From positions 1,007-65,006 of the forward strand of contig JAVBPR010000013.1 of assembly GCA_031549485.1 (NCBI GenBank): a stretch of DNA of 64,000 nt. The letters run 5' to 3'. The stretch is from Eubacteriales bacterium (GTDB taxonomy: Bacteria; Bacillota; Clostridia; Oscillospirales; Feifaniaceae). This document shows, piece by piece, positions 1-64,000 of the stretch. Each line of letters opens with the position of its first letter. The first letter of the stretch is position 1. The position numbers and the translations under genes are program-made. The notes beneath the pieces were generated by a model, which saw only the letters and a list, made by a program, of their open reading frames with translations, was not told the DNA's origin and did not search any database.

Positions 1-302
1 AATCGGGAGATATCGAGGGAACGCCGGGCATTGTTTTGGAAGGGCCTTGCGGAAAAGTTGAGCTTGCAAAAGGGCTTATGGTCGCAAAAAGACATATTCA
101 TCTCACCCCTGAAGAAGCTGCGGGATACGGCGTTTCGGATAAAGAAATTGTCAGTGTGAAACTTGACGGCGCGCGCTCGGTCACATTCGGCGAAACCGTT
201 GTTCGCGTCAGCCCGTCTTTTGCGGCCGCGGTTCATATTGACACCGACGAAGCTAATGCCGCCGGACTTTCGGGCAGCGTCAGCGGAGAAATTATAAAAT
301 AA
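1..302 (+). CDS. pduL: PduL-type phosphate acyltransferase, C-terminal part (5' end outside the window)
   Basis: The frame is open from the window edge (codons from nt 3). The translation SGDIEGTPGIVLEGPCGKVEL..AKRHIHLTPEEA..VRVSPSF..HIDTDEANAAG carries the PduL repeat-domain signature. Stop TAA 300-302 overlaps the next ATG (TAATG). Confidence 0.8.
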   Translation, partial: SGDIEGTPGIVLEGPCGKVELAKGLMVAKRHIHLTPEEAAGYGVSDKEIVSVKLDGARSVTFGETVVRVSPSFAAAVHIDTDEANAAGLSGSVSGEIIK

Positions 303-1270
303 TGGCCGGTTTAAGCAATGTTTTAAACAAGGCGCTCGGCGCGAAATACGCAAAAATGATGAAGATATTTAAAGAAGATGGGCGGGCTGTTGATAAGTCC
401 GCCCTTCAAATGTTTTTCCTTTATCTTAAAATATCAAAAAAATACGGCGCCGCGTTAAGCGATTTTCATCTTTACAAGTTGTATAATAAAACCGATAATG
501 AGATTAAAAAATACATTTTACTTGCGGATAACGTCGCTTTTGTGCGGAAAATGAATAACATCGAGTTCCGCCCGATTTTTGAAGAAAAGACTTTATTTGC
601 AAAGAAGTTTAAAAAGTTTTTTCGCCGCGAATTTTTTATATTGCAGGACGGAAACGAAGAATCTTTCGAAGCGTTCATAAAAGACAAAGAATACGTTTTC
701 GCAAAAAAAGACTATACTTTCAGCGGCTCGGGTATTAAAAAATGTGCCGCGCCGAAATTTGAAACGCTTAAAAATGAAGGATACAGCCTTGTCGAAGAGG
801 CTATTATTCAGCACGAAAAAATGGCATCGCTTAATATGTCATCGGTAAATACCGTGCGAATCGGAAGCGTGCTTTGCGGCTTTGAAGCCGATATCGTTTA
901 CGCTTCTTTGCGCGTCGGCGTCGGCGGCGAGGTCGATAATATGGGAGCGGGCGGCCTGACCGCCATTGTCGATGCGGGCAGCGGAGTGGTTATCACCACT
1001 GCCGTTAATAATAAAGGCGAGAATTTTACGAAGCACCCGATTTCTGGCGTGAATTTTGAAGGTTTTCAAATCCCGTTTTGGGAAGAGGCAAAAAGTTTAG
1101 TAAGGGAAGCCGCGAAACTCGTCCCCGAAGTGCGCTACATCGGCTGGGATGTCGCTTTTTCGGAAAACGGACCTGAAATCATAGAAGGAAATTACCATCC
1201 CGGATATAATGTTTTTCAGGCGGCGGACGGCGGCGGAAAGAAATATATTTTCGAGAAATATGCTAAATAG
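302..1270 (+). CDS. ATP-grasp domain protein (sugar-transfer-associated / TupA-like ATP-grasp family)
   Basis: 322-aa ORF. The C-terminal half (VNTVRIGSV..DNMGAGGLTAIVD..KHPISG..GFQIPFWEEA..IGWDVAFSENGPEIIEGN) resembles the ATPgrasp_ST family. The start overlaps the pduL stop by 1 nt. Confidence 0.65.
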   Translation: MAGLSNVLNKALGAKYAKMMKIFKEDGRAVDKSALQMFFLYLKISKKYGAALSDFHLYKLYNKTDNEIKKYILLADNVAFVRKMNNIEFRPIFEEKTLFAKKFKKFFRREFFILQDGNEESFEAFIKDKEYVFAKKDYTFSGSGIKKCAAPKFETLKNEGYSLVEEAIIQHEKMASLNMSSVNTVRIGSVLCGFEADIVYASLRVGVGGEVDNMGAGGLTAIVDAGSGVVITTAVNNKGENFTKHPISGVNFEGFQIPFWEEAKSLVREAAKLVPEVRYIGWDVAFSENGPEIIEGNYHPGYNVFQAADGGGKKYIFEKYAK

Positions 1271-1281
1271 GCGGTGGCCCT

Positions 1282-1758
1282 GTGGATGAGAGAAAATACA
1301 GTTCCTGTTTTTTTACGGGGCACAGAATCATCTCGGCAAAAGAAGCAGAGCGGCTTGAAAAAGCGCTTGATGCTGCGATTCTTGAGCTTATCGATTGCGG
1401 TGTTACAAGGTTTTTAGCGGGCGGCGCGCTCGGGTTTGATTTACTTGCCGAAAAGGCGGTTTTGCGCGCGAAAGAAAAGCACAAAATTTTACTTTGCCTT
1501 GTTTTGCCGTGCGAAAAACAGGATAAAAACTGGCGCGAAAGCCAGAGAGCTGAATTTAAATATATTTGTGATAATGCAGACGAGATAATATATGCAACAA
1601 AAAAATATATCCCGGGGTGTATGCATCTCCGCAACAGATATTTAGCGGAAAACGCCGATGTCTGCGTTTGCTATTATAACGAAGGACGCAGCGGAGGAAC
1701 GGCTTTTACCGTCGGAATTGCAAAAGAGCGGGGAACCGAAATAATAAATTTGGCATAG
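1282..1758 (+). CDS. SLOG-fold protein, DUF1273 / YpsA family
   Basis: 158-aa ORF with a GTG start. It has the N-terminal CFFTGHR motif, then GGALGFD and a C-terminal GGTAFTV, as in DUF1273/YpsA proteins. Confidence 0.7.
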   Translation: MDERKYSSCFFTGHRIISAKEAERLEKALDAAILELIDCGVTRFLAGGALGFDLLAEKAVLRAKEKHKILLCLVLPCEKQDKNWRESQRAEFKYICDNADEIIYATKKYIPGCMHLRNRYLAENADVCVCYYNEGRSGGTAFTVGIAKERGTEIINLA

Positions 1759-1770
1759 CCAAAATATAGA

Positions 1771-1797
1771 AAAACCTGCCTTTCGGCAGGTTTTGTT
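1771..1797. terminator. Bidirectional rho-independent terminator
   Basis: aaaaCCTGCCtttcGGCAGGtttt: a GC stem flanked by an A-run and a T-run, between convergent genes. Confidence 0.8.
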
Positions 1798-1807
1798 TTA
1801 CATAAAT

Positions 1808-2179
1808 CTAATTATTTTGCTTGCCGCGATAGGATTCCATATAATCCGCATCGGCATCATCAAGCGAGTGGTCGCCGGCCTGGTTTTCAAGATGATGGGT
1901 AAATTCATGAAGAAGTGTTTCCTTTAATTTCGCATATAAAACATCATATGGTACGTTTGCGTAAAATTTCATGAACGAGCCGAAATATATTTTTATATAT
2001 CGGCCGAGATTTCGCTCGCGGCAGTATTCGCCGAGAACATATAAATCCCCTTTGCCTTCGGGGTGCGGTTTTGCCTCGGGCAGGAGGAGGACGCCGCCGT
2101 TGAGATTGTTATAAAATTCCTGCGGAATTTCCTCGGAAATCCGCTCGAGCATTTCTTCCGCTTGTTCGATAGTATACAT
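1808..2179 (-). CDS. Minimal zincin-like metallopeptidase family protein
   Basis: 123-aa ORF with an HEFTHH (HExxH) motif near the C-terminus. Size and layout fit the small zincin (DUF1025-like) family. Confidence 0.65.
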   Translation of the reverse strand: MYTIEQAEEMLERISEEIPQEFYNNLNGGVLLLPEAKPHPEGKGDLYVLGEYCRERNLGRYIKIYFGSFMKFYANVPYDVLYAKLKETLLHEFTHHLENQAGDHSLDDADADYMESYRGKQNN

Positions 2180-2231
2180 AAATTTTCCTTTTTGATATTT
2201 GCATCATTATATATCAAAACAAGAAAATAAT

Positions 2232-2255
2232 AAAGGCGGGATATTTCCCGCCTTT
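2232..2255 (-). terminator. Rho-independent terminator downstream of the MecA-like gene
   Basis: AAAGGCGGGatatttCCCGCCTTT hairpin, followed on the minus strand by a T-rich tract. Confidence 0.7.
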
Positions 2256-2258
2256 GTT

Positions 2259-2756
2259 TTATATTTTAATTCGCTTTCCGGCTTCCTCTAATGCGCAAAG
2301 AGTCATTGAGGGCTCCGAAATCTCTTCGCCGTATTCCGAAAGAGGCGGAAAGGGAAGAGATAAAACGAAATAATAGCTTTCGTTATATTTGTAAACATAA
2401 TATCGCGAATCGGATTTTTTTAAAAGAAGAACTGCGGAAAGAAAATTATCCGAGCCGGTGATTTCATAGATATAATCATATGTAATCTTTTCGGCTGCCG
2501 TCTCGTCTTTTGAGAGTTTGGTAAAACTGACAACGCATCCGCCGCCGAGGCAGGGAAACGCTTCAACATAAAGGCGCCCGCTGTCCGCGCAAAAGCCTAC
2601 CTGCCTTTTCGCGAGATCCAGCGCTTCTTTAAAAATCTTTCTTGTAACCGGTTCTTTATAATCGAGCTTATCATATGAGATGCCGTGGGAGGCAAGATCG
2701 TTTCGGTCAAAAACGACATTAATCTTTCCTTCTTTAAGTAGCATGATGTTCATAAT
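2259..2756 (-). CDS. MecA-like adaptor protein (tentative)
   Basis: The ORF is trimmed to the internal Met (MNIMLLKEGKINVVFDRNDLASHGISYDKLDY..). The N-terminal pattern resembles the MecA adaptor N-domain. The start choice is uncertain (track ORF runs to 2804). Confidence 0.45.
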   Translation of the reverse strand: MMNIMLLKEGKINVVFDRNDLASHGISYDKLDYKEPVTRKIFKEALDLAKRQVGFCADSGRLYVEAFPCLGGGCVVSFTKLSKDETAAEKITYDYIYEITGSDNFLSAVLLLKKSDSRYYVYKYNESYYFVLSLPFPPLSEYGEEISEPSMTLCALEEAGKRIKI

Positions 2757-3011
2757 AAAACTGCCTTTCAAGATGTAATATATGAGCCGGCAGCATGGCC
2801 GCATTCCGGCTTTCTTTTTTAATAATATGTGCGCTTTAAGGCCTATATACTATATTGAAATTATATTGCATTTTGTTAATTAAAAAAAGCTGAAAAATTT
2901 ACCATTATTGCGGTTTTCATCAATTTTAGCTTAAAAATATATTGTTAATTATCTTGTTATTATATATAATTAACTATATATGTAATAAATACAACTTAAG
3001 GGGGAATTTGG

Positions 3012-4364
3012 ATGCCGCTAACATTCAAAGCGGGTATTCACCCGGATTATCAAAAAAAGCATACCGCGGAAAAACCGTCTGAAATTATGCCTGTTCCGGA
3101 AGTCCTGTATATTCCGGTTGCGCAGCATATCGGCGTGCCTGCCGTGCCGGTCGTCAAAAAAGGCGACACCGTCCTGCTCGGACAGGTTATCGCGTCGTCC
3201 GAGGCTGCTGTCTCCGCACGCATTCACAGCCCGGTTTCGGGAACGGTGCGGGATATTGTTATGCATCCCTATCCCGGCGGAATAGAAGCTGAAACGATTG
3301 TAATCGAAAATGATTTTAACGATACCCTGTCGCCTGACGTTAAGGCGTATGGGAAACATATAGACGAAATCACAGCGGACGACTTGGTGGAAATAGCAAA
3401 AAATTCCGGAATTGTCGGAATGGGAGGCGCCGGATTCCCTGCGGCGGTTAAAGTCTCCTCGGCGGTCGGGAAAATCGACACCTTGCTGATAAACGGCGCC
3501 GAGTGCGAGCCGTTTTTGACCTCTGACCACCGCCTTATGTGCGAACAGGCGGAGGAGGTTCTTTTCGGGGTTGAGCTTTTAAGAAAAGGGCTTTCGCTTC
3601 CGGCTGCTTCTATTTGTATTGAAGACAATAAGAAAGACGCGATAAAGGCAATTGCCGAAGCGGCCGAAAAATATATCGGAATAGATGTAAAAGTTCTTAA
3701 AACGAAATATCCGCAGGGCAGTGAAAAGCATATCATTAAGGCGGTTACCGGCCGAGTTGTAAAAAGCGGAAAACTTCCGGTTGATGCGGGTGTGCTCGTT
3801 ATGAATGTCGATTCCGCCGCTTCTTTTGCAAGGGGATTCCGGGATGGAATTCCGGTTTACCGGAGGTATGTGACGGTCAGCGGCGAGGGGATAGAAACCC
3901 CGAAAAATTTGATTGTGCGTATCGGAACAAAACTGTCCGAAATAATTGAGTTTTGCGGCGGATTCAAAGGTGATCCGATGAAAATTATCATCGGCGGGCC
4001 GATGATGGGAACGGCGCAGTTTACGACCGAAGTCCCGGTTATAAAAACAACATCGGGCATCCTTGTTTTCACCGATAAAAGCGCAAGCGGCAAAGAACAG
4101 GGGAACTGCATTAGGTGCGGGCGTTGCGTCCGGGCGTGCCCGATGTTTTTGGAACCGTGTTATCTCTACCGCTTCGCGGTGAGCGAAGACCTTGACAAAG
4201 CCGACCGCTACGGAATGCTTGACTGTATCGAATGCGGATCCTGTTCATATGTTTGCCCTGCAAGAATAAACCTTATTTCACAAATCCGTGTAAGCAAAGC
4301 GCATCTTAATAAACAGCGCAAAGAAATGGCGGAAAAGGAAAAGCAGAGAAAGGAGAACATCTAA
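3012..4364 (+). CDS. rnfC: Rnf electron-transport complex subunit C
   Basis: 450 aa. It has a GMGGAGFP nucleotide-binding motif and two CxxCxxCxxxCP 4Fe-4S motifs (CIRCGRCVRACP, CIECGSCSYVCP). It is first in an rnfCDGEAB gene order, with RBS aaggggga. Confidence 0.95.
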   Translation: MPLTFKAGIHPDYQKKHTAEKPSEIMPVPEVLYIPVAQHIGVPAVPVVKKGDTVLLGQVIASSEAAVSARIHSPVSGTVRDIVMHPYPGGIEAETIVIENDFNDTLSPDVKAYGKHIDEITADDLVEIAKNSGIVGMGGAGFPAAVKVSSAVGKIDTLLINGAECEPFLTSDHRLMCEQAEEVLFGVELLRKGLSLPAASICIEDNKKDAIKAIAEAAEKYIGIDVKVLKTKYPQGSEKHIIKAVTGRVVKSGKLPVDAGVLVMNVDSAASFARGFRDGIPVYRRYVTVSGEGIETPKNLIVRIGTKLSEIIEFCGGFKGDPMKIIIGGPMMGTAQFTTEVPVIKTTSGILVFTDKSASGKEQGNCIRCGRCVRACPMFLEPCYLYRFAVSEDLDKADRYGMLDCIECGSCSYVCPARINLISQIRVSKAHLNKQRKEMAEKEKQRKENI

Positions 4365-5336
4365 GTGAGCGACAAATTTATTGTTTCGGCTTCACCTCAT
4401 CTGAGAAATTCGGAAAATACAACATCGATAATGGGCGACGTCTTGATAGCGCTTTTGCCCGCTCTTATTATGTCGGTGTATCTTTTCGGATTTATGAGCC
4501 TTGTTATTGTTCTCGTTTCGGTTGCGGCCTGTGTGCTGTTTGAATATCTCGGATGTATTGTTTTTAAGAGAAAACAGACTCTTCTTGATTTGTCCGCCGT
4601 TGTTACCGGCGTTCTCCTCGCTTTTAATCTGCCGCCCACGGTGCCCGTCTGGATGCCGATTGTCGGCGCGTTTTTCGCGATATTTATCGTTAAGCAAATT
4701 TTTGGAGGGCTTGGCAGCAATTTTGTCAATCCCGCGCTTGCGGCGAGGGTTTTTCTCCTCAGCTGGCCGCAAGACATGACAAACTATACATATCCGATAT
4801 ATAACCCTCTGGGCAATATTCAGGTCGATGCAATGAGCGCCGCGACTCCGCTGAGTTTTTTGAAAAACGGAAAGCTGCCCGACCAAAGTTTCTTTGAGCT
4901 GCTTCTCGGCAACAGGGGCGGAGTTATCGGCGAAACCTGTGCTATAGTCCTTTTGGCGGGCGGCGCGTATCTGCTTATCCGAAAGGTAATAACCTGGCAT
5001 ATTCCGGTTGCGTTTATCGGCACGGTCGCGCTTTTGACCTTCATTTTCCCGCAGGCGATGCCGAGGCTTGATTTTATGATTTACGAAATCCTCTCAGGCG
5101 GGCTTATTTTAGGCGCGGTTTTTATGGCAACCGATTATGTCACAAGCCCGGTCACCCCATCCGGAAAGATTATTTTCGGAGTCGGCTGCGGCGCGCTCAC
5201 CGTCTTTATCCGATATTTCGGCGGCTATCCGGAGGGGGTTTCGTTTGCGATTTTAATTATGAATACGCTTGCATTTACAATAGATAAATTAACCAAGCGC
5301 AAAAAGTTCGGGGGAGGTGCTGTTAAGAATGCCTGA
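4365..5336 (+). CDS. rnfD: Rnf complex subunit D (membrane, FMN-binding)
   Basis: 323-aa polytopic membrane ORF with a GTG start 9 nt after AAGGAG. It shows NqrB/RnfD-type sequence (SASPH..., ATDYVTSP). Confidence 0.93.
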   Translation: MSDKFIVSASPHLRNSENTTSIMGDVLIALLPALIMSVYLFGFMSLVIVLVSVAACVLFEYLGCIVFKRKQTLLDLSAVVTGVLLAFNLPPTVPVWMPIVGAFFAIFIVKQIFGGLGSNFVNPALAARVFLLSWPQDMTNYTYPIYNPLGNIQVDAMSAATPLSFLKNGKLPDQSFFELLLGNRGGVIGETCAIVLLAGGAYLLIRKVITWHIPVAFIGTVALLTFIFPQAMPRLDFMIYEILSGGLILGAVFMATDYVTSPVTPSGKIIFGVGCGALTVFIRYFGGYPEGVSFAILIMNTLAFTIDKLTKRKKFGGGAVKNA

Positions 5337-6024
5337 TTTTGAAAACAGAGAAGGCGAGCTTTTCAGAAAAGACGAGAAGGAACAACCGATAACGTCTTAC
5401 GGAGAGCTTGACATCGAAAGCGGAAACCTCATTTCTTCTCCGCCGCTTGCCGGCGGAAAATTCGAGCTTGAAAAAATCGATAAAGTAAAAGTTCATAAAG
5501 ATTTCTTCTCGTCAATTCTAAAACCGGCTTTGATTTTGACGGCGATAACCCTTGTCGTCGCACTTCTTTTGGGCTTTGCGAACGCGGTCACGAAAGATAA
5601 AATAGCAGAGCTTGCGGAAAAAGCGCAAAGCGATGCCATGAACGCCGTTTTGCCGGCTGCCACCGAATATAAAGAAAGCGCCGACACCGGCACGGTGAAA
5701 ATTTTCGAAGGCAGCGCTGCGGGCGAAGTTGTAGGCTATGCAGCAAAGGCTTCGCCGATAGGGTTTGGCGGTGCTATTGATCTTGTTGTCGGCGTCGATA
5801 CATCCGGGAACATATTAGGGCTTAAAATAATTTCGATGTCAGAAACACCGGGCATCGGCACAAAAATTACCGATCCCGCTTTTTACGGGCAGTTCGGTTC
5901 CGGCGAGGTCGATACGATTTCGGGAGCCACCATTTCCTCCTCCGCGGTTATCAGAGGGGCAAATGAGGCGGTCGCCGCGGTAAAAGAATTACTCGGAATA
6001 GGGGGAGACGGCAATGGACAATAA
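5329..6024 (+). CDS. rnfG: Rnf complex subunit G (FMN-binding domain) with an N-terminal extension
   Basis: It has a C-terminal FMN_bind-type sequence (GFGGAIDLVVGVD..ETPGIG..ISGATISS). ATG 5329 was chosen (GTG 5317 is also open). It overlaps the rnfD stop. Confidence 0.88.
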   Translation: MPDFENREGELFRKDEKEQPITSYGELDIESGNLISSPPLAGGKFELEKIDKVKVHKDFFSSILKPALILTAITLVVALLLGFANAVTKDKIAELAEKAQSDAMNAVLPAATEYKESADTGTVKIFEGSAAGEVVGYAAKASPIGFGGAIDLVVGVDTSGNILGLKIISMSETPGIGTKITDPAFYGQFGSGEVDTISGATISSSAVIRGANEAVAAVKELLGIGGDGNGQ

Positions 6025-6628
6025 AAAATCATTTTTCAAACCTCTTTTCAACGGGATTCTTACCGAAAACCCGACCTTCATCCAGGTACTCGGCATGTGC
6101 CCGACTCTCGCGGTTACTACAAGCGTTGAAAACGGCATCGGAATGGGGCTTGCGACCACGGCTGTATTGATTTTCAGCAATCTGTTTATTTCGATTTTGC
6201 GAAATATCATCCCCGGCAAGGTCCGCATCGCCGCATATGTCGTTATTATCGCGGGATTCGTTTCGCTCGTTGATATGATTTTGGCCGCATTTGTTCCTTC
6301 GCTTAGCAATTCGCTGGGGCTTTACATACCGCTTATCGTTGTCAACTGCATTATTTTGGCGCGTGCGGAATCTTTTGCTTCAAAGAACGGTCCGGTAACG
6401 TCGATGCTCGACGGACTCGGTGCAGGACTCGGTTTTACCCTTGCGCTGGTCATCATCGCATCGGTTCGCGAAATTCTCGGCAACGGCACGTGGCTTGGGC
6501 TTAAAGTGATGCCGGCTGCCTTCAAACCTGCGCTTATTATGATTTTGCCGGTCGGCGGATTTTTAAGCCTCGGCTTCTTGATGGCGGGAGTGCAGTATTT
6601 ACTTAAGAAGAAAGGAGCCGGGAAATGA
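6014..6628 (+). CDS. rnfE: Rnf complex subunit E
   Basis: 204-aa membrane ORF with an NqrD/RnfE-type sequence (NPTFIQVLGMCPTLAVT). Position in the operon supports the call. Confidence 0.93.
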   Translation: MDNKKSFFKPLFNGILTENPTFIQVLGMCPTLAVTTSVENGIGMGLATTAVLIFSNLFISILRNIIPGKVRIAAYVVIIAGFVSLVDMILAAFVPSLSNSLGLYIPLIVVNCIILARAESFASKNGPVTSMLDGLGAGLGFTLALVIIASVREILGNGTWLGLKVMPAAFKPALIMILPVGGFLSLGFLMAGVQYLLKKKGAGK

Positions 6629-7212
6629 GCAATATTTTTATTATTACCATAAGCGCGATTTTGGTTGAAAATTTCGTCCTTGTAAAATTTCTCGGCATCT
6701 GCCCGTTTCTCGGGGTTTCGAAAAAAACCGACACCGCTTTCGGAATGGGCATGGCGGTCACCTTTACAATGACTCTTGCCTCGGCACTCACATGGGCGGT
6801 GGACAGGTTTATTCTTATCCCGCTCGAGCTTGAGTATATGCGCACCGTCGCATTTATCCTTGTTATCGCGGCTCTTGTGCAGTTTATCGAAATGGCGCTC
6901 CAAAAACTTTTGCCTGCGCTTTATCTTTCGCTCGGAATATATTTGCCGCTGATTACGACAAACTGCGCGGTGCTCGGCGCGGCGCTTATAAATATCCAAA
7001 ACGGATATTCCTTTATCGAATCGGTTGTTTTCGGGCTTACTGCAGCGCTCGGGTTTACCCTTGCGATCGTGCTTTTTGCCGGAGTAAGGGAGAGGATAGA
7101 GCATAACAATATTCCCGAAAGCTATAAAGGATTCCCGATTGCGCTGATTTCCGCATCGCTTCTTTCGCTTGCGTTCCTCGGTTTCCAGGGACTTAAGATA
7201 GGAGGCATGTGA
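6625..7212 (+). CDS. rnfA: Rnf complex subunit A
   Basis: 195-aa membrane ORF with an NqrE/RnfA-type sequence (NFVLVKFLGICPFLGVS). It overlaps neighbours at both ends. Confidence 0.93.
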   Translation: MSNIFIITISAILVENFVLVKFLGICPFLGVSKKTDTAFGMGMAVTFTMTLASALTWAVDRFILIPLELEYMRTVAFILVIAALVQFIEMALQKLLPALYLSLGIYLPLITTNCAVLGAALINIQNGYSFIESVVFGLTAALGFTLAIVLFAGVRERIEHNNIPESYKGFPIALISASLLSLAFLGFQGLKIGGM

Positions 7213-8012
7213 TGGATATAATGAATATTCTCAAAGCGACTCTTTCGCTTTCGGCTATGGGAATCATTTTCGGCCTGATTTTAGGATACTCCTCTAAAGT
7301 TTTCGCGGTAAAAGTAGATGAAAAAATCCCCGCGATTGCAGATTGCCTTCCGGGAGCCAACTGCGGCGCGTGCGGTTTTGCGGGATGTGAGGCATATGCA
7401 AAATCAATCGTCGGCGAAGGAAGCGGGATTACGCTTTGCAGCGTCGGCGGTGCCGCTACCGCGGCGAAAATCGCCGAGATAATGGGGGTTTCGGCCGAAG
7501 ATGTTAAATCTTTTGTCGCTACCGTAAGATGTTGCGGCGCAAACAGCGACACCGAAAAGAAATATAAATACATCGGCATTGAGAGCTGTGATGCCGCAAT
7601 GCGCCTTGCCGGCGGTGAAAAAACCTGCAAAAACAGCTGTATCGGGCTTGGTACCTGCGTAAAGAGATGCGCGTTCGGCGCGATTGAAATAAGCGACGGA
7701 GTCGCTTACATTAATCCCGAAAAATGCACAAGCTGCGGTCTTTGCATCGAAAGTTGCCCGAAAAGCTTGATAACTTTGGTGCCCAAAGAAAACAGGTATT
7801 ACGTCGGGTGCAGCAACATGGATAAGGGCGGAGTGACGCGAAAAATTTGCGAAGTCGGCTGTATCGGCTGTAAAATCTGCGAAAAAGCATGTGAATATGA
7901 TGCGATTCACGTTACCGAGAATTTTTCGAAAATCGATTACGAAAAGTGCGTGAGCTGCGGCGAATGCGCCGAAAAATGCCCGAGAAAGATTATTAGAATA
8001 AGAGAAATATAA
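7212..8012 (+). CDS. rnfB: Rnf complex subunit B (polyferredoxin)
   Basis: It has an N-terminal anchor, a CGACGFAGC putative Fe-S domain, then several CxxCxxCxxxCP motifs. ATG 7212 overlaps the rnfA TGA, and GGAGG lies 6 nt upstream. Confidence 0.92.
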   Translation: MDIMNILKATLSLSAMGIIFGLILGYSSKVFAVKVDEKIPAIADCLPGANCGACGFAGCEAYAKSIVGEGSGITLCSVGGAATAAKIAEIMGVSAEDVKSFVATVRCCGANSDTEKKYKYIGIESCDAAMRLAGGEKTCKNSCIGLGTCVKRCAFGAIEISDGVAYINPEKCTSCGLCIESCPKSLITLVPKENRYYVGCSNMDKGGVTRKICEVGCIGCKICEKACEYDAIHVTENFSKIDYEKCVSCGECAEKCPRKIIRIREI

Positions 8013-8018
8013 CGAAGA

Positions 8019-8954
8019 ATGAAAAGATACGGATATAGACCACATAAAAAGAAAAGCAGGCTGCCGTTTACCGTCCCGAAATATGTCGGGACGGTTTGCC
8101 TTGCTGTAATTTTAGCGCTGATTGCGGGTGCTTTTGTTTCGGGAATGTTTAATAAAACAGCCGCGAAAGATGATGACACGCAAAGCGGCGCCGATACTTC
8201 GGACGGTGCGCAAGGCGGTGATTCAGGCGAAACGCAGGGAGATGACAAAAGCGAAGGTTTCGGAGGTCTTATTATCTCGCTTGCGGATATTTCGGATGTA
8301 GCGAAGATAAAAGAAGAGATGGAAAACACCGGGGCAGACGCGGTGATTATCGACTTTAAAAATGATGCTGGCAAATTTAATTTTCCCGCGCCGAAAGCCG
8401 GAAAAATTGTCTCGGGCGGGCTTGCTGCGGATGCGCTTTCGGTTGACAACATCGAGCCGCTTCAACAAGCCGGAATAAAAGTCGGCGCGAGAATTTCATG
8501 TTTTAAAGACGATTTTGCGGCCGAGAGCAAACTCGGCGCGCAACTTAAAGAGAAAAACGGGGAAATATGGAGTGACGCCGCAAAAAAGTATTGGCTAAAT
8601 CCATATCTCGAAGAAACAAAAAACTATCTTTCCGCAGTTATCGAAGACGCTGTTTCAGCGGGGTTTGATTTTATCGTTTTTGATAATATTTCTTTTCCGC
8701 AGAGCGGAAAAACCGAAAATATTGATTTCGGCGAAGATGCGCCCGACAAAAGCGCCGAGATTTTATCTTGCGTTACCGCTTTTTGCGAAGTTATAGGCGG
8801 CCGCGCGGGTGCTTATTTAATCCTGCCGGAAATCAGCTTTACCGAGCCGGAAAAAGCGGCGGAAATAGGGCAAAGAACCGATTTTTCGGACTATCCGTGC
8901 CCGGTTTTGAGGATAAACAGAAATATCGCCGCGGAATACATTTTGGGCGAATAA
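8019..8954 (+). CDS. Membrane-anchored protein with a putative glycoside-hydrolase-like (DUF4015-type) domain
   Basis: 311 aa. It has an N-terminal TM segment and an acidic G/D/S linker. WLNPY and GFDFIVFDNISFP resemble the DUF4015 TIM-barrel family. Confidence 0.5.
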   Translation: MKRYGYRPHKKKSRLPFTVPKYVGTVCLAVILALIAGAFVSGMFNKTAAKDDDTQSGADTSDGAQGGDSGETQGDDKSEGFGGLIISLADISDVAKIKEEMENTGADAVIIDFKNDAGKFNFPAPKAGKIVSGGLAADALSVDNIEPLQQAGIKVGARISCFKDDFAAESKLGAQLKEKNGEIWSDAAKKYWLNPYLEETKNYLSAVIEDAVSAGFDFIVFDNISFPQSGKTENIDFGEDAPDKSAEILSCVTAFCEVIGGRAGAYLILPEISFTEPEKAAEIGQRTDFSDYPCPVLRINRNIAAEYILGE

Positions 8955-9051
8955 ATAAAAAAACATCAAAATATTGTGGTTTTTGCTTAAAATACTATTG
9001 AAAATTAAATAGTATTATTATAAAATTATTTTGTATTTTTTTGAAATATCT

Positions 9052-9083
9052 CATGCTTCGGCAGCGCGTTTTGCCGAAGCATG
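9052..9083 (+). promoter_or_regulatory. Strong 12-bp stem-loop in the pur operon leader, 5 nt upstream of the purE RBS
   Basis: CATGCTTCGGCAgcgcgtttTGCCGAAGCATG, followed by atttgtgAGAGGAG. No purine-riboswitch core was seen. Confidence 0.45.
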
Positions 9084-9102
9084 ATTTGTGAGAGGAGATT
9101 GC

Positions 9103-9591
9103 ATGAAAAAAGTTGCGATAGTTATGGGGAGCGACAGCGATTATAAAACGATGCAGGCGTGCGAAAACAAACTCGCCGAGTTTGGCGTTCCCTTTAAAAC
9201 GAGGGTGATTTCCGCGCACAGAACGCCGGATATAGCGGCGGAATTTTCGAAAAATGCCATCAATGATGGATACGGAGTTATAATCAGCGCGGCGGGAAAA
9301 GCAGCTCATTTGGGCGGAGTTTTGGCGGCGCACACAACGATTCCGGTTATCGGCGTGCCGATAAAAAGTTCGACGCTTGACGGTCTTGACGCACTTCTCG
9401 CAACCGTGCAGATGCCAAGCGGCGTTCCGGTTGCGACCGTTGCGATCGACGGCGCGGAAAACGCGGCTATTTTAGCGGTTCAGATTCTTGCTACCGAAGA
9501 TACCTCTCTTGCGGAAAAACTTAAAAATTTCAAAATTTCGATGCGCGATGCCGTAATGAAAAAAGATAAAGAATTCAGCGAAAAAGCGTAA
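9103..9591 (+). CDS. purE: 5-(carboxyamino)imidazole ribonucleotide mutase (class I PurE)
   Basis: [43 protein letters not shown] is the class I PurE signature. The start was trimmed to the ATG after AGAGGAG. Confidence 0.95.
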
Positions 9592-9648
9592 GAAAGTTTC
9601 TTTATGACGCGAAAAAGCGGACAAATAAAACGATTTGTAGGAGATAAG

Positions 9649-10689
9649 ATGATAAACAGCCAAAGCGAAAGCTATAAAAATGCCGGCGTTGACGTTGTCG
9701 CGGGATACCGCTCCGTAGAGCTCATTAAAAAGCATATCGCAAAGACTATGATTCCGGGGGTTATTAGCGGAATCGGCGGCTTCGGCGGCTTGTTTGAGCT
9801 TGACCTTTCAGGTTATACGAACCCGGTTTTGGTCAGCGGAACCGACGGGGTTGGAACAAAGCTGAAAATCGCTTTTTTGACAGATAAGCACGACACGGTC
9901 GGTCAGGACTGCGTTGCGATGTGCGTAAATGATATCGTCTGTGCCGGGGCAAAGCCTCTCTTTTTCCTTGACTATATCGCAACCGGCAAAAATATCCCCG
10001 AGAAAATCGAGAGTATAGTTAAAGGCGTAGCAGACGGTTGTGAAAAAGCCGGTTGCGCTTTAGTCGGCGGCGAAACTGCCGAAATGCCCGGTTTTTATGC
10101 CGAGGGCGAATATGACATGGCCGGTTTTTCGGTCGGCATTGTCGAAAAAAGCAAGATAATCGACGGAAGTAAAATCGAGGAAAATGACGTTATAATCGCG
10201 GTAAAAAGCAGCGGTATTCACAGTAACGGGTTTTCGCTTGTCCGCAAGATTTTCTCGGTAAACGAAGCTACTCTTAGTGAATATGTCGATATTTTGGGCG
10301 GAACTTTGGGCAGCGCCCTTTTAGAGCCGACAAAAATCTATGTAAAACCGATTTTATCGCTTATTGAAAATGTCGAGGTAAAAGGCATTTCAAATATTAC
10401 CGGCGGCGGATTTTATGAAAATATTCCGCGTTGCTTCCCGGAAGGGTTCAGCGCCGAAATAGAATACGAAAAGGTAAGGGTTTTGCCGATATTCGAACTT
10501 ATGCAGCAAACCGGAAATGTTCCGCTTCGCGATATGTTCAACACCTTTAATATGGGCGTCGGAATGGTTGTCGTAACCTCGAAAGAAAACGCGCAAAGCG
10601 CGATTAGCCATCTGGCCGAAATGGGCGAGGAAGCCTATGAAATCGGGCGCGTTGTAAAAGGCGGGCACGAGGTTTTGATGAATCTATGA
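9649..10689 (+). CDS. purM: Phosphoribosylformylglycinamidine cyclo-ligase (AIR synthetase)
   Basis: [30 protein letters not shown] is the PurM signature. The start was trimmed to the ATG after TAGGAG. Confidence 0.95.
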
Positions 10690-11276
10690 AAAAAATAGCG
10701 GTACTTGTTTCGGGCGGCGGCACGAACCTTCAGGCGCTTATCGATTCCGGCATTCAAATATCGCTTGTCCTTTCAAGCAAAACCGACGCTTTTGCGCTCG
10801 AGCGGGCAAAGGCGGCGGGGATAAAAACCGCGGTTGTCCTGCGCGGAGAAAACTTTGAAAACGAGATAACCGAAGTTTTGACAAAAGAAGAAATCGAGCT
10901 TATTGTGCTTGCCGGTTTTATGAGCGTTTTAAGCGAAAATTTCGTGAAAAAATTTGAAAATAAAATTATAAACGTTCACCCGTCGCTTATCCCCGCGTTT
11001 TGCGGAGACGGATTTTACGGCCTGCGCGTTCACAAAGCCGCGCTTGAGCGAGGGGTTAAAATAACCGGCGCTACGGTGCACTTTGTAAATGAGATAACCG
11101 ACGGCGGACCGATAATTTTGCAAAAGACGGTTGCGGTACTTGATGGCGACACCCCCGAAACCCTGCAAAAAAGGGTGATGGAAGAGGCGGAGTGGGTAAT
11201 CCTGCCGCAGGCGGTCAAGATGTTTTGCGATGATAAAATTAAAATAGAAAACGGTATTGTAAAAGAAAGGAAATAA
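10686..11276 (+). CDS. purN: Phosphoribosylglycinamide formyltransferase
   Basis: [36 protein letters not shown] is the PurN signature. It overlaps the purM stop. Confidence 0.95.
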
Positions 11277-11277
11277 G

Positions 11278-12819
11278 ATGAAAAAACGCGCGCTGATTAG
11301 TGTTTCGGACAAGACAGGTGTTGTCGAATTTGCCAAAAACCTTGTTAAAAACGGATTTGAAATCATTTCCACCGGCGGAACTGCAAAAGCTTTGGCAGAC
11401 GAGGGCGTAAATGTTATCGGAATTTCGGAGATTACCGGTTTTCCCGAATGCCTTGACGGAAGAGTAAAAACTTTGCATCCGGCAGTTCACGCGGGCGTTC
11501 TCGCCATGCGCGACAACAAAGAGCATATGGAGCAGCTGCAGGAACTCGGAATCAACACTATCGACATCGTCGCGATAAATCTTTATCCTTTCAAAGCGAC
11601 AATAGCAAAACCGAATGTGGAATTTGAGGACGCAATCGAAAATATCGATATCGGCGGTCCGACCATGATACGCGCCGCCGCGAAAAACTGGCAGGATGTC
11701 GCGGTTATCGTAAATCCCGAGGATTATGAAATTGTAATCGCTGAAATCATTAGCGGCGAAATAAGGAAAGAAACAAAAGCTCGTCTTGCGAGAGCTGTTT
11801 TTTCCCACACTTCGGCATACGACACCATGATTTCAAACTGGCTTGCAAAAAAAGCGGGCGATCCGCTTTTCCCTGATGAGTTTTCGGTTACATACGAAAA
11901 GGTTCAGGAGATGCGTTACGGCGAAAATCCGCATCAGCAAGCGGCTTTTTATAAAGAAATCGGCGACACTCCGGGAAGCCTTGCAAAGGCAAAACAGCTC
12001 GGAGGCAAAGAGCTTTCTTTCAATAATATAAACGATACAAACGGCGCGCTGATGTGCCTTAAGGAATTTGCCGAGCCGTGCGTTGTCGGAGTAAAACATG
12101 CAAATCCTTGCGGCGTGGGCGTTGCAGACAATATTTATGATGCCTATATAAAAGCATATGAAGCGGATCCGGTTTCGATCTTCGGCGGAATTGTTGCCGC
12201 TAACAGGGAAATAGACGGTAAAACGGCGGAAGAGCTTGTTAAGATTTTTCTAGAAATCGTCATTGCGCCGAGCTTTACAAAAGAGGCGCTTGAAATCCTG
12301 TCGCAAAAGAAAAATCTTCGCGTTTTGGAGCTTTCGGATATTATGGCGCAACCGCCGAAAAACGATCTCGATATGAAAAAAGTTTATGGCGGGCTTCTTG
12401 TGCAGCAGCTTGATACTTCGGTATATGAGGAAGAGAATTTCAAAGTTGTCACAAAGAGAGCGCCGTCCGAAGATGAGCTAAAGCAGCTTAAAATGGCTAT
12501 GCGCGTAGTAAAACACGTTAAAAGCAACGGCGTTTGTCTTGTAAAAGACAATGCGACGGTAGGCGTCGGTCCCGGGCAGACAAACAGAATTACAGCTCTG
12601 GAGCTCGCAATCAAATATGCCGGCGAAAAAGCAAACGGCTCGGTAATGGGCTCGGACGCGTTCTTCCCGTTTTCTGATTGTGTTTTAGCTGCGGCGGAGG
12701 CGGGGATAACCGCAATAATCCAGCCGGGCGGTTCGATTCGCGATGAAGATTCGATAAAAGCGTGCGATGAAAACGGTATCGCGATGATATTCACAGGGGA
12801 AAGACATTTCAAACATTAA
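11278..12819 (+). CDS. purH: Bifunctional AICAR transformylase / IMP cyclohydrolase
   Basis: 513 aa. [38 protein letters not shown] is the PurH signature. Confidence 0.96.
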
Positions 12820-12836
12820 GTTAAGGCGGGTTTAGG

Positions 12837-14096
12837 ATGAAAGTTCTTGTTGTCGGCGGCGGCGGACGCGAGCACGCGATTTGCCGCGCGCTAGCAAAAA
12901 GCAAAAAAGTTGATAAATTATTTGCCGCGCCGGGAAATGCCGGAATCGCGGAGGTTGCACAGTGTGTGCCGATAAAGGCGACCGACATTGAGGGCGTTTT
13001 GGCTTTCGCGCTCGAAAATGAAATCGGCATGGTAGTTGTCGCGCCGGATGATCCGCTATATCTCGGTATGGTGGACGCTTTAAACGAAGCGGGCATCCGC
13101 GCTTTCGGCCCGACGAAAAACGCCGCCGAAATTGAGGGAAGCAAGATTTTCGCAAAAGAACTAATGAAAAAATACGAAATTCCCACCGCTGCTTTTGAAA
13201 AATTTTCGGATGCCGGTACGGCAAAGGCTTTTATCGATACGCTGACGCCGCCGATTGTCGTGAAAGCGGATGGGCTTGCTCTCGGAAAAGGCGTTATAAT
13301 TGCGGCAAGCAGGGAAGAAGCGCATAAAGCTATTGAAGATATGATGGAAAACAAGGCTTTCGGCGACGCGGGAAGCAGAGTAGTTATAGAAGAATTTTTG
13401 GAAGGCCCGGAAGTTTCTATTCTCGCGTTTTGCGACGGTAAAACGGTAAAACCGATGATTTCGGCGCAGGATCATAAGCGTGCGCTGGATAATGACATGG
13501 GCAAAAATACTGGGGGAATGGGCACCTTTTCAAACAGCCGGATTTACACGCCCGAAATCGCAAAAGAATGCGAAGAAAAGATATTTTTGCCGACCGTTGC
13601 GGCGATGGAAAAAGAGGGACGCCCTTTTAAAGGAGTGCTCTATTTCGGGCTGATGATAACAAAGGACGGTCCGAAAGTAATCGAATATAACGCGAGATTC
13701 GGAGATCCCGAAACGCAGGTTATTTTGCCGCGTATGAAAAGTGATTTATTCGATATTTTCACTGCGGTAATAGACGGAACTCTCGCGGAAACAAGCGTGG
13801 AATTCGATGAAAATTATGCGGTTTGCGTAATTATGGCGTCGGGCGGATATCCCGAAAAATACGAAACCGGATTTGAAATTTCCGGGATTGGCGACGCGGA
13901 AGATTGCGGCGCGATAATTTATCATTCCGGAACAAAATCGGAAAACGGAAAAATCCTGACGAGCGGCGGCCGGGTTCTCGGTGTTACCGCGCTCGGGCAA
14001 AGCATAGAAAAAGCGCGCGAAAAGGCATATGAATGCGTTTCGAAAATCAGCTTTCACGGCGCGCATTACAGAAAAGATATCGGAATTAAAAAATAA
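12837..14096 (+). CDS. purD: Phosphoribosylamine-glycine ligase
   Basis: 419 aa. MKVLVVGGGGREHAI..APGNAG..VVKADGLALGKGV..EYNARFGDPETQ is the PurD signature. Confidence 0.96.
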   Translation: MKVLVVGGGGREHAICRALAKSKKVDKLFAAPGNAGIAEVAQCVPIKATDIEGVLAFALENEIGMVVVAPDDPLYLGMVDALNEAGIRAFGPTKNAAEIEGSKIFAKELMKKYEIPTAAFEKFSDAGTAKAFIDTLTPPIVVKADGLALGKGVIIAASREEAHKAIEDMMENKAFGDAGSRVVIEEFLEGPEVSILAFCDGKTVKPMISAQDHKRALDNDMGKNTGGMGTFSNSRIYTPEIAKECEEKIFLPTVAAMEKEGRPFKGVLYFGLMITKDGPKVIEYNARFGDPETQVILPRMKSDLFDIFTAVIDGTLAETSVEFDENYAVCVIMASGGYPEKYETGFEISGIGDAEDCGAIIYHSGTKSENGKILTSGGRVLGVTALGQSIEKAREKAYECVSKISFHGAHYRKDIGIKK

Positions 14097-14131
14097 AATT
14101 CGAGATAAAAATCAAGAAAAGGAAGTGCGAA

Positions 14132-15412
14132 ATGCTCACAGCTATTGTCGGTGTTAATTGGGGAGACGAGGGAAAGGGAAGAATGGTCGACCTTTTGTCC
14201 GAAAAGCAGGATATTGTTGTTCGCTATCAGGGCGGCAATAACGCGGGACATACGGTAATAAACCACCTCGGAAAATTTATACTTAATCTTTTGCCGTCGG
14301 GAATTCTCCGCCCCGAGATAACGAATGTTATGGGAACCGGCATGGTAATCGACATAGAGCATCTCGCAGGCGAGATAGACAGGCTTCGCGGCGCGGGCGT
14401 CGAAATAACCCCGAAAAATCTTAAAATCAGCGAAAAAGCTATAATTTGCATGCCGTATCACGTAAGGCTCGATAAGCTCGAGGAGGCGCGTCTGAAGGAC
14501 GCTAAGTACGGTTCAACCCAAAGGGGTATCGCTCCGGTTTACGCGGATAAATACCTCAAAAAAGGAATAAGAACGGGCGACCTTTTTGAGTGGGACAATC
14601 TTGTCGCAAAGGCGAAAAACATTTTGGCATATAAAAACCTGACGATAACAGGGGTTTACGGAGCCGAGCCGTCTTCGGAGGAAGAGACGATTGCCTGGCT
14701 GAAAAAATTCGGCGATATTATAAAACCGTTTATTTGCAACACTTCGGAGTTTCTTGAAAAGGCGGAAGAGCAGGGCAAAAAAATCATGTTCGAGGCTCAG
14801 CTCGGCGCGCTTCGCGATATTGATTACGGAATATATCCCTATACCTCGTCTTCGTCGACAATTGCGGCATATGCGCCCATCGGCGCGGGCGTTCCGCAGT
14901 ATAAAATCGACAATACTATCGGCGTTGTAAAAGCGTATTCTTCCTGTGTCGGCGAAGGGCCGTTTACCTGCGAGATGTTCGGGGAAGAGGCGGAGCAGCT
15001 TCGCGAAGCGGGCGGCGAATATGGCGCGGCGACAGGTAGGCCGAGAAGAGTAGGCGGATTTGACGTTGTAGCTTCAAGATACGGCGTGAAAGCCCAGGGC
15101 GCAGACGAAATCGCCCTTACAAAAATGGATGTTCTTTCTTATCTTGAAAAAATCCCGGTTTGCGTCGCTTATGACGTTGATGGCGAGGTTTTAAACGATT
15201 TTCCGATAGGACTTAAACTTACAAAAGCAAAACCTGTCATTGAATATTTTGACGGCTGGAAATGCGATATCAGCGGATGCCGAAAGTTCGACGAGCTTCC
15301 GGCCGCCGCGCGCGAATACGTCGCGTTTATCGAAAAAGCTATAGGCGCAAAAGTTACATACGTCTCGGTCGGAGCCGAGCGCGATGCATATATAGAGAGA
15401 AGGGGCGAGTAA
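14132..15412 (+). CDS. purA: Adenylosuccinate synthetase
   Basis: 426 aa. [35 protein letters not shown] is the PurA signature. Confidence 0.96.
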
Positions 15413-15413
15413 A

Positions 15414-17015
15414 ATGACCGAGAAAAAATATATCTTTGTTACCGGAGGCGTTGTTTCCGGGCTTGGAAAGGGAATTACGGCGGCCTCGATGGGCAGGCTG
15501 TTAAAAGCGCGCGGTCTAAAGGTCGTCGCCCAGAAACTTGATCCCTATATAAATGTCGATCCGGGAACAATGAACCCGCAGGAACACGGCGAGGTTTTCG
15601 TTACCGAGGACGGCGCCGAAACAGATCTTGATGTCGGGCACTACGAGAGATTTATCGATGAAAACCTCAATAAATTTTCGAATATAACATCGGGAAAAAT
15701 CTATTGGAATGTTCTTAATAAAGAGCGCCAAGGGGCATATCCCGGCGAGACGGTTCAGGTCATTCCGCATATCACAAATGAAATAAAAAGATTTATATAC
15801 AGCGTCGGCGAAGAGAGCGATGCGGATATAATTATCAGTGAAATCGGCGGCACGGTCGGCGATATCGAAAGCCAGCCGTTTTTGGAAGCGGCACGTCAAA
15901 TTTCGCTCGAAGTCGGCAAACATAACAGCCTTTTTGTTCATGTTACCCTTGTTCCTTATGTCAGCGGAAGCAACGAGCAAAAAAGCAAGCCGACGCAGCA
16001 TTCGGTAAAAGAACTTCGCTCGCTCGGAATCAGCCCCGATATCATTGTTGCGAGATGTGATTTTCCGCTTGAGCGCAATGTAAAATCAAAAATTTCGCTG
16101 TTTTGTAACGTAAAAGAAGACTGCGTTTTGGAGAACCTCACCGTTCCGGTGCTTTATGAAGCTCCGATAAAACTTGAGGAGCAGAATTTTTCGGGTGTTG
16201 TCTGCCGCGAGCTTCGCATTGACTGTCCGAAGCCCGACCTTACCGAATGGCAGGATATGATAGCCAAAATTAACAAGCGCAACGGCACGGTACAAATTGC
16301 GATTGTCGGCAAATACGTTAAGCTGCATGATGCTTACCTATCTGTCGCTGAGGCGCTGTCCCATGCGGGTTATGAAAACGGCGTGTTTGTAAAAATCAAG
16401 TGGGTTGACAGCGAAGAAATCGAGAAAAAAGGAGCGCAGGCGCTTCTTTCCGATTGTGACGGAATTGTCGTTCCCGGCGGATTCGGAATAAGGGGAGTCG
16501 AGGGAAAAATCGCAGCGGCAAAGTATGCAAGAGAAAATGATGTTCCGTACCTCGGCATCTGCCTTGGAATGCAGGTTGCGGTAATCGATTATGCGCGTAA
16601 TGTCTGCGGTCTCGGCGGCGCGAATTCGACCGAACTTGATAAAGATACAAAAGATAATATTATTGACTTTATGCCGGGCCAGAGCGGTGAGATTCCGATA
16701 GGCGGAACCTTGCGTCTCGGCGCTTATCCGTGCAAAATTACTCCCGGAACCATGATGGAAAAAGCGTACGGCAAAACTATGATAGAGGAAAGGCACCGGC
16801 ACAGATACGAATTTAACAATAATTATCGTGATGCTATTTCGGGCGGAGGAATGATGATTTCCGGCCTTTCGCCCGACGAGCGGATTGTCGAATGCGTTGA
16901 GATTCCGAAAAACAGATTTTTTGTCGGCGTCCAGTTCCATCCGGAACTGAAAAGCCGGCCGAATCGTCCGCATCCATTGTTTATTAAACTTATCGAAGCG
17001 TCAAAACAAAAATAA
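15414..17015 (+). CDS. pyrG: CTP synthase
   Basis: 533 aa. [41 protein letters not shown] is the PyrG signature. It starts 2 nt after the purA stop. Confidence 0.97.
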
Positions 17016-17022
17016 AAACAAT

Positions 17023-17049
17023 AATCCCCCGGGCAAAACCCGGGGGATT
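17023..17049. terminator. Bidirectional rho-independent terminator (pyrG / SDR gene)
   Basis: AATCCCCCGGGcaaaaCCCGGGGGATT perfect GC-rich hairpin between convergent genes. Confidence 0.8.
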
Positions 17050-17094
17050 ATTATATGCAAAACCCGCTGAAGAGGTTACATTATTTTAGAAAAA

Positions 17095-17793
17095 TCAGAT
17101 AACCATTCCGCCGTTCGGGCTGATTACTTGACCGGTAATAAAATCCGCGTTTTTCGATGCAAGAAATAGAGTAAGGCTGGCAATCTCCTCGGGGGTGCCT
17201 ATACGCCCGAGCGGCGTTTCGGCAATAAGGGCGTTTAGGTCGCTTTCGGATAGGGTTAGCATATCGGTTTTTACAGCTCCGGGGGCAATGGCGTTGACCG
17301 TAATTCCCGAAGGCGCGGCCTCTTTTGCGAGAGCTTTTGTAAAGCCAATGAGCCCTGCTTTGGCGGCGGAATAGACTACTTCGCAGGAAGCACCGCAAAT
17401 TCCCCACATTGAAGAAATGTTTATTATTTTTCCGCTTTTTTGCATTATCATAGCGGGAAGCGCGGCTTTTGCGCAGTAAATTGCCGAAAGAAGATTTGTT
17501 TCGATGTTTACGATAATTTCCTCATCGCCGCAATCGGTGAAAAGTTTCTGCAAAGGTGCGCCGGCATTGTTGATCAAAATATCAACGCTTCCAATTTCGG
17601 AAAACATTTTTGCAACCGCCACAGGATTTGAAACATCGCATTGATAAGTAAGGCAAGAAAGTTCGGCAGCAAGAGCCTGCGCTTTTTCATGGCTTTTGTT
17701 GTAGTTAATTATAACATCATATTCTTTTGAAAATGCTTTGCAAATAGCGGCGCCGATACCTCCCGCGCCTCCCGTAACTAAAACTTTTTTCAT
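17095..17793 (-). CDS. Short-chain dehydrogenase/reductase (FabG-like)
   Basis: 232 aa. It has TGGAGGIG Rossmann motif, NNAG and YSAAK catalytic motifs. Confidence 0.85.
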   Translation of the reverse strand: MKKVLVTGGAGGIGAAICKAFSKEYDVIINYNKSHEKAQALAAELSCLTYQCDVSNPVAVAKMFSEIGSVDILINNAGAPLQKLFTDCGDEEIIVNIETNLLSAIYCAKAALPAMIMQKSGKIINISSMWGICGASCEVVYSAAKAGLIGFTKALAKEAAPSGITVNAIAPGAVKTDMLTLSESDLNALIAETPLGRIGTPEEIASLTLFLASKNADFITGQVISPNGGMVI

Positions 17794-17861
17794 TTTTCCC
17801 TCTTAAATCAAAATGCCAAAAAGTCATGGCATTTATTTTGCTATCATGTTTTTCATACTTT

Positions 17862-18401
17862 TTATAAAGCGCTGCCTTTTTTGGGGACAAAAAGCCTCGA
17901 CATATCAGCACCTTCGAGCTCGAGCAACTTTATTTTTGTATTTATACCGCCCGCGTAACCTGTTAGACTGCCGTTCCCGCCTACAACCCGGTGGCAGGGA
18001 ATAATAATAGAAATGGGATTGTGCCCGACAGCACCGCCCACCGCCTGAGGTGACATGCCGGATTTTCCCGATTTTTTGGCTATCTTTTTTGCGATTTCGC
18101 CATAGGCTATAACCTCGCCATAAGGAATCTCGCATAAAATCTGCCATACTTCGCGGCGGAAATCACTCCCGATAGGTGCAAGGGAAAGTTCCGAGACTTC
18201 GGGTTTTTGCCCCGCAAAATATCGGTCCAGCCATTTTTTTGCGGCAGAGAAAATCGGCAAGCCGCCCTTATCGGTCATCGCTTCTGAAATACTGCCGCCG
18301 TGATATTTTTGCCCCTTTATCCAAAGCCCGACAAGGCTTTCGCCGTCAGAGGCAAGGGTGATAATGCCTACGGGAGAAGAATAGGTTGTCTTAAAATACA
18401 T
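17862..18401 (-). CDS. ogt: Methylated-DNA--protein-cysteine methyltransferase
   Basis: 179 aa. It has the IPCHRVV active-site motif, with upstream YGEIA and downstream GYAGG. Confidence 0.93.
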   Translation of the reverse strand: MYFKTTYSSPVGIITLASDGESLVGLWIKGQKYHGGSISEAMTDKGGLPIFSAAKKWLDRYFAGQKPEVSELSLAPIGSDFRREVWQILCEIPYGEVIAYGEIAKKIAKKSGKSGMSPQAVGGAVGHNPISIIIPCHRVVGGNGSLTGYAGGINTKIKLLELEGADMSRLFVPKKGSAL

Positions 18402-18576
18402 TTTTTCCTCCTACCGCCGGGAAAACCTTCGGCAGAAATTATTTTTTTATCATTATAACATATAAAAACAAAACGCACCTTCGAAAAATTCGAGGTGCAT
18501 TTATAATTTTTATCAACAATTTTACCCCGAATAGCCATGAATCAACTTGTTTGGCAAGAAACACGAAAACAAAAAA

Positions 18577-18600
18577 CGCCTATTTCTATAGAAATAGACG
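18577..18600. terminator. Hairpin terminator downstream of the GNAT gene; a second hairpin lies at 18475-18498
   Basis: CGCCTATTTCtataGAAATAGACG, flanked by A-run and T-run. GCACCT(T)CGAaaaTTCGAGGTGC lies 80 nt further on. Confidence 0.65.
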
Positions 18601-18649
18601 TTTTAGAGCTGGAAGAATATTACAAAAAAGATAAAGCCACCACTAATGC

Positions 18650-19162
18650 TTATTTTGTTCGGCTGTAAAGTAAGTGTATCATTTCTTTCCCTTTATAATT
18701 TTTAACGAACTCTTTTTTTATTGCCATACCGAGCTTTTCAGCAACCTTGCGAGATGACAAATTTTCAGGTCTGATTTGTGCCGTGACTTCATTTAATTTT
18801 AATGTTTCAAACGCATACTTAACACAAGCCAATGCGCTTTCAAGTGCATAACCCTTGTTCCAGTAGTTTTTGTTGTAGATGTAGCCAACACCTGTATATT
18901 TTTCATTGTCCGCTTGTTCGGAAATTAAACCGGTAACGCCAATAAAATCGTTTGTATCTTTTTTTATAACAGCCCAATAGCTATATCCATCTCGGTCATA
19001 TCTCATGATACATTCATCAATCCATTCAGACACTTCTTGATTTGAAAAGGCATGTTCCCACGCATACATAACTTCAATATCTTGTAAAATTGTACATAGA
19101 GATTTATAATCGTCAGCTTGTATTTTTCTCAAATACAAACGGTCCGTGTCCAAAATCGTCAT
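18650..19162 (-). CDS. GNAT family N-acetyltransferase (RimJ/RimL-like)
   Basis: The ORF was trimmed to MTILDTDRLYLRK.. (GGTGAGGA RBS). The longer track ORF would read through tRNA-Gln and its terminator. The DRLYLR start is typical of Acetyltransf_3-type GNATs. Confidence 0.8.
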   Translation of the reverse strand: MTILDTDRLYLRKIQADDYKSLCTILQDIEVMYAWEHAFSNQEVSEWIDECIMRYDRDGYSYWAVIKKDTNDFIGVTGLISEQADNEKYTGVGYIYNKNYWNKGYALESALACVKYAFETLKLNEVTAQIRPENLSSRKVAEKLGMAIKKEFVKNYKGKEMIHLLYSRTK

Positions 19163-19216
19163 ATTGTCCTCACCATAAAATATAAATACTGTGCGCGCTT
19201 TAATTATAACAAAAAC

Positions 19217-19250
19217 TTGCCGATAAAGCGATTTCGGCTTTTTCGGCAAG
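19217..19250 (-). terminator. Terminator downstream of tRNA-Gln
   Basis: CTTGCCGA....TCGGCAAG stem, followed on the minus strand by TTTTTG. Confidence 0.6.
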
Positions 19251-19258
19251 TTTCGACA

Positions 19259-19332
19259 TGGTTGCGGAACTAGGATTCGAACCCAGACAAACAGAGTCAG
19301 AGTCTGTCGTGCTACCTTTACACAATTCCGCA
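19259..19332 (-). tRNA. tRNA-Gln (anticodon CUG)
   Basis: Hand-folded 74-nt cloverleaf. It has a 7-bp acceptor (UGCGGAA/UUCCGCA, U1-A72), a D arm with GG, anticodon stem ACAGA/UCUGU with loop CU-CUG-AC, a T arm CUGGG-UUCGAAU-CCUAG, and an encoded CCA. Confidence 0.9.
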
Positions 19333-19447
19333 GCAACAAAAATAATTATACTATTTTTATAAAAATAGTCAAGCAAAAAATCTATTCATGGGAATTTCTT
19401 TATGATATAATTTGTAAATAAAGAAAGCGGCCGGAGGAAAGGGAACT

Positions 19448-19987
19448 ATGAGCAAAAAGAATTTTGCAAACGCCATTTTCGGGTTTAAAAAAACTGAAGT
19501 TTTCGAATATATTTCCGATTTTAACAGCGAGGCCGAAAGCAAAATCGGGCAAAAAAACGCGGAGATAAAAGAGCTGAAAAAACTTTCGGACAGCCTTTTT
19601 GCCGAAAAAGAAGAGCTGTGCGCGGAAATCTGTAAGATGGAAGAGGAGCTTTCGGAATTTTCGGCGATGAAAGAAGAATTTGTTGCGCTTAAAGAAGAAC
19701 TTGCCGCACTTTCGGAAGAGCTTGAAACTGCCAAAGCAAGCCTTCAAAAACAAGATAACGCAGAGTCTGCAAGTAATAAGAAAGATTTAGCGGAAACAGC
19801 ATCCAAAAAGGCGGAAGAAATAAAAGCCGTTGCTATCGCAAAAATTAAGGCAAAAGAACCTGAACTCCGCAAAGTGGCGGCGGCAAAACGCGCGCCCGCG
19901 CAAGGCGAAATGCTGGAAAACCTAAAAAAGCTATTTAATAATTTGCAGCTGAAGATGAAAGCCGCGCTTGAAGAGAATTTGCGGTAG
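19448..19987 (+). CDS. Coiled-coil protein with a DivIVA/GpsB-like N-terminus (tentative)
   Basis: 179 aa with a strong RBS (GGAGGAAAGGG). The N-terminal F..FGFKKTEVFEYI resembles the DivIVA-domain motif. The rest is E/K/A-rich heptad-like sequence. Confidence 0.4.
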   Translation: MSKKNFANAIFGFKKTEVFEYISDFNSEAESKIGQKNAEIKELKKLSDSLFAEKEELCAEICKMEEELSEFSAMKEEFVALKEELAALSEELETAKASLQKQDNAESASNKKDLAETASKKAEEIKAVAIAKIKAKEPELRKVAAAKRAPAQGEMLENLKKLFNNLQLKMKAALEENLR

Positions 19988-20036
19988 CAATTTTGGGACG
20001 CTTTGGAATAGAGCGGGTTAGGAAAAGTTTTTTTAA

Positions 20037-20570
20037 ATGAAGATAAATATTGAAAATCTCGCGCCTGCGGTAATTCCGGTAGGGGAAGAAGTTTTGCTTT
20101 CCGGAACGGTTTATACAGCAAGGGACGCGGCCCACAAAAAAATATTCGAACTTCTCGAAAAAGGGGAGGCGCTGCCCTTTGAAATTAAAGGCGCATGCAT
20201 CTACTATGCGGGACCGACCGCCGCCGCGCCGGGCAGGATATGCGGCTCTTTCGGACCGACAACTTCGGGAAGAATGGATCCATACACTCCGAGGCTTCTT
20301 GATTTGGGGCTTGCCGCGATGGTCGGCAAGGGCGAGCGCTCGGCTGAAGTTATTGAGGCGATGAAACGCGCGGGCGCGTATTATTTTTGCGCAATAGGTG
20401 GCGCGGGAGCGCTTGCGGCAAGATGTATCACCTCGCTTGAAGTTATCGCTTTCCCGGAGCTCGGACCGGAATCGGTTAAAAAACTGACCTTTGAGAATTT
20501 TCCGGTGATATGCGCGGTCGACAGCGAGGGGAACAATATTTTTGCAAGAGATAAAGCGGAGAATCTATGA
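20037..20570 (+). CDS. Fe-S hydro-lyase beta subunit (class I fumarate hydratase / tartrate dehydratase C-terminal-type)
   Basis: 177 aa. GTVYTARDAAHKK..IYYAGP..GSFGPTTSGRMD..MVGKGERS is the beta-subunit signature. No alpha subunit is adjacent. Confidence 0.8.
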   Translation: MKINIENLAPAVIPVGEEVLLSGTVYTARDAAHKKIFELLEKGEALPFEIKGACIYYAGPTAAAPGRICGSFGPTTSGRMDPYTPRLLDLGLAAMVGKGERSAEVIEAMKRAGAYYFCAIGGAGALAARCITSLEVIAFPELGPESVKKLTFENFPVICAVDSEGNNIFARDKAENL

Positions 20571-21718
20571 AAGTTTTGATTTTATCATGTAACACAGGCG
20601 GCGGCCACAATTCCGCCGGAAATGCTATAAGAGGGGAGCTGCAAACAAGAGGCCACTCGGTTGAAATGCGCGACAGCCTTGAGTTTGCAGGTGCGGAAAT
20701 ATCGAAAAAGCTATGCGCTGCGTATGTTTCGATGACAACTAAAGCGCCGCATGTTTTCGAATTTCTTTATAAAGCCGGCTGCCTGATAAGCACAAAAAAA
20801 CTCAAATCGCCGGTTTACGGACTAAATACATTATATAAAAATAAGATTTTTGATTATGTAGTTTCAAATGGATTTGAAATGGTTGTCATGCCGCATATTT
20901 TCCCTGCTCAAACCCTTACTTCTCTAAGGAAAAAACTCGGCGGAGTAAAAACGCTTGGCATAGCGACCGATTATACCCTTAGCCCTTTTTGGGAGGAGAC
21001 CGAGCTTGACGCTTATATCGTTCCGCATAGGGATATAAAAGAAGATTACATAAAAAAAGGCGTTCCCGCCGAAAAGGTTTTTCCGCTTGGGATACCCGTT
21101 TCTACCGCCTTTTCTATGCGCAACAACAAACTTGAAATGCGAAAAAAACTCGGGCTTTCGGAAAACAAAAAAATCGTTTTGATAATGACGGGAAGTATGG
21201 GATTCGGCAACGCCGGAAAACTGACCGACCTTTTATATAAAAAATATGGGGATAAAATCGATATAATAGTTTTAGGCGGAAGCAACGAAAAACTGAAAAA
21301 TTCTATTCGCCTGCGGCATGCGGGACACAGCAACGTTATAGTAAAGGATTTCACCGATAAGGTCAGTTTTTATATGGATGCTTGCGATGTCGTGCTTACA
21401 AAACCGGGCGGCCTTTCGAGCACCGAGGCGGCGGCAAAGCGGGTGCCCCTTATCCTGACAAAGCCGATTCCGGGTTGTGAAACGCTTAATTCGAGATTTT
21501 ATAAAAAATACGGCCTTGCCGAAATCGCCGGAAATGTTGCAAAAGAGCTTGAAAAAGTCTCGCTCCTGCTCGGGGACGAAAGCGCGGTCAAAAAAATGGA
21601 AGAAAATCAGAGAAACGAGATAAATGCTTTTGCGGCATCTGATATTTGCGACCTGATTGAAAATATGTATATGAAAAAGGAAAGTGTGGTTATAGGAAAT
21701 TCCGGCTGGCTGTTTTAG
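20567..21718 (+). CDS. MGDG-synthase-family glycosyltransferase (diacylglycerol glycosyltransferase-like)
   Basis: 383 aa. It has the N-terminal MKVLILSCNTGGGHNSAG motif and a C-terminal GT-B half (TKPGGLSSTEA). ATGA overlap with the upstream gene. Confidence 0.8.
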   Translation: MKVLILSCNTGGGHNSAGNAIRGELQTRGHSVEMRDSLEFAGAEISKKLCAAYVSMTTKAPHVFEFLYKAGCLISTKKLKSPVYGLNTLYKNKIFDYVVSNGFEMVVMPHIFPAQTLTSLRKKLGGVKTLGIATDYTLSPFWEETELDAYIVPHRDIKEDYIKKGVPAEKVFPLGIPVSTAFSMRNNKLEMRKKLGLSENKKIVLIMTGSMGFGNAGKLTDLLYKKYGDKIDIIVLGGSNEKLKNSIRLRHAGHSNVIVKDFTDKVSFYMDACDVVLTKPGGLSSTEAAAKRVPLILTKPIPGCETLNSRFYKKYGLAEIAGNVAKELEKVSLLLGDESAVKKMEENQRNEINAFAASDICDLIENMYMKKESVVIGNSGWLF

Positions 21719-21723
21719 GAGGC

Positions 21724-22338
21724 ATGATGAACTATTTTTTGTTTATTCTCTTCGGTTTGCTTTCGGGCTCGATAATGTTCGGAAGAATTTTTTCGGCGAA
21801 ACTCGGCGTTGACATTGTTTCTGAAAGCGACGATCATAATCCCGGCACCGCGAATGTTTATAAAATACTCGGGTTTAAGTATGCGGCATCTTGCCTTGTG
21901 TGCGACATATTAAAAGGTTTTATCCCGGTATTTTTCGCTTCAAAACTTCTTGACACCGAAAATCTTTTTTTCTCGGCTGTCATCGTTTCCCCGATTGTCG
22001 GAAGCGCGTTTTCGATATTTTTGAAGTTTCACGGGGCAAAATCAATCGCGGTGGCGTATGGTACTCTTATCGGAATTTCGGATATAACTATTTTGCCGTT
22101 TTGCCTTATGGTGCTATGTGTTTTGTTTTTTGCCGCGGTTGTTGTTGTCGAGCCGAATTCGCTTAAGATAATTTTAAGTTCGATTATATTTGCAGCCGCT
22201 TGCGGAATTAATATCGAAACTGTAAGCATTAAATTTGCATGTTTCATTATCTCGGGAATTTTGATATTCACCCATATCAGGGGATATAACAAAAAACCAT
22301 TCAAAATAAGTTTATTTGGAATAAGAAAAGCCGCTTAA
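21724..22338 (+). CDS. plsY: Glycerol-3-phosphate acyltransferase PlsY
   Basis: 204-aa polytopic ORF. GS..FG..HNPGTANVYK..D.LKGFIPV is the PlsY family pattern. Confidence 0.85.
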   Translation: MMNYFLFILFGLLSGSIMFGRIFSAKLGVDIVSESDDHNPGTANVYKILGFKYAASCLVCDILKGFIPVFFASKLLDTENLFFSAVIVSPIVGSAFSIFLKFHGAKSIAVAYGTLIGISDITILPFCLMVLCVLFFAAVVVVEPNSLKIILSSIIFAAACGINIETVSIKFACFIISGILIFTHIRGYNKKPFKISLFGIRKAA

Positions 22339-22351
22339 AAAGCGGCTTTTC
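22325..22351. terminator. Bidirectional terminator (plsY / sigK)
   Basis: GAAAAGCCGCTtaaaaAGCGGCTTTTC. The plsY stop codon lies in the loop. Confidence 0.8.
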
Positions 22352-22361
22352 TTTATGTAGT

Positions 22362-23042
22362 TTATTTGAAAGCGCTTTTGAGCTTTTGCAGAGCTTTTTT
22401 TTCGATTCGCGACACGTAGGAGCGGGAGATATTTAAAAGAATTGCCGCTTCGCGCTGGGCAAGCGGCTTGTTTCCGCTTAAACCATATCGCATAACAATG
22501 ATTTTTCGCTCTCGCTCGGTCAGAACGAGATCGATGTATTCGTAAAGTTTTTCAACCTTGATTTTAAACTCCACGTCGTCGATAAGGCAATCGTCACAGC
22601 TCAAAATATCGATAAGCGAAAGGCTGTTGCCGTCTTTGTCCGAGTCAATTTCTTTATTAAGCGAAACATCACCGGAGTTCTTTTTGATATTTCTAAAGTG
22701 CATCAAAATCTCATTTTCTATGCATTTTGAGGCATATGTGGCAAGTTTTACGCCTTTGTTATAGTCAAAGCTGTTTATCGCCTTAATAAGCCCGATCGTG
22801 CCTATAGAAATCAAATCCTCGTGGTCGTTTGCGCCGTAATATTTTTTGATAATATGGGCGACAAGACGAAGATTTCGCTCTATAAGTATATTTTTCGCAT
22901 ATTTGTCGCCGTTTGCGGCAAGAGCGAGATATTTTGCCTCTTCCTCTTTCGAAAGCGGCTTTGGGAAGCTGCCAGTTCCCGAAATATAGAGCAAAAGAAA
23001 AAGAATATTAAGAAGGGAAAAACCGGTCAAAGCAAGCAACAT
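22362..23042 (-). CDS. sigK: Sporulation sigma factor SigK (pro-sigma-K), uninterrupted
   Basis: FPKPLSKEEEAKYL..GD..AKNILIERNLRLVAHIIKKY..EDLISIGTIGLIKAI..KLATYASKCIENEILMHFR..DVSL..DKDGNSLSLIDIL closely parallels SigK. A hydrophobic N-terminal pro-sequence is present. The start was trimmed to the ATG 7 nt after GGAG. Confidence 0.9.
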   Translation of the reverse strand: MLLALTGFSLLNILFLLLYISGTGSFPKPLSKEEEAKYLALAANGDKYAKNILIERNLRLVAHIIKKYYGANDHEDLISIGTIGLIKAINSFDYNKGVKLATYASKCIENEILMHFRNIKKNSGDVSLNKEIDSDKDGNSLSLIDILSCDDCLIDDVEFKIKVEKLYEYIDLVLTERERKIIVMRYGLSGNKPLAQREAAILLNISRSYVSRIEKKALQKLKSAFK

Positions 23043-23148
23043 ATATAGCTCCGAACTGATAAAATCAGCCGCCGCGTTTGAAGGCTTCGGCGCAGCCAAA
23101 ATAAAAGATATATTGACAATATATGCGCTTCTTATTAATTATTTGACT

Positions 23149-23502
23149 TTAACTGATATAATCTTCGACAAGTTTTATCATATTGTCGGCGCCCTTGATT
23201 TTTATTCCGTCGATAAGTTTCTGCCGCGCGTCTTTAGGCAGCGTTGAAATATCAATAGGTTCGCGGATAACTTCTGTGCCGTCCTGTATTGTTACGACAA
23301 GCGAAAAATCATTATAAAAAATCCGAAATTCTTTTTCTGCCACCTGATTTTCGATATAATCGACGACATCCTCTTTGGGAGCGGAGGCGGTATGCTCGGG
23401 CTCGGGAGCCGGCTGGTCGTTTTGGTGTACGGGCGGATTAAAGCCGATTAAGGCCGAAAAAACAACGGCAAAAACGGCTGTAACTATTATTTTTGTTCGC
23501 AT
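23149..23502 (-). CDS. Small membrane-anchored or secreted protein of unknown function
   Basis: 117 aa. It has an N-terminal hydrophobic segment and a P/E-rich linker. The C-terminal pattern I.ISTLP......L.DGI.I.......L.EDY.S is reminiscent of BofC-type sporulation domains (weak, by eye). Confidence 0.6.
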   Translation of the reverse strand: MRTKIIVTAVFAVVFSALIGFNPPVHQNDQPAPEPEHTASAPKEDVVDYIENQVAEKEFRIFYNDFSLVVTIQDGTEVIREPIDISTLPKDARQKLIDGIKIKGADNMIKLVEDYIS

Positions 23503-23607
23503 ATTTGCCCCCTTTACAGGGCTATTGTTTACAAATTTATCATAAAAATACGTTTAAATTCGCAAATTGCTGTGCTATAATGACATAATAATGGCATCAA
23601 GCAGGAG

Positions 23608-26208
23608 GTGATATCCCTGGAAAGAAATATGAAGCATGTCAGAACAAAGCAAAAAGTGGCAAAAACGCCGAGAACGCGCAAATCCGCGGCATCTAAGCCT
23701 CCGCGGAAACGAAGCGGCACGGCGCGCTATATCCTTTCGGCTTTGCTTATCATTTTATTTATATTTTTGTTTACAGCCGGTGCGATAATTTTTCATATTT
23801 TTGTTCTGCTTGACAATAACGTGGACGATTTTCTCGAGAGCATTATGATGAACCAGTCAAGCGTTCTTTATTATAAGGATACTAAAGGGCAATGGCTTGA
23901 GCAGGAAAAGCTGTTTTCGGGAAGTGACCGAATATGGGTACCGCTTTCGGAGATTCCCAAAAGTGTACAAGACGCGGCGATTGCTATTGAAGACAAACGA
24001 TTTATGAGCCATGCCGGTGTAGACTTAAGAAGGACATTCGGCGCGGTTATTTCGCTTTTTACCGGTGAGACAAATTACGGCGGATCGACAATCACGCAGC
24101 AGGTTATAAAAAACGTGACGCAGGATGATGCCGTCAGCATGAGGCGCAAGGTTCAGGAAATCGCAAGGGCGCTTGAACTTGAGCGCAATTATTCAAAAGA
24201 TCAAATTCTTGAGATGTATCTCAACACGATGTATTTAAGCCAAAACTGCAACGGTATTCAAGCTGCTTCAAAAACTTTTTTTGGGAAAGATGCCAGCGAA
24301 CTTTCGCTTGCGGAATCGGCATCGCTTGTCGGAATCACCCAGTTCCCGGGAAGATATGATCCGTTCATTCACCCCGATCATAATAAAAACAAACAGGAAC
24401 TGATTCTCAAAGAAATGTGCAATCAAGGCCTCATTTCCGAGGAGGAAAGAGACGCGGCGATTGCCGAAGAGCTTGTATTTAATAAAGAAGCGGTAATCGC
24501 GGAGCGCAAATCGGTGCAAAGCTATTACACCGACCAGGTTATCGAGGATATTATCGCGGATTTATATACCCAATACGGTTATAACCGCAAAATTGCCAGT
24601 TCGCTTATTTATTCGGGCGGTCTGAAGATTTACACGGCGATGGATAAGAGCGTGCAGGACGCGATGGATTCGGTATTTGCGAACAATCCGAACTTCCCGA
24701 CCGTAGTCGGCTCTAAGCAGCCTGAGGCCGCTATGGTTATCGTCGATCCGAACACCGGCGCGCTGCTCGCGCTTTACGGCGGGCGCGGCGAAAAAACAGG
24801 CGCGCGCTTGCTAAACCGCGCGACACAGTCAAAAAGATCGCCGGGTTCTTCGATTAAACCGATCGCCGTATACGCGCCCGGCCTTGAATATAAAGTTATC
24901 ACTGCCGCAAGCGTTTTTGACGATATTCCTTTTGATATCGAGAAGAAATATCCGAAAAACTATACAAAAACTTATTCGGGCCTTATGACGGTCAAAGAAG
25001 CTGTCGAAGTTTCTAATAACGCCGTCGCGGTCAGAGCGCTTGACGCGCTGGGATTTGAAAAATCCTATAAATTCCTTACTGAAAATTTAGGCGTTACTTC
25101 GATTGTAAAACGTACAACTTCCAAAACAGGCAAAATCCTATCCGACCTTGGGTATGGACCACTTGCGCTCGGAGGACTTACAAACGGCATATCGGTCAGA
25201 GAAATAACTGCGGCGTATGTTCCGTTTTCCAACGGAGGACTCTATTATAAGCCGTATACTTACACCTCGGTTGTCGACAGCAAGGGAAACGTGCTTCTTG
25301 AAAATTCACCTCAGCCAACCGTCGCAATGCGCGAGGAAACTTCATATTTGATGAATAGCTTGCTCTTAAACGCGGTTGAAAACGGGACAGGTTCTCCGGC
25401 GAAAATCCCGAATCAAAATGTCGCGGGTAAAACGGGAACGACATCGGACGACTACGACAGATGGTTTGTAGGCTATACGCCTTATTATGTCGGCGGCGTC
25501 TGGTACGGATTTGACACCAACAAAACGATAGTGACAACCAAAAGCACCAATCCCGCGCTTTCGCTTTGGCGTCAGGTCATGGTAAAGATTCATCAAGGCA
25601 AAGATAAAGCGGATTTCCCGGTTGCAAAGAAAATCGTTACCGAGGAAGTATGCTTGGACAGCGGCCTGCTTCCGGGACCCGGTTGCAAAAAAGATTTGCG
25701 CGGCAACAGGGTAAAAGAGGCGATTTTTGAGGAGGGTACGGTTCCCACCGAAAAATGTGACATTCATGTTCCGGTTAAGATATGCAGCTCGTCAAGGCAG
25801 GTTGCCGGAAGGTATTGCCCAAGCACATACACAGCATATATGATAAATGTTAAACGCGAATTCCCGTACACTCTCGCTGTAGCGGACGCGCAGTACACAT
25901 ACATCCCGAGCAAGTCGATAAGCCTTGTTCCGGGAACGACATATCCGGTATATAAACCGCTTCTTGCATCGGGTATGACGGCGGGGTACACGGCGAATAT
26001 CGGTTATCCCGCAAACGCATGTTGTCATTATCATACCGGATATAAGCCGCCCCCTGATGACGACGACGATGACGAAAAACCGTCAGACGGCGGTAATAAC
26101 GGCGGAACGCCGGACGGCAATAATGGCAATAACGGTGGTAACGGCGGAACGCCGGACGGTACCGGAGGCCAAACAAACGATCCGGGAATACCGGTTTCAG
26201 GACAATAA
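23608..26208 (+). CDS. Class A penicillin-binding protein (glycosyltransferase + transpeptidase) with a Cys-rich and low-complexity C-terminus
   Basis: 866 aa. GT51 motifs are present (EDKRF, GGSTITQQ, RKVQE). Transpeptidase SxxK (SPGSSIKP) and KTGT motifs are present. GTG 23608 or ATG 23629 could be the start. Confidence 0.93.
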   Translation: MISLERNMKHVRTKQKVAKTPRTRKSAASKPPRKRSGTARYILSALLIILFIFLFTAGAIIFHIFVLLDNNVDDFLESIMMNQSSVLYYKDTKGQWLEQEKLFSGSDRIWVPLSEIPKSVQDAAIAIEDKRFMSHAGVDLRRTFGAVISLFTGETNYGGSTITQQVIKNVTQDDAVSMRRKVQEIARALELERNYSKDQILEMYLNTMYLSQNCNGIQAASKTFFGKDASELSLAESASLVGITQFPGRYDPFIHPDHNKNKQELILKEMCNQGLISEEERDAAIAEELVFNKEAVIAERKSVQSYYTDQVIEDIIADLYTQYGYNRKIASSLIYSGGLKIYTAMDKSVQDAMDSVFANNPNFPTVVGSKQPEAAMVIVDPNTGALLALYGGRGEKTGARLLNRATQSKRSPGSSIKPIAVYAPGLEYKVITAASVFDDIPFDIEKKYPKNYTKTYSGLMTVKEAVEVSNNAVAVRALDALGFEKSYKFLTENLGVTSIVKRTTSKTGKILSDLGYGPLALGGLTNGISVREITAAYVPFSNGGLYYKPYTYTSVVDSKGNVLLENSPQPTVAMREETSYLMNSLLLNAVENGTGSPAKIPNQNVAGKTGTTSDDYDRWFVGYTPYYVGGVWYGFDTNKTIVTTKSTNPALSLWRQVMVKIHQGKDKADFPVAKKIVTEEVCLDSGLLPGPGCKKDLRGNRVKEAIFEEGTVPTEKCDIHVPVKICSSSRQVAGRYCPSTYTAYMINVKREFPYTLAVADAQYTYIPSKSISLVPGTTYPVYKPLLASGMTAGYTANIGYPANACCHYHTGYKPPPDDDDDDEKPSDGGNNGGTPDGNNGNNGGNGGTPDGTGGQTNDPGIPVSGQ

Positions 26209-26220
26209 CTCTATTTTCAG

Positions 26221-26253
26221 TTCCCCGAAAGGCTTGCCTTTCGGGGAATTTTT
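26221..26253 (+). terminator. Rho-independent terminator after the PBP gene
   Basis: TTCCCCGAAAGGcttgCCTTTCGGGGAA followed by TTTTT. Confidence 0.85.
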
Positions 26254-26327
26254 GTAACCTCAAAGACGCTTTCGGCATAGATTATAATAGGCATTTTTGC
26301 CGATGAATAATCAAAAGGAAGTAAAAA

Positions 26328-26513
26328 ATGAGAAAAATTTGCTGGTTCAATATTTTTGTGTTCATTATCGCGATATTATTGGCACTTGTCATAGGAGTAA
26401 TTGTAGGCGCTTTTTTTGCCGCCGCCGTAATGTCAGGGCTCTTTGTAATTGCTTTGATAGCCGTAATTCTAATCGTGGTTTTGATATTTATAATTTCGTA
26501 TCGGTGTTCCTAA
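26328..26513 (+). CDS. Small hydrophobic (two-TM) protein
   Basis: 61 aa, almost entirely hydrophobic. RBS AAGGAAG lies 7 nt upstream. The gene is bracketed by terminators. Confidence 0.55.
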   Translation: MRKICWFNIFVFIIAILLALVIGVIVGAFFAAAVMSGLFVIALIAVILIVVLIFIISYRCS

Positions 26514-26519
26514 CACACA

Positions 26520-26550
26520 AAAAAGCTTCGGCATTTGCCGAAGCTTTTTT
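26520..26550. terminator. Bidirectional terminator
   Basis: AAAAAGCTTCGGCatttGCCGAAGCTTTTT. Confidence 0.85.
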
Positions 26551-26564
26551 ATTTAACGTTTATA

Positions 26565-27488
26565 TTACCACAAACGGATTTGTTGCGGGTTTTCGAATAT
26601 TTCGTCAAGTCTTTCCATAAAGGGGACAAGCGATATGAAATCCATCGCGCGGTGGTCGAAAGCAAGGCAGATGGGCAAGATTTTTCTGATGCCGATTTCT
26701 TTTTCACCACTTTCGCCGATAAAAACACTCGGTTTTTCCTGTATCGCGCCGATTCCGGCGACAAACACCTGCGGCGGAACGATTTCGAGCAGCGAAAAAT
26801 GTCCTTTTAAACCTTTGTGTAGCGAGCCGATATTTGAAACGGTAACGCTTGCGCTCAAAATATCCTTTTCGGTCAGCCTTTCCTCCGGCGTAATATCGTA
26901 GTATTCTTGCTTTGCCTTGCCCGAAAGACCTTTTATAGGATGCCGCGAAAGCTTTGCCGCTAAAACCCGCCGCAGCGCAAAAATTCGCCCTTTTTTCAGA
27001 TCTTCGATTGTATGAGTCATCGCTGTTTTGTATAGGAGCTCATTTATATTTGTATTTTTAAGCCTCTTTGAAATGTCGTTTACCTTATCTGAAATTTCGA
27101 GAAGCGACATATCATTTACATCGCAAATTGACGGGGTTATGATTTTGCCGTCCTCTAAAAGCCAGGGTATGGAAATATTAATTTGCCGGTTTGCGGTTAT
27201 TTTGCCGGTGACACTTCCGGCGCTGTATTCAATAGAGGAGTTTAAAATAGGCGCGGCTTTAATCCCTTCGGCGATAATTTTTAACATCAGGGTGTTAAAA
27301 GTTATTTTTTGTCCGCGCGACGCAAAAGCCTCGCTCAACGCGCGAAATTCAGCAAGTAAATCGGTTATGTCAGGTTCATAGATATATGAAACGTGCGGAA
27401 CCTCCCGCCATGATTTTGAGGTCATGTGGGAAACGACTTTTCGCGGCAAATCAAGTGCTCGGATATCTAATTCTTTGCTTTTCGGCAT
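26565..27488 (-). CDS. 2-oxoacid dehydrogenase E2-type acyltransferase, catalytic domain only
   Basis: 307 aa. The C-terminal LAFDHRAMDF matches the E2 catalytic DHRxxDG region (His retained, Gly replaced by Phe). No lipoyl or subunit-binding domain is present. RBS GGGAGA. Confidence 0.7.
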   Translation of the reverse strand: MPKSKELDIRALDLPRKVVSHMTSKSWREVPHVSYIYEPDITDLLAEFRALSEAFASRGQKITFNTLMLKIIAEGIKAAPILNSSIEYSAGSVTGKITANRQINISIPWLLEDGKIITPSICDVNDMSLLEISDKVNDISKRLKNTNINELLYKTAMTHTIEDLKKGRIFALRRVLAAKLSRHPIKGLSGKAKQEYYDITPEERLTEKDILSASVTVSNIGSLHKGLKGHFSLLEIVPPQVFVAGIGAIQEKPSVFIGESGEKEIGIRKILPICLAFDHRAMDFISLVPFMERLDEIFENPQQIRLW

Positions 27489-27516
27489 ACGAATTCTCCC
27501 TTAAAAATTATTGATT

Positions 27517-28608
27517 CTACTTTTTTACAGTATTATTTGTGCGAATTTTCGATTGCAGCAAAGTTTTTAAATAATTCCAAAGCAGTAAAGATAATATTGT
27601 AACAGGGTAGACAACAAGGATTCTGATTAAGTAGCTCGGACCGATAGAAAGATTTGTGGAAGTGACCAGAAAATCATCTAAAATGAATATGATCAAACAA
27701 TGCGAAAGGTAAATTCCAAAACTAACCTTGTCAATGCTTTTTATTATTTTTGAAAATCTAAATTTGCCGCTTGATTCTTTTTCGCGGAAAGACAAAGCAA
27801 GCATATAGAAAAAGCAAATTGCACTGATGCAATATAGCAAATGAACGCTGTCCAAATAGGGAACGCTGTGTTTTCCGCTAAAAGCTAAATAACTTAAAAT
27901 AGCATCAAAAACAGATGAAAAAAGAAATGCCAAAGTTATAAAAATGCGATTATTATTAAGTGCTTTCTTGAATTTTTCGTAGAATAAACCTGCGTAGCAG
28001 CCCGCAACCCAGTAAACTAAATATGTAGTAAAAACTCTGTCATTATATTGAAAATTAAAATCACGGAAAAAGAGTTTGATAATATCGGGTAAATTCTGCC
28101 CCAAAACAACTGTTAAAACAAGTGAAAAAACAATTAAAAGAGTACTGTTTGTACGCTTTACTAAATTTATCCATAGCGGAGTTAATATATAAAATTGGAT
28201 TATGATAATTATAAAATAAAAATGACCGACCAAATCACCGGTCAATGTATATTTAAAGAAATCCGCCCAGTTAAAGGCAAAAAAATCATGCGAGCAAAAA
28301 TAAATATAATAAATAAACACCCATGCGACGTAAGGCAAAACGATGTGCAAAAATCGGCCTTTGAAAAACTTTCTGTAATTTATTTTTTCGGATTTATTTA
28401 AAAATAATTTTAAACCGCTTAAGAATATAAATCCTTGCACAACGAATGCCGAAAGACGCCACGGTATTAAAACGACTAAATACTGCCAACTATTTTTATC
28501 GAGACCGGAAATAGGAGGAGAAGAAACATGGATAAAGATAACAATCATGCAAAAAAGCACATTAAGTAAAGATATTTCAAAAAATCTCGACTTGCCTTTA
28601 CCTTCCAT
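27517..28608 (-). CDS. Acyltransferase family 3 integral membrane protein (O-acyltransferase)
   Basis: 363 aa with about 10 hydrophobic segments. The N-terminal pattern (FEISLLNVLFCMIVIFIHV) is typical of Acyl_transf_3. The gene is visibly AT-rich. Confidence 0.75.
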   Translation of the reverse strand: MEGKGKSRFFEISLLNVLFCMIVIFIHVSSPPISGLDKNSWQYLVVLIPWRLSAFVVQGFIFLSGLKLFLNKSEKINYRKFFKGRFLHIVLPYVAWVFIYYIYFCSHDFFAFNWADFFKYTLTGDLVGHFYFIIIIIQFYILTPLWINLVKRTNSTLLIVFSLVLTVVLGQNLPDIIKLFFRDFNFQYNDRVFTTYLVYWVAGCYAGLFYEKFKKALNNNRIFITLAFLFSSVFDAILSYLAFSGKHSVPYLDSVHLLYCISAICFFYMLALSFREKESSGKFRFSKIIKSIDKVSFGIYLSHCLIIFILDDFLVTSTNLSIGPSYLIRILVVYPVTILSLLLWNYLKTLLQSKIRTNNTVKK

Positions 28609-28713
28609 AGTTACCTCAATCCTAACTCAAATATATTACCTTTTATTTATCAGCATTATAACATGCGTAAATACAAAATGTCACACTTTCTGAGTGCGAC
28701 ATTTTGTATTATT

Positions 28714-29634
28714 TTATTCCATGTTTTTTATAGGGGCCATTTCGATATAACCTCGCCATCCCATCGGGGAAAGCTGCATTCGCGGGGCGAGTTCCGGAGC
28801 GTAGACAAATCCGTATATTTCGGGGTTGAATTTTTTGATACGCTCCATGCATAAGCCGACAGCTTCCTCGAAATTATTGTCGTCATACGGCTCCCCTTGG
28901 AACACAAGAAGTTTACATGGCTCCAAATTTATTATTTCGAATCCTTCCGGTATCGGTCCGGAATAATCGGCAGGAACCTCAACTCCGTGCGCGTAGATTC
29001 CTGTTCCTTCTGGCTGCATATTTTTTGGCAGCCATAGGCCTACGGGCTCGTAAAGTGCCTCTTTGATGTTGCAAAGAATATCCCACGGCTCTGAATTGCC
29101 GGAATCGCCGCAACCCACTTCGTCGCAGTATTCAAAATAATCGTTTGCGTTTTTGCTTCGGCGCAGAATCAGTTTCCGCGCCGGGCGGTCGATAATTTGC
29201 GTAAAAATTACCGATGTTTTCATGTCCATATTTGATACCTCCGGTTTTGATTTGTGGCGGTCAAAATAGTGATATGGAATTTGCCATCCTTCGGACTTTG
29301 GATAATTTGCATACTTTTTCGGGGTAATCCCAAATGCATTTGAAAATGCCCTTGTAAATCCTTCGTGGCTGTCAAAAACAAAATCAAGCGCAATATCAAG
29401 CACTTTTGGCCTGCCGCCTCGCAGTGCATGAGCGGACCTAACCAGCCGCAGGCGATGGATATATTCAAACGGAGACACGCCGGTTTCCTCTTTGAATAAC
29501 CGCGCCGCGTGATATTGAGAATAGCCCGCCGCCCTTGCAATATCAATTGAAGTTATTTTTTCCTGCAGGTGTGTATGGATATATTCTTTCATTTCCGCCA
29601 CCGCCGAAAAATTTTGCTTTTCGTTTCCTATCAC
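28714..29634 (-). CDS. AraC-family transcriptional regulator with a GyrI-like effector-binding domain
   Basis: It has an N-terminal HTH (IDIARAAGYSQYHAARLFKEETGVSPFEYIHRLRL) and a C-terminal GyrI-like half. The GTG start was chosen because GGAGG lies 7 nt upstream (track ORF extends to 29688). Confidence 0.8.
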   Translation of the reverse strand: MIGNEKQNFSAVAEMKEYIHTHLQEKITSIDIARAAGYSQYHAARLFKEETGVSPFEYIHRLRLVRSAHALRGGRPKVLDIALDFVFDSHEGFTRAFSNAFGITPKKYANYPKSEGWQIPYHYFDRHKSKPEVSNMDMKTSVIFTQIIDRPARKLILRRSKNANDYFEYCDEVGCGDSGNSEPWDILCNIKEALYEPVGLWLPKNMQPEGTGIYAHGVEVPADYSGPIPEGFEIINLEPCKLLVFQGEPYDDNNFEEAVGLCMERIKKFNPEIYGFVYAPELAPRMQLSPMGWRGYIEMAPIKNME

Positions 29635-29787
29635 TTTCTCACCTCCCAAAATCATTTTACGAAAATCGAATATCAAATTCTTGACCAAAACAGCTATAAA
29701 AATAGTTTATCGTAAAAGCAATATCGCAACAAGCTGCTTTACGGTATATCCTTATGCTCGATTGATTCGAATCTTTCAGGCGTTTTA

Positions 29788-29820
29788 CAAAAAAAGAAAC
29801 CCCGTATACACAGAGTTTCT
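29788..29820 (-). terminator. Terminator downstream of tRNA-Ser
   Basis: AGAAAC....GTTTCT stem, followed on the minus strand by a T7 run. Confidence 0.65.
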
Positions 29821-29828
29821 TTTATTTG

Positions 29829-29920
29829 TGGCGGAGAGAGAGGGATTCGAACCCTCGGTGGGGTATTAGCCCACACACGATTTCCAATCGTGCGCCTTAG
29901 ACCAGCTCAGCCATCTCTCC
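29829..29920 (-). tRNA. tRNA-Ser (anticodon GGA)
   Basis: Hand-folded 92-nt class II tRNA. It has acceptor GGAGAGA/UCUCUCC, anticodon stem CACGA/UCGUG with loop UU-GGA-AA, a long variable arm, a T arm GAGGG-UUCGAAU-CCCUC, and an encoded CCA. Confidence 0.9.
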
Positions 29921-30056
29921 AAAGTCCTTTAATAGAATAACTAATTTTGCACCGGCTGTCAATATGTTAACTTTTTTTCAATTTTTTCGTCTAATATATA
30001 AATTTAAAAATTATTGGTGTATAATATCTTCATGCATTGAAAGGAATTTAAATCAT

Positions 30057-31064
30057 ATGGCAAAAAATACGCCGGCACATGTGGCGCAAAAAAATGAAAA
30101 AGATAATGTAAAAGTTAAGAATAAGCCGCTGAAAGCGCTGCTTGTTTTTCTTGTTATAATCGCAGTAATCGCGGGCGGGTTATATCTTGCCGCAAAGATT
30201 TTCATCAAACCTCCGGTGGTGATTCCGGATGATAACGACAGCGTTCCGAGCGGAACATCGGACAGGGAGAGCGGAATTTATAACATAATGCTTGTAGGGC
30301 AGGACAAAATTTCCGAAAGCACCGACACGATGATAATGGTCTCGGTTGATACGGTCAATAAAAAGGTGAATTTGCTTTCGATTCCGCGCGACACTATGGC
30401 AAACAGCGACCGAAGCAATAAAAAAATAAATGCGGCATATTCTATCGGCGGCGAAAAACAGCTTCAGGAAGAGGTCGCCGGAGTTACGGGGATTAAATTT
30501 GACCGCTATGTTCTCGTTGATTTGGCGGGATTTGTCAAGCTTGTCGACGCAATTGGCGGGATAGATATCGATGTTAAAATGAAGATGGACTATGATGATC
30601 CCGCGCAAAACCTGCATATTCACATCAAAAAGGGAATGCAGCATCTCGACGGACAAACCGCGCTTGAATTCGTGCGCTTTAGGCATGACTATGTAGACGG
30701 AAATTTGGGTCGTGTAAACGCGCAAAAGCAGTTTATCGATGCGGTTATCAAAAAAGTGCTTTCGCCTTCCACGATAGGGAAAATTCCGACTCTTGTCGAT
30801 ATCGCGAACAAAAACCTTAAAACAGATATGAGCCTTACAGAACTTCTTTGGTTTGCAAATCAAATCAAGGGAATGAATAGCGAGGACTTCGATACCCACC
30901 TTTTGCCAGGCAGAGAGGGATATTATACCAAGCTGGCTTATTACTTTGTGCTTGAGGATGAAACGTTGGAACTTGTAAACGAATTTTTCAACCCGAATCC
31001 GAAGACTCCTATAAAGAAACTTGATTTAAGATACATCGATCCGAAAAAGATTACTTGGAATTAA
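30057..31064 (+). CDS. LCP (LytR-CpsA-Psr) family protein
   Basis: It has an N-terminal TM anchor followed by LVGQD...SDTMIMVSVD...LSIPRD, the LCP-domain signature. The start was trimmed to ATG 30057. Confidence 0.88.
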   Translation: MAKNTPAHVAQKNEKDNVKVKNKPLKALLVFLVIIAVIAGGLYLAAKIFIKPPVVIPDDNDSVPSGTSDRESGIYNIMLVGQDKISESTDTMIMVSVDTVNKKVNLLSIPRDTMANSDRSNKKINAAYSIGGEKQLQEEVAGVTGIKFDRYVLVDLAGFVKLVDAIGGIDIDVKMKMDYDDPAQNLHIHIKKGMQHLDGQTALEFVRFRHDYVDGNLGRVNAQKQFIDAVIKKVLSPSTIGKIPTLVDIANKNLKTDMSLTELLWFANQIKGMNSEDFDTHLLPGREGYYTKLAYYFVLEDETLELVNEFFNPNPKTPIKKLDLRYIDPKKITWN

Positions 31065-31074
31065 ATGTTTTAAA

Positions 31075-31106
31075 AAGAAAGGCGATTTTTCGCCTTTCTT
31101 TTGTTT
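31075..31106 (+). terminator. Rho-independent terminator after the LCP gene
   Basis: AAGAAAGGCGatttttCGCCTTTCTT followed by TTG TTT. Confidence 0.85.
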
Positions 31107-31140
31107 GCCAAAATTGTTAAAAAATAATTGTTGTAAAAGG

Positions 31141-31169
31141 TTGACAAAAAGGGAATATGCCTTTATAAT
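31141..31169 (+). promoter_or_regulatory. Consensus sigma-A promoter upstream of sigH
   Basis: TTGACA, a 17-nt spacer, then TATAAT (both hexamers perfect), 40 nt upstream of the sigH start. Confidence 0.7.
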
Positions 31170-31208
31170 AAGCTTTGCACGTTCAAAGATACATCTTGGG
31201 GGGCTTTT

Positions 31209-31775
31209 GTGTCCGGATTTTCTAAGAAAACCAATCCGCGGGAAAGAGATGCAGAGCTTGTTATCCGTGCAAAAGAAGGCGATATTTCCGCTTTTACCGA
31301 AATAGTTTCGCTATACGGTAAAAAGGTGTTCGCGGCTTCGGGCAATAAAAAAGTTGCCGGTGCCGAAAAGGACGACCTTTTTCAAGAGGGAATGATTGGC
31401 CTTGTTAAAGCCGTTCGAAGCTATGATGCTTCTGCCGGCGCATCATTTAAAACCTATGCAAGCGTTTGTATTGACAACCAGATAAAATCGGCCATTACAT
31501 CCGCTTCAAGAGCAAAACATATTCCGCTAAATAATTATCTTTCGTTTGAAGGCATAGAGCTTATCGAAAACAGCAACGAGGTTACACCGGAAGATACCGT
31601 TATCGGCCATGAGCAGTTTGAAACGGGAATTCACAAGCTTTCAAAGTTTGAGCGTCAGGTTCTTCTTTTAAAACTTGAAGGTGATTCTTATTCTGTAATT
31701 GCTAAAAAGCTTGGAAAAAATGTTAAAGCTATTGAGAATGCTGTCTGCAGGGTAAAGAAAAAATTTTGTGAATAA
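31209..31775 (+). CDS. sigH: Sporulation/transition-state sigma factor SigH
   Basis: 188 aa. DLFQEGMIGLVKAVRSYD..SFKTYASVCIDNQIKSAITSASRAKHIPLNNYLS..FERQVLLLKLEGDSYSVIAKKLGKNVKAIENAVCRVKKK parallels SigH region by region. GTG start after a G-rich RBS. Confidence 0.88.
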   Translation: MSGFSKKTNPRERDAELVIRAKEGDISAFTEIVSLYGKKVFAASGNKKVAGAEKDDLFQEGMIGLVKAVRSYDASAGASFKTYASVCIDNQIKSAITSASRAKHIPLNNYLSFEGIELIENSNEVTPEDTVIGHEQFETGIHKLSKFERQVLLLKLEGDSYSVIAKKLGKNVKAIENAVCRVKKKFCE

Positions 31776-31836
31776 ACCAGCGTAATGCTGTTTTATAATA
31801 TGCCTAAATGGTAAATCAAACAAGCGAGGGAAAACA

Positions 31837-32109
31837 ATGTACGAAGACAAGACCTTAACATGCAAAGAGTGCGGCGGTGAGTTCGTATTCACAGCCGGCG
31901 AGCAGGAGTTCTACGCTGAAAGAGGATTTCAGAATGAACCGCAGAGATGCAAAAACTGCCGCGACGTAAGAAAGAACGCAGCGAGAGCAAACAGAGAAAT
32001 GTTCACTGCGACTTGCGCCGAATGCGGTGGCGAAGCTAAAGTACCGTTCGAGCCGAAAAACGATCGTCCGGTATACTGCAGCGAGTGCTACGCTAAATCT
32101 AAAGCATAA
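31837..32109 (+). CDS. Zinc-ribbon protein (CxxC-x17-CxxC type, duplicated)
   Basis: 90 aa with two CxxC..CxxC units (CKECGG..CKNC; CAECGG..CSEC). Confidence 0.75.
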   Translation: MYEDKTLTCKECGGEFVFTAGEQEFYAERGFQNEPQRCKNCRDVRKNAARANREMFTATCAECGGEAKVPFEPKNDRPVYCSECYAKSKA

Positions 32110-32141
32110 TTTTTGATTTTATAAATTGAAAATATAAGGTG

Positions 32142-32170
32142 AAAAGCGCGCCGTCTCGGCGCGCTTTTTG
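32142..32170 (+). terminator. Rho-independent terminator
   Basis: AAGCGCGCCGtctcGGCGCGCTT followed by TTTT. Confidence 0.85.
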
Positions 32171-32235
32171 TCATGCTTGATTATTTGCGATTATATTAGG
32201 TATAATATAAAAAAGCATAAAAGGAGTTTTAAAAG

Positions 32236-32445
32236 GTGAAACAGATAAATAAAGATATGATAATTGCAGAAGTGCTTGAAATCGACGCAGATCTCGCCCC
32301 GTTTTTTCTACAAATAGGTATGCACTGTCTCGGTTGTCCTTCCGCAAAAGGCGAAACTGTCGAAGAGGCTTGTTTTGTTCACGGTGAGGATTGCGATGCG
32401 CTTCTCGCGCGGATGAACGACTTTTTAAAGGCGAAGGAAAACTGA
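32236..32445 (+). CDS. DUF1858 domain protein (hybrid-cluster-protein-associated redox disulfide type)
   Basis: 69 aa. It has a GMHCLGCP motif in a short helical protein. GTG start 9 nt after AAGGAG. Confidence 0.7.
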   Translation: MKQINKDMIIAEVLEIDADLAPFFLQIGMHCLGCPSAKGETVEEACFVHGEDCDALLARMNDFLKAKEN

Positions 32446-32486
32446 TAAAACGTCCGCTTTTAAAGCGGATGTTATTCTTATATTAT

Positions 32487-33128
32487 ATGAAAAATATTAA
32501 ATTATCTAAAAGGCTGCTTTGTGCCGCAGAGCTTGTGCCGCAAGGGGCAAGGGTGGCGGATGTAGGGTGCGACCACGCTTATTTGTCGATTTATCTTATA
32601 GAGAGCGGAAGATGTGCGGCGGCAGTGGCGTCGGATATTAGAGAGGGACCGCTTTGCGCCGCCCGGAAAAATATAGAAAAATACGGTTTAGAAGACAAAA
32701 TAAAAACTGTTTTGGCAAGCGGGCTTGAAAAAACCGAGCTACCCAATATTGACGCCGTTGTTATTGCGGGAATGGGCGGCGAAATGATTAACGAAATTAT
32801 CCGGGCAAGGCTTTCGGAGCTTAATGATAAAACCTTGATTTTGCAGCCGCAAAGCAAGAAAGAAGAATTGCGCCGATTTCTTTATGAAAACGGGTTTGAA
32901 ATAAAAGATGAAAAAATCGTGTGTGAAGGGCAAAAGCTTTACAACGTAATTTTGGCGCAGTATTCGGGCAAAAAGAAGATTTACGCCATTTCTGAAAGCT
33001 ATGTTTCGCCGCCGCTTCTTAAATCCCCGTATTTGCCGCAGTATATTGAGGGAATGGTAGAACATCTTGCTAAAAACCCAAACTGCGATAAAGAACTTAT
33101 AAAAAAGTTGGAGAGCTACATAAAATGA
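32487..33128 (+). CDS. trmK: tRNA (adenine22-N1)-methyltransferase TrmK
   Basis: MKNIKLSKRL..VADVGCDHAYL..IAGMGG matches the TrmK N-terminus and SAM motifs. The longer track ORF overlapping the DUF1858 gene was rejected. Confidence 0.85.
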   Translation: MKNIKLSKRLLCAAELVPQGARVADVGCDHAYLSIYLIESGRCAAAVASDIREGPLCAARKNIEKYGLEDKIKTVLASGLEKTELPNIDAVVIAGMGGEMINEIIRARLSELNDKTLILQPQSKKEELRRFLYENGFEIKDEKIVCEGQKLYNVILAQYSGKKKIYAISESYVSPPLLKSPYLPQYIEGMVEHLAKNPNCDKELIKKLESYIK

Positions 33129-33907
33129 CTACTGTAAAAAATATTTTGGACGCGCTTTTCGCCACGGCACCGCGGGAATTTGAGCTGGAAGGCGACAACA
33201 ACGGGCTTATGATAGGAAATCCCGATAATTTTGTCACAAAGGTTCTTTTTTGCCTTGATTTAACAACGGTCATGGCCGAAAAAGCAAAAAACGAGGGGTT
33301 TGACCTTATTGTTACACATCATCCGTTTATTTTCAGACCGATAAGCGCCGTCACCTCGGAGAATTATAAAGGCAGAATTATTATGTCGCTGTCGAAATCG
33401 AACATTTCGGTCATTTCGATGCATACCAATGCCGATGCCGCCGATGGAGGCGTAAACGATAAACTCGCCGAAAAAATCGGCTTGCAAAATATTAGAAAAG
33501 GCGAAAAAACAGGCGAAGAATTTGAGAATATTCTGCGACTTGGGGAACTGCCAAGCGAATGCACAGGCAAAGAACTTTGCGAGATTTTAAAGAAGAAAAT
33601 TTTCCCTGCGCCGCTTCGCGGTCATATTGCGGATAAAATGATAAAAACGGTCGCGGTCTGCGGCGGCGCCGGAGAAGATGCGCTTTCGTATGCGACAGAA
33701 AACGGCGCGGACGCATATGTTACGTCGGATATACGAAACCATGTCATTATTGAAGCGGCCGAACGCGGAGTGACGATGATTGACGCAGGACATTATCAAA
33801 CCGAGATTTTCGGGCTTGAATTCATGCGCGACGTGGTAGAGAAAAACTTCAACGTAAAGACCGAAATATGCGATGAAATAAGAAATATTTATATCGGAGA
33901 AAACTGA
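33125..33907 (+). CDS. Nif3-like dinuclear metal centre protein (YqfO family)
   Basis: 260 aa. It has THHP and MHTNAD motifs. The trmK-nif3 gene pair is conserved in Firmicutes. Confidence 0.85.
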   Translation: MTTVKNILDALFATAPREFELEGDNNGLMIGNPDNFVTKVLFCLDLTTVMAEKAKNEGFDLIVTHHPFIFRPISAVTSENYKGRIIMSLSKSNISVISMHTNADAADGGVNDKLAEKIGLQNIRKGEKTGEEFENILRLGELPSECTGKELCEILKKKIFPAPLRGHIADKMIKTVAVCGGAGEDALSYATENGADAYVTSDIRNHVIIEAAERGVTMIDAGHYQTEIFGLEFMRDVVEKNFNVKTEICDEIRNIYIGEN

Positions 33908-33908
33908 T

Positions 33909-35591
33909 TTGGCTTTTGACAGCGCTTACATAGCCGCCATTTGCGGCGAACTCCGCGAAAAAACGGTAGGAGCAAGAATAGAAAAAATTTACCAGCCGAC
34001 AAAAGACGAGCTGGTATTTGTCGTGCGCGGAAAAGCCTACAGCGGAAAATTTTATATGTATTTCGGCGGCACGCCGAGAGCGTATCTGACCGACGAGGAG
34101 TTTCAAAATCCGCAGCAGCCGTCGAATTTCTGCATGTTTTTGCGAAAGCATCTGCAGGGCGGAAAGATTATCGACGTGCAACAGCCGCATTTTGACAGGG
34201 TTTTCGAAATTGAAATCGAGAATATGGATGAACTTCTCGATTTGCAAAAAAAGCGCGCAGTAATCGAGCTTACGGGCGCCGCATCGAATTTTATTTTGAT
34301 CGGCGAAAACGGCATTGTTTTAGATGCGCTTAAGCGAACCGAGCTTTCCGAAAACAAAAGATGCGTTTTGCCTGGTCTAAAATATCAAAGCCCAAGCGCA
34401 GGGGGCAGGACTGATCCTTTTGACGGGATAGAAGGCAGGGAATATCACGGCGCAGCGTTTGAATATATCACAGGAAATTTTTCTGGATTCTCACCGCTTG
34501 CCGCCCGTGAAATTGCCTTTAGGTGCGGCGACGGGGATCCGAGAGAGGAACTGACAAGATTTATCAGCCGGATAAAAAACGGCGAATTTGAGCTTGCGAT
34601 GTATATGGACGAAAGCGGGAGACCGGCGGAATTTTCTGCCTATACGCTTTTGCAGTACGGCGCAAAATATTCGCAAAAAAAATATGACAGCGCAAGCGCT
34701 ATGGCGGCAGAATTTTTCAGCCAAAAAAGTACGCTTGGCAGGTCATCGCAGAAAAAATCCGAGCTTCAAAAGCAGGTAAAACAGCTTGTGGCCAAGGCAG
34801 AGAAAAAACTTGCTCTGCAACTTTCGGATTATGAAAACAGCCTTGAAAGGGATAAATATAGGGTTTACGGCGAACTGCTTCAGGCGAATTTCCATTTGGC
34901 TGAAAAAGGGCAGCCTTGCGTTATCGTGGAAAATTATTATAACGAAATGCGGCCGGAAAAAATTCCGCTTGACCCTAAAAAAAGCGCGAAACAAAACGCG
35001 ACAGATTATTTCAAACGCTTTCAAAAAGCGAAAACGGCCGAAAAAATGCTCGGGGAACAGATTGAAAAGACAAAAGCGGCGCTTCAATATTTTGAAAGCG
35101 TTGCCGCGGCGCTCGAAACCTGCGAAAGCGAAAACGACCTCGAAGAAATCAGGCGCGAACTCGTTTCTGGCGGACATGCGAAAAAGGGGAAACAGGGCAA
35201 ACAAAAGCCTCCGGCATCAAAATTTGCGGTTTTTGTATCAAGCGACGGATTTCCTATTTTGGCAGGGAAAAACAATATTCAAAATGAGGAGATTTACAGC
35301 AAAATCGCTGATAAAAACGACATTTGGCTGCATGCCCAAAATATAGCCGGCAGCCATGTGGTTATTTCTTGCGAAGGGGAGGAAGTTCCGGATCGGACTC
35401 TCTATGAAGCGGCTGTCATCGCAGCGACAATGAGCAGCGGCAAAAATGCCGGCAAATTGCCGATTCAATACACAAAAATCAAAATGCTGAAAAAACCTGC
35501 GGGCTCCCCGCCGGGATATGTAACGATGAAAAGCTATAATACTTTAATTGCCGCCGGGGACGAAGAGCTACTAAATAAATTAAGAAAATAG
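33909..35591 (+). CDS. rqcH: Ribosome quality control protein RqcH (NFACT / FbpA family)
   Basis: 560 aa. It has an N-terminal NFACT-N (RIEKIYQP..DELVF), a central coiled coil, and a C-terminal NFACT-R/DUF814 (IWLHAQNIAGSHVVI). TTG start. Confidence 0.88.
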   Translation: MAFDSAYIAAICGELREKTVGARIEKIYQPTKDELVFVVRGKAYSGKFYMYFGGTPRAYLTDEEFQNPQQPSNFCMFLRKHLQGGKIIDVQQPHFDRVFEIEIENMDELLDLQKKRAVIELTGAASNFILIGENGIVLDALKRTELSENKRCVLPGLKYQSPSAGGRTDPFDGIEGREYHGAAFEYITGNFSGFSPLAAREIAFRCGDGDPREELTRFISRIKNGEFELAMYMDESGRPAEFSAYTLLQYGAKYSQKKYDSASAMAAEFFSQKSTLGRSSQKKSELQKQVKQLVAKAEKKLALQLSDYENSLERDKYRVYGELLQANFHLAEKGQPCVIVENYYNEMRPEKIPLDPKKSAKQNATDYFKRFQKAKTAEKMLGEQIEKTKAALQYFESVAAALETCESENDLEEIRRELVSGGHAKKGKQGKQKPPASKFAVFVSSDGFPILAGKNNIQNEEIYSKIADKNDIWLHAQNIAGSHVVISCEGEEVPDRTLYEAAVIAATMSSGKNAGKLPIQYTKIKMLKKPAGSPPGYVTMKSYNTLIAAGDEELLNKLRK

Positions 35592-35618
35592 AGAAGCCGA
35601 AAGGCTTCTCTATTTTTT
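35591..35618. terminator. Bidirectional terminator (rqcH / SLH gene)
   Basis: GAGAAGCCgaaaGGCTTCTC followed by TATTTTTT. Confidence 0.8.
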
Positions 35619-36839
35619 AAAAAGTGAAAAAACGCTTTTTGCTTCCGCGGCCAAATTTTTCTTGTAATCCATTGCGCGAACCGCGATAACGGCGGCTTCA
35701 GCTTTGGTTATTTTGTTTTCCGGACGGAAGGTGCCGTCGCCGTAACCGTAAAATATCCCCGCTTTTTCAAGCGCGTTTATCTGTTTTTCGGCGTACGCGG
35801 GAAGTTTGTCCGAAAATTTTCCGTTTTCTATCGGCGCGATCTCCAGAGCCGAGGCGATAATCACCGCCGCATCTGCGCGCGAAATATTTTCGTCAAGCCG
35901 AAGATTTTGATTTTCATCACCTTTAATAAGGCCTGTTTTTAGCACTGCGGCGGTTTCCTGCGCGCCGTCAATGCTTTCAGTTACCGAGGGGTTTGCGGCA
36001 TTGTCGACCGCGCTTTTGATAAGCATGGTATATTCGGCCTTGCTGAGGTTCTCATCCGGTCCGAAATATCGCTCACCGTTGATGTTTTCGCCGGTAAGAT
36101 ATCCGAGTTCAAACAGCTTTGTAACGGGATATTCGGCAAAAGTTTCTTTTATATCCGAAAAGCCGGGGGAATTTGATTTGTTTATCGAAATAACGGCGGT
36201 CGCGGTTTCGCCGCGAAGACCGTTTTCGTCCACGGCGACGAAATCAAAGCTGTCGGTGCCGGTGATATTTTCATTTGGAGAGTATACAAAGTTATTGCCG
36301 CTAACTTCCAAAGTGCCGCGACGCGGAGGAGTTACAACTTCAACGTTGCTGTTTTCGGTTATTTTTAGCGTTCCGTAGCACGAAATGTTTTTAAGCGTCT
36401 CTGCCGAAATATTTTCGGCTTTAGGGGCAAGAACATCCGGCTCGGTATAGCTTAAATTAATTATATGATTTTTCGGGCTGTCATCCTCGGTTCGGAAAAC
36501 CACGGCTGCGTTTCCCGTAAAGCCGAGGGCAGGGAGGAAAATAAGTTTTTCAAATTGCCTTTTCGGGATGCGGTCATAAAGCATGATTTCGCTTCCGCCA
36601 AGGCTCAGAGAGCCGCTTGACGCGCCAGGAAGCTCAAGTAAAACAATATGTGTCGTGTCGGGAAAATCAGAGGCTTTGAAACGGTATTCGGCGTTTTTAG
36701 GAATCGGAATTGCTGTGATGTTTTCATCGTCCACGGTTATCCTGCCGGTTGTAAGCTCGTATGCCGCAGCCAGAGGAACCGTTGCGGTATAAAAAATCAC
36801 AATGCAAAGCAGCAGGAAAAACAGTTTGTTTTTACACAT
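35610..36839 (-). CDS. Secreted protein with Ig/cadherin-like repeats and three C-terminal SLH domains
   Basis: 409 aa with a signal peptide. The C-terminal third carries three SLH-type repeats (FSDI..YPV..GYLTG; ..ISRADAAVIIASAL; FSD..GIFYGYGDGTFRPENKITKAEAAVI). Confidence 0.8.
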   Translation of the reverse strand: MCKNKLFFLLLCIVIFYTATVPLAAAYELTTGRITVDDENITAIPIPKNAEYRFKASDFPDTTHIVLLELPGASSGSLSLGGSEIMLYDRIPKRQFEKLIFLPALGFTGNAAVVFRTEDDSPKNHIINLSYTEPDVLAPKAENISAETLKNISCYGTLKITENSNVEVVTPPRRGTLEVSGNNFVYSPNENITGTDSFDFVAVDENGLRGETATAVISINKSNSPGFSDIKETFAEYPVTKLFELGYLTGENINGERYFGPDENLSKAEYTMLIKSAVDNAANPSVTESIDGAQETAAVLKTGLIKGDENQNLRLDENISRADAAVIIASALEIAPIENGKFSDKLPAYAEKQINALEKAGIFYGYGDGTFRPENKITKAEAAVIAVRAMDYKKNLAAEAKSVFSLFKK

Positions 36840-36960
36840 TTTTTTGCTCCTTATCTAAGAATTAATACCATTATTTTTTGCAATTTTGTGCATTATAGCA
36901 CTTGTAAATATTTATAAAATATGAAAAAATAGTTAAATAATAATATTAAGGAGAACAAAA

Positions 36961-38211
36961 ATGCAAAGAGAAATGATGCTGGTTATTGATTTCGGAAGCG
37001 CTAATAATCAAATTATTCCGAGAATCATAAGGGAAAACAATGTTTATTGCGAAGTTCGCGCAAGCGATATCGCAATTGACGATATAAAAGCCCTTTCGCC
37101 TGTAGGAATCGTCCTCACAGGAAAAAGGGACGCCGATTACGCCTTGCTTTCGGACAGCCTTTTTTCTCTTGGCGTTCCGATTGCAGTTCTCCCGCAGGGG
37201 ACAGAGAAGTTAGATGATAAAGTTGTTGATTTTATTAAAAACAGCTGTGTCTGCAAACAGGATTGGAACATGAAAGTATACGCGGACTTTATGATAGAAT
37301 CGCTCCGCGAAAAAATCGGCGACGGCAAGGTGCTTCTCGCATTGTCGGGCGGGGTAGACAGCTCGGTTTGTGCGATTCTTTTAAGCAAAGCGATCGGGAA
37401 AAACCTGACCTGCATTTTCGTAAATCACGGATTGATGCGCAAAAATGAGCCGCAGGAAGTCGAGGAAGCTTTTGGAAAAGGCGAGCTGAATTTTGTCCAT
37501 ATCAATGCCGAGGATAGGTTCCTTGCAAAACTTGCCGGCGTGACCGATCCGGAGAAAAAGCGCAAGATAATCGGCGAAGAATTTATTCGCGTATTTGAAG
37601 AAGAAGCAAAAAAAATCGGCAAGGTAGATTTTCTCGGGCAAGGCACTATTTACCCCGATATCATTGAATCGGGCGTGGGCGAGGCAAAGGTTGTAAAAAG
37701 CCATCATAACGTCGGTGGTCTGCCGGATTTGATTGATTTTAAAGAGCTTGTCGAGCCGCTCCGCGAACTGTTTAAGGATGAAGTCCGCCAGCTCGGAACG
37801 GTTCTCGGCTTGCCGGATTACCTTGTGTGGAGACAGCCGTTTCCGGGCCCGGGCCTTGGCGTTAGGGTTATCGGGGAAATCACTAAAGAAAGGCTTGATA
37901 CCCTAAGAGAAGCCGACGCGATATTCCGCGAGGAAATTGCGGCTGCAAACTTAAATAGAAAAATCAGCCAGTATTTTGCTGTAATCACTGATATGAAAAG
38001 CGTCGGCGTGCGAAATGAGGCAAGGGTTTATGAGTATACAATCGCCCTTCGCGCTGTAAAGACAAACGACTTTATGGCCGCCGATTGGGTGGAGATTCCA
38101 TATGAGGTTCTTAAAAAAGTCTCCAGCAGAATTACAAGTGAGGTCACCGGAGTAAACCGCGTCGTCTACGATATAACGGCAAAACCCCCCGCCACAATCG
38201 AGTGGGAATAA
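36961..38211 (+). CDS. guaA: GMP synthase with an intact ATP-pyrophosphatase/dimerisation part and a vestigial N-terminal GATase domain
   Basis: 416 aa. SGGVDSS P-loop, the downstream HHNVGGLP motif and the C-terminal ..TIEWE are canonical. The N-terminus aligns to GuaA (LVIDFGS..N.II.R.IRE..VY.E) but lacks the GICYGMQ nucleophile elbow and the His/Glu region. Confidence 0.88.
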   Translation: MQREMMLVIDFGSANNQIIPRIIRENNVYCEVRASDIAIDDIKALSPVGIVLTGKRDADYALLSDSLFSLGVPIAVLPQGTEKLDDKVVDFIKNSCVCKQDWNMKVYADFMIESLREKIGDGKVLLALSGGVDSSVCAILLSKAIGKNLTCIFVNHGLMRKNEPQEVEEAFGKGELNFVHINAEDRFLAKLAGVTDPEKKRKIIGEEFIRVFEEEAKKIGKVDFLGQGTIYPDIIESGVGEAKVVKSHHNVGGLPDLIDFKELVEPLRELFKDEVRQLGTVLGLPDYLVWRQPFPGPGLGVRVIGEITKERLDTLREADAIFREEIAAANLNRKISQYFAVITDMKSVGVRNEARVYEYTIALRAVKTNDFMAADWVEIPYEVLKKVSSRITSEVTGVNRVVYDITAKPPATIEWE

Positions 38212-38224
38212 TTAACAAAGCTAA

Positions 38225-39301
38225 ATGAAAATCGATTTACAAAAGTACGGTCTGTCTGACCGGTTTATCCAGGAAGCGACTTTATATCCGGGCTTGTTTT
38301 TAGCGCGCGTTACCGAGCAGCATCGTGAGCTTTATAAAGTCGCGACCGAAAATGGAGAACTGTCTGCCGGCGTTTCGGGAAAATTTATTTATCGAGCGGA
38401 TTATCAGTCGGATTTTCCGGCGGTCGGAGATTTTGTCATGATTGACCGCATTGAAAAGGAAGCCGGAAACGCTGTTATACACCATATCCTGCAAAGAAAG
38501 AGTTTGCTCACGCGGCAGGGTGCAGGCAAAGAAAGCTCCGAGCAGATAATCGCGGCGAACGTCGACACGATTTTTATCTGCATGTCGCTAAATAACGATT
38601 TTAATATTAGGCGAATCGAGCGGTATTTAACTATTGCATGGGACAGCAGGGCAACTCCGGTTATCGTGCTGACCAAATCAGATTTATGTGATAATTTAGA
38701 GCAAAAGCTAAAAGAAGTTGCTTCGGTCAGTATCGGCGTTGACGTTATTGTCTGCTCTTCCGAAAGCAAGGATGGTTACAACGCTGTCAGCGAATATATC
38801 AAACCGTTTGAAACAATTGTTTTTATCGGTTCTTCAGGTGTCGGGAAGTCAACCTTGATAAATCGGCTTATCGGAAATGACGCGCTTGAAATCGGGGAAA
38901 TAAGAAAAAATGACGATAAAGGAAGGCATACAACCACGCATCGTCAGATGCTGCTGCTTCCAAATGGCGGAATCGTTATTGATACGCCGGGCATGCGCGA
39001 GCTCCAAATTTTCACCGGCGATCTGTCAAAAACGTTCGAAGATATTGAAAAACTTGCCGCAGGCTGTAAATATAAAAACTGCTCTCATGGAAACGAGCCC
39101 GGATGTATGGTCAGAAAGGCGATTGAAGATAATATTTTATCCGCAAACCGCTTCGAAAGTTATCAAAAATTGCAGCGCGAAAGCTCATATGAGGGATTAA
39201 ATTCACGCCAGCTTGAAAACGAAAAACTTAAAAGAATGTTCGGCGGAAAAGGCGAGATGAAGCAAATGCGCGATTTTATAAAAAACAAAAAGCACAAATG
39301 A
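38225..39301 (+). CDS. rsgA: Ribosome small-subunit-dependent GTPase A
   Basis: 358 aa. It has circularly permuted GTPase motifs (TKSDL, GSSGVGKSTLINRL, DTPGMRE) and a C-terminal zinc knuckle (CKYKNCSHGNEPGC). Confidence 0.93.
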   Translation: MKIDLQKYGLSDRFIQEATLYPGLFLARVTEQHRELYKVATENGELSAGVSGKFIYRADYQSDFPAVGDFVMIDRIEKEAGNAVIHHILQRKSLLTRQGAGKESSEQIIAANVDTIFICMSLNNDFNIRRIERYLTIAWDSRATPVIVLTKSDLCDNLEQKLKEVASVSIGVDVIVCSSESKDGYNAVSEYIKPFETIVFIGSSGVGKSTLINRLIGNDALEIGEIRKNDDKGRHTTTHRQMLLLPNGGIVIDTPGMRELQIFTGDLSKTFEDIEKLAAGCKYKNCSHGNEPGCMVRKAIEDNILSANRFESYQKLQRESSYEGLNSRQLENEKLKRMFGGKGEMKQMRDFIKNKKHK

Positions 39302-39404
39302 AAATATAAAAACTTAATCGGTTTATACAAATAACAACACCCCGGGCGATTGCCCGGGGTGTTGCTATATTTATCAGTAAATTATATTACTCTTACGCTC
39401 AAAA
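39295..39404 (+). repeat. 110-bp direct repeat, copy A (rsgA stop region + bidirectional terminator + last ~7 codons of serA)
   Basis: By manual alignment it is identical to 41237-41346 except for 3 mismatches. Confidence 0.95.
39335..39364. terminator. Bidirectional terminator hairpin (copy in repeat A)
   Basis: CAACACCCCGGGCgattGCCCGGGGTGTTG, 13-bp stem. Confidence 0.8.
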
Positions 39405-39530
39405 GCGTTTCGACTCACTACCTATTGAAAATGAAAATTTGGTCGTGTTGCGCAACAACGATAACAGCTATGCCGTCCTCAATCAGATGGCATAGCTGTG
39501 AAGCATAAATAAAAAATGTTATATTTATTA

Positions 39531-40160
39531 TTAGTTTTCCGAATAGTCAACGCTTAATAACAAGTTGTCAGAAAAACAAACTTCTATAAATTGTTTATTA
39601 ATTGAATAAGTGCAGAATCTCCAATTAAGAAGATTGTTTTTTTCGTCCGATAAGAGTTTTGCCCCTGCATACTGAAATATATCATTAACGGCTTCAAAAG
39701 ATAATCCTATATTTGATTGAAGTGTTACCGAGAGTTGATAAAAGTTTTTTTTGTCAGTTATATCATAATTTGGTGCAATATAATCTATTTGCAATGCAAG
39801 GTTGTCTTCGGTAAAACATATGGCAATATATTGATGATTTCCGTTTGTCCACACGCAATATCGCCACTCAATCGTTTCTTGCTTGTAGTCGGACAATTGT
39901 AATGCACCTATCCCATCGAACTTAGATTCAAACACTGTGTATGCGGTTCCAATGTCGTTTTTTATTTTTGAGTAAAACTGAAAGAAATCTTTTTCATCAA
40001 TATTATTTTTTTGATTGTCAACCAATATGCTATCGGAGTCAGCTTCGCTAATATTTGTAGCATGATCTGGGGAGTTTTCGTGTTTTACTATTACGTCTTC
40101 AGTACAGCCAGTGAGTGATATTATAAAGACAAATATATTTAAGATTAATATTCGTTTCAT
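39531..40160 (-). CDS. Lipoprotein with two tandem ~70-aa repeats
   Basis: 209 aa with a lipobox (ISLTGC). There is an internal duplication (FFQFYSKIKNDIG..WRYCVWTNGNHQYIAICFTEDNLALQIDY versus FYQLSVTLQSNIG..WRFCTYSINKQFIEVCFSDNLLLSVDY). Confidence 0.75.
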   Translation of the reverse strand: MKRILILNIFVFIISLTGCTEDVIVKHENSPDHATNISEADSDSILVDNQKNNIDEKDFFQFYSKIKNDIGTAYTVFESKFDGIGALQLSDYKQETIEWRYCVWTNGNHQYIAICFTEDNLALQIDYIAPNYDITDKKNFYQLSVTLQSNIGLSFEAVNDIFQYAGAKLLSDEKNNLLNWRFCTYSINKQFIEVCFSDNLLLSVDYSEN

Positions 40161-40257
40161 TGTAGTAATTCCTTTTTAAATTTATTTACAGCTAATAAAG
40201 CGGAGGAATTTGATATTGTTAGTTCTGCGAAGCTCGATCCGGCACACGTATGCGTGA

Positions 40258-40947
40258 TTACCATGAGAAAACTTTTTTGCCGCCGTTCTCATTGGCTTGT
40301 AATTCTGATATTTCGACAGTGTCTCCGTTGATTGGTTTATATTTACTTACATACACTGTAATCTTTGCAACTGTTGGGTATTCCCAAAGGCTTATTTCAT
40401 AGCTTCTTGTTTCTCCGGCTTTTATATTAGCGCTACATTGGAATTCTGTATAGTTTGTCCCGTCGAAATTATAAACATTATTCCCGTATGCGTCTGTGCA
40501 GATAACTGTTAGTGTAAATGCGTCCAACTCATTGGCTAATACGTTTTTTACTTTAAGCGTATATAAACTAAGTCCCCATGTATCGCGAGAAGCAGATACA
40601 AACTCCAAAGGCACATACTTATTGTCAATAGTTGGGGTGCTTGAGTCAGGCGCAACACCAGTATATGCTTTTCCGGTTTCGATGACAGCTTGCGAAAGCA
40701 CAACGTCCCAATATACATTGAACTGAGATTTTGTGCCACTTAATGCTTGAGCAACTGAGCGCAACTGTATATAGTTGCTGTCTTCGATGTTATATGACAT
40801 ATCAAAAGAGATTTCTTTACCGTCTAGCATGAACTTCGTTCTGCTTGGCATTGCTGTCGTCTCTCCGTTACTTGCAAAGACTGTAGATGAGGAGGCCGCA
40901 AAGACTGCAACAAGAGAAACAATTGTGATTAGTTTTTTCATAATCAT
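40258..40947 (-). CDS. Secreted protein with a copper-amine-oxidase-N-terminal-like domain and a C-terminal beta-sandwich-like domain
   Basis: It has a signal peptide (MIMKKLITIVSLVAVFAASSSTVFA). F.LDGKEISFD..YIQLRSVAQALSG..VYWD resembles the Cu_amine_oxidN1 stalk domain. The start was trimmed to the ATG after GAGGAG. Confidence 0.65.
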   Translation of the reverse strand: MIMKKLITIVSLVAVFAASSSTVFASNGETTAMPSRTKFMLDGKEISFDMSYNIEDSNYIQLRSVAQALSGTKSQFNVYWDVVLSQAVIETGKAYTGVAPDSSTPTIDNKYVPLEFVSASRDTWGLSLYTLKVKNVLANELDAFTLTVICTDAYGNNVYNFDGTNYTEFQCSANIKAGETRSYEISLWEYPTVAKITVYVSKYKPINGDTVEISELQANENGGKKVFSW

Positions 40948-41236
40948 TATCCTTTCTCCTCGCATATTCGCCTGCGAGAATGGCGTTGCTATTTTGGACA
41001 TATTTATCTACAAATGAAATAGTTTTTAGTTAGTTCCGCAGAACTTGCTCAGTAATAACCATAGCGATGGGATTGCATCTTCCAAACTACTGTCTTGCTC
41101 CAATTTTAGCTTTAACTCATATGTTAGGCGAAAATGCTTGGCTGTATAAAAAACCTTGCCTTTATAGTTGCATAATACGTTTTTGTTATCAGACTGTCAA
41201 GGGCGGTTATATTTATCGTGCTAATCGAGGCATATT

Positions 41237-41346
41237 CAAATGAAAATATAAAAACTTAATCGGTTTATACAAATAACAACACCCCGGGCGGTTGCCCGGG
41301 GTGTTGCTATTTGTATCAGTAAATTATATTACTCTTACGCTCAAAA
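41237..41346 (+). repeat. 110-bp direct repeat, copy B (overlaps the true serA 3' end)
   Basis: See copy A. The terminator hairpin copy is at 41277-41306. Confidence 0.95.
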
Positions 41347-42484
41347 TATCGGGAATAGATTTAATTTTATCGACAATCTCGGCCGAAACCGGCTCAATTG
41401 TTTCAAGAACGGTATATCCATACTCGTCTTTGGATTTATTAAACATATTCTCGATATTGATGCCGCAATCGGAGACGGCGGCTGTTATCGCGGTTATCTT
41501 ATGCGGAATATTGCGGTGGATTATGCAAAGCCTTGACATATCGGTCGAGGGAAGCGCAAGGCTCGGCATATTAACGCTATTTACGATGCTTCCGTTTTCA
41601 AGATAATCAATAAGCTCGGTGCAGGCGGCGATTGCGCAGTTGTCTTCGCTTTCCGGTGTGGAAGCGCCGAGATGAGGAATGCAAATCGCGTTTTTCATCT
41701 TAAGCGTTTTCTCGTTCGGGAAGTCGGTTACATAGCTTGCAACCTTGCCGCTCTCGAGGGCTTTTGCCATATCGTCGTCGTTCACAATTTCGCCGCGCGA
41801 GAAATTGAGGATGCGGACGCCGTCCTTCATCTGCGCAAAAGTTTTTTCGCAGAACAAACCTCTTGTTTCGCCGTTTAGCGGCATATGAATCGAAATATAA
41901 TCAGCCTCTTTGAAAATCTCTGTTATATCATTTATTTTGGCGATATGCCTTGAAATCCGCCATGCGGAAGTGACCGACATAAAGGGATCATATCCCATAA
42001 CGTCCATACCGAAAGAACGCGCTGCGTTAGCGACGAGAACGCCGATTGCGCCAAGACCGACAACGCCAAACTTTTTGCGGTAAACCTCGGGTCCGCCGAA
42101 CGCGCTTTTGCCTTTTTCGACAAGAGCGGGGATTTCATCGCCTTTATCGGCGATTGTTTTTACCCATTCGATGCCGTCTGCAACTTTTCGCGAAGAAAGA
42201 AGCATACCGGTGAGAACAAGCTCTTTAACGGCATTTGCGTTAGCGCCCGGGGTGTTGAAAACGACGATTCCGGCTTCGCTGCAACGCTTTATCGGAATGT
42301 TGTTTGTTCCTGCGCCGGCGCGGGCAATTGCTTTCAGCTTATCGCCGAACTCCATTTCAAGCAAATCGCCGCTGCGGACGAGAATACCGTCCGGGTTTTC
42401 GCTGTCGTTTAAAGCGTATTTGCTTTTGTCAAAAAGATCGGTGCCGCAAGCTGCAATTTTATTAAACTGTTTAATTTCAAACAT
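41324..42484 (-). CDS. serA: D-3-phosphoglycerate dehydrogenase with a C-terminal ACT domain
   Basis: 386 aa. It has a 2-hydroxyacid dehydrogenase fold (GVVGLGAIG NAD motif) and a C-terminal ACT-like ~70 aa. It is adjacent to serC. Confidence 0.9.
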   Translation of the reverse strand: MFEIKQFNKIAACGTDLFDKSKYALNDSENPDGILVRSGDLLEMEFGDKLKAIARAGAGTNNIPIKRCSEAGIVVFNTPGANANAVKELVLTGMLLSSRKVADGIEWVKTIADKGDEIPALVEKGKSAFGGPEVYRKKFGVVGLGAIGVLVANAARSFGMDVMGYDPFMSVTSAWRISRHIAKINDITEIFKEADYISIHMPLNGETRGLFCEKTFAQMKDGVRILNFSRGEIVNDDDMAKALESGKVASYVTDFPNEKTLKMKNAICIPHLGASTPESEDNCAIAACTELIDYLENGSIVNSVNMPSLALPSTDMSRLCIIHRNIPHKITAITAAVSDCGINIENMFNKSKDEYGYTVLETIEPVSAEIVDKIKSIPDILSVRVI

Positions 42485-42500
42485 AAGTCACCTTCAAGAA

Positions 42501-43580
42501 TTATTTATTTTCCGCCTCGAATTTTTTCATAAATTCAACGAGTGCGGTGATACCTTCGATAGGCATTGCGTTGTAGATTGAAGCTCTCATTCCGCCGACC
42601 GAGCGGTGACCTTTAAGGTTTACAAAGCCGTTTGCCGATGCTTCTTTAACGAATTTCGCGTCGAGCTCGTCGTTGCCTGTAACGAAAGGAATGTTCATCA
42701 AAGAGCGGTCTTTTTTGTCAACCGTTGCGCTGAACATTGCGGAACTGTCGAGAAAATCATAAAGAACAGCTGCTTTTTTCTCGTTTATGGCTTTCATGCC
42801 AGCAAGTCCGCCGTTATCCTTAACCCACTGCAAAACAAGGCCGCAAATATATATCGCGTAGCAGGGCGGGGTGTTGTACATAGATTCATTTTCCGCATAT
42901 GTAACGTAATTGAGCATAGTCGGGGTGTAATCACGGGCTTTGCCGAGAAGGTCTTCTCTGATTATCGCGACCGTAAGCCCTGACGGCCCCATATTCTTTT
43001 GGGCGCCGGCATAAATCATCGCATATTTTGAAACATCGACCGGTTCAGAGAGAATGCAGGAACTCATATCCGAGATAAGCGGAATTTCGCCCGCGTTCGG
43101 AGTTTCGTGCCATTTTGTGCCGTAAATGGTGTTGTTTTCACATATGTGCAGATAATCGGCATCTTTCGGAATAAGCGAATAATCGATCTCCGGAATATAT
43201 GAAAAAGTTTTATCTTTCGAGCTGCCGACAACAACACAGTCGCCGTAGCGGGAAGCCTCGTCATAGGCTTTTTTCGCCCATTGACCGGTAATAGCAAAAG
43301 CCGCTTTTCCGCTTCCGTTAAGGAAATTAAGCGGAATCATAGCAAACTGCATGGAAGCGCCGCCCTGTAAAAACAGAACCTTGTAATTATCCGGAATATT
43401 CATAAGCTCGCGAAGCAGAGCTTCGGTGTTATGCAGGATAGTCTCAAAAGGTTTTGAGCGGTGGCTCATCTCCATAACCGACATGCCGGAATTACCCTGG
43501 TCAAGCATCTCGACCTGCGCTTTTTCAAGCACCGGCAAAGGCAAGCAGGACGGGCCGGCAGAAAAATTGTAAACTCTCAT
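42501..43580 (-). CDS. serC: Phosphoserine aminotransferase
   Basis: 359 aa. MRVYNFSAGPS.. start, GGAS, and AGAQKN (PLP lysine region) are typical of SerC. RBS GGAGGA. Confidence 0.93.
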   Translation of the reverse strand: MRVYNFSAGPSCLPLPVLEKAQVEMLDQGNSGMSVMEMSHRSKPFETILHNTEALLRELMNIPDNYKVLFLQGGASMQFAMIPLNFLNGSGKAAFAITGQWAKKAYDEASRYGDCVVVGSSKDKTFSYIPEIDYSLIPKDADYLHICENNTIYGTKWHETPNAGEIPLISDMSSCILSEPVDVSKYAMIYAGAQKNMGPSGLTVAIIREDLLGKARDYTPTMLNYVTYAENESMYNTPPCYAIYICGLVLQWVKDNGGLAGMKAINEKKAAVLYDFLDSSAMFSATVDKKDRSLMNIPFVTGNDELDAKFVKEASANGFVNLKGHRSVGGMRASIYNAMPIEGITALVEFMKKFEAENK

Positions 43581-43684
43581 ATTATCCTCCTAAAAATAAA
43601 CTAATGTTAATATATTATCATAGTGAAAAAAGTAATTCAATTCTAAGAAAGATAAAATTTTCACAAATTGAAAATTCTTTTGCG

Positions 43685-43713
43685 TTGACTATGGAAACTT
43701 GCTTTAATATAAT
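43685..43713 (+). promoter_or_regulatory. Sigma-A-type promoter for the hydrogenase-sensor operon
   Basis: TTGACT, a 17-nt spacer, then TATAAT, about 50 nt upstream of the first DRTGG gene. Confidence 0.65.
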
Positions 43714-43761
43714 AATATTATTATATTATTAATTTTTAATATATTTTGAAAGGTTACAGAA

Positions 43762-44115
43762 ATGAAAATCAAGGAAATAGTTGAAATTTTGGAAGGAACT
43801 GTACTTTGCGGAGAGGAGCTTATCGAGACCGAGGTGCATTCAGCCTGCGGCAGCGATATGATGAGCGATGTGCTCGCGTATGTTAAGGATCAGGCGGTGC
43901 TTTTGACCGGCCTTGTTAATCCTCAGACGGTCAGAACGGCAGAAATGATGGATATGTGCTGTATCGTTTTTGTCCGCGGCAAACAACCAGACGAGCAGAT
44001 GATAGAGCTTGCAAAAGAGCATGGCATTGTGCTTATTAAAACAAATATGCGCATGTATATTGCCTGCGGACTGCTATATACAAAGGGGCTCGGCCAGGTT
44101 CAGACCTACTGTTAG
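43762..44115 (+). CDS. DRTGG domain protein
   Basis: 117 aa. VLLTGLVNPQ..VRTAE..CIVFVRGK fits the DRTGG domain layout. Confidence 0.75.
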   Translation: MKIKEIVEILEGTVLCGEELIETEVHSACGSDMMSDVLAYVKDQAVLLTGLVNPQTVRTAEMMDMCCIVFVRGKQPDEQMIELAKEHGIVLIKTNMRMYIACGLLYTKGLGQVQTYC

Positions 44116-44128
44116 GAGCAAATTAATA

Positions 44129-44551
44129 ATGAGTAATTCTATAAAGCTGCATTACGATATAAGCGGCGATAATTTTACCTCGGCGGGAGAGGCGTCAACG
44201 GCGCTTAAAAGAGAGCTTAAAAAGCTCGGACTTCCGCAGGAATTCATCCGCAAGGTCACGATAGCTATGTATGAAGGAGAAATAAATCTCGTTATCCACG
44301 GCGGCGGCGGAATTGCTGACGTTGAGATTGACGATGAGAAAATATACATAGTGCTTTGTGACCACGGCCCGGGTATAAAAGATGTGAAACTTGCGATGCA
44401 AGAGGGGTATTCCACCGCAAACGACGATGTGCGTTCGCTCGGCTTCGGCGCCGGGATGGGGCTTCCAAACATGAAAAAATACACCGATAATTTGAAAGTT
44501 GACAGCACCGTCGGAGTCGGAACAACGGTGAAAATGACTATTTTGATCTAA
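44129..44551 (+). CDS. Anti-sigma-factor-type serine kinase (RsbW/SpoIIAB-like HATPase)
   Basis: 140 aa after trimming to the ATG following AGGAG. It has N-box E..N..HG, G1 DHGPGI and G2 GFGAGMGL. Confidence 0.8.
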   Translation: MSNSIKLHYDISGDNFTSAGEASTALKRELKKLGLPQEFIRKVTIAMYEGEINLVIHGGGGIADVEIDDEKIYIVLCDHGPGIKDVKLAMQEGYSTANDDVRSLGFGAGMGLPNMKKYTDNLKVDSTVGVGTTVKMTILI

Positions 44552-44572
44552 ATATGTCCGGATGGAAAGGAC

Positions 44573-45907
44573 TTGAGAAATTTGGAAAATAACGTTTATC
44601 ATTCGGTCACGCTTGACAGCGATAAGTGCCTTGGCTGCACGAATTGCATCAAGCGGTGCCCGACAGAAGCGATAAGAGTACAAAAGGGTAAGGCGAAGAT
44701 AATTAAAGACAGGTGCATCGATTGCGGCGAATGTATTCGCGTTTGTCCGCATCATGCAAAACGTGCCGTTTTTGATTATCTTGACGATTTCAAGGGCAAG
44801 TTCAAATGCCTTATCGCCGTTCCGGCGCCCGCGCTATACGGTCAATTTAATAATTTAAATGATGTTAATTTTGTTCTTACAGGGCTTCAAAAGATCGGCT
44901 TCGACCGCGTTTTTGAGGTCTCGCGCGCGGCAGAAATCGTTTCGGATTTCACAAAAGAATTCTTAAACAACAAGGAAAAATATAAAATTAAATCTCCCGC
45001 GATCAGTTCGGCGTGTCCTGCGGTAATAAGGCTGATTACTGTAAAATTCCCCTCGCTTATCCCTAATATTTTACCCGCTTTTCCGCCAGCGGAATTGGCG
45101 GCAAAAATGGCGAAAAAAGAGGCGGCTGCGGAACTCGGATTGCACGAAGAAGAAATCGGCGCGATTTTTATTTCGCCTTGCCCGGCGAAAGTTACCGCGG
45201 CAAAAGCTCCGCTCGGCATAAAAAAGAGTCATATAGACGGCTGCGTCGCAATCAGCAGTCTTTATAAAGACCTCGTTTCGGTTATGAATAAAATCGAGTC
45301 GCCGGAAAAATTTTCACAGTCCGGCCTTGAGGGGATAAGCTGGGCGATTTCCGGAGGAGAATCGGACGCGCTGCACCGCGAAAAATATCTTGCGGCCGAT
45401 GGGATAGAAAACTGCAACAAAATTCTCGGCGAAATCGAGGACGGAAAATTCCCCGAGCTTGAATTTATCGAGCTTAATGTTTGTACCTCCGGTTGCGTCG
45501 GCGGAACGATGAATTTCGAGTCGCCGTTTGTCGCGAAAAGCAGGGTAGGGCGCTTGCGCCGGAATATGCCGCTCTCTTGTAACAGCATTGCTTCAAGCGG
45601 ACTTTCGGGCAGCGACGTAAACTTAAACGACATCCTTGTCGAAAATAAGGCGTTTATCCTTTCTTCCGACCGGAAAAAAGCAATGGAAATGAAGATACAG
45701 ATCGACGAAATATGCAATGGCCTTGCGGGGCTTGACTGCGGTTCTTGCGGCGCGCCGTCCTGTAAAGCGCTGGCGGAGGATATCGTTCGCGGACACGCAA
45801 AAGAGAGCGACTGCATCTTCAAACTTCGCGAAAAACTCGCCGGCGTTTGGGGCGACATTTCCTCTTTTGATAAATACGGACCAAATATAAAAAATGGAGA
45901 AAAATGA
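44573..45907 (+). CDS. HydS-like putative sensory [FeFe]-hydrogenase (2x[4Fe-4S] + H-domain + C-terminal Cys cluster)
   Basis: 444 aa. It has two ferredoxin motifs (CLGCTNCIKRCP, CIDCGECIRVCP). The H-cluster motifs are divergent: L1 SSACP, L2 SPCPAK, L3 ELNVCTSGCVGG. The C-terminus carries CGSCGAPSC...C. The start could be TTG 44573 or 44582. Confidence 0.8.
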   Translation: MRNLENNVYHSVTLDSDKCLGCTNCIKRCPTEAIRVQKGKAKIIKDRCIDCGECIRVCPHHAKRAVFDYLDDFKGKFKCLIAVPAPALYGQFNNLNDVNFVLTGLQKIGFDRVFEVSRAAEIVSDFTKEFLNNKEKYKIKSPAISSACPAVIRLITVKFPSLIPNILPAFPPAELAAKMAKKEAAAELGLHEEEIGAIFISPCPAKVTAAKAPLGIKKSHIDGCVAISSLYKDLVSVMNKIESPEKFSQSGLEGISWAISGGESDALHREKYLAADGIENCNKILGEIEDGKFPELEFIELNVCTSGCVGGTMNFESPFVAKSRVGRLRRNMPLSCNSIASSGLSGSDVNLNDILVENKAFILSSDRKKAMEMKIQIDEICNGLAGLDCGSCGAPSCKALAEDIVRGHAKESDCIFKLREKLAGVWGDISSFDKYGPNIKNGEK

Positions 45908-46236
45908 TGACGGTAAATGATTTCGCTTCGCAAATCGGCGCCGAATTTATCGCCGGTACCGGCGGCGGAAACAGAGTTATAAGCGGTTGCTATATCGGCG
46001 ATTTGCTCAGCTTTGTCATGGGAAAGGCGCAGTGCGGAGATTGCTGGATAACTATAATGTCAAACCTGAATGTTATAGGAGTAGGCTCGCTCACCGATGT
46101 TGCATGCATTCTTTTGGCGGAAGGCGTAAAACTTGATCAAAACGCGAAAGAAAAAGCGGATGAAGAGGATATCGCGGTTTTGTCGTCCGATAAATCCGCA
46201 TATGAGCTTGCAGCCTGTCTTTCAAAGCTGATATGA
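45904..46236 (+). CDS. DRTGG domain protein (second copy)
   Basis: 110 aa with an ATGA overlap with the hydS-like stop. Its layout is similar to the first DRTGG gene. Confidence 0.7.
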   Translation: MMTVNDFASQIGAEFIAGTGGGNRVISGCYIGDLLSFVMGKAQCGDCWITIMSNLNVIGVGSLTDVACILLAEGVKLDQNAKEKADEEDIAVLSSDKSAYELAACLSKLI

Positions 46237-46970
46237 AAGCCTTTTATGATCTGCATATCCATACCTGCCTTTCGCCGTGCGCAGAGGATGATATGACACC
46301 GGTGAATGTGGTGAATATGGCGAAACTCGCAGGGATTGATATCATAGCGGTAACCGATCATAACACCGTGAAAAACTGCGGCGCCGCAATCAAATGCGGT
46401 GAAGAGGCGGGGATAACGGTTATCCCGGGAATGGAGCTTACAACCGCCGAGGAAGCGCATATCATCTGCCTTTTTCCGGAACTTTCGCTTGCCGAAAAAT
46501 TTGAGCTCGAACTGGATAAAAGAAGAAGTAAAATTCCAAACCGAGCCGATATTTTCGGGAGGCAGCTTATTGTTGATAAAGATGAGAATATAATTTCGGA
46601 GTATCCTTTTATGCTCTCGGCGGCGACCGAAATAGGAACTTTTGAGATTGTCGGCCTTGTCGAAAAATTCGGCGGGGCAGCATATCCCGCACATATTGAC
46701 AGGCAATCGATGAGCGTTGTTGCTACGCTCGGATTTATCACGCCCGATATGAATTTTAAAACGGTCGAATTTTCAAGGGAAGGCATAGAAAACGGTATGC
46801 CCGAAAAAATGAAAAAACTTTATCTTGATTTGCCGTATATCACCGCTTCGGATGCTCACCGTCTTGAGGATATCAAAGACGCGAAATATTGCATAGAAAT
46901 TGAAGATATTTCTGCTGAAAATATAGTGGATTTTATTCGCCGCGGGGAGCTAAAGCTAATTGCAAATTAA
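46233..46970 (+). CDS. PHP-domain phosphoesterase
   Basis: 245 aa. The YDLHIHTCLSPC and AVTDHNT metal-binding motifs are PHP-type. ATGA overlap with the upstream gene. Confidence 0.8.
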   Translation: MKAFYDLHIHTCLSPCAEDDMTPVNVVNMAKLAGIDIIAVTDHNTVKNCGAAIKCGEEAGITVIPGMELTTAEEAHIICLFPELSLAEKFELELDKRRSKIPNRADIFGRQLIVDKDENIISEYPFMLSAATEIGTFEIVGLVEKFGGAAYPAHIDRQSMSVVATLGFITPDMNFKTVEFSREGIENGMPEKMKKLYLDLPYITASDAHRLEDIKDAKYCIEIEDISAENIVDFIRRGELKLIAN

Positions 46971-46988
46971 ATTTGCGCGTGTTATAAT
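46960..46988 (+). promoter_or_regulatory. Extended -10 promoter for the structural hydrogenase operon
   Basis: TTGCAA, a 17-nt spacer, then TGtTATAAT. It overlaps the 3' end of the PHP gene. Confidence 0.55.
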
Positions 46989-47049
46989 GACGGTTAGCGT
47001 GTAGTTTTAGCGGATTCTTTCTTTAACTACACAATTTTTACGGCCAACT

Positions 47050-47067
47050 ATGTTATAAATTTAACAA
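47050..47067. promoter_or_regulatory. Rex-like operator
   Basis: ATGTTATaaatTTAACAA against the clostridial Rex consensus TTGTTAAnnnnTTAACAA. The right half is perfect and the left half has 2 mismatches. It lies about 25 nt upstream of the hydC start. Confidence 0.45.
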
Positions 47068-47090
47068 TCTAAATACAAGGAGGAGCTTTT

Positions 47091-47594
47091 ATGGGTGCCA
47101 AAAAAGTTTTGCCGTTTAAAGGAACGGCGGAGCAAGAGGCGAAGCTTTATGAAGTTATCGCGCATTGGAAAGGAAAAGACGGAGGGCTTATGCCTGTGCT
47201 GCAGGAGGCGCAGGAGATATACGGCTATCTTCCCGAAGAAGTGCAGATGATGATTTCGGAGGGAATGCATGTTTCGATGAGCGAGATTTACGGGGTAATC
47301 ACTTTTTACTCGCAGTTTAATCTCTCGCCGAAAGGCAAATACAAAATCGGTGTCTGCCTCGGAACCGCTTGCTATGTTCAAAATGCGGGCGATGTTTTTG
47401 AGAGGCTTAAAATCGTTTTGGGACTTGAATCGGGCGAATGCACCGAAGACGGCATATTTTCGCTTGATGGGACACGCTGCCTCGGATGCTGCGGACTTGC
47501 GCCGGTGCTTATGGTAAACGATGACGTTTACGGGCGCTTGAAACCCGAAGAAGTTGACAAAATCGTTGAAAAATACAGGAAACTCGAAGCATAA
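47091..47594 (+). CDS. hydC: NuoE-like [2Fe-2S] subunit of the bifurcating hydrogenase
   Basis: 167 aa. It has the C..GTAC...C.GCC thioredoxin-like 2Fe-2S motif. Strong RBS AAGGAGGAG. Confidence 0.9.
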   Translation: MGAKKVLPFKGTAEQEAKLYEVIAHWKGKDGGLMPVLQEAQEIYGYLPEEVQMMISEGMHVSMSEIYGVITFYSQFNLSPKGKYKIGVCLGTACYVQNAGDVFERLKIVLGLESGECTEDGIFSLDGTRCLGCCGLAPVLMVNDDVYGRLKPEEVDKIVEKYRKLEA

Positions 47595-48145
47595 TGAAAG
47601 AGCTTTCGCTTAATGTTCTTGATATCGCCGAAAATTCCGCAAAAGCCGGTGCCTTGCTTATAAAAATTTATTTGCGCGAAGACAGCGCAAATAAAAATAT
47701 CGAGATAATAATATCCGATAACGGGTGCGGCATGGACGAAGATTTTTTAAAATCGGTTGTCAGCCCCTTTACAACAACGAGAACAACAAGGAAAATCGGG
47801 CTTGGCATTCCGCTTTTCAAGGAAGCGGCGGAAATAACGGGCGGCAGTTTTGAAATCACCTCGAAGGTCGGGGAAGGAACAGAAGTCAAAGCTACATTTT
47901 TAAGCGACAGCATAGACTGTATGCCGGTCGGCGATATGGCCGGAACTTTTGTGACACTTGTCAGGGGACATCCCGAAATTGACTTCTATTATTATAGGTC
48001 GATGGATGATGAGTTTTTTGAGGTATCAACCCTTGAAATAAAACAAATCATGGACGGAATCCCGATTGACAGTTACGAAGTTTGCAGTTTTATCACCGAA
48101 TTTATCAATGAAAATACAACCGAAATTTTAGGAGGAAATATATGA
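47594..48145 (+). CDS. Histidine-kinase-like ATPase (HATPase_c only) embedded in the hydrogenase operon
   Basis: 183 aa. It has N-box NVLDIAENS, G1 DNGCGM and G2 GLGIPL. There is no DHp/His domain, TM or sensor domain. It overlaps both neighbours. Confidence 0.8.
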   Translation: MKELSLNVLDIAENSAKAGALLIKIYLREDSANKNIEIIISDNGCGMDEDFLKSVVSPFTTTRTTRKIGLGIPLFKEAAEITGGSFEITSKVGEGTEVKATFLSDSIDCMPVGDMAGTFVTLVRGHPEIDFYYYRSMDDEFFEVSTLEIKQIMDGIPIDSYEVCSFITEFINENTTEILGGNI

Positions 48146-48510
48146 AGTCACTTGAAGAGCTCGCCAAAATCCGGGCACAAATGAAAGAAAAGATGGAAGT
48201 TCGAAACGATACAGAAGCGAGCACAAGAATTGTTGTGGGTATGGCAACATGCGGAATTGCAGCGGGAGCAAGACCGGTTCTAAATGCGCTTGCGGAAGAG
48301 GTTGCAAAAAGAAAGCTTTCGGGTGTGCTTGTTACACAAACCGGATGTATCGGCGTTTGCCGCCTTGAGCCTATTGTCGAGGTTTACGAAAACGGCAAGG
48401 AAAAAGTTACCTACGTTAGAATGGACGAAAATAAGGCAAGACGCATTGTAAATGACCATATTGTTAACGGAAATGTTGTTACAGAATATACAATAGGAAA
48501 AGCGGAATAG
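48142..48510 (+). CDS. hydD: Thioredoxin-like [2Fe-2S] ferredoxin subunit
   Basis: 122 aa. The cysteines are spaced as in NuoE-type 2Fe-2S ferredoxins (MATCGIAAG...GCIGVC). Confidence 0.8.
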   Translation: MKSLEELAKIRAQMKEKMEVRNDTEASTRIVVGMATCGIAAGARPVLNALAEEVAKRKLSGVLVTQTGCIGVCRLEPIVEVYENGKEKVTYVRMDENKARRIVNDHIVNGNVVTEYTIGKAE

Positions 48511-48523
48511 GAGGTAAGTGGAA

Positions 48524-50311
48524 ATGGTAAGATCGCATATACTTGTTTGCGGAGGCACCGGATGTACTTCCTCCGGCTCCAAAGATATCATAACCGAATT
48601 TGAAAAAGAGCTTGCGGTAGCAAATATCGCCGACGAAGTAAAGGTCGTCATGACCGGCTGCTTCGGCCTTTGCGCACTCGGCCCGATTGTAATAGTTTAC
48701 CCGGAAGGGGCTTTTTACAGCAGGGTAGAGCCGAAAGACATAAAAGAAATTGTCGAAGAGCATATTGTAAAAGGAAGAATCGTTAAAAGGCTTATTTACG
48801 ATGAGACGCTTCAGGGCGATGAAATCACAAGCCTTAATGAAACCGGATTTTACAAAAAGCAGATTCGTATCGCGCTTCGCAACTGCGGCGTTATTAACCC
48901 GGAAAATATTGACGAATACATAGCTACCGACGGATACCTCGCGCTTGAAAAAGTTCTCACCGGAATGACTTCGGAGGAAGTAATTAAAACGATTACCGAT
49001 TCCGGTCTCCGCGGAAGAGGCGGCGCGGGATTTTCAACAGGGCTTAAATGGAAATTTACCGCCGATGCAAAAGGCGATAAAAAATATGTCTGCTGTAATG
49101 CCGACGAAGGCGACCCCGGCGCATTTATGGACCGCTCGGTTCTCGAAGGTGATCCGCACGCGCTTATCGAAGCAATGGCAATTGCCGCTTTTGCGGTCGG
49201 CGCCGACCAGGGTTATGTTTATGTCCGCGCGGAGTATCCGATTGCTGTCGCAAGGCTTAAACTTGCTATCGAGCAGGCAAAAGATTACGGACTTCTCGGC
49301 AATAACATCCTCGGAACAGACTTCTCATTTGACCTTGAAGTTAGGCTCGGAGCCGGAGCGTTTGTCTGCGGCGAGGAAACCGCGCTTATGACCTCGATAG
49401 AGGGCAAAAGAGGCGAGCCGCGTCCGCGTCCGCCGTTTCCGGCTGTCAAAGGCCTTTTCGGCAAGCCGACACTTTTAAATAACGTTGAAACATACGCAAA
49501 TATCGCGCAGATAATCTTAAAAGGCGCGGATTGGTTTGCGTCTATGGGAACAGAAAAGAGCAAAGGCACAAAGGTTTTTGCTCTCGGCGGAAAAATTCAT
49601 AACACCGGGCTTGTCGAAGTCCCGATGGGAACGACCTTGCGCGAAATTGTCGAGGAAATAGGCGGCGGATGCCCGAACGGCAAAAAATTCAAAGCGGCTC
49701 AGACCGGCGGTCCTTCCGGCGGCTGTATTCCGTCATCTTTAATCGACACACCGATTGACTATGAAAGCCTTATGGCTATCGGCTCCATGATGGGCTCCGG
49801 CGGACTTATCGTTATGGACGAAGACAACTGTATGGTCGATATCGCTAAATACTTCCTTGAGTTTACGGTTGACGAGAGCTGCGGCAAATGTGTGCCGTGC
49901 CGTATCGGAACAAAAAGAATATACGAGATTCTTGAAAAAATCACCGAAGGCAAGGCGAAGCTCGAAGATCTCGATCTTCTCGAAGAACTTTGCTATCATG
50001 TAAAAGCCAACAGCCTTTGCGGTCTCGGCCAAACAGCACCGAACCCCGTTTTGTCGACTTTGAAATATTTCAAAGATGAGTATATTGCCCATGTTGTCGA
50101 CAAAAAATGTCCTTCCGGCGTATGTAAAAGTTTACTTTCTTACAGCATTGATCCTGTTAAGTGTATAGGATGCACCGTTTGCGCAAAGAATTGTCCTGTA
50201 AACTGTATTTCGGGCGAGCTCAAGAAACCGCATGTTATCGATCAGGATAAATGTATAAAATGCGGCGTTTGCGAAAGCAAATGTAAGTTCGCTGCTGTCA
50301 GCAGGGTTTAA
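48524..50311 (+). CDS. hydB: NuoF-like NAD(P)H/FMN-binding subunit of the bifurcating hydrogenase
   Basis: It has GRGGAGFSTGLKW, the ESCGKCVPCR N3-cluster motif, an N-terminal 2Fe-2S and two C-terminal 4Fe-4S motifs. ATG 48524 lies 9 nt after AGGAGG (GTG 48518 is also open). Confidence 0.93.
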   Translation: MVRSHILVCGGTGCTSSGSKDIITEFEKELAVANIADEVKVVMTGCFGLCALGPIVIVYPEGAFYSRVEPKDIKEIVEEHIVKGRIVKRLIYDETLQGDEITSLNETGFYKKQIRIALRNCGVINPENIDEYIATDGYLALEKVLTGMTSEEVIKTITDSGLRGRGGAGFSTGLKWKFTADAKGDKKYVCCNADEGDPGAFMDRSVLEGDPHALIEAMAIAAFAVGADQGYVYVRAEYPIAVARLKLAIEQAKDYGLLGNNILGTDFSFDLEVRLGAGAFVCGEETALMTSIEGKRGEPRPRPPFPAVKGLFGKPTLLNNVETYANIAQIILKGADWFASMGTEKSKGTKVFALGGKIHNTGLVEVPMGTTLREIVEEIGGGCPNGKKFKAAQTGGPSGGCIPSSLIDTPIDYESLMAIGSMMGSGGLIVMDEDNCMVDIAKYFLEFTVDESCGKCVPCRIGTKRIYEILEKITEGKAKLEDLDLLEELCYHVKANSLCGLGQTAPNPVLSTLKYFKDEYIAHVVDKKCPSGVCKSLLSYSIDPVKCIGCTVCAKNCPVNCISGELKKPHVIDQDKCIKCGVCESKCKFAAVSRV

Positions 50312-50323
50312 GGGGGTAGAAAG

Positions 50324-52072
50324 ATGGAAAAAGTAACAATTAAAATTAACGGAAAAGAATACCAGGTAGAAGCGGGCCAAACTATATTGAACGCGGCGCG
50401 TTCGGTCGGTATAGTTATCCCGACGCTCTGTTATCTCAAGAAGATAAACGCCATCGGTTCCTGCCGTGTTTGCGTTGTCGAGGTTAAGGGCGCGCGAAGC
50501 CTTGTTACAGCTTGCGTTTATCCGATTACAGACGGTATGGAGATTACCACAAATTCTCCCGCGGTTTTGAAATCGAGAAAAATGACGCTCGAGCTTATCC
50601 TTTCAAATCATAAGAGAAAATGCCTTTCCTGCGTTCGAAGCGGAAATTGCGAACTTCAAACTCTTTCGAACGAATACGGGCTTGAGGAAGTCCGCTTTGG
50701 TATCGACGAGGACGACGAGAAATTCCCTATCGAAGAATCAAACGGAATTATCATCCGCGATAACAATAAATGTATCCTCTGCCGCCGCTGTGTTGCGGCA
50801 TGCCGCGAGCAGCAGGCTGTTTCGGTTATCGGAGCAAATAACAGAGGGTACAATACAAGCATCGGTTGCGCTTTTGAAAAAGGCCTTGCAAATGTTCCTT
50901 GCGTTTCCTGCGGTCAGTGCATAATAAACTGCCCGACAGGCGCGCTTACCGAGCGTGACGACGTCAAAAAAGTTTTGGCGGCTATTAACGACGAAACAAA
51001 GCATGTCGTTGTCGGCGTTGCTCCCTCTATCCGCGTTCATATGGGCGAATTTTACGGTTACCCGATGGGTACAAATGTTGAGGGCAAGGTTGTTGCTGCG
51101 CTTCACCGCATGGGCTTTGACGGCGTTTTTGACGTAGACACCGCCGCCGACTTCACAATTATGGAAGAGGGCACCGAGTTCCTTTCAAGGATTAAAAACA
51201 ACGGTCCGCTTCCGCTTATAACTTCGTGCTCGCCGGGCTGGATAAACTACTGTGAAAAATTTTATCCCGAATTTATTAAAAATCTTTCAAGCTGCAAATC
51301 TCCGCAGGGGATGTTCGGCGCGCTTATGAAAACCTATTACGCCGAAAAGACCGGGATTGATCCTAAAGATATTGTCGTTGTCAGCATTATGCCGTGTACC
51401 GCGAAGAAAGACGAAGCGGACCGCCCGCAAAACCAGGCATCGGGATATCCGGATATCGATATCGCAATCACCAGCCGCGAATTTGCAAGGCTTATAAATC
51501 TTATGGGCATTAAATTTAATGAGCTTCCGGAAGAGGATTTTGACGAAGCCTTTGGCATCGGCTCCGGCGCAGGCCATATTTTCGGCGCGACCGGCGGCGT
51601 TATGGAGGCAGCTTTGCGTACAGTCAGCGAAGTTGTAACGGGCAAACCGCTTGAAAAACCGGAATTCAACGAAGTTCGCGGAACTGCTGATATAAAGGAA
51701 GCAACCTATACAATCGGCGACAAAACGGTTAATGTCGCGGTTGCAAGCGGACTTGCAAATGCGAAAAAACTGCTTGATTCTATTAAAGACGGCAGCAAAA
51801 AATATGACTTTGTCGAGATTATGGCGTGCCCCGGCGGCTGTGTAAACGGCGGCGGACAGCCGATTAATCCCTCCGGCGTTGTCAATTTTGTGGAAGTGCG
51901 AAAAACAAGAGCCGAAGGGCTTTACAGCGAAGACGCTAAAACAACTATCAGAAAAAGCCATGAAAACCCGGTTGTAAAGAAAGTTTACAATGATTATCTA
52001 AAAGAGCCGGGCAGCCACAAAGCGCACGAAATTCTTCACACAAAATATAAACAGCAGGAAAAATACAGATAA
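50324..52072 (+). CDS. hydA: [FeFe]-hydrogenase catalytic subunit (group A, multimeric bifurcating type)
   Basis: 582 aa. It has an N-terminal 2Fe-2S and accessory 4Fe-4S motifs. The H-cluster motifs are L1 TSCSPGW, L2 MPCTAKKDE and L3 EIMACPGGCVNGGGQP. Confidence 0.93.
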   Translation: MEKVTIKINGKEYQVEAGQTILNAARSVGIVIPTLCYLKKINAIGSCRVCVVEVKGARSLVTACVYPITDGMEITTNSPAVLKSRKMTLELILSNHKRKCLSCVRSGNCELQTLSNEYGLEEVRFGIDEDDEKFPIEESNGIIIRDNNKCILCRRCVAACREQQAVSVIGANNRGYNTSIGCAFEKGLANVPCVSCGQCIINCPTGALTERDDVKKVLAAINDETKHVVVGVAPSIRVHMGEFYGYPMGTNVEGKVVAALHRMGFDGVFDVDTAADFTIMEEGTEFLSRIKNNGPLPLITSCSPGWINYCEKFYPEFIKNLSSCKSPQGMFGALMKTYYAEKTGIDPKDIVVVSIMPCTAKKDEADRPQNQASGYPDIDIAITSREFARLINLMGIKFNELPEEDFDEAFGIGSGAGHIFGATGGVMEAALRTVSEVVTGKPLEKPEFNEVRGTADIKEATYTIGDKTVNVAVASGLANAKKLLDSIKDGSKKYDFVEIMACPGGCVNGGGQPINPSGVVNFVEVRKTRAEGLYSEDAKTTIRKSHENPVVKKVYNDYLKEPGSHKAHEILHTKYKQQEKYR

Positions 52073-52079
52073 ATTTTTC

Positions 52080-52113
52080 AAAGCTCCTTGTCTAAAACGG
52101 ACAGGGAGCTTTA
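52080..52113 (+). terminator. Terminator hairpin after hydA
   Basis: AAAGCTCCTTGTCtaaaacgGACAGGGAGCTTT (one G-T pair). Confidence 0.65.
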
Positions 52114-52211
52114 AATTCACAAATTTTTAACTATAATTAACAATTAATTAACATTGATTCTAACATTAAGCTGTATTATAGATACAATTGGAACAGCATA
52201 AGGAGAGAAGT

Positions 52212-54266
52212 ATGGCTTTGAAATCTTCGAAAAAGAAAAATGAAAATGGCGAGTCGGTAGGTTCAGCAAAGAAAAAATTCAAATTTAAATGGAAATGGCT
52301 TATAATCGCTGTCATAATCGCGGTTGTAGGTTATTTTGCTTTGTCATATTTTTCGAAAGGAAAGACCGAAGCAGCGACCAATTTATCCGAAGCGGCGGCA
52401 ACGCAGGGCGACATCACTGCAACAATTTCAAGCACCGGCACGGTAGAGCCGATAGAGCAGTATGAAATAATCTCCAGGGTTACCGGCGACGTGCTTTATG
52501 ACAATCTCGCCGTCGGCGAGACGGTCGAAAAAGACCAGCTTCTTTATCAGGTTGACAGCACAAAGGTGCAAAACAGCATAAAAAAGGCGGAGCTTTCGAT
52601 TGAAAAGCAAAAACTTTCATATAATCAGACAAAAAACGATTATGATAAAACACTCGAAAAGCAAACGGTAACGGCGCCGATAGGCGGTATTGTAACGAGC
52701 CTTTACATAAAAAACGGGGACAATATAACAAACGGAACAAAAATCGCCGATATAACCGATTACGCAAATCTTATCCTGAAAATTCCGTTTCATCAGATGA
52801 ATGCAAAAGAATATTATGTCGGTCAAAGCGCGAAAATTATCCTCGAAATGACCGACGAGGTGATTTACGGCACGGTAAAATCCGTCCCGACAGGGTACTA
52901 TGTAAACAGCAGCGGGCTTTCGGTTGTCGACGTTGAAATATCCTTTAAAAATCCGGGCGGTATCGGCGAGGGCGAGACGGCAACGGCGCAAATAGGCAGC
53001 TATGCATGTGTCAATGCCGCGGCTATAGAATACGGCGGAATAAAAACGGTTTTTGCCGAGACAAACGGTGAGGCTATCGGGCTGTCGCTTGCAAAGGGCG
53101 ATAGAATAAGCGAAGGCGATGTAATAATCAGGCTTAAAAACGACAGCAGCAGTACCGAAACAAACTTAAAATCAAGCGAACTCTCGCTAAGGGATGCTGA
53201 GCTTTCGCTTGCCGACCAATACGAAAGTCTTGAAGACTATAACATCAAATCGCCTATATCTGGCACCGTCTTAAAGAAAACGGTTAAAAAAGGCGACAGC
53301 CTCGGAACAAGCGCAAACAGCAGCGTTCTCGCGGTTATCGCGGATATGAGCAAGCTGACTTTTACAATGAATATCGACGAGCTCGAAATCAAAAAAGTGT
53401 CGGTCGGAACAGAAGTAAAAATTACGGCTGACGCGCTTCCCGATGCATCTTTTACAGGCTATGTCGATAATATCAGCGTCCTCGGAACGACCACGAATGG
53501 AGTTACAACTTATCCGGTGGAAGTTATTATCGAGGATTACGGCGATTTGCGTCCGGGCATGAACGTGAATGCGGATATCGTGACCGATGAGGTTACAAAT
53601 GTAATTATGGTACCGGTTTCTGCGGTAACGAGAGGAAGCCTTGTTCTTGTAACAGAGGAATACGCAAATCAAATCAACGGCATAAGCGGTACAGAAACAG
53701 GAAAACCAAACGGAGGCGAAAATCAAAACGGAGCCGGCGCGCTTTCGGGCAACAGCCCTCAAAATCAAACACCACAGGGCGCTGCGGGCGGCAGCGGGCA
53801 GAGACCGCAAAGAGCTGGGGGCGAATCGGGAAGCACAGGAGAGATTCCTCAAAGGGCTGGGGGCGGTAGTGGAAACAGCGGCTTTGGCGATCAAAACGGT
53901 GCAAATCAGGGGATGACCGTTTCACCGCAAAGCGGCGAAAATAACAGCGGAAATACAGCTGCAGGCGGTTTTGGCAATATAAAAGCGGGATCGATTGTTT
54001 CGATGCCGGATACTCCGGCAGGCTATAAATATATAAAAGTGGAAACAGGACTAAGCGACGGTAATTTTATCGAAATTAAAGCCGGACTTACGGTAAATGC
54101 AAAGGTATTTATTTCGATTGCAACATCAAGCGTATTTGATATTTTCGGCGGCAATAACGGCATGACCATGGGCCCGAGCGGCGGAATGGGCGGCGGCAAC
54201 TTCAGCGGCGGGCAAAGACCGCAGCAATTCAGCGGAGCCCAAGGGAATGTAACGGTAGTAAGATAA
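52212..54266 (+). CDS. HlyD/MacA-type periplasmic adaptor (membrane fusion) protein with G/N/Q-rich insertions
   Basis: It has an N-terminal TM anchor, lipoyl-like and beta-barrel segments (APIGGIVTSL, SPISGTVLKK). Long low-complexity tracts lie near the C-terminus. ATG after AAGGAGAG. Confidence 0.8.
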   Translation: MALKSSKKKNENGESVGSAKKKFKFKWKWLIIAVIIAVVGYFALSYFSKGKTEAATNLSEAAATQGDITATISSTGTVEPIEQYEIISRVTGDVLYDNLAVGETVEKDQLLYQVDSTKVQNSIKKAELSIEKQKLSYNQTKNDYDKTLEKQTVTAPIGGIVTSLYIKNGDNITNGTKIADITDYANLILKIPFHQMNAKEYYVGQSAKIILEMTDEVIYGTVKSVPTGYYVNSSGLSVVDVEISFKNPGGIGEGETATAQIGSYACVNAAAIEYGGIKTVFAETNGEAIGLSLAKGDRISEGDVIIRLKNDSSSTETNLKSSELSLRDAELSLADQYESLEDYNIKSPISGTVLKKTVKKGDSLGTSANSSVLAVIADMSKLTFTMNIDELEIKKVSVGTEVKITADALPDASFTGYVDNISVLGTTTNGVTTYPVEVIIEDYGDLRPGMNVNADIVTDEVTNVIMVPVSAVTRGSLVLVTEEYANQINGISGTETGKPNGGENQNGAGALSGNSPQNQTPQGAAGGSGQRPQRAGGESGSTGEIPQRAGGGSGNSGFGDQNGANQGMTVSPQSGENNSGNTAAGGFGNIKAGSIVSMPDTPAGYKYIKVETGLSDGNFIEIKAGLTVNAKVFISIATSSVFDIFGGNNGMTMGPSGGMGGGNFSGGQRPQQFSGAQGNVTVVR

Positions 54267-54289
54267 CGAAAGATTGGAACCGAAAACAG

Positions 54290-54970
54290 ATGATTGAGTT
54301 TAAAGACGTATATAAAATATACAAAATGGGTGATAACGAAGTCCGCGCGGTTGACGGCGTCAGCTTTAAGATTGAAGAGGGCGAGTTTGTTGCCATAATC
54401 GGTCAGAGCGGCTCCGGAAAATCGACTTGCATGAATATAATCGGCTGCCTTGATATCCCGACAGAAGGGCAATATGTTTTAAACAACAAGGATATCGGAA
54501 CATTTACGCAAGACGAGCTTGCGGAAATCCGGAACAGAACGCTCGGGTTTATCTTTCAGCAGTATAATCTTATCGCTAAACTAAACGTCTATGAGAATGT
54601 GGAACTGCCGCTTATTTATTCATCGGTGCCCCCGTCTCAAAGGCATGATAAGGTTATGAAATGCCTTGAGCGTGTCGGGCTTTCGGAAAGAATTAAGCAT
54701 ATGCCGAATGAGCTTTCGGGCGGGCAGCAACAGCGTGTTTCTATTGCAAGAGCGCTTGCAAATGATCCCTCGGTCATACTTGCAGACGAGCCGACCGGCG
54801 CGCTTGACTCAAAAACCGGAATAGAGGTTCTTGCGCTTTTGCAGGAGCTCAACGAAGAGGGGAACACGATTGTTTTAATCACACATGACGAAAAAATAGC
54901 TAACAAGGCGAAACGCATTATCCGCCTGCATGACGGCAAAGTAACAGAGGATAGCGAGGTGGTTGCGTGA
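54290..54970 (+). CDS. ABC transporter ATP-binding protein (MacB/LolD type)
   Basis: 226 aa. Walker A GQSGSGKST, signature LSGGQQQR and Walker B ILADEPTGALD are present. Confidence 0.93.
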   Translation: MIEFKDVYKIYKMGDNEVRAVDGVSFKIEEGEFVAIIGQSGSGKSTCMNIIGCLDIPTEGQYVLNNKDIGTFTQDELAEIRNRTLGFIFQQYNLIAKLNVYENVELPLIYSSVPPSQRHDKVMKCLERVGLSERIKHMPNELSGGQQQRVSIARALANDPSVILADEPTGALDSKTGIEVLALLQELNEEGNTIVLITHDEKIANKAKRIIRLHDGKVTEDSEVVA

Positions 54971-56148
54971 AATTTTCTCAGGCATTTAAGCTCGCCTTAA
55001 AAAGCCTTTCGGGAAGCAAAATGCGCGCGTTTTTGACCATGCTCGGAATTATCATCGGCGTCGGCTCTGTTATAATTTTGCTTAGTAGTATGGGCGGTTT
55101 TCAAAGCAGCCTTACAGATACATTCGAATCGATGGGAACAAGCAACCTGACCGTTACGATTACCGGCCGTGCGGGGGATGTAAAGATTGATCCCGAGGAA
55201 TTTACACAATACGCGTTTGACAATTCGGAATTTTTTAATTACGCATCGCCGACAGTAAATGCCGGAAGCATGACGGTTCGGAAAGGTACAACCGAAACGA
55301 CCTCCTCGGTCACCGGCGGAAACGAATATTATCAAAATATTAAAGATTATCATTTGTCGGCCGGGCGGTTTATTTCATATTCGGATTTAATGCAAAAAAA
55401 CTATATCTGCGTCATCGGCAGCTATAACGCAAATGAGCTTTTCGGGGACGCGCAAAGCGCTATCGGACAAGAGATAAAACTAAACGGAACAAGATTTATA
55501 GTCGAGGGTGTTATCGAGGCAAAAGAGGACAGCAGCGAAAATTCGAGCGATAATTTTGTCGTGATACCGTATACCACGGCGCAAAGGCTTGTAAAGAGCC
55601 AGAATGTAAATTCCTATACTTTTGTTGCAAAAAGCACAGACATCGCGCCTTTGGCAAAAACAAATATCGAAACATATCTTTTTAAAATTTTTAACGACAG
55701 CGATTATTACAGGGTTACGAGCCTTGCCGAAATTTTGGATCAGGTCGATACCGTTATGAATCAGCTTTCGCTTGTCCTTGTAGGAATAGCGGCGATATCG
55801 CTTCTTGTCGGAGGCATCGGGATCATGAATATCATGCTTGTTTCGGTAACCGAGAGAACGAAAGAAATAGGCATTCGAAAATCGCTTGGCGGCAAGCGCA
55901 GAGATATTATGACGCAGTTTGTTATAGAGGCGGGAACGACAAGCGCGCTCGGAGGGGTGCTTGGAATAGGTTTCGGAATTTTAACCGCCAACCTTCTTGC
56001 CCCGCTTCTTCAAGTAAAGGCGGTTACTTCGCCGTTTTCCATTATACTTGCATTTTCAGTTTCGGTTGGAATCGGTATAATTTTCGGATATTTTCCCGCA
56101 TCCAAGGCGGCAAAACTAAATCCTATAGACGCTTTGCGTTTTGATTAA
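54967..56148 (+). CDS. ABC transporter permease (FtsX/MacB type, 4 TM plus a large extracytoplasmic domain)
   Basis: 393 aa. It has the MacB_PCD-like loop between TM1 and TM2 and a C-terminal FtsX domain (GIRKSLGG..). GTG start overlaps the ATPase stop. Confidence 0.9.
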   Translation: MKFSQAFKLALKSLSGSKMRAFLTMLGIIIGVGSVIILLSSMGGFQSSLTDTFESMGTSNLTVTITGRAGDVKIDPEEFTQYAFDNSEFFNYASPTVNAGSMTVRKGTTETTSSVTGGNEYYQNIKDYHLSAGRFISYSDLMQKNYICVIGSYNANELFGDAQSAIGQEIKLNGTRFIVEGVIEAKEDSSENSSDNFVVIPYTTAQRLVKSQNVNSYTFVAKSTDIAPLAKTNIETYLFKIFNDSDYYRVTSLAEILDQVDTVMNQLSLVLVGIAAISLLVGGIGIMNIMLVSVTERTKEIGIRKSLGGKRRDIMTQFVIEAGTTSALGGVLGIGFGILTANLLAPLLQVKAVTSPFSIILAFSVSVGIGIIFGYFPASKAAKLNPIDALRFD

Positions 56149-56161
56149 TCAGGAGAGAAAA

Positions 56162-58027
56162 ATGAAAAGAATTATTTCGATTTTACTGTCAATTTGCATG
56201 GTGCTTGCGCTCGCCGCGCCTGCGCTTGCGCTTGAAGAAAAAGAGCAGAGAGATGTGCTGAATTCGCTCAAAATCATGACCTATAATCCGGACGGGGATT
56301 TTGAGGGGGAATACCCGCTTTCAAGGGCGATGCTTGCGAAAATCATTATCATGATTTCGCCGTCAAGAGGCCTTGCGGCAGACACCTCAAAAACTTCGCC
56401 TTATTATGACGTGCCTTATACATATTGGGGCGCGGCTTATATCTCGCTCGCAGCAAAGGAAAAACTAATGTATGGCTACAGCGACGGCAGCTTCAGGCCG
56501 GAGCAGCAAGTCCTTTTTGAGGAGGCGGTAACCGCCGCGCTTCGCGGTCTCGGATACCAGAATTCCGATATTGTCGGCGATTACCCGAGCGGTCAGCTTT
56601 CGGTCGCGAAAAACATCGAGCTGCTTGACGATATAAATCTCAAAGCGGGCGATGTCATATACAGAAAAGATATGGCAAAGCTCATGTATAATCTTTTAAA
56701 CTGCAACACAAAGGACGGAAAGCTCTTCATTACAACGCTCGGCTATACAAGAGCGGGCAAAGAAGTTGAGCTTTCGGACGTCGAAAAAGAATATATAAAA
56801 GGGCCTTATACCTTGACGGCGCTTTCGGAGCTTTCCAATCTGCCGCTTAAAAACCCGACAGTATATCTAAACGGCAAAAGCTCAAATTTAAGCAGCTTAC
56901 AGGTCTATGACATATATTCCTACAGCGAAAGCTCAAACACTCTTTGGGCGTACCGCGAAAAGGTAACCGGCGTGCTGCAGGCGGTCTTGCCGAACAGGGA
57001 AAAACCGACGTCGATAACCGTTTCGGGAACAACCTACCAGCTTTCGACCGACAGGGTAAAAGACGCGGTCGGGCTTTCCGGAATTGAGCTCGGTTCACAC
57101 GTTACGGTCCTAAAGGACAGAGACGGTTTTGCTGCGGATGTCGTGCTTACCGAAAATATATACAGCGAGCGCATCGGTGTCATTATTTCTTTCGGAACAA
57201 ACGGGGTGAAAAGCGATTATCTCGATATCGGGGATTACGCGAATATCTTGCTGCTTGACGGAAGCGTCATATCGGTCAGCACTTCAAAAATCGATAATGA
57301 CAAGATAGGAAAACCTGCGGTTGTAACTTTTTCCTCGGGAAAAATTTCTTATGAAATCGCAGAGAAATATACCGGGGATGTCGAGGGCAAGGTTTATGCG
57401 GAAGCGCGTAAAATCGGCGATAATTCGATAAGCGAAGAATGCAAAATTTATGAAACCGATAAATACGGAAACTACGCGGAAGTAAATATTTTACGGCTAA
57501 GCGGAGCTACACTTAGAAAAACCGACATCCTGCTTGTCACAAAATCAGGCGGGAAGATTGACGGAATTATTTTAAACGACTTTACAGGCGACCTTGCAAA
57601 ATTCGGTTATATTAAGGCGTCAAACGAGGTTTCGTCGCCCCTTAGCGGAGCGGTAACCGGATATTACACCATCGATGTGGCGGGCGCTACAAGCAGCATT
57701 GTCACTTCTAACGTCATATACAATTTGAAAGTCGCTCCCGCGCTTTACAGATATGAAAACGGGAAAATCGCTTATATAAAAAATCTCTACAGAATAAGCG
57801 GAAATATAAAATCGGCAAGCCCGCTGACCGTCACAGACGAGAGCGGAAACAGCTATCTTTTAGCCGATGATGTGCTTGTTTACGACCTCTCCGCAGGGGA
57901 AGCCGAAGCGAGGATTTCAAATATCGACACCCTGATTTCGGGAATCGGGAATTATAAAAATATTTCCGCTTATTACGACAAGGCTGAAAGCCAGGGCGGA
58001 AGAATACGGGTTATTTGTTTTCGTTAA
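56162..58027 (+). CDS. Secreted SLH-domain protein with a ~430-aa beta-rich C-terminal region of unknown function
   Basis: It has a signal peptide (..APALA/LEE) and N-terminal SLH repeats (..YPLSRAMLAKII; YYDVPYTYWGAAYISLAAKEKLMYGYSDGSFRPEQ). The ATG lies 14 nt after the permease stop, with AGGAGAG inside the permease 3' end. Confidence 0.8.
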   Translation: MKRIISILLSICMVLALAAPALALEEKEQRDVLNSLKIMTYNPDGDFEGEYPLSRAMLAKIIIMISPSRGLAADTSKTSPYYDVPYTYWGAAYISLAAKEKLMYGYSDGSFRPEQQVLFEEAVTAALRGLGYQNSDIVGDYPSGQLSVAKNIELLDDINLKAGDVIYRKDMAKLMYNLLNCNTKDGKLFITTLGYTRAGKEVELSDVEKEYIKGPYTLTALSELSNLPLKNPTVYLNGKSSNLSSLQVYDIYSYSESSNTLWAYREKVTGVLQAVLPNREKPTSITVSGTTYQLSTDRVKDAVGLSGIELGSHVTVLKDRDGFAADVVLTENIYSERIGVIISFGTNGVKSDYLDIGDYANILLLDGSVISVSTSKIDNDKIGKPAVVTFSSGKISYEIAEKYTGDVEGKVYAEARKIGDNSISEECKIYETDKYGNYAEVNILRLSGATLRKTDILLVTKSGGKIDGIILNDFTGDLAKFGYIKASNEVSSPLSGAVTGYYTIDVAGATSSIVTSNVIYNLKVAPALYRYENGKIAYIKNLYRISGNIKSASPLTVTDESGNSYLLADDVLVYDLSAGEAEARISNIDTLISGIGNYKNISAYYDKAESQGGRIRVICFR

Positions 58028-58030
58028 AAA

Positions 58031-58059
58031 GGAAGGCGCAAAACGCGCCTTCCTTTTTT
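58031..58059 (+). terminator. Rho-independent terminator
   Basis: GGAAGGCGCaaaacGCGCCTTCC followed by TTTTTT. Confidence 0.85.
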
Positions 58060-58061
58060 CT

Positions 58062-58090
58062 TTGCATTAAGAAAATATTTATAATATAAT
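58062..58090 (+). promoter_or_regulatory. Sigma-A-type promoter upstream of pyrR
   Basis: TTGCAT, a 17-nt spacer, then TATAAT, 40 nt upstream of the pyrR ATG. Confidence 0.6.
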
Positions 58091-58130
58091 TATAATAATT
58101 GTGAAAAGATTCATAAAGGAGGGCGTGAAA

Positions 58131-58667
58131 ATGGACTTTGTGATAAAAGCGGAAATTATGGATGAGCAGGCGATAAAACGCGCAATTGCTCGAATTTGTT
58201 TTGAGCTGATAGAGAAAAACAAAGGGATAAAAGACCTTTGCATAATCGGCGTTCTCAGAAGAGGCGCGGATATCGCAAAACTTATAGAGGAAAAACTTTT
58301 TGAAATCGAGGGAACAAAGCCGAACTTCGGCGTGGTCGATATCGGGCGTTACCGCGACGACAAAAAGGTTGTAAAATCCCAGGGCGGCACAAAGATTGAT
58401 TTTGATATCAACGACAAAACCGTTTTGCTTGTCGATGATGTCATGTATACCGGACGCACGGTCAGAGCGGCTATCGACGCGATTATGGATAGCGGTCGCC
58501 CGAAAAATATTCTTCTCGCCGCGCTTATTGACAGAGGGCATAGGGAATTGCCGTTTAGTCCGGATTTTGTCGGCAAAACGGTGCCGACTTCGAGAACCGA
58601 ACAGGTCAAAGTATATACCCCGAAATACGATGATGATTTTAAGGTTGTTATAGGAGATTTGGTTTGA
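58131..58667 (+). CDS. pyrR: Bifunctional pyrimidine operon regulator / uracil phosphoribosyltransferase PyrR
   Basis: VLLVDDVMYTGRTVRAA PRPP motif and ..LIDRGHRELP are the PyrR signature. ATG after AAGGAGGG. Confidence 0.92.
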   Translation: MDFVIKAEIMDEQAIKRAIARICFELIEKNKGIKDLCIIGVLRRGADIAKLIEEKLFEIEGTKPNFGVVDIGRYRDDKKVVKSQGGTKIDFDINDKTVLLVDDVMYTGRTVRAAIDAIMDSGRPKNILLAALIDRGHRELPFSPDFVGKTVPTSRTEQVKVYTPKYDDDFKVVIGDLV

Positions 58668-59917
58668 TTATCAAAGGCATAAAAATTGTTAATCCCGATG
58701 AAAAGCCATTTGTGGCGGATATATTTATCGAAAACGGAATTATAAAGGACATCGGTACTTTTGATTTTGCGGATTCCGCCATAATCGACGGGACCGGCCT
58801 TTGCGCTTCGCCGGGATTTATTGATATCCACTGCCACCTGCGCGATCCGGGGTTTACCTATAAAGAAGATATTGTTTCAGGCGCAAAAGCTGCCGCAGCA
58901 GGGGGGTTTACGACAATTTGCTGTATGCCGAACACCGCTCCGGCACTCGATAGCGCAGAGCAGATAAAATATGTCCTTGATAAAGCAAAAGATTGCAATA
59001 TAACAGTTTTGCCGATTGCCGCGGCGACAAAAGGGCTGCTTGGAACAGAGCTGACCGATTTTTCGGAGCTCCTTTGCGCCGGTGCCTGCGCCTTTTCGGA
59101 CGACGGCAGACCGATAACCGATAATTTTCTTATGAAAACGGCGATTATAAGTGCTGCAGAACATTGCGCCGCGCTTATTTCACATTGTGAAATGCTCGAC
59201 CTCTCGGCGGGCGGCGCTATAAACGAGGGCGAAATTTCGAAAAAGCTCGGCGTAAAAGGCGTTCCAGCCTCTGCCGAGGAAATTATGATTTCGCGGGATA
59301 TAATTTTGGCAGAGGAAACAGGCAGAGCTATTCATATCGCGCATGTCAGTACGGCGGCGGGCGTCAGGATGGTTAGAGATGCGAAGTCGCGCGGCGTAAA
59401 AGTCACCGCTGAAACCTGTCCCCATTATTTTGCGCTTACCGAAGAAGCTGTGCTCCAAAAAGGCGTCAATGCTAAAATGAGCCCTCCGCTTCGGCTTGAA
59501 AGTGACCGCAAAGCGGTTATCGAAGGGCTGAAAGACGGCACAATAGACGCGATTGTAACAGATCATGCGCCGCACAGCAAAGAGGAAAAAGACAGAGGGC
59601 TTGAGACGGCGCCGAACGGGATAATAGGCTTTGAAACAGCTTTTGCGCTTTCTTATGAGTATCTCGTTAAAACGGGGGAAATATCTCTTTCAAAACTTAT
59701 TTCGCTTTTGACGCTCGGCCCGGCAAAATGTCTCGGCCTTGAAAAAGGCGAAATAAAGCAGGGAGATAAAGCGGATATAGTTATTTATGATTTAAAAAGT
59801 AGCTATATTTTTGATAAATCAAGAATAAAATCCAAATCGGAAAACACGCCGTTTATCGGAGAAACCATGACCGGCGAAATCAAATTTTTAATTGCAAACG
59901 GCAGGAGTATTTTATGA
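58664..59917 (+). CDS. pyrC: Dihydroorotase
   Basis: 417 aa. PGFIDIHCHLRDPG, a later HVS motif and TDHAPH are present. TTG start overlaps the pyrR stop. Confidence 0.93.
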   Translation: MIIKGIKIVNPDEKPFVADIFIENGIIKDIGTFDFADSAIIDGTGLCASPGFIDIHCHLRDPGFTYKEDIVSGAKAAAAGGFTTICCMPNTAPALDSAEQIKYVLDKAKDCNITVLPIAAATKGLLGTELTDFSELLCAGACAFSDDGRPITDNFLMKTAIISAAEHCAALISHCEMLDLSAGGAINEGEISKKLGVKGVPASAEEIMISRDIILAEETGRAIHIAHVSTAAGVRMVRDAKSRGVKVTAETCPHYFALTEEAVLQKGVNAKMSPPLRLESDRKAVIEGLKDGTIDAIVTDHAPHSKEEKDRGLETAPNGIIGFETAFALSYEYLVKTGEISLSKLISLLTLGPAKCLGLEKGEIKQGDKADIVIYDLKSSYIFDKSRIKSKSENTPFIGETMTGEIKFLIANGRSIL

Positions 59918-60843
59918 GCATTGATATTTTGTGTGAAAAGATAATAAAAAAGCAAAATCCGACCGTCCTTGGTCTTGATCCGTTGCTTTCATACATACCG
60001 GAAAGCATTTTAGAAAACGCAAAAGCCGGGAATAAAAATCTTTTTGAGGCGGCGGCAGACGCGATTTTTCAGTTTAATAAGGGGCTTATTGACGCAACCT
60101 GTGAAATCATTCCCGCTGTTAAGCCGCAAGCGGCATATTATGAGCTTTACGGGCCCGAGGGGATGGCGGCATATAAAAAGACGATTGGTTACGCGAAGGA
60201 AAAAGGGCTATATGTCATCGCCGATGTAAAGCGCGGAGATATCGGGAGCACCGCCGCCGCTTACGCAAAAGCGTATCTTGGCAAAACCGAGCTTTTCGGC
60301 GAGAGCGAAAGCGCGTTTGATTGTGACTGCTGCACCGTTTCGCCTTATCTCGGCAGTGACGGAATTATTCCTTTTATCGATATTTGCAAAGAAGAGAATA
60401 AATCGATATTCATGCTTGTAAAAACGAGCAACGATTCATCGGGCGAGCTTCAGGATTTGAGCGCGGACGGGCAGAGTATTTATAAAAAAATGGCGGTTCT
60501 TGCCGAAAAGCTCGGGGAAGGAACAACCGGCAAATACGGTTATTCCGCTTGTGGTGCGGTTGTCGGCGCAACATATCCGGCGCAGCTTCGCGAACTTCGG
60601 TCATTTGCGCCGCACACGTTTTTCCTAGTGCCGGGATATGGCGCGCAGGGCGCGGGCGCGTCCGATGTCGCGGGCGGTTTTGACAGCCGCGGACTTGGCG
60701 CGATTGTCAACTCTTCAAGGGGAATAATTTGCGCTTATAAAGCTGCCGGAATGTCGGCGGAGAATTACAAGGAAGCGGCGGCCGGCGAAGCTGAAAATAT
60801 GAAAAAAGCGCTTCTTGGTGCGGTCGGCGGAAAAATAGGCTAA
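59914..60843 (+). CDS. pyrF: Orotidine 5'-phosphate decarboxylase (long, type 2)
   Basis: 309 aa. GLDP.., ADVKRGDIGSTA and the C-terminal GR..I pattern fit type 2 PyrF. Confidence 0.9.
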   Translation: MSIDILCEKIIKKQNPTVLGLDPLLSYIPESILENAKAGNKNLFEAAADAIFQFNKGLIDATCEIIPAVKPQAAYYELYGPEGMAAYKKTIGYAKEKGLYVIADVKRGDIGSTAAAYAKAYLGKTELFGESESAFDCDCCTVSPYLGSDGIIPFIDICKEENKSIFMLVKTSNDSSGELQDLSADGQSIYKKMAVLAEKLGEGTTGKYGYSACGAVVGATYPAQLRELRSFAPHTFFLVPGYGAQGAGASDVAGGFDSRGLGAIVNSSRGIICAYKAAGMSAENYKEAAAGEAENMKKALLGAVGGKIG

Positions 60844-60869
60844 AAATCCAAAAAGGTTAAGGGAAGAAA

Positions 60870-61628
60870 ATGTATCACGGAGAATATGAAATAGTCGGCA
60901 ACAGCGAAATAGCCCCCGGCATTTTTAAAATGACTATATCGGCAAAAGATATTGCGAAATCGGCGCGGCCCGGTCAGTTTATCAATATTTCCTGCGGAGA
61001 GGCGCGGATTCTCGCAAGGCCGATAAGCATTTGCGATATAGAGGGCGAAAATGTTGTTGTTATTTATCAGGTAAAAGGCAAGGGAACAGCATTTTTAAGC
61101 AAGCTGAAAATAGGCCAGCGCGTTTATGCGGTCGGTCCGCTCGGCGGGCGCGGATTTTCGGTAAAAGAGGGGCGAAAAACCCTTCTTATCGGCGGTGGAA
61201 TCGGTGTTTTCCCGCTTTTATATGCGGCAAAAGCATGCGGCAAATCCGCCGTTTCGGCGCTCGGGTTTCGAAGCGCCGCGCAATGCGTTTTAGTGGAAGA
61301 ATTCGAAAGCATATGCGGGGAGGCGCTTATTGTCTCGGATGACGGCTCGGTGGGGGAAAAGGCTTTTGCTACCGACGCTGCCCGCAAACTTATCGAAAAA
61401 GAAAAGCCGGAGATTATTCTTGCCTGCGGACCGCTTCCGATGCTAAAAGAAGCGGCAAAACTCGGTAAAGAATACGGCATAAAAACCGAAGTTTCGCTCG
61501 AAGAGCGAATGGGTTGCGGAATCGGCGCGTGCCTTGTTTGCGCATGCAAAACGGTTAAAGACGGAGAGGAAATATACAGGCACGTCTGTAAGGACGGACC
61601 GATTTTTGACGCGGAGGTGATTTTTTGA
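60870..61628 (+). CDS. pyrK: Dihydroorotate dehydrogenase electron-transfer subunit
   Basis: 252 aa. RPISI FAD motif, GGGIG, and a C-terminal CGIGACLVC..C 2Fe-2S motif are present. Confidence 0.92.
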   Translation: MYHGEYEIVGNSEIAPGIFKMTISAKDIAKSARPGQFINISCGEARILARPISICDIEGENVVVIYQVKGKGTAFLSKLKIGQRVYAVGPLGGRGFSVKEGRKTLLIGGGIGVFPLLYAAKACGKSAVSALGFRSAAQCVLVEEFESICGEALIVSDDGSVGEKAFATDAARKLIEKEKPEIILACGPLPMLKEAAKLGKEYGIKTEVSLEERMGCGIGACLVCACKTVKDGEEIYRHVCKDGPIFDAEVIF

Positions 61629-62530
61629 TTACAGCGGTTGAAATTGCCGGCGTAAAATTCAAAAATCCGGTTTTGACAGCTTCGGGAACATTCGGGTTTG
61701 GCAGGGAATATGCTGAGTTTTACGACCTTTCGAAGCTCGGCGGAATCATGGTAAAAGGGCTCACTTTAAAGCCGAGAAACGGAAATAACGCCCCGAGAAT
61801 TGCCGAAACTCCGGCGGGAATCCTCAATAGCGTAGGACTTCAAAACCCCGGCATTGATGCGTTCATCGCCGAGGAAGTTCCGTTTTTAAGGCAGTTTGAT
61901 CTCAATATTATCGCAAATATAGCGGGAAATACAATCGAAGAATACTGCGAAATGGCCGAGAAAATCGGCAAAAACGCTGATATGATCGAGATGAATATCT
62001 CATGTCCTAATGTAAAAGAGGGCGGGGTCGCTTTCGGAACGGTTGCCTCAACCGTTTTTGAAATAACGCAGAGGGTAAAAAAATGCGCAAAAATCCCTCT
62101 GATTGTCAAGCTTTCGCCAAATGTCACCGACATTACCGAAATGGCAAAAGCAGCGCAGTCGGGCGGCGCGGACGCAATTTCGCTTATCAATACTCTGCTC
62201 GGTATGCGGATCGATATAAAAACGGCAAAACCGATTTTGGCAAATAATGTCGGCGGTCTTTCCGGCCCCGCGGTTTTCCCGGTTGCACTTCGGATGGTTT
62301 GGCAGGCGGCAAGCGCTGTTAAAATCCCGATAATCGGCATGGGCGGCGTTTCTTCCTGCGAGGATTTGATAGAGATGATGCAGGCGGGAGCAAGCGCGGT
62401 GGCAATAGGTACCGCGAACTTCGGAAAACCTACCGCTTCCGCGGATATCGCGGAGGAAATTCCAAAATATATGCGGGAAAACGGTATCGGCAATGTTAAT
62501 GATATAATAGGCATAGTAAAAACAAATTAG
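61625..62530 (+). CDS. pyrD: Dihydroorotate dehydrogenase 1B catalytic subunit
   Basis: 301 aa. NPVLTASGTFG, NISCPN, GGLSGP and GMGG motifs are present. TTG start lies 6 nt after GGAGGTGA and overlaps the pyrK stop. Confidence 0.93.
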   Translation: MITAVEIAGVKFKNPVLTASGTFGFGREYAEFYDLSKLGGIMVKGLTLKPRNGNNAPRIAETPAGILNSVGLQNPGIDAFIAEEVPFLRQFDLNIIANIAGNTIEEYCEMAEKIGKNADMIEMNISCPNVKEGGVAFGTVASTVFEITQRVKKCAKIPLIVKLSPNVTDITEMAKAAQSGGADAISLINTLLGMRIDIKTAKPILANNVGGLSGPAVFPVALRMVWQAASAVKIPIIGMGGVSSCEDLIEMMQAGASAVAIGTANFGKPTASADIAEEIPKYMRENGIGNVNDIIGIVKTN

Positions 62531-62539
62531 GGGAAATGA

Positions 62540-63157
62540 ATGATAACAATTTATCTTATTCGCCACGGCGAGGCCGAGGGGAATGCGCTTGGAAGGTTTC
62601 AAGGGCATACAGACGGCGATTTGACCGAGAAAGGCATAATTCAGGCGAAAAAACTCGGGGAGAGAATGCGCGAAAAAAATCTGCATAAAATATACTCGTC
62701 CGATTTAAAACGAGCATATGAAACCGCGCTTGCAATAAGCGATAACGGAAGAATACCGGTTGAAGCTATGCAAAGTCTTCGGGAAATCAACGCTGGAGAG
62801 TGGGAAAACAAATCTTTTTTAGAGCTTGAAAGCGCACAGCCAGAGCTTTTTCAGCAGTTTATGCAGGCACCGCATCTTTTTCTTATTCCTGGCGGCGAAA
62901 GCTATATCGACCTGCGCGCACGGGCGGTTGATGCATTTAAAGAAATTGTCGCGGAAAACAAGGGAAAAAGAATCGCGATTGTCTCGCATGGCGCCTTTAT
63001 CCGAACTCTGGTCGGTTATATTAAAGGTCTTTCGCTTACAAGCCTTGGCGAACTCGGATTTTGCAATAACACCGCGGTAACAAAAATTATCGGCGACGAT
63101 GACGGACAGTATGAAGTTCGGTATTTATATGACGACGCGCACTGTAAAGGCATATAA
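62540..63157 (+). CDS. Histidine phosphatase (phosphoglycerate mutase) family protein
   Basis: 205 aa. RHGE catalytic motif at the N-terminus, plus a downstream SHG. Confidence 0.85.
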   Translation: MITIYLIRHGEAEGNALGRFQGHTDGDLTEKGIIQAKKLGERMREKNLHKIYSSDLKRAYETALAISDNGRIPVEAMQSLREINAGEWENKSFLELESAQPELFQQFMQAPHLFLIPGGESYIDLRARAVDAFKEIVAENKGKRIAIVSHGAFIRTLVGYIKGLSLTSLGELGFCNNTAVTKIIGDDDGQYEVRYLYDDAHCKGI

Positions 63158-63199
63158 CTTGACAATAACCGCAAAAAGCGGAAATATAAGGAGAATAAA

Positions 63200-63478
63200 A
63201 TGAGCGAAGAATTAAACGAAAACATTATCAGCCTTGAGGACGAAAACGGTCAGGAACAGGACTTCGAGCATATCGATACTCTCGAGCTTGACGGCGAAAC
63301 ATATGTCGCGCTTGTTCCTGTTGACGAGTCCGAGGAAGGCGAGCTTATCGTATTAAAAATTGTGGGCGATGAAGACGGCGAAGAAGTTCTTTCGTCTATC
63401 GACGATGATGCCGAATATAATCGTGTGGTTGAGAAATTTACCGAGCGTCTTTCGGAAGACTACGATATAGTCCAGTAA
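63200..63478 (+). CDS. DUF1292 family acidic protein
   Basis: 92 aa and very acidic. DENGQEQDFEHIDTLELDGETYVALVP is the typical DUF1292 core. Confidence 0.75.
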   Translation: MSEELNENIISLEDENGQEQDFEHIDTLELDGETYVALVPVDESEEGELIVLKIVGDEDGEEVLSSIDDDAEYNRVVEKFTERLSEDYDIVQ

Positions 63479-63480
63479 AA

Positions 63481-63517
63481 AGAAAGCACCGCTTTTGCGG
63501 TGCTTCTTTTATTTTTT
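63481..63517 (+). terminator. Rho-independent terminator
   Basis: AGAAAGCACCGCttttGCGGTGCTTCT followed by a T-rich run. Confidence 0.85.
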
Positions 63518-63580
63518 GCCTATTCTTCTTGCCTATATTATTAAAAAGATATAATATATATTAATAAAACTTTAAGGGGC

Positions 63581-64000
63581 ATGCGGAAAGTGCAGGAAAC
63601 GGGAAAGATAATTAAAAAAATAATCGACCGCGAATTTGCGCATCTAAACGGCGCGCAAAAAGAGGCGGTTTTCAATACATACGGTCCGATGCTGATATTG
63701 GCCGGCGCGGGAAGCGGGAAAACTACCGTTTTGGTAAATAAAATCGCTTATATGATTAAATACGGCAACGCATATAATCACGACGGTGAGAGGAGCTTTT
63801 CTCCTGATGAAATCGCTTTTTTAGAGCAATATGCCGAAAGCGGCGGCAATGAGTGCGAAGGCGAAAAAGCTGCTTCGATTATGAGAATAAATACTATTGC
63901 GCCGTGGAGCATTCTCGCGATTACTTTTACAAACAAAGCGGCAAACGAGCTAAAAGAGCGGCTTCAGAAACTTATCCCCGAAGGCGGAAGCGAAGTTTTT
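63581..64000 (+). CDS. UvrD/PcrA-type ATP-dependent DNA helicase, N-terminal part (3' end outside the window)
   Basis: Not in the ORF track because it runs off the edge. The translation has LNGAQKEAV, AGAGSGKTTVL (motif I) and ILAITFTNKAANELKERL (motif Ia). The start could be ATG 63581 or GTG 63590. Confidence 0.88.
   Translation, partial: MRKVQETGKIIKKIIDREFAHLNGAQKEAVFNTYGPMLILAGAGSGKTTVLVNKIAYMIKYGNAYNHDGERSFSPDEIAFLEQYAESGGNECEGEKAASIMRINTIAPWSILAITFTNKAANELKERLQKLIPEGGSEVF

Follow-up and report, generated by a model that had tools for sequence, protein, structure and literature searches.

A two-gene islet between rsgA and serA bracketed by a duplicated terminator region, a probable product of host recombination

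Insertions with long target duplication have been described for restriction-modification genes (Nobusato et al., 2000; Furuta et al., 2010, PMC2853133). The repeats of the published cases are variable in length (46–423 bp), 93–100% identical and unique in the genome, and frequently extend over an adjacent gene at its 3' end (PMC2853133). The inserts are without mobility genes and often deviate in GC content from the genome average, with a lower value in one described case and a slightly higher one in another, and the insertions were proven via an empty site in a sister genome (PMC2853133). During conjugation in E. coli, substrates with one-sided homology produce mostly single-crossover products with duplications of 109–950 bp (PMC3240628). 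Furthermore, homology-facilitated illegitimate recombination (HFIR) has been put forward as the source of the orphan arrays of Rhs and T6SS loci (PMC5361080).

The islet described here lies between rsgA and serA in a window of 64,000 nt (the whole stretch of DNA that was analyzed). The open reading frame list places an rsgA-type GTPase gene of 358 amino acids at 38225–39301 on the + strand (Pfam RsgA_GTPase, E = 3e-57). On the − strand, serC (42501–43580), coding for a class-V aminotransferase (Pfam Aminotran_5, E = 1e-45), is the first gene of a serC-serA operon and is followed downstream by serA (41324–42484), which codes for a 386-amino acid protein of the 2-hydroxyacid dehydrogenase family (Pfam 2-Hacid_dh_C, E = 7e-39). 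The 1832-nt islet (39405–41236, − strand) is unique in the genome and is bracketed by a 110-nt direct repeat. The left copy (39295–39404) contains the last codon and stop of rsgA and the right copy (41237–41346) the live 3' end of serA, so both genes remain intact, as an initial annotation of this DNA had proposed. Like the published long target duplications, the locus is a short, mobility-gene-free block between long target repeats. That class is defined by a repeat of more than 30 bp that is otherwise unique and by an insert below 20 kb without a mobility gene; the 110-nt sequence has two copies in 1.63 Mb and the 1832-nt insert has two genes. Unlike the published cases, the cargo consists of surface or secreted proteins rather than restriction-modification genes, and the five islets that we identified in one 1.6-Mb Clostridia-type genome are unusually dense. 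We regard the rsgA/serA islet as a real and fairly ordinary scar, probably of host recombination, in an already described class.

The two repeat copies are identical at 107 of 110 positions by repeat search, MAFFT alignment and direct comparison, which confirms the 3 mismatches initially reported. The mismatches are A/G in the hairpin loop (39349/41291), A/T (39369/41311) and T/G (39371/41313), all non-coding, and they leave identical runs of 54, 19, 1 and 33 nt. Because the 110-nt sequence has just two copies in the 1.63-Mb genome, chance is excluded. Local alignments of the 60–300 nt beyond the repeat ends scored no better than shuffles, and the lone match with p = 0.02 (one of six windows) was a 23-nt patch out of register with the repeat. 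A longer, decayed duplication was rejected, as the repeat does not extend past either end. The rsgA part of each copy (C-AAA-TGA) amounts to 1 1/3 codons plus the stop, slightly less than the "last codons" first assigned to it, and the serA part is 23 nt (the stop plus 6 2/3 codons), in line with the ~7 terminal codons expected. In the left copy, the serA frame, translated by hand, is closed by two stops directly upstream of where the repeat ends, so this serA 3'-end relic (39382–39404, − strand; identical to 41324–41346 by direct comparison) is non-coding. Exactly in the middle of the repeat (40 + 30 + 40 nt), each copy has the hairpin noted earlier, with a 13-bp stem, a 4-nt loop and a ΔG of −30 to −42 kcal/mol including A/T extensions. 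The left hairpin (39335–39364; GATT loop; ΔG −29.8 on the + strand and −34.2 on the − strand) resembles a terminator of rsgA on the + strand and of the two cargo genes on the opposite strand. The right hairpin (41277–41306; GGTT loop; ΔG −42.3 on the − strand) is terminator-like for serA and forms, together with its A/T extensions, a near-perfect palindrome with 23-nt arms. An Rfam search returned sub-threshold matches only, due to the hairpin.

The genome was assembled from a metagenome, and a repeat of this kind could in principle be an artefact of joining mixed strains. The draft has 34 contigs whose ends share overlaps of 141 nt, as is characteristic of de Bruijn assembly with k = 141, and the ~3% difference between the copies is what co-existing strains would show. 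However, the 110-nt repeat is shorter than k = 141 and has a longest identical run of 54 nt, so the copies share no 141-mers. By this reasoning, each repeat variant is k-mer-linked to its own pair of flanks, and the junctions of the serA relic with the cargo and of the cargo with the repeat must occur in reads. The estimated contamination of 0.18% and the ~1.4 kb of genome duplicated between contigs at 95–97% identity also speak against an artefact, which we consider very improbable.

On the same strand as serA, the islet forms a self-contained unit of a promoter-like site, an orphan secreted-protein gene, an orphan lipoprotein gene and a hairpin. The promoter-like site (TTGACA-17-TATTAT; 41172–41200, − strand), recognized by its match to the consensus at 11 of 12 positions, lies just within the islet and ~225 nt upstream of the secreted-protein gene (40258–40947, − strand). 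This gene codes for a protein of 229 amino acids, counted from the ATG behind GGAGAAAGG, with a signal peptide. The lipoprotein gene (39531–40160, − strand; GC 0.321) codes for 209 amino acids and a signal peptide with the lipobox L-T-G-C, and the islet's own hairpin, with 14-nt arms, follows 32 nt downstream (39464–39499, − strand). The non-coding stretches of 126, 97 and 289 nt leave no room for a hidden mobility gene, and Pfam identified none in the cargo. The insert has a GC content of 0.362, compared to 0.452 and 0.460 for the adjacent 5 kb on either side, and its genes are among the lowest 0.6–5% for GC and the lowest 2–4.5% for GC3 of the long open reading frames in the genome. This GC and codon profile agrees with the AT-rich, compositionally foreign insertion that the initial annotation had described, as do the Pfam and repeat searches with its claim that integrase, transposase and terminal inverted repeats are lacking. 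Transposons and insertion sequences have inverted repeats at their ends, a transposase and a duplication of 2–15 bp; the first two are missing here and the 110-nt duplication, as had been pointed out, far exceeds a transposition target-site duplication.

Database searches with the cargo proteins left the lipoprotein an orphan and placed the nearest homologues of the 229-amino acid protein in unrelated gene contexts. The lipoprotein had no Pfam match, no homologue among 5.8 billion proteins and, in 1.84 billion representatives, remote repeat-domain matches only; its single-sequence AlphaFold model (pLDDT 33) is uninformative. The 229-amino acid protein has a conserved N-terminal domain weakly resembling Cu_amine_oxidN1. 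Its C-terminal half is variable and Ig-like, and in some homologues this half resembles DUF4352. Its match to PF07833 (E = 1.8e-3) scored 18.7 bits, below the cut-off of 24.2 bits, and thus lends little to the label "CuAO-N-like" that it had been given. The alignment-based AlphaFold model has a pLDDT of 71–77 in the N-terminal domain and low values in the remainder, and neither a Foldseek search with the fold nor a profile search of PDB sequences produced a significant match in the PDB. There is no second copy of the cargo in the genome, and a paralogous origin was rejected.

Relatives of the genome were searched for the same junction. An exact-protein look-up of RsgA gave no match, and in a search of 5.8 billion proteins the best RsgA homologue reached 73% identity, with 1 member in its 90% cluster. 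No genome of the same genus was present among 40 related genomes, and scans of metagenome and genome contigs for the exact hairpin pattern returned chance matches only, in unrelated GC-rich organisms. Family relatives keep the serC-serA pair. The 358-amino acid type of rsgA occurs in only 6 of 19 family genomes (the islet's own genome counted) and never adjoins serA, and the region downstream of serA is different in each family relative examined. As a result, no empty site can be inferred at the family level. The same variability gives some room to an old fixed arrangement or a duplication in place. Either the cargo would be ancestral and a copy of the terminator segment would have been made beyond it, or the cargo would have been captured after a tandem duplication. 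Yet the 23-nt dead serA relic indicates that the left copy derives from serA-adjacent sequence, and the GC and GC3 of the cargo fall within the lowest few percent of the genome. Furthermore, copying across 1.8 kb would have no homology to start from, and capture would take a second event exactly between two tandem copies. The chances of an old or in-place origin are thus slim, and the duplication-and-capture option of the initial annotation is less favored on the last point.

We also identified the same architecture at no fewer than four further loci of the 1.63-Mb genome, where low-GC islets with lipoprotein or secreted-protein genes are flanked by direct repeats of a neighboring gene end, terminator or promoter region (coordinates of these loci refer to contigs of the genome assembly, unlike the window positions used above). 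On C2, a 412-nt repeat (46166–46577 and 47503–47914; 97.6% identical) comprises the last 368 nt of prfB, from the GGQ motif, plus the terminator, and encloses 925 nt with the gene of a 179-amino acid lipoprotein. The C5 repeat (18257–18297 and 20423–20463; 42 nt) holds the last 6 nt of a tRNA-Glu gene and the terminator, whose hairpin is again central (6 + 30 + 6 nt), and flanks 2125 nt (GC 0.36) coding for a 678-amino acid secreted RCC1-repeat protein. Part of a terminator forms the 22-nt repeat on C4 (60719–60740 and 62897–62918), around 2156 nt (GC 0.34) that hold two genes, one of them for a GLUG lipoprotein. On C11, a 245-nt repeat (137036–137280 and 139160–139404; 97.1% identical) spans a promoter/operator region plus 16 codons of an XRE-type gene and has no terminator, which the other four of the five repeats include; its insert codes for a 599-amino acid paralogue of the adjoining giant gene. 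Across the genome, low-GC DNA is bracketed by unique direct repeat pairs at 8 loci, compared to 2 loci for inverted pairs as a control.

The prfB copies are informative about the origin of the differences between repeats. All 10 of their mismatches are synonymous and in the third position, a pattern with a probability of 1.7e-7 under random substitutions and of 2.5e-5 if only one copy is constrained. This suggests allele exchange with strains of ~97% identity rather than decay in place. Indeed, the identity of three different repeats is 97.1–97.6%, which is more simply explained by one donor-recipient divergence than by three equally old events. By analogy with prfB, the differences between the rsgA/serA copies may be allelic as well. 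The two prfB copies differ in the manner of alleles under selection, so the insertion of such islets cannot be dated by the divergence of their repeats.

The anatomy of the locus, its foreign composition, the lack of mobility genes, the recurrence of the architecture and the synonymous-only prfB divergence are observed, whereas we infer the route of recombination, its donor and any excision at the present day. Most probably, the islet is the product of host recombination by one homologous crossover and one illegitimate join. The cassette of accessory genes would then be passive, and it was probably spliced into the shared rsgA/serA terminator region by the host without an enzyme of its own. 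DNA of a related strain, with the cargo beside a conserved anchor (serA plus the terminator, or the whole intergenic segment), would enter the cell in linear form or as a re-circularized fragment. An intact ComEC gene in the genome makes DNA uptake conceivable, although this is weak evidence. A single RecA-type homologous crossover within the anchor would be followed by an illegitimate join, either between donor and recipient (HFIR-like) or between donor ends, forming a circle that would integrate in Campbell fashion. The 110-nt segment would be duplicated because the illegitimate join fell on the anchor side of the homology end. Both genes would be kept, with one terminator copy per side, and the ~3% difference between the copies would reflect exchange between alleles of ~97%-identical strains, not slow decay in place.

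The topology of the locus (homologous segment, foreign DNA, homologous segment) is that of Campbell-type insertion-duplication, and the 109–950 bp reported for single-crossover products bracket the 110 nt. With its 54-nt identical run, the repeat is also adequate for RecA-dependent recombination. The single crossover proposed in the initial annotation is the best-supported mechanism, if indirectly, through the four or more recurrences, the prfB synonymous sites and the conjugation products (PMC3240628); a circle is a putative intermediate. The 22-nt and 42-nt sister repeats fall below what RecA requires and are too short to be a circle's sole homology. Those loci are better explained by a linear donor whose long anchor lies on one side. 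Consistent with one fixed homology end and one variable illegitimate join, the repeats on C2, C5 and C4 have one boundary 3–7 nt beyond the T-run of the anchor-gene terminator and the other 22–412 nt upstream. The sister repeats thus follow one boundary rule, with one end just beyond the terminator and the other variable. In the Rhs, CDI and T6SS loci with orphan gene ends (PMC5361080), a conserved anchor gene recombines homologously and a strain-specific neighbor is added, not swapped. The old gene end is displaced downstream as a relic in those systems, and this pattern matches the prfB and XRE-gene loci and, by analogy, serA. In contrast, the cargo here is no toxin-immunity module, the duplicated piece is nearly all intergenic, and classical laboratory HFIR is an insertion with deletion.

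Integrase-mediated insertion, too, has as its hallmark direct repeats by which target genes regain their 3' ends. The islet could therefore be a remnant or cis-mobilizable derivative of a site-specific integrative element, with the repeats as attL and attR and the integrase lost or acting in trans. CIMEs of Streptococcus thermophilus are integrase-less, att-flanked derivatives of integrative conjugative elements. Both they and the islet are integrase-less blocks bordered by direct repeats at a housekeeping gene's 3' end, potentially excised or mobilized in trans. Furthermore, the tRNA-Glu locus resembles a classical tRNA-end site, the perfect 13-bp palindrome with its 4-nt spacer could act as a core site, and the genome encodes four tyrosine recombinases, all on contigs other than that of the islet. 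However, the 1832 nt contain no integrase or excisionase gene or fragment, and we identified neither an ICE-type element sharing the att site nor a third copy of the 110-nt sequence in the genome. Site-specific elements always cross over at a short conserved core, and for this sequence a single occupied site is known. CIME repeats are short att cores common to a living ICE family, whereas repeat length and sequence vary among the five loci. These unrelated repeats of 22–412 nt would demand five specificities, all lost, and the 412-nt repeat, which begins midway through prfB, does not look like an att site. The common 97% identity and synonymous-only differences are also more simply explained by recombination. 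We thus consider an integrase origin unlikely.

The central hairpin at rsgA/serA (40 + 30 + 40 nt) and tRNA-Glu (6 + 30 + 6 nt) is not predicted by the recombination model. Its symmetry favors a true long target duplication, in which nicks staggered by ~110 nt around the palindromic terminator would capture a foreign fragment and be filled in, the 3 differences being added by later strain exchange. Processing of the hairpin or a stalled fork, with template switching, could cause such a break. A terminator hairpin is part of four of the five repeats, the published class has no settled mechanism (PMC2853133) and the cargo-proximal part of the repeats is free of mismatches, as expected of once-identical copies. 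The mismatches indeed avoid the part near the end-of-homology boundary, with none in the last 86 nt of the prfB repeat. Alleles joined at insertion explain this placement no better than a later exchange between strains that ended within the repeat. If such an exchange took place, the original duplication could have had identical copies and another mechanism. In addition, the repeat ends lie inside both genes (7 nt of rsgA and 23 nt of serA), so the linear-donor model needs a donor that already carried one stub. On the other hand, the prfB repeat is off-center, reaching 368 nt into the gene, and the C11 repeat has no terminator. Terminators lie at gene ends, where insertions are tolerated, so that selection, and not the mechanism, may account for the terminators within the repeats. 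We know of no bacterial enzyme that makes staggered cuts of 110–412 nt. Overall, staggered nicking is a doubtful source of the duplication.

A bolder reading of the central hairpins is that the five islets stem not from recombination accidents but from a previously undescribed route of insertion directed at terminator hairpins, which we think improbable. An activity of the host, or a transient one of foreign origin, would make a symmetric opening around the palindromic terminator and capture small surface-protein cassettes, a step to which we also give little credence. It is similarly a long shot that a duplication of hairpin plus flanks by this route produced the hairpin-centered repeats at rsgA/serA and tRNA-Glu. 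If true, this route would let mobile-element-poor gut Clostridia add insulated surface-protein cassettes.

As a probable product of host recombination, the islet is a clean, delimited case of a small, mobile-element-poor genome gaining strain-specific surface-protein genes without a dedicated mobility enzyme. It adds a Clostridia-type case other than restriction-modification genes to the known class and opens no new question. The islets should be removable through ordinary recombination between their repeats and probably represent presence/absence polymorphisms of cell-surface proteins, themselves candidate targets in phage or host interactions.

A 110-nt direct repeat lies between the convergent rsgA and serA genes, with one copy on the rsgA side (window positions 39295-39404) and the other on the serA side (41237-41346). 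By repeat search, MAFFT alignment and direct comparison, the copies are identical at 107 of 110 positions, bearing out the three mismatches reported in the initial annotation. The mismatches are A/G in the loop of a hairpin (39349/41291), A/T (39369/41311) and T/G (39371/41313). Alignment of the sequence beyond the repeat revealed that the similarity stops sharply at either side, and a search of the whole 1,627,267-base, 34-contig genome returned two occurrences only, both at rsgA/serA. Each copy carries a GC-rich hairpin (13-bp stem, 4-nt loop) with A-rich and T-rich shoulders and a 23-nt piece of serA, in line with the initial annotation; the rsgA portion is smaller than the 'last codons' originally proposed. 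It consists of the final codon and stop (C-AAA-TGA) of the rsgA-type GTPase gene (38225-39301; Pfam RsgA_GTPase, E=3e-57). In the right copy, which contains the 3' end of serA (41324-42484), the 23 nt make up the final 6 2/3 codons of serA and its stop. In the left copy, the serA-frame reading of the same 23 nt runs on into two stop codons, and this piece is, as read from the sequence, a non-coding relic. Such a dead serA relic shows that the left copy derives from a stretch formerly located next to serA. Folding computations gave the right-copy hairpin a better energy (-37 to -42 kcal/mol) than the left one (-30 to -34 kcal/mol). A stretch of 14 nt within serA (42244-42257, codons F-N-T-P-G-A) is the exact complement of the terminator 5' arm plus one loop base (39335-39348 and 41277-41290), so that a third copy of the stem sequence is present in the serA mRNA. 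With roughly 0.2 matches of this kind expected in 7 kb, this one is probably due to chance.

The 1832 nt between the copies (39405-41236) have a GC content of 0.362, compared to 0.452 and 0.460 in the 5-kb flanks and 0.456 in the genome, which upholds the AT-richness noted at the outset. Read along the serA strand, the insert has the predicted layout of a complete transcription unit. A promoter-like site matching the consensus (TTGACA-17-TATTAT, 41200-41172) is followed by a gene for a 229-aa protein with a signal peptide (40947-40258), a gene for a 209-aa lipoprotein with the lipobox LTGC (40160-39531) and the insert's own hairpin with 14-nt arms (39499-39464), after which comes the left repeat copy. 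The cargo is thus downstream of serA and in the same orientation, yet it has a promoter-like site of its own. Ranked among the long ORFs of the genome, both cargo genes are in the bottom 0.6-5% by GC and the bottom 2-4.5% by GC3, and a search of the genome itself found no paralogue of either one. A 58-aa ORF on the plus strand (41067-41243), located in the 5' untranslated region of the islet and ending at the relic rsgA stop in the right repeat, is probably spurious.

The insert carries no mobility gene and has too little space for one. This agrees with the initial annotation, which had listed no integrase, transposase or inverted terminal repeats and had judged the duplication too long for a transposition target site. 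Transposition is excluded by the lack of terminal inverted repeats and transposase and by the 110-nt length of the duplication. The serA relic, the foreign composition of the insert and parsimony argue against duplication and capture in place, which had also been proposed, and against an ancient fixed arrangement.

A search of 5.8 billion proteins found no homologue of the 209-aa lipoprotein. Among 1.84 billion representatives, its residues 69-138 had weak similarity to the repeat unit of two giant proteins and to nothing else. By these searches, this protein ranks as an orphan. In the 229-aa protein the N-terminal domain is conserved, with homologues 57-81% identical over that part, and there are two homologues that are 42-46% identical across 83% of its length. 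The initial annotation correctly recognized a lipoprotein and a secreted protein, although its 'CuAO-N-like' label for the latter finds little backing: the N-terminal domain matches Cu_amine_oxidN1 weakly (E=1.8e-3, under the Pfam cut-off), and 4 of 36 family members match. The C-terminal half is variable and DUF4352-like in 6 of the 36 members. Structure prediction and fold searches of the cargo yielded nothing reliable.

Contig ends of this genome share exactly 141 nt (the first 141 nt of contigs C3 and C29 and the last 141 nt of C9 and C17), indicating a de Bruijn assembly with k=141 that branched at a shared k-mer. The repeat is shorter than k and the longest identical run between its copies is 54 nt. 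Hence, no 141-mer is common to the copies, k-mers link each variant to its own pair of flanks, and the junctions must exist in the reads. We regard an assembly artefact as very improbable. The end of C2, the start of C28 and C26:10744-11394 have in common a segment of about 650 nt at 96-97% identity, which may represent a further duplicate of the allele type or, alternatively, a strain variant at which the assembly broke.

The genomic neighborhood was compared among relatives. No other genome of the same genus was among the related genomes compared, and an exact-protein look-up found no other record of the RsgA protein. Its closest relative among 5.8 billion proteins is 73% identical and belongs to a 90% cluster with a single member. 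Scans of metagenome and genome contigs for the hairpin pattern returned chance matches only. The serC-serA pair is conserved at the family level, as is the gene module upstream in one relative. The sequence 3' of serA differs in every family relative examined, marking the serA 3' flank, on this comparison, as a synteny break point. The rsgA type occurs in 6 of 19 family genomes (this one counted) and adjoins serA in none. The 358-aa product of the rsgA-type gene is at most 65% identical to those in the other family genomes carrying the gene, and its best matches (70-73%) come from other orders (Desulfitobacteriaceae, Aminipila and Sebaldella). Such a distribution suggests either horizontal movement of the gene itself or a paralogue separate from the canonical RsgA.

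Self-comparison of the genome identified the same architecture at four or more other loci (contig coordinates, in which the window is C1:1007-65006). On contig C2 (45424-47914), a 925-nt insert with a gene for a 179-aa lipoprotein lies behind prfB and precedes a truncated second copy of the prfB end and terminator, a copy that begins exactly at the GGQ motif. The repeat (46166-46577 and 47503-47914) is 412 nt long and 97.6% identical; 368 nt of it come from the end of prfB and a further 44 nt include the terminator. On C5 (18188-20463), a 42-nt repeat (18257-18297 and 20423-20463) contains the last 6 nt of tRNA-Glu(UUC) and its terminator, and the copies differ solely by one-base changes in the A-run and T-run (A7/T5 versus A6/T6). 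Its 2125-nt insert (GC 0.36) codes for a 678-aa secreted protein with RCC1 repeats whose N-terminus, like that of the 229-aa islet protein, is weakly Cu_amine_oxidN1-like. On C4 (60659-62947), an exact 22-nt repeat (60719-60740 and 62897-62918) corresponds to one half of a MerR-like gene's terminator, namely its loop, 3' arm and T-run, and flanks 2156 nt (GC 0.34) with genes for a 395-aa GLUG-motif lipoprotein and a 249-aa protein with no Pfam match. On C11 (<131000-139737), a 245-nt repeat (137036-137280 and 139160-139404; 97.1% identical) spans a divergent promoter/operator, common also to an XRE-type regulator gene, and the first 16 codons of that regulator. A giant repetitive ORF (>6 kb, minus strand, start at 137043) begins at one copy and a 599-aa paralogue at the other; the latter is the insert's product and is 46% identical to the repeat units of the giant ORF. 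To gauge chance occurrence, we counted unique repeat pairs flanking DNA whose GC is at least 0.07 below that of the adjoining sequence and found eight loci with direct pairs versus two with inverted pairs. A 32-nt exact direct repeat on C17 (19135-19166 and 19478-19509), around 311 nt of GC 0.23, resembles the start of a leader or small RNA.

The structure of the rsgA/serA islet matches the definition of an 'insertion with long target duplication', a class collected for restriction-modification genes (Nobusato et al., 2000; Furuta et al., 2010; PMC2853133). The definition calls for a unique direct repeat >30 bp around an insert of <20 kb without mobility genes, and the repeats described (46-423 bp, 93-100% identical) often overlap a gene 3' end (PMC2853133). 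With its unique 110-nt repeat and 1832-nt insert without a mobility gene, and leaving aside the further criterion of an empty site in a sister genome, the islet appears to be an instance of this class. The published cargo consists of restriction-modification genes, whereas this genome carries lipoproteins and secreted proteins.

The best-supported reading of the islet is a product of host recombination. One homologous crossover in a conserved anchor (the gene or segment carrying the homology) would be accompanied by one illegitimate join. A join closing the incoming fragment on itself would produce a circle for Campbell-type single crossover; if instead the far end of the fragment was linked to the recipient, at a point anchor-side of where homology stops, linear DNA would yield the same topology. 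The 22-nt (C4) and 42-nt (C5) repeats are too short to be a circle's sole homology, which favors the linear version with a long anchor at those loci; either version works for the 110-nt repeat. The Campbell-type insertion first suggested is best supported as single-crossover recombination, with the circle disfavored at C4 and C5, and the insertion interpretation as a whole is partly supported, its underlying observation being confirmed. Conjugation assays in E. coli for homology-facilitated illegitimate recombination yielded 56 single crossovers among 60 products, and in the 14 single-crossover products that were sequenced, 109-950 bp of the homologous segment was duplicated (PMC3240628). For Rhs, CDI and T6SS loci, incoming modules have been proposed to displace the old ends of genes (PMC5361080). 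The genome has an intact ComEC gene, which lends weak support to DNA uptake.

Repeat boundaries are consistent with host recombination. At C2, C5 and C4, the terminator T-run of the anchor gene is followed after 3-7 nt by one repeat boundary, and the other is 412, 42 or 22 nt upstream, within prfB, the tRNA or the hairpin. Such a pattern would be expected from one end-of-homology point and one illegitimate join at an arbitrary position. A decayed or cis-mobilisable site-specific element is a possible alternative, yet it would need five specificities, all without an integrase; moreover, the 110-nt repeat has no third copy and the genome's four tyrosine recombinases sit on other contigs. Break-and-fill-in at palindromes stays in contention, because the hairpin is exactly central in the repeats at rsgA/serA (40+30+40 nt) and tRNA-Glu (6+30+6 nt). 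A dedicated cassette-insertion route centered on terminator hairpins seems unlikely.

Differences between repeat copies carry an allelic signature. All 10 differences between the prfB copies are synonymous and in third positions, although 21% of random substitutions in this stretch would be expected to be synonymous (probability of 1.7e-7, or 2.5e-5 if one copy was constrained and the other free). Since nothing should keep the truncated copy under selection, the differences arose when both sequences were working prfB alleles of different lineages. Furthermore, the 110-, 412- and 245-nt repeats, although unrelated, agree in their identity (97.1-97.6%), which is most simply explained by one donor-recipient divergence between strains about 97% identical. 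The mismatches avoid the part of the repeat nearest the end-of-homology boundary: the last 86 nt at prfB and 108 nt at C11 are free of them, and the rsgA/serA repeat is mismatch-free for 54 or 33 nt, depending on the anchor gene chosen. Mismatch-free ends are expected if the copies started out identical and an exchange with a ~97% identical strain later terminated within the repeat. An equivalent possibility is that an ordinary double crossover, one of its ends falling within the repeat, carried the whole islet from strain to strain. The allelic signature proves inter-strain recombination at these loci but is no proof that two alleles gave rise to the duplication itself. The seven mismatches at C11 cluster in 63 nt of operator-like repeats (CGAAACAAGTT / GAAATTTGTTTCG), which neither version (two alleles at insertion or later exchange) predicts.

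As a consequence of this architecture, every gene is predicted to retain a terminator. Recombination between the copies, which share the 54-nt identical run, would excise the islet exactly, with a single hybrid terminator left behind. For this reason, the islet probably represents a presence/absence polymorphism.

Follow-up and report, generated by a model that had tools for sequence, protein, structure and literature searches.

A Group D-type putative H2-sensor locus of Clostridia combines a SpoIIAB-like kinase, two DRTGG proteins and a PHP protein ahead of a HydABC operon

The DNA analysed here carries what is well supported as a typical Group D/M2e putative H2-sensor locus of Clostridia, placed ahead of an NADH/ferredoxin-linked HydABC operon. 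We tentatively favour a reading, held at slightly under an even chance, in which its kinase and two DRTGG paralogues form a partner-switch-like core and the hydrogenase-like protein HydS is a swappable sensor. The ORF check of the window (the whole 64,000-nucleotide stretch) gives five tightly packed ORFs on the + strand at 43762–46970, in the order DRTGG, SpoIIAB-like GHKL kinase, [FeFe]-hydrogenase-like HydS, second DRTGG and PHP (g1 to g5), with hydC-HKlike-hydD-hydB-hydA on their 3′ side:

43685–43713, + strand: promoter candidate of the five-gene unit, sigma-70-like TTGACT-17-TATAAT, 11/12 matches (pattern match only)
43762–44115, + strand: g1, single-domain DRTGG protein, 117 aa (Pfam DRTGG, 35.4 bits; GA 25.2)
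44129–44551, + strand: g2, SpoIIAB/RsbW-like GHKL serine-kinase or anti-sigma-type ATPase, 140 aa (HATPase_c_2, 42.8 bits; GA 27.4)
44573–45907, + strand: g3, Group D (M2e)-type putative sensory [FeFe]-hydrogenase HydS, 444 aa
45904–46236, + strand: g4, second single-domain DRTGG protein, 110 aa (Pfam DRTGG, 24.5 bits, just below GA 25.2)
46233–46970, + strand: g5, PHP-family metal-dependent phosphoesterase, 245 aa (Pfam PHP, 37.5 bits; GA 26.4)

The five genes, their coordinates and their domain calls, as given in the original prediction, are borne out by the ORF check and by Pfam; the profiles DRTGG, HATPase_c_2, Fe_hyd_lg_C and PHP all find their match, that of g4 falling just under the threshold. 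The junctions are also as described: read from the sequence, the gaps are 13 nt between g1 and g2 and 21 nt between g2 and g3, and g3/g4 and g4/g5 each share an ATGA overlap. The most likely start of g2 is the ATG at 44129, with GGAG in front, the mechanical ORF opening at TTG 44009, and an alternative TTG start of g3 at 44582 leads to the 441-aa database form. The near-consensus promoter claimed for the unit is found as a pattern, which is the top-scoring match in the 11.5 kb scanned (42500–54000). At the other end, the hydC promoter candidate overlaps the g5 stop codon, in agreement with the claim that the operon ends where the hydC promoter begins. The five genes are probably one tightly packed, co-transcribed unit. 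A Pfam search of this operon finds no STAS, sigma-factor, PAS or DNA-binding domain, as originally noted.

Hundreds of gut and fermenting Clostridia keep these five genes together. We compared the best 80 related loci, each from a different species. Where enough sequence is available, HydS is immediately preceded by g1 and g2 (77/77 loci) and immediately followed by g4 and g5 (72/76), so that the arrangement is far from chance. The median gaps in these relatives are −4 nt (g1–g2), 23 nt (g2–g3), 3 nt (g3–g4) and 1 nt (g4–g5), and that between g5 and hydC is 276 nt, compared with 120 nt here. Pairwise identity is 63–64% for g1 and g2 (median 63% for g1), 57% for HydS and 47–48% for g4 and g5; on these values, g1 and g2 appear to be the slowest-evolving proteins of the module. 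The predicted co-occurrence with hydrogenase operons stands in part: hydABC adjoins the module in 41 of the 80 loci, and in at least six genera in the literature, but about 20 of the 80 (roughly a quarter of the relatives sampled) lack it despite at least 8 kb of sequence on both sides. The link is frequent, not obligatory. The flanks of the hyd-less loci hold unrelated housekeeping genes, and in the four whose flanks were searched with Pfam there is no STAS, sigma, PAS or DNA-binding domain.

The g3 protein appears by sequence to belong to the Group D/M2e putative sensory class (TamHydS type), whose kind and layout are already known. Pfam finds two Fer4 domains, Fe_hyd_lg_C (108 bits) and, at the C-terminus, the FeS domain PF04060; PAS is not among the matches. 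The original prediction depended on the presence of H-cluster ligands, and these are kept: the cysteines C148, C203, C304 and C308 and the CN-binding lysine K206 are invariant in 81 HydS sequences. Ala147 occupies the position of CpI C299 and Ser201 that of M353, and the C-terminal cysteines read C389x2C392x4C397x16C414. This architecture and the active-site substitutions match the published description of TamHydS (PMC8163306), which is reported with Leu at the CpI M497 position where the present clade has Asn. TamHydS is Tmath_0862 of Thermoanaerobacter mathranii, upstream of Tmath_0865–0869, and a kinase-like ATPase adjoins it, as here. In this locus and its counterparts TTE0887, Cthe_0335, Athe_1292, Csac_1857 and Cphy_3798, two genes lie between the M2e gene and hydC-HKlike-hydD-hydB-hydA, again as here; in all of these and in Teth39_1463, the M2e gene is exactly five locus tags from hydD/B/A. 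The way locus tags are spaced in Thermoanaerobacter, Caldicellulosiruptor and C. thermocellum fits the ten-gene layout. A locus of this kind, with a putative sensory hydrogenase of Group D/M2e, has been named before, and its layout is not new. The partners of the sensor are a different matter. The searchable papers on Group D mention only 'a kinase', none of them discusses DRTGG or PHP proteins in this role, and in a paper of April 2026 the sensor's interaction partners are still described as unidentified.

Downstream, the bifurcating-hydrogenase operon hydC-(HK-like)-hydD-hydB-hydA of the original prediction is confirmed by Pfam and NF models, NF040763 being the NADH-dependent group A6 model:

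46960–46988, + strand: promoter candidate of the hydC operon, TTGCAA-17-TG-TATAAT, 10/12 matches, extended −10 TG
47050–47067, + strand: Rex-like operator candidate, ATGTTATAAATTTAACAA
47091–47594, + strand: hydC, NuoE-like 2Fe-2S subunit (PF01257, 169.7 bits)
47594–48145, + strand: HK-like stand-alone GHKL ATPase, 183 aa, with a conserved C-terminal extension (HATPase_c, 51.9 bits)
48142–48510, + strand: hydD, thioredoxin-like 2Fe-2S ferredoxin (NF041612, E 2.5e-12)
48518–50311, + strand: hydB, NuoF-like FMN/NAD subunit (Complex1_51K, 154.7 bits; NADH_4Fe-4S, 120.5 bits)
50324–52072, + strand: hydA, catalytic [FeFe]-hydrogenase, HydABC type (NF040763, 878 bits, above the cut-off of 765)

The operator candidate ATGTTATAAATTTAACAA is the sole match to TTGTTAANNNNTTAACAA at up to two mismatches in the window. 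Rex-like sites with at most one mismatch lie upstream of hydC in 8/42 relatives versus 7/3000 random windows, and DAP-seq in C. thermocellum places a Rex peak upstream of the orthologous operon (PMC8457756). In two variant loci a rex gene is directly upstream of the cassette. The hydC-A operon is probably transcribed separately and controlled by Rex; the operator candidate here and Rex binding at the C. thermocellum operon mean that it already has a likely regulator. The HK-like ATPase gene travels with hydC/hydD and not with the five-gene module, being present in every one of the 80 loci with a complete adjacent hydC-hydD and in none of the hyd-less ones; it also occurs in a formate-dehydrogenase locus (L088).

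The identification of g2 as an RsbW/SpoIIAB-type kinase holds. Besides the HATPase_c_2 match, its closest PDB match is SpoIIAB (1TID, E 1.6e-5), and the N box (E.EIN..IH), G1 (D.GPGI) and G2 (GFGAGMGLPN) are all conserved. It scores 60 bits (E 1.7e-16) against TIGR01925, below the SpoIIAB equivalog cut-off of 135 bits. The gene directly 5′ of the kinase is always of the g1 type. The AF2 model of g1 (pLDDT 88.7) resembles the stand-alone DRTGG protein AF1212 (2IOJ) with a TM score of 0.81 and the DRTGG domain of CBS-PPase with 0.73 (Foldseek), and there is no STAS protein among its top 50 fold matches. Profile–profile comparison of g4 with the g1 family (hhalign, probability 98.4%, E 9e-15) identifies g4 as a likely paralogue of g1. 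The DRTGG proteins of the module are thus predicted by the model to be true DRTGG folds and not STAS. The partner-switching circuit originally proposed keeps its SpoIIAB-like kinase with intact boxes, but with a DRTGG fold in place of STAS it is not a canonical partner switch. In g1 the block ACGSDMMSDVL...LLTGL.NPQ..RTAEMMD is invariant or nearly so; AF1212 TGGDRSD aligns with g1 TGLVNPQ, in which the name-giving D-R residues are substituted. The conserved motifs of g4 are Y.gDLLSwVM and w.TvMgN.N. Ser35 of g1 is invariant, as is Ser36 of g4 in a diverse set, and a single serine is common to 23/23 diverse g1- and g4-type sequences. Ser35 is a candidate phospho-site; it sits in the lowest-confidence loop or helix start of an otherwise confident model.

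Gene fusions connect these proteins directly. Among the best 150 50%-identity cluster representatives related to g2, about 36 clusters are kinase–HydS fusions, about 10 are DRTGG–kinase fusions, one is a kinase–DRTGG fusion, and about 24 are CBS–kinase fusions (15 checked, 15/15 confirmed). The fusions are single uninterrupted ORFs on the two contigs where this was confirmed. A fused CBS pair takes the N-terminal place on the kinase that fused DRTGG has. Variant cassettes extend the pattern. Four loci combine g1, a CBS–kinase, g4 and PHP without HydS, and L088 has the same genes plus HKlike and HydD ahead of a NuoEF-type formate dehydrogenase. A PHP-less cassette with HydS precedes rnfCDGEAB (L089), one lacking both HydS and PHP precedes a [NiFe]-hydrogenase operon (L091), and in L093 a kinase with g4 is divergent from hydC-HKlike-hydD. 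From the fusions, the kinase, HydS and the g1-type DRTGG protein would act together, and the fusions and variant loci together suggest that the kinase and its DRTGG partner(s) are a general cassette with swappable sensors. Fusions elsewhere therefore point to the sensor's probable partners, a question that its specialists call open.

On our preferred reading, the signalling core would be the kinase g2 with the paralogous g1 and g4. HydS would bind the kinase directly as a sensor module, elsewhere being fused to it or replaced by a nucleotide-sensing CBS pair. H2 would act at the H-cluster, which keeps its ligands and lacks the group A proton relay, and change the conformation of HydS, which in turn would alter kinase activity or partner choice. 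The g1 protein, whose gene precedes that of the kinase as rsbV does rsbW and spoIIAA does spoIIAB, may be antagonist, phospho-acceptor or both, probably at Ser35 at a helix N-terminus. With the same fold and serine, g4 may compete for the surface of g1 on the kinase and pass the signal on, probably to PHP, whose gene is next to it and translationally coupled. PHP may reset the phospho-state or be the effector itself, and the final target would be encoded outside the module. Genomic context suggests, as that target, redox complexes linked to NAD(H)/ferredoxin (HydABC, NuoEF-type formate dehydrogenase, Rnf and group 3 [NiFe]-hydrogenase), and the module would work in parallel with Rex control of hydC-A. 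Several observations count against this reading. To our knowledge, every substrate known for SpoIIAB/RsbW-type kinases is a STAS domain, which g1 is not, and the shared CBS/DRTGG position on the kinase is explained equally well by a regulatory or dimerisation role of DRTGG as by a substrate role. Gln substitutes for the CN-binding Lys in most kinase–HydS fusions, which may sense redox state rather than H2; H2 does not reduce the C-terminal cluster in TamHydS; and the relatives without nearby hydABC, the absence of PHP from some cassettes and its grouping with nucleases and nucleotide phosphoesterases also weigh here.

The properties of g5 bear most on an alternative in which PHP is the effector and not the reset phosphatase. 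Its AF2 model (pLDDT 96) has EndoQ, BAD_1165, TM0559, RNase AM, Cv1693 and PolC/Pol III PHP as top fold matches, and its sequence and fold both place it with EndoQ, RNase AM, pAp-phosphatases and the PHP domain of Pol III. None of its 37 significant fold matches is a protein phosphatase of the CpsB/YwqE type, and its relatives do not support the original assignment as protein phosphatase of the circuit. Residues H8, H10, D42, H43, E68, H76, H154, D207 and H209 are invariant. Where an SDG metal-ligand stretch would canonically follow HxH, the family has a conserved C-x3-C instead (C16 invariant, C12 nearly so), a hint of a redox- or metal-tuned active site. The HydS-gated kinase/DRTGG core would then toggle PHP, acting as a nuclease or a nucleotide phosphoesterase whose regulatory subunit is g4, and the output would be at the RNA or small-nucleotide level, for example in transcript 5′-end processing or decay or in hydrolysis of pAp- or Ap4A-like nucleotides. 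The nuclease and 3′,5′-bisphosphate nucleotidase relatives (BAD_1165 and Cv1693 among the latter), the translational coupling and equal evolutionary rate of g4 and g5, the DRTGG domains of nucleotide-regulated proteins such as CBS-PPase, and the CBS nucleotide sensors that take the place of HydS in sister cassettes all speak for it. However, several otherwise complete cassettes have no PHP (L089, L091, L093 and L042), no substrate can be inferred, and the PHP fold is compatible with protein phosphatase activity, CpsB and YwqE being PHP enzymes. We regard this alternative as possible but rather doubtful.

Classical anti-sigma logic with an unlinked target seems unlikely. Here g2 would sequester a sigma or transcription factor, g1 and g4 would be anti-anti-sigma analogues, and HydS would set the bound partner. 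The similarity of g2 to the anti-sigma F factor SpoIIAB is suggestive, as are the g1–g2 order and overlap, which resemble rsbV-rsbW and spoIIAA-spoIIAB, where the antagonist gene is immediately 5′ of the kinase gene and overlaps it; the cassettes also usually head operons that they might control. Yet no sigma or DNA-binding gene is found in the four hyd-less flanks or among the called genes of the variant loci, rex in two excepted, hydC-A already has its own sigma-70-like promoter and Rex-like operator candidates, and g2 stays below the SpoIIAB equivalog cut-off. Lastly, it is very improbable that HydS is no sensor but a partner in low-activity catalysis or electron input, its own activity regulated by the kinase, DRTGG and PHP proteins, for instance as a safety valve for HydABC or as a factor in HydABC assembly or repair: its complete H-cluster site, the pair of N-terminal clusters as is typical for catalytic electron transfer, the H2 turnover of TamHydS and the label 'putative' that papers on Group D still attach to H2 sensing would allow it, but CBS domains substitute for HydS in sister cassettes, HydS is fused to a signalling kinase in the clusters counted above, the proton relay is absent, and TamHydS has low turnover, CO tolerance and sensor-like properties (PMC8163306).

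Among known systems, HoxBC-HoxJ-HoxA of Cupriavidus necator can be likened to the module, as a low-turnover hydrogenase is there the H2 sensor bound to a kinase controlling hydrogenase expression. However, the HoxBC metal site is unrelated to the HydS H-cluster, and HoxJ is a PAS histidine kinase with the DNA-binding response regulator HoxA, in contrast to the SpoIIAB-like kinase without response regulator here. The Group C (M2f) modules, R. albus HydS and Thermoanaerobacterium hfsABCD, share an [FeFe]-hydrogenase-like sensor with a C-terminal Cx2Cx4Cx16C cluster and neighbouring Ser/Thr kinase or phosphatase genes with no obvious output, and genetics show that the sensor affects fermentation balance. 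They have a PAS domain and a PP2C-type phosphatase; the present module has no PAS, PHP in the place of PP2C, and two DRTGG proteins. The CBS-DRTGG-CBS insert of family II pyrophosphatases and AF1212 can both be superposed on the g1 model. Unlike that insert, g1 and g4 are stand-alone and paired with a kinase, although DRTGG and CBS occur together in sister cassettes, as in the insert. Finally, SpoIIAA-SpoIIAB-SpoIIE and RsbV-RsbW-RsbU share with the module a small HATPase_c_2 GHKL serine kinase, an overlapping gene just 5′ of it for a protein of about 115 aa, an invariant serine at a helix N-terminus and a phosphoesterase gene in the unit. Here, unlike in those modules, the antagonist fold is DRTGG and not STAS, the esterase is PHP and not PP2C, there is no sigma factor, and the third partner is the metallo-sensor HydS or a CBS pair.

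The five genes of the original prediction are present as open reading frames on the + strand, and Pfam assigns them DRTGG, HATPase_c_2, Fe_hyd_lg_C and PHP domains. They are listed here with the genes of the operon that follows them.

Genes of the five-gene module (g1 to g5) and of the downstream operon
43762-44115, + strand: g1, DRTGG protein (Pfam, 35.4 bits)
44129-44551, + strand: g2, HATPase_c_2 protein, SpoIIAB-like kinase (Pfam, 42.8 bits against a GA of 27.4)
44573-45907, + strand: g3, HydS, with two Fer4 domains, Fe_hyd_lg_C and a C-terminal PF04060 FeS domain (Pfam)
45904-46236, + strand: g4, second DRTGG protein (Pfam, 24.5 bits, slightly below the GA of 25.2)
46233-46970, + strand: g5, PHP protein (Pfam, 37.5 bits)
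hydC: NuoE-like (PF01257)
47594-48145: HKlike, a stand-alone HATPase_c protein of 183 aa
hydD: third gene of the downstream operon
hydB: NuoF-like (Complex1_51K and NADH_4Fe-4S)
hydA: 878 bits against NF040763, the model of the NADH-dependent group A6 (cut-off 765)

For g2, the ORF caller selects a TTG at 44009, inside g1; the ATG at 44129 has GGAG ahead of it and is likely to be the true start. The start of g3 is ambiguous between two in-frame TTG codons (44573-44582), and a public database holds a 441-aa form. Names for the window proteins were sought in public sources, and none was found. The g1/g2 and g2/g3 gaps are 13 and 21 nt, respectively, and the g3/g4 and g4/g5 junctions are ATGA overlaps. 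The promoter-like site at 43685-43713 has 11/12 matches and the top score within the 11.5 kb scanned. A second promoter-like site, at 46960-46988, runs over the g5 stop codon. With a HydA of the NADH-dependent group, a NuoF-like HydB and a NuoE-like HydC, the downstream operon is, by its domain and model matches, of the HydABC electron-bifurcating [FeFe]-hydrogenase type. HKlike has a conserved C-terminal extension of ~80 aa (motif D..PlGD), which has no Pfam or PDB match. This protein accompanies hydC and hydD, never the five-gene module alone, and lies ahead of hydC in L082, one of the contigs with variant cassettes. By their translations, the genes upstream of the module (41324-43580, - strand) are an unrelated divergent pair, a serA-like dehydrogenase and a serC-like aminotransferase. 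Judged likewise, the genes downstream of hydA (52188-56148, + strand), also unrelated, code for a long membrane-fusion-like protein of low complexity, an ABC ATPase and an FtsX-type permease.

HydS retains the eight cysteines for two N-terminal [4Fe-4S] clusters. The H-cluster ligands, on which the sensor proposal depended, are kept on alignment, and C148, C203, C304 and C308 together with K206 (K358 in CpI) are invariant in 81 sequences. The proton-relay position of CpI C299 is occupied by Ala147 (SSACP) and that of M353 by Ser201. The residue equivalent to M497 is Asn, in contrast to the Leu reported for TamHydS, the Thermoanaerobacter mathranii type protein of the Group D hydrogenases. The C-terminal motif C389x2C392x4C397x16C414 is invariant, and Pfam finds no PAS domain in g3. 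The NCBIfam models of group A and group B give only 99.9 bits (cut-off 406) and 150.8 bits (cut-off 450), respectively, which is consistent with a separate group. The M2e or Group D class of "putative sensory" [FeFe]-hydrogenases was defined with TamHydS as its representative (PMC8163306), and the sequence of g3, matched to TamHydS by published description, assigns it to this class.

One genome per species was scanned, and at least 593 genomes encode a relative of g3. We compared the neighbourhoods of the best 80 of these loci, all Oscillospirales-type with 51-56% identity, by searching all of their ORFs with the ten window proteins. The order g1>g2>g3>g4>g5 is essentially universal among the 80 loci. 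Chance adjacency is ruled out, since g1 and g2 lie directly upstream of HydS in 77/77 loci with enough sequence, and g4 and g5 directly downstream in 72/76. The median gaps within the module are -4, 23, 3 and 1 nt in the relatives, against 276 nt between g5 and hydC, and these distances fit two transcription units. The expected co-occurrence with hydrogenase operons holds in part. The block hydC-HKlike-hydD-hydB-hydA is adjacent or nearby in 41 of the best 80 loci (directly downstream in 31, divergent upstream in seven and nearby in three), and it is missing from ~20 loci with at least 8 kb on each side, so an obligatory link to hydABC is ruled out. Because such loci exist and are flanked by unrelated housekeeping genes (e.g. 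tRNA synthetase, YchF, GalT and ABC permease), the five genes are an autonomous unit, often but not always beside hydABC. Median pairwise identity is highest for g1 and g2 (63-64%), followed by HydS (57%) and by g4 and g5 (47-48%).

For the transcriptional context of the downstream operon, we searched for operators, regulators and RNA elements. The Rex-like sequence ATGTTATAAATTTAACAA occupies 47050-47067, downstream of the hydC promoter candidate and ahead of the hydC start codon. Within the 64-kb window no other site matches the clostridial Rex operator with two or fewer mismatches; this one differs at two positions from the operator consensus and at one from the degenerate consensus. Rex-like sites with at most one mismatch occur upstream of hydC in 8/42 relatives, compared with 7/3000 random 200-nt windows. 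Rex binding has been found ahead of the orthologous hydC-hydA-type operon of five genes in C. thermocellum (Clo1313_1885-81), and C. bescii has the orthologous operon, Athe_1295-99, in its Rex regulon (PMC8457756). A rex gene is absent from the window and from within ~10 kb in the 80 loci; the query, B. subtilis Rex, finds the Rex proteins of the variant contigs L081 and L088 at E values of 1e-40 to 1e-43. In these two contigs rex lies directly upstream of the cassette. A regulator hidden in the flanks was also considered and rejected, given the lack of Rex in the window and the 80 loci and the housekeeping genes around the loci without hydABC. For the spacer from g5 to hydC, a riboswitch or an attenuator was rejected as well, as this region has no Rfam match at E < 0.6 and folds like shuffled sequence (z = 0.25).

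The main new evidence comes from fusion proteins and variant cassettes. With g2 as the query, 1.84 billion cluster representatives were searched and the best 150 relatives examined. In ~36 of these the kinase stands N-terminal to a HydS-like protein in one fusion, ~24 are CBS-pair-kinase fusions (all 15 checked were confirmed), ~10 are DRTGG-kinase fusions and one is a kinase-DRTGG fusion. Contigs confirm the fusions as single uninterrupted ORFs, and their gene orders are as follows.

Gene order in contigs with variant cassettes
L082: kinase::HydS fusion (864-2504), g4, PHP, HKlike, hydC, hydD
L083: hydC-like gene, g1::kinase fusion, HydS, g4, PHP, HKlike
L084-87: g1, CBS-kinase, g4, PHP; without HydS
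L088, 6694-17067 (JGI metagenome 3300061376): rex, g1, CBS-kinase, g4, PHP, NuoE, HKlike, HydD, NuoF/GltD fusion, molybdopterin FdhA-like subunit
L089, 8646-17169: g1, CBS-kinase, HydS, g4, then directly rnfCDGEAB; without PHP
L091, 227-6084: g1, CBS-kinase, then a group 3 [NiFe]-hydrogenase operon; without PHP
L093: kinase and g4, divergent from hydC-HKlike-hydD

Hydrogenases are only one of several kinds of NAD(H)/ferredoxin-linked redox complex that the cassette goes with. In L088 what follows the whole cassette with HKlike and HydD is a NuoEF-type formate dehydrogenase and not a hydrogenase. It follows from the fusions and the variant contexts that the kinase, HydS and the g1-type DRTGG protein should work as one physical unit, that the conserved core is the kinase with the DRTGG paralogues, and that HydS is probably one of two or more sensor inputs that can replace each other. 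The 28 kinase-HydS fusions examined (P0270, P0273, P0278 and 25 more) keep every H-cluster and accessory cysteine. The CN-binding lysine (CpI K358, K206 in the window) is replaced by Gln in 22/28 of them, and the window g3 retains Lys. The Gln-bearing fusions may lack a full H-cluster and act as redox-sensing pseudo-hydrogenases, not H2 sensors.

We then compared the core proteins with their known relatives. The N, G1 and G2 ATP-binding boxes of g2 are conserved in 80 orthologues. The protein is nearest to SpoIIAB (TIGR01925, E 1.7e-16; best PDB match 1TID, E 1.6e-5) and scores under the equivalog cut-offs of both TIGR01925 (60.3 versus 135 bits) and the RsbW model NF003144 (19.3 versus 145 bits). 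Together with g2, g1 leads the module in conservation by median pairwise identity, and its block ACGSDMMSDVL...LLTGL.NPQ..RTAEMMD...FVRGK is invariant or almost so. The AlphaFold model of g1 (pLDDT 88.7) has the DRTGG fold and superposes on AF1212 (2IOJ) with a TM-score of 0.81. A fold search also matches it to the DRTGG domain of CBS-PPase and the N-domain of HPr kinase. The invariant GSDMMSD loop and helix start are the least confident stretch of this model. A cryptic STAS domain in g1 was rejected, since the AF2 model has the DRTGG fold and STAS is absent from the top 50 Foldseek matches. In a profile-profile comparison, g4 is a full-length paralogue of g1 (hhalign 98.4%, E 9e-15). In g1 the name-giving D-R is lost and T-G is kept, with TGGDRSD of AF1212 aligned to TGLVNPQ, and the counterpart of this signature in g4 is T-I/V-M-G/S-N. 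One serine, Ser35 in g1 and Ser36 in g4 (motif D-h-h-S-x-V), is invariant in 23 diverse g1- and g4-type sequences, a set that takes in fusions and distant loci.

The PHP protein g5 retains all PHP metal ligands, as H8, H10, D42, H43, E68, H76, H154, D207 and H209 are invariant in 41 sequences. Its model has a pLDDT of 96. Sequence and fold matches are endonuclease Q, the 3',5'-bisphosphate nucleotidases BAD_1165 and Cv1693, TM0559, RNase AM and the PHP domains of PolC/Pol III; NCBIfam, PDB-sequence and Foldseek matches include TrlF-type PHP. A CpsB/YwqE-type protein phosphatase is absent from the 37 fold matches with E < 1e-3, and the sequence and fold neighbours do not support such a function for g5. 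The reading of PHP as the phosphatase of the proposed switch is thus unproven and arguably the weaker one; by sequence and model, g5 appears nuclease- or nucleotidase-like in character. In PHP proteins, S-D-G after the HxH motif usually supplies a metal ligand. In g5 (residues 8-16), the canonical S-D-G is replaced by H-T-C12-L-S-P-C16, where C16 is invariant and C12 nearly so among 41 orthologues. At the PHP active site, these cysteines may provide a thiolate ligand or act as a redox switch. Among loci without hydABC, L026 carries at 6734-7606, ~1.3 kb upstream of g1, another PHP paralogue of greater length (290 aa), which is also present at this position in ~ten Acutalibacteraceae loci (L023, L050, L054, L061, L066, L072, L073, L076 and L080). 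The character of the nearest relatives of g5 speaks for an alternative in which PHP is the effector of the module and acts on nucleotides or RNA; the kinase and g1 are also found without PHP, in L089 and L091, and we regard this alternative as rather unlikely.

The original interpretation, an H2-gated kinase and phosphatase circuit, is supported in part, and its PHP-phosphatase and partner-switch labels exceed the evidence. We give a partner-switch-like model as a whole a little less than an even chance. HydS would pass an H2-dependent change to the bound kinase. The g1 protein would be the antagonist and/or the phospho-acceptor at Ser35; its gene lies ahead of the kinase gene and overlaps it, like rsbV with rsbW. 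The g4 protein, which shares its fold and this serine with g1, could compete for the kinase and couple it to PHP, which would be the effector or the reset of the system. What the module acts on, in parallel with Rex, would lie outside it and would probably be a redox complex linked to NAD(H), or the mRNA of such a complex.

We compared this partner-switch-like model with the canonical partner switch. The canonical system has a STAS antagonist, whereas Pfam finds no STAS in the module and g1 has the DRTGG fold. It also has a PP2C phosphatase (SpoIIE/RsbU), whereas g5 is a PHP protein and Pfam finds no PP2C in the ten genes. The SpoIIAB-like sequence of g2 would fit a classical anti-sigma role directed at a factor encoded elsewhere. 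As predicted, the operon holds no recognisable output domain: a sigma factor or other defined output protein is absent from the operon (Pfam) and from the sampled flanks of relatives, and the variant loci contain no output protein apart from rex in two, and we consider the anti-sigma function improbable. Lastly, HydS as a regulated enzyme instead of a sensor would suit its complete H-cluster ligands, and with CBS pairs in its place in variant cassettes we judge it very improbable.

Beyond the window, the partner-switch-like model can be extended, tentatively and with the odds against it, to a SpoIIAB-like kinase and DRTGG partner(s) forming an undescribed, widespread cassette of the partner-switching type. 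DRTGG would take the place of STAS as a phosphorylatable antagonist or transducer, HydS (for H2) or a CBS pair (for adenine nucleotides) would be interchangeable kinase-bound sensors, and PHP would be the reset or effector. HydABC, NuoEF-type formate dehydrogenase, Rnf and group 3 [NiFe]-hydrogenase would be controlled post-translationally or via RNA or nucleotides. If true, DRTGG would gain a first defined function, and the missing interaction partners of the Group D sensory hydrogenases would be identified. The data suggest that DRTGG, a domain without known function, is a transducer of a wider signalling cassette, reused with CBS sensors ahead of other redox complexes. The resemblance of PHP to nucleotide and nucleic-acid esterases points to a possible output other than protein phosphorylation.

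It has long been asked how fermenting bacteria sense the partial pressure of H2 and shift electrons among H2, ethanol and acids, and the answer matters for hydrogen cycling in the gut and rumen and for biofuel strains. Group D [FeFe]-hydrogenases are proposed sensors of H2. An April 2026 study of TamHydS reported that H2 does not reduce the C-terminal cluster, and called it still "critical" to identify the interaction partners and signalling complex of Group D enzymes (PMC13104023). The present locus and its relatives make it testable who talks to these enzymes, and how: the fusions and variants nominate partners of HydS and a candidate phospho-site, the serine common to both DRTGG paralogues. 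In the searchable literature, we found nothing relevant that pairs DRTGG, PHP, HATPase or CBS with [FeFe]- or sensory hydrogenases, and comparative papers name the neighbours only as "a protein kinase" or "histidine kinase-like ATPase" and once as "AraC family regulator". The kind of locus is already known, as the published loci have an identical locus-tag spacing that reproduces the ten-gene layout. A "D M2e" gene lies five locus tags from hydD/B/A in Caldanaerobacter (TTE0887), C. thermocellum (Cthe_0335) and Caldicellulosiruptor (Athe_1292 and Csac_1857), and the same spacing is seen for C. phytofermentans Cphy_3798, Thermoanaerobacter Teth39_1463 and Tmath_0862, which is TamHydS itself. 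In the TamHydS-type loci, as in the window, HydS, with a kinase-like gene next to it, precedes a trimeric bifurcating hydrogenase of group A, and the locus is a further member of the named class of Group D/M2e HydS loci.
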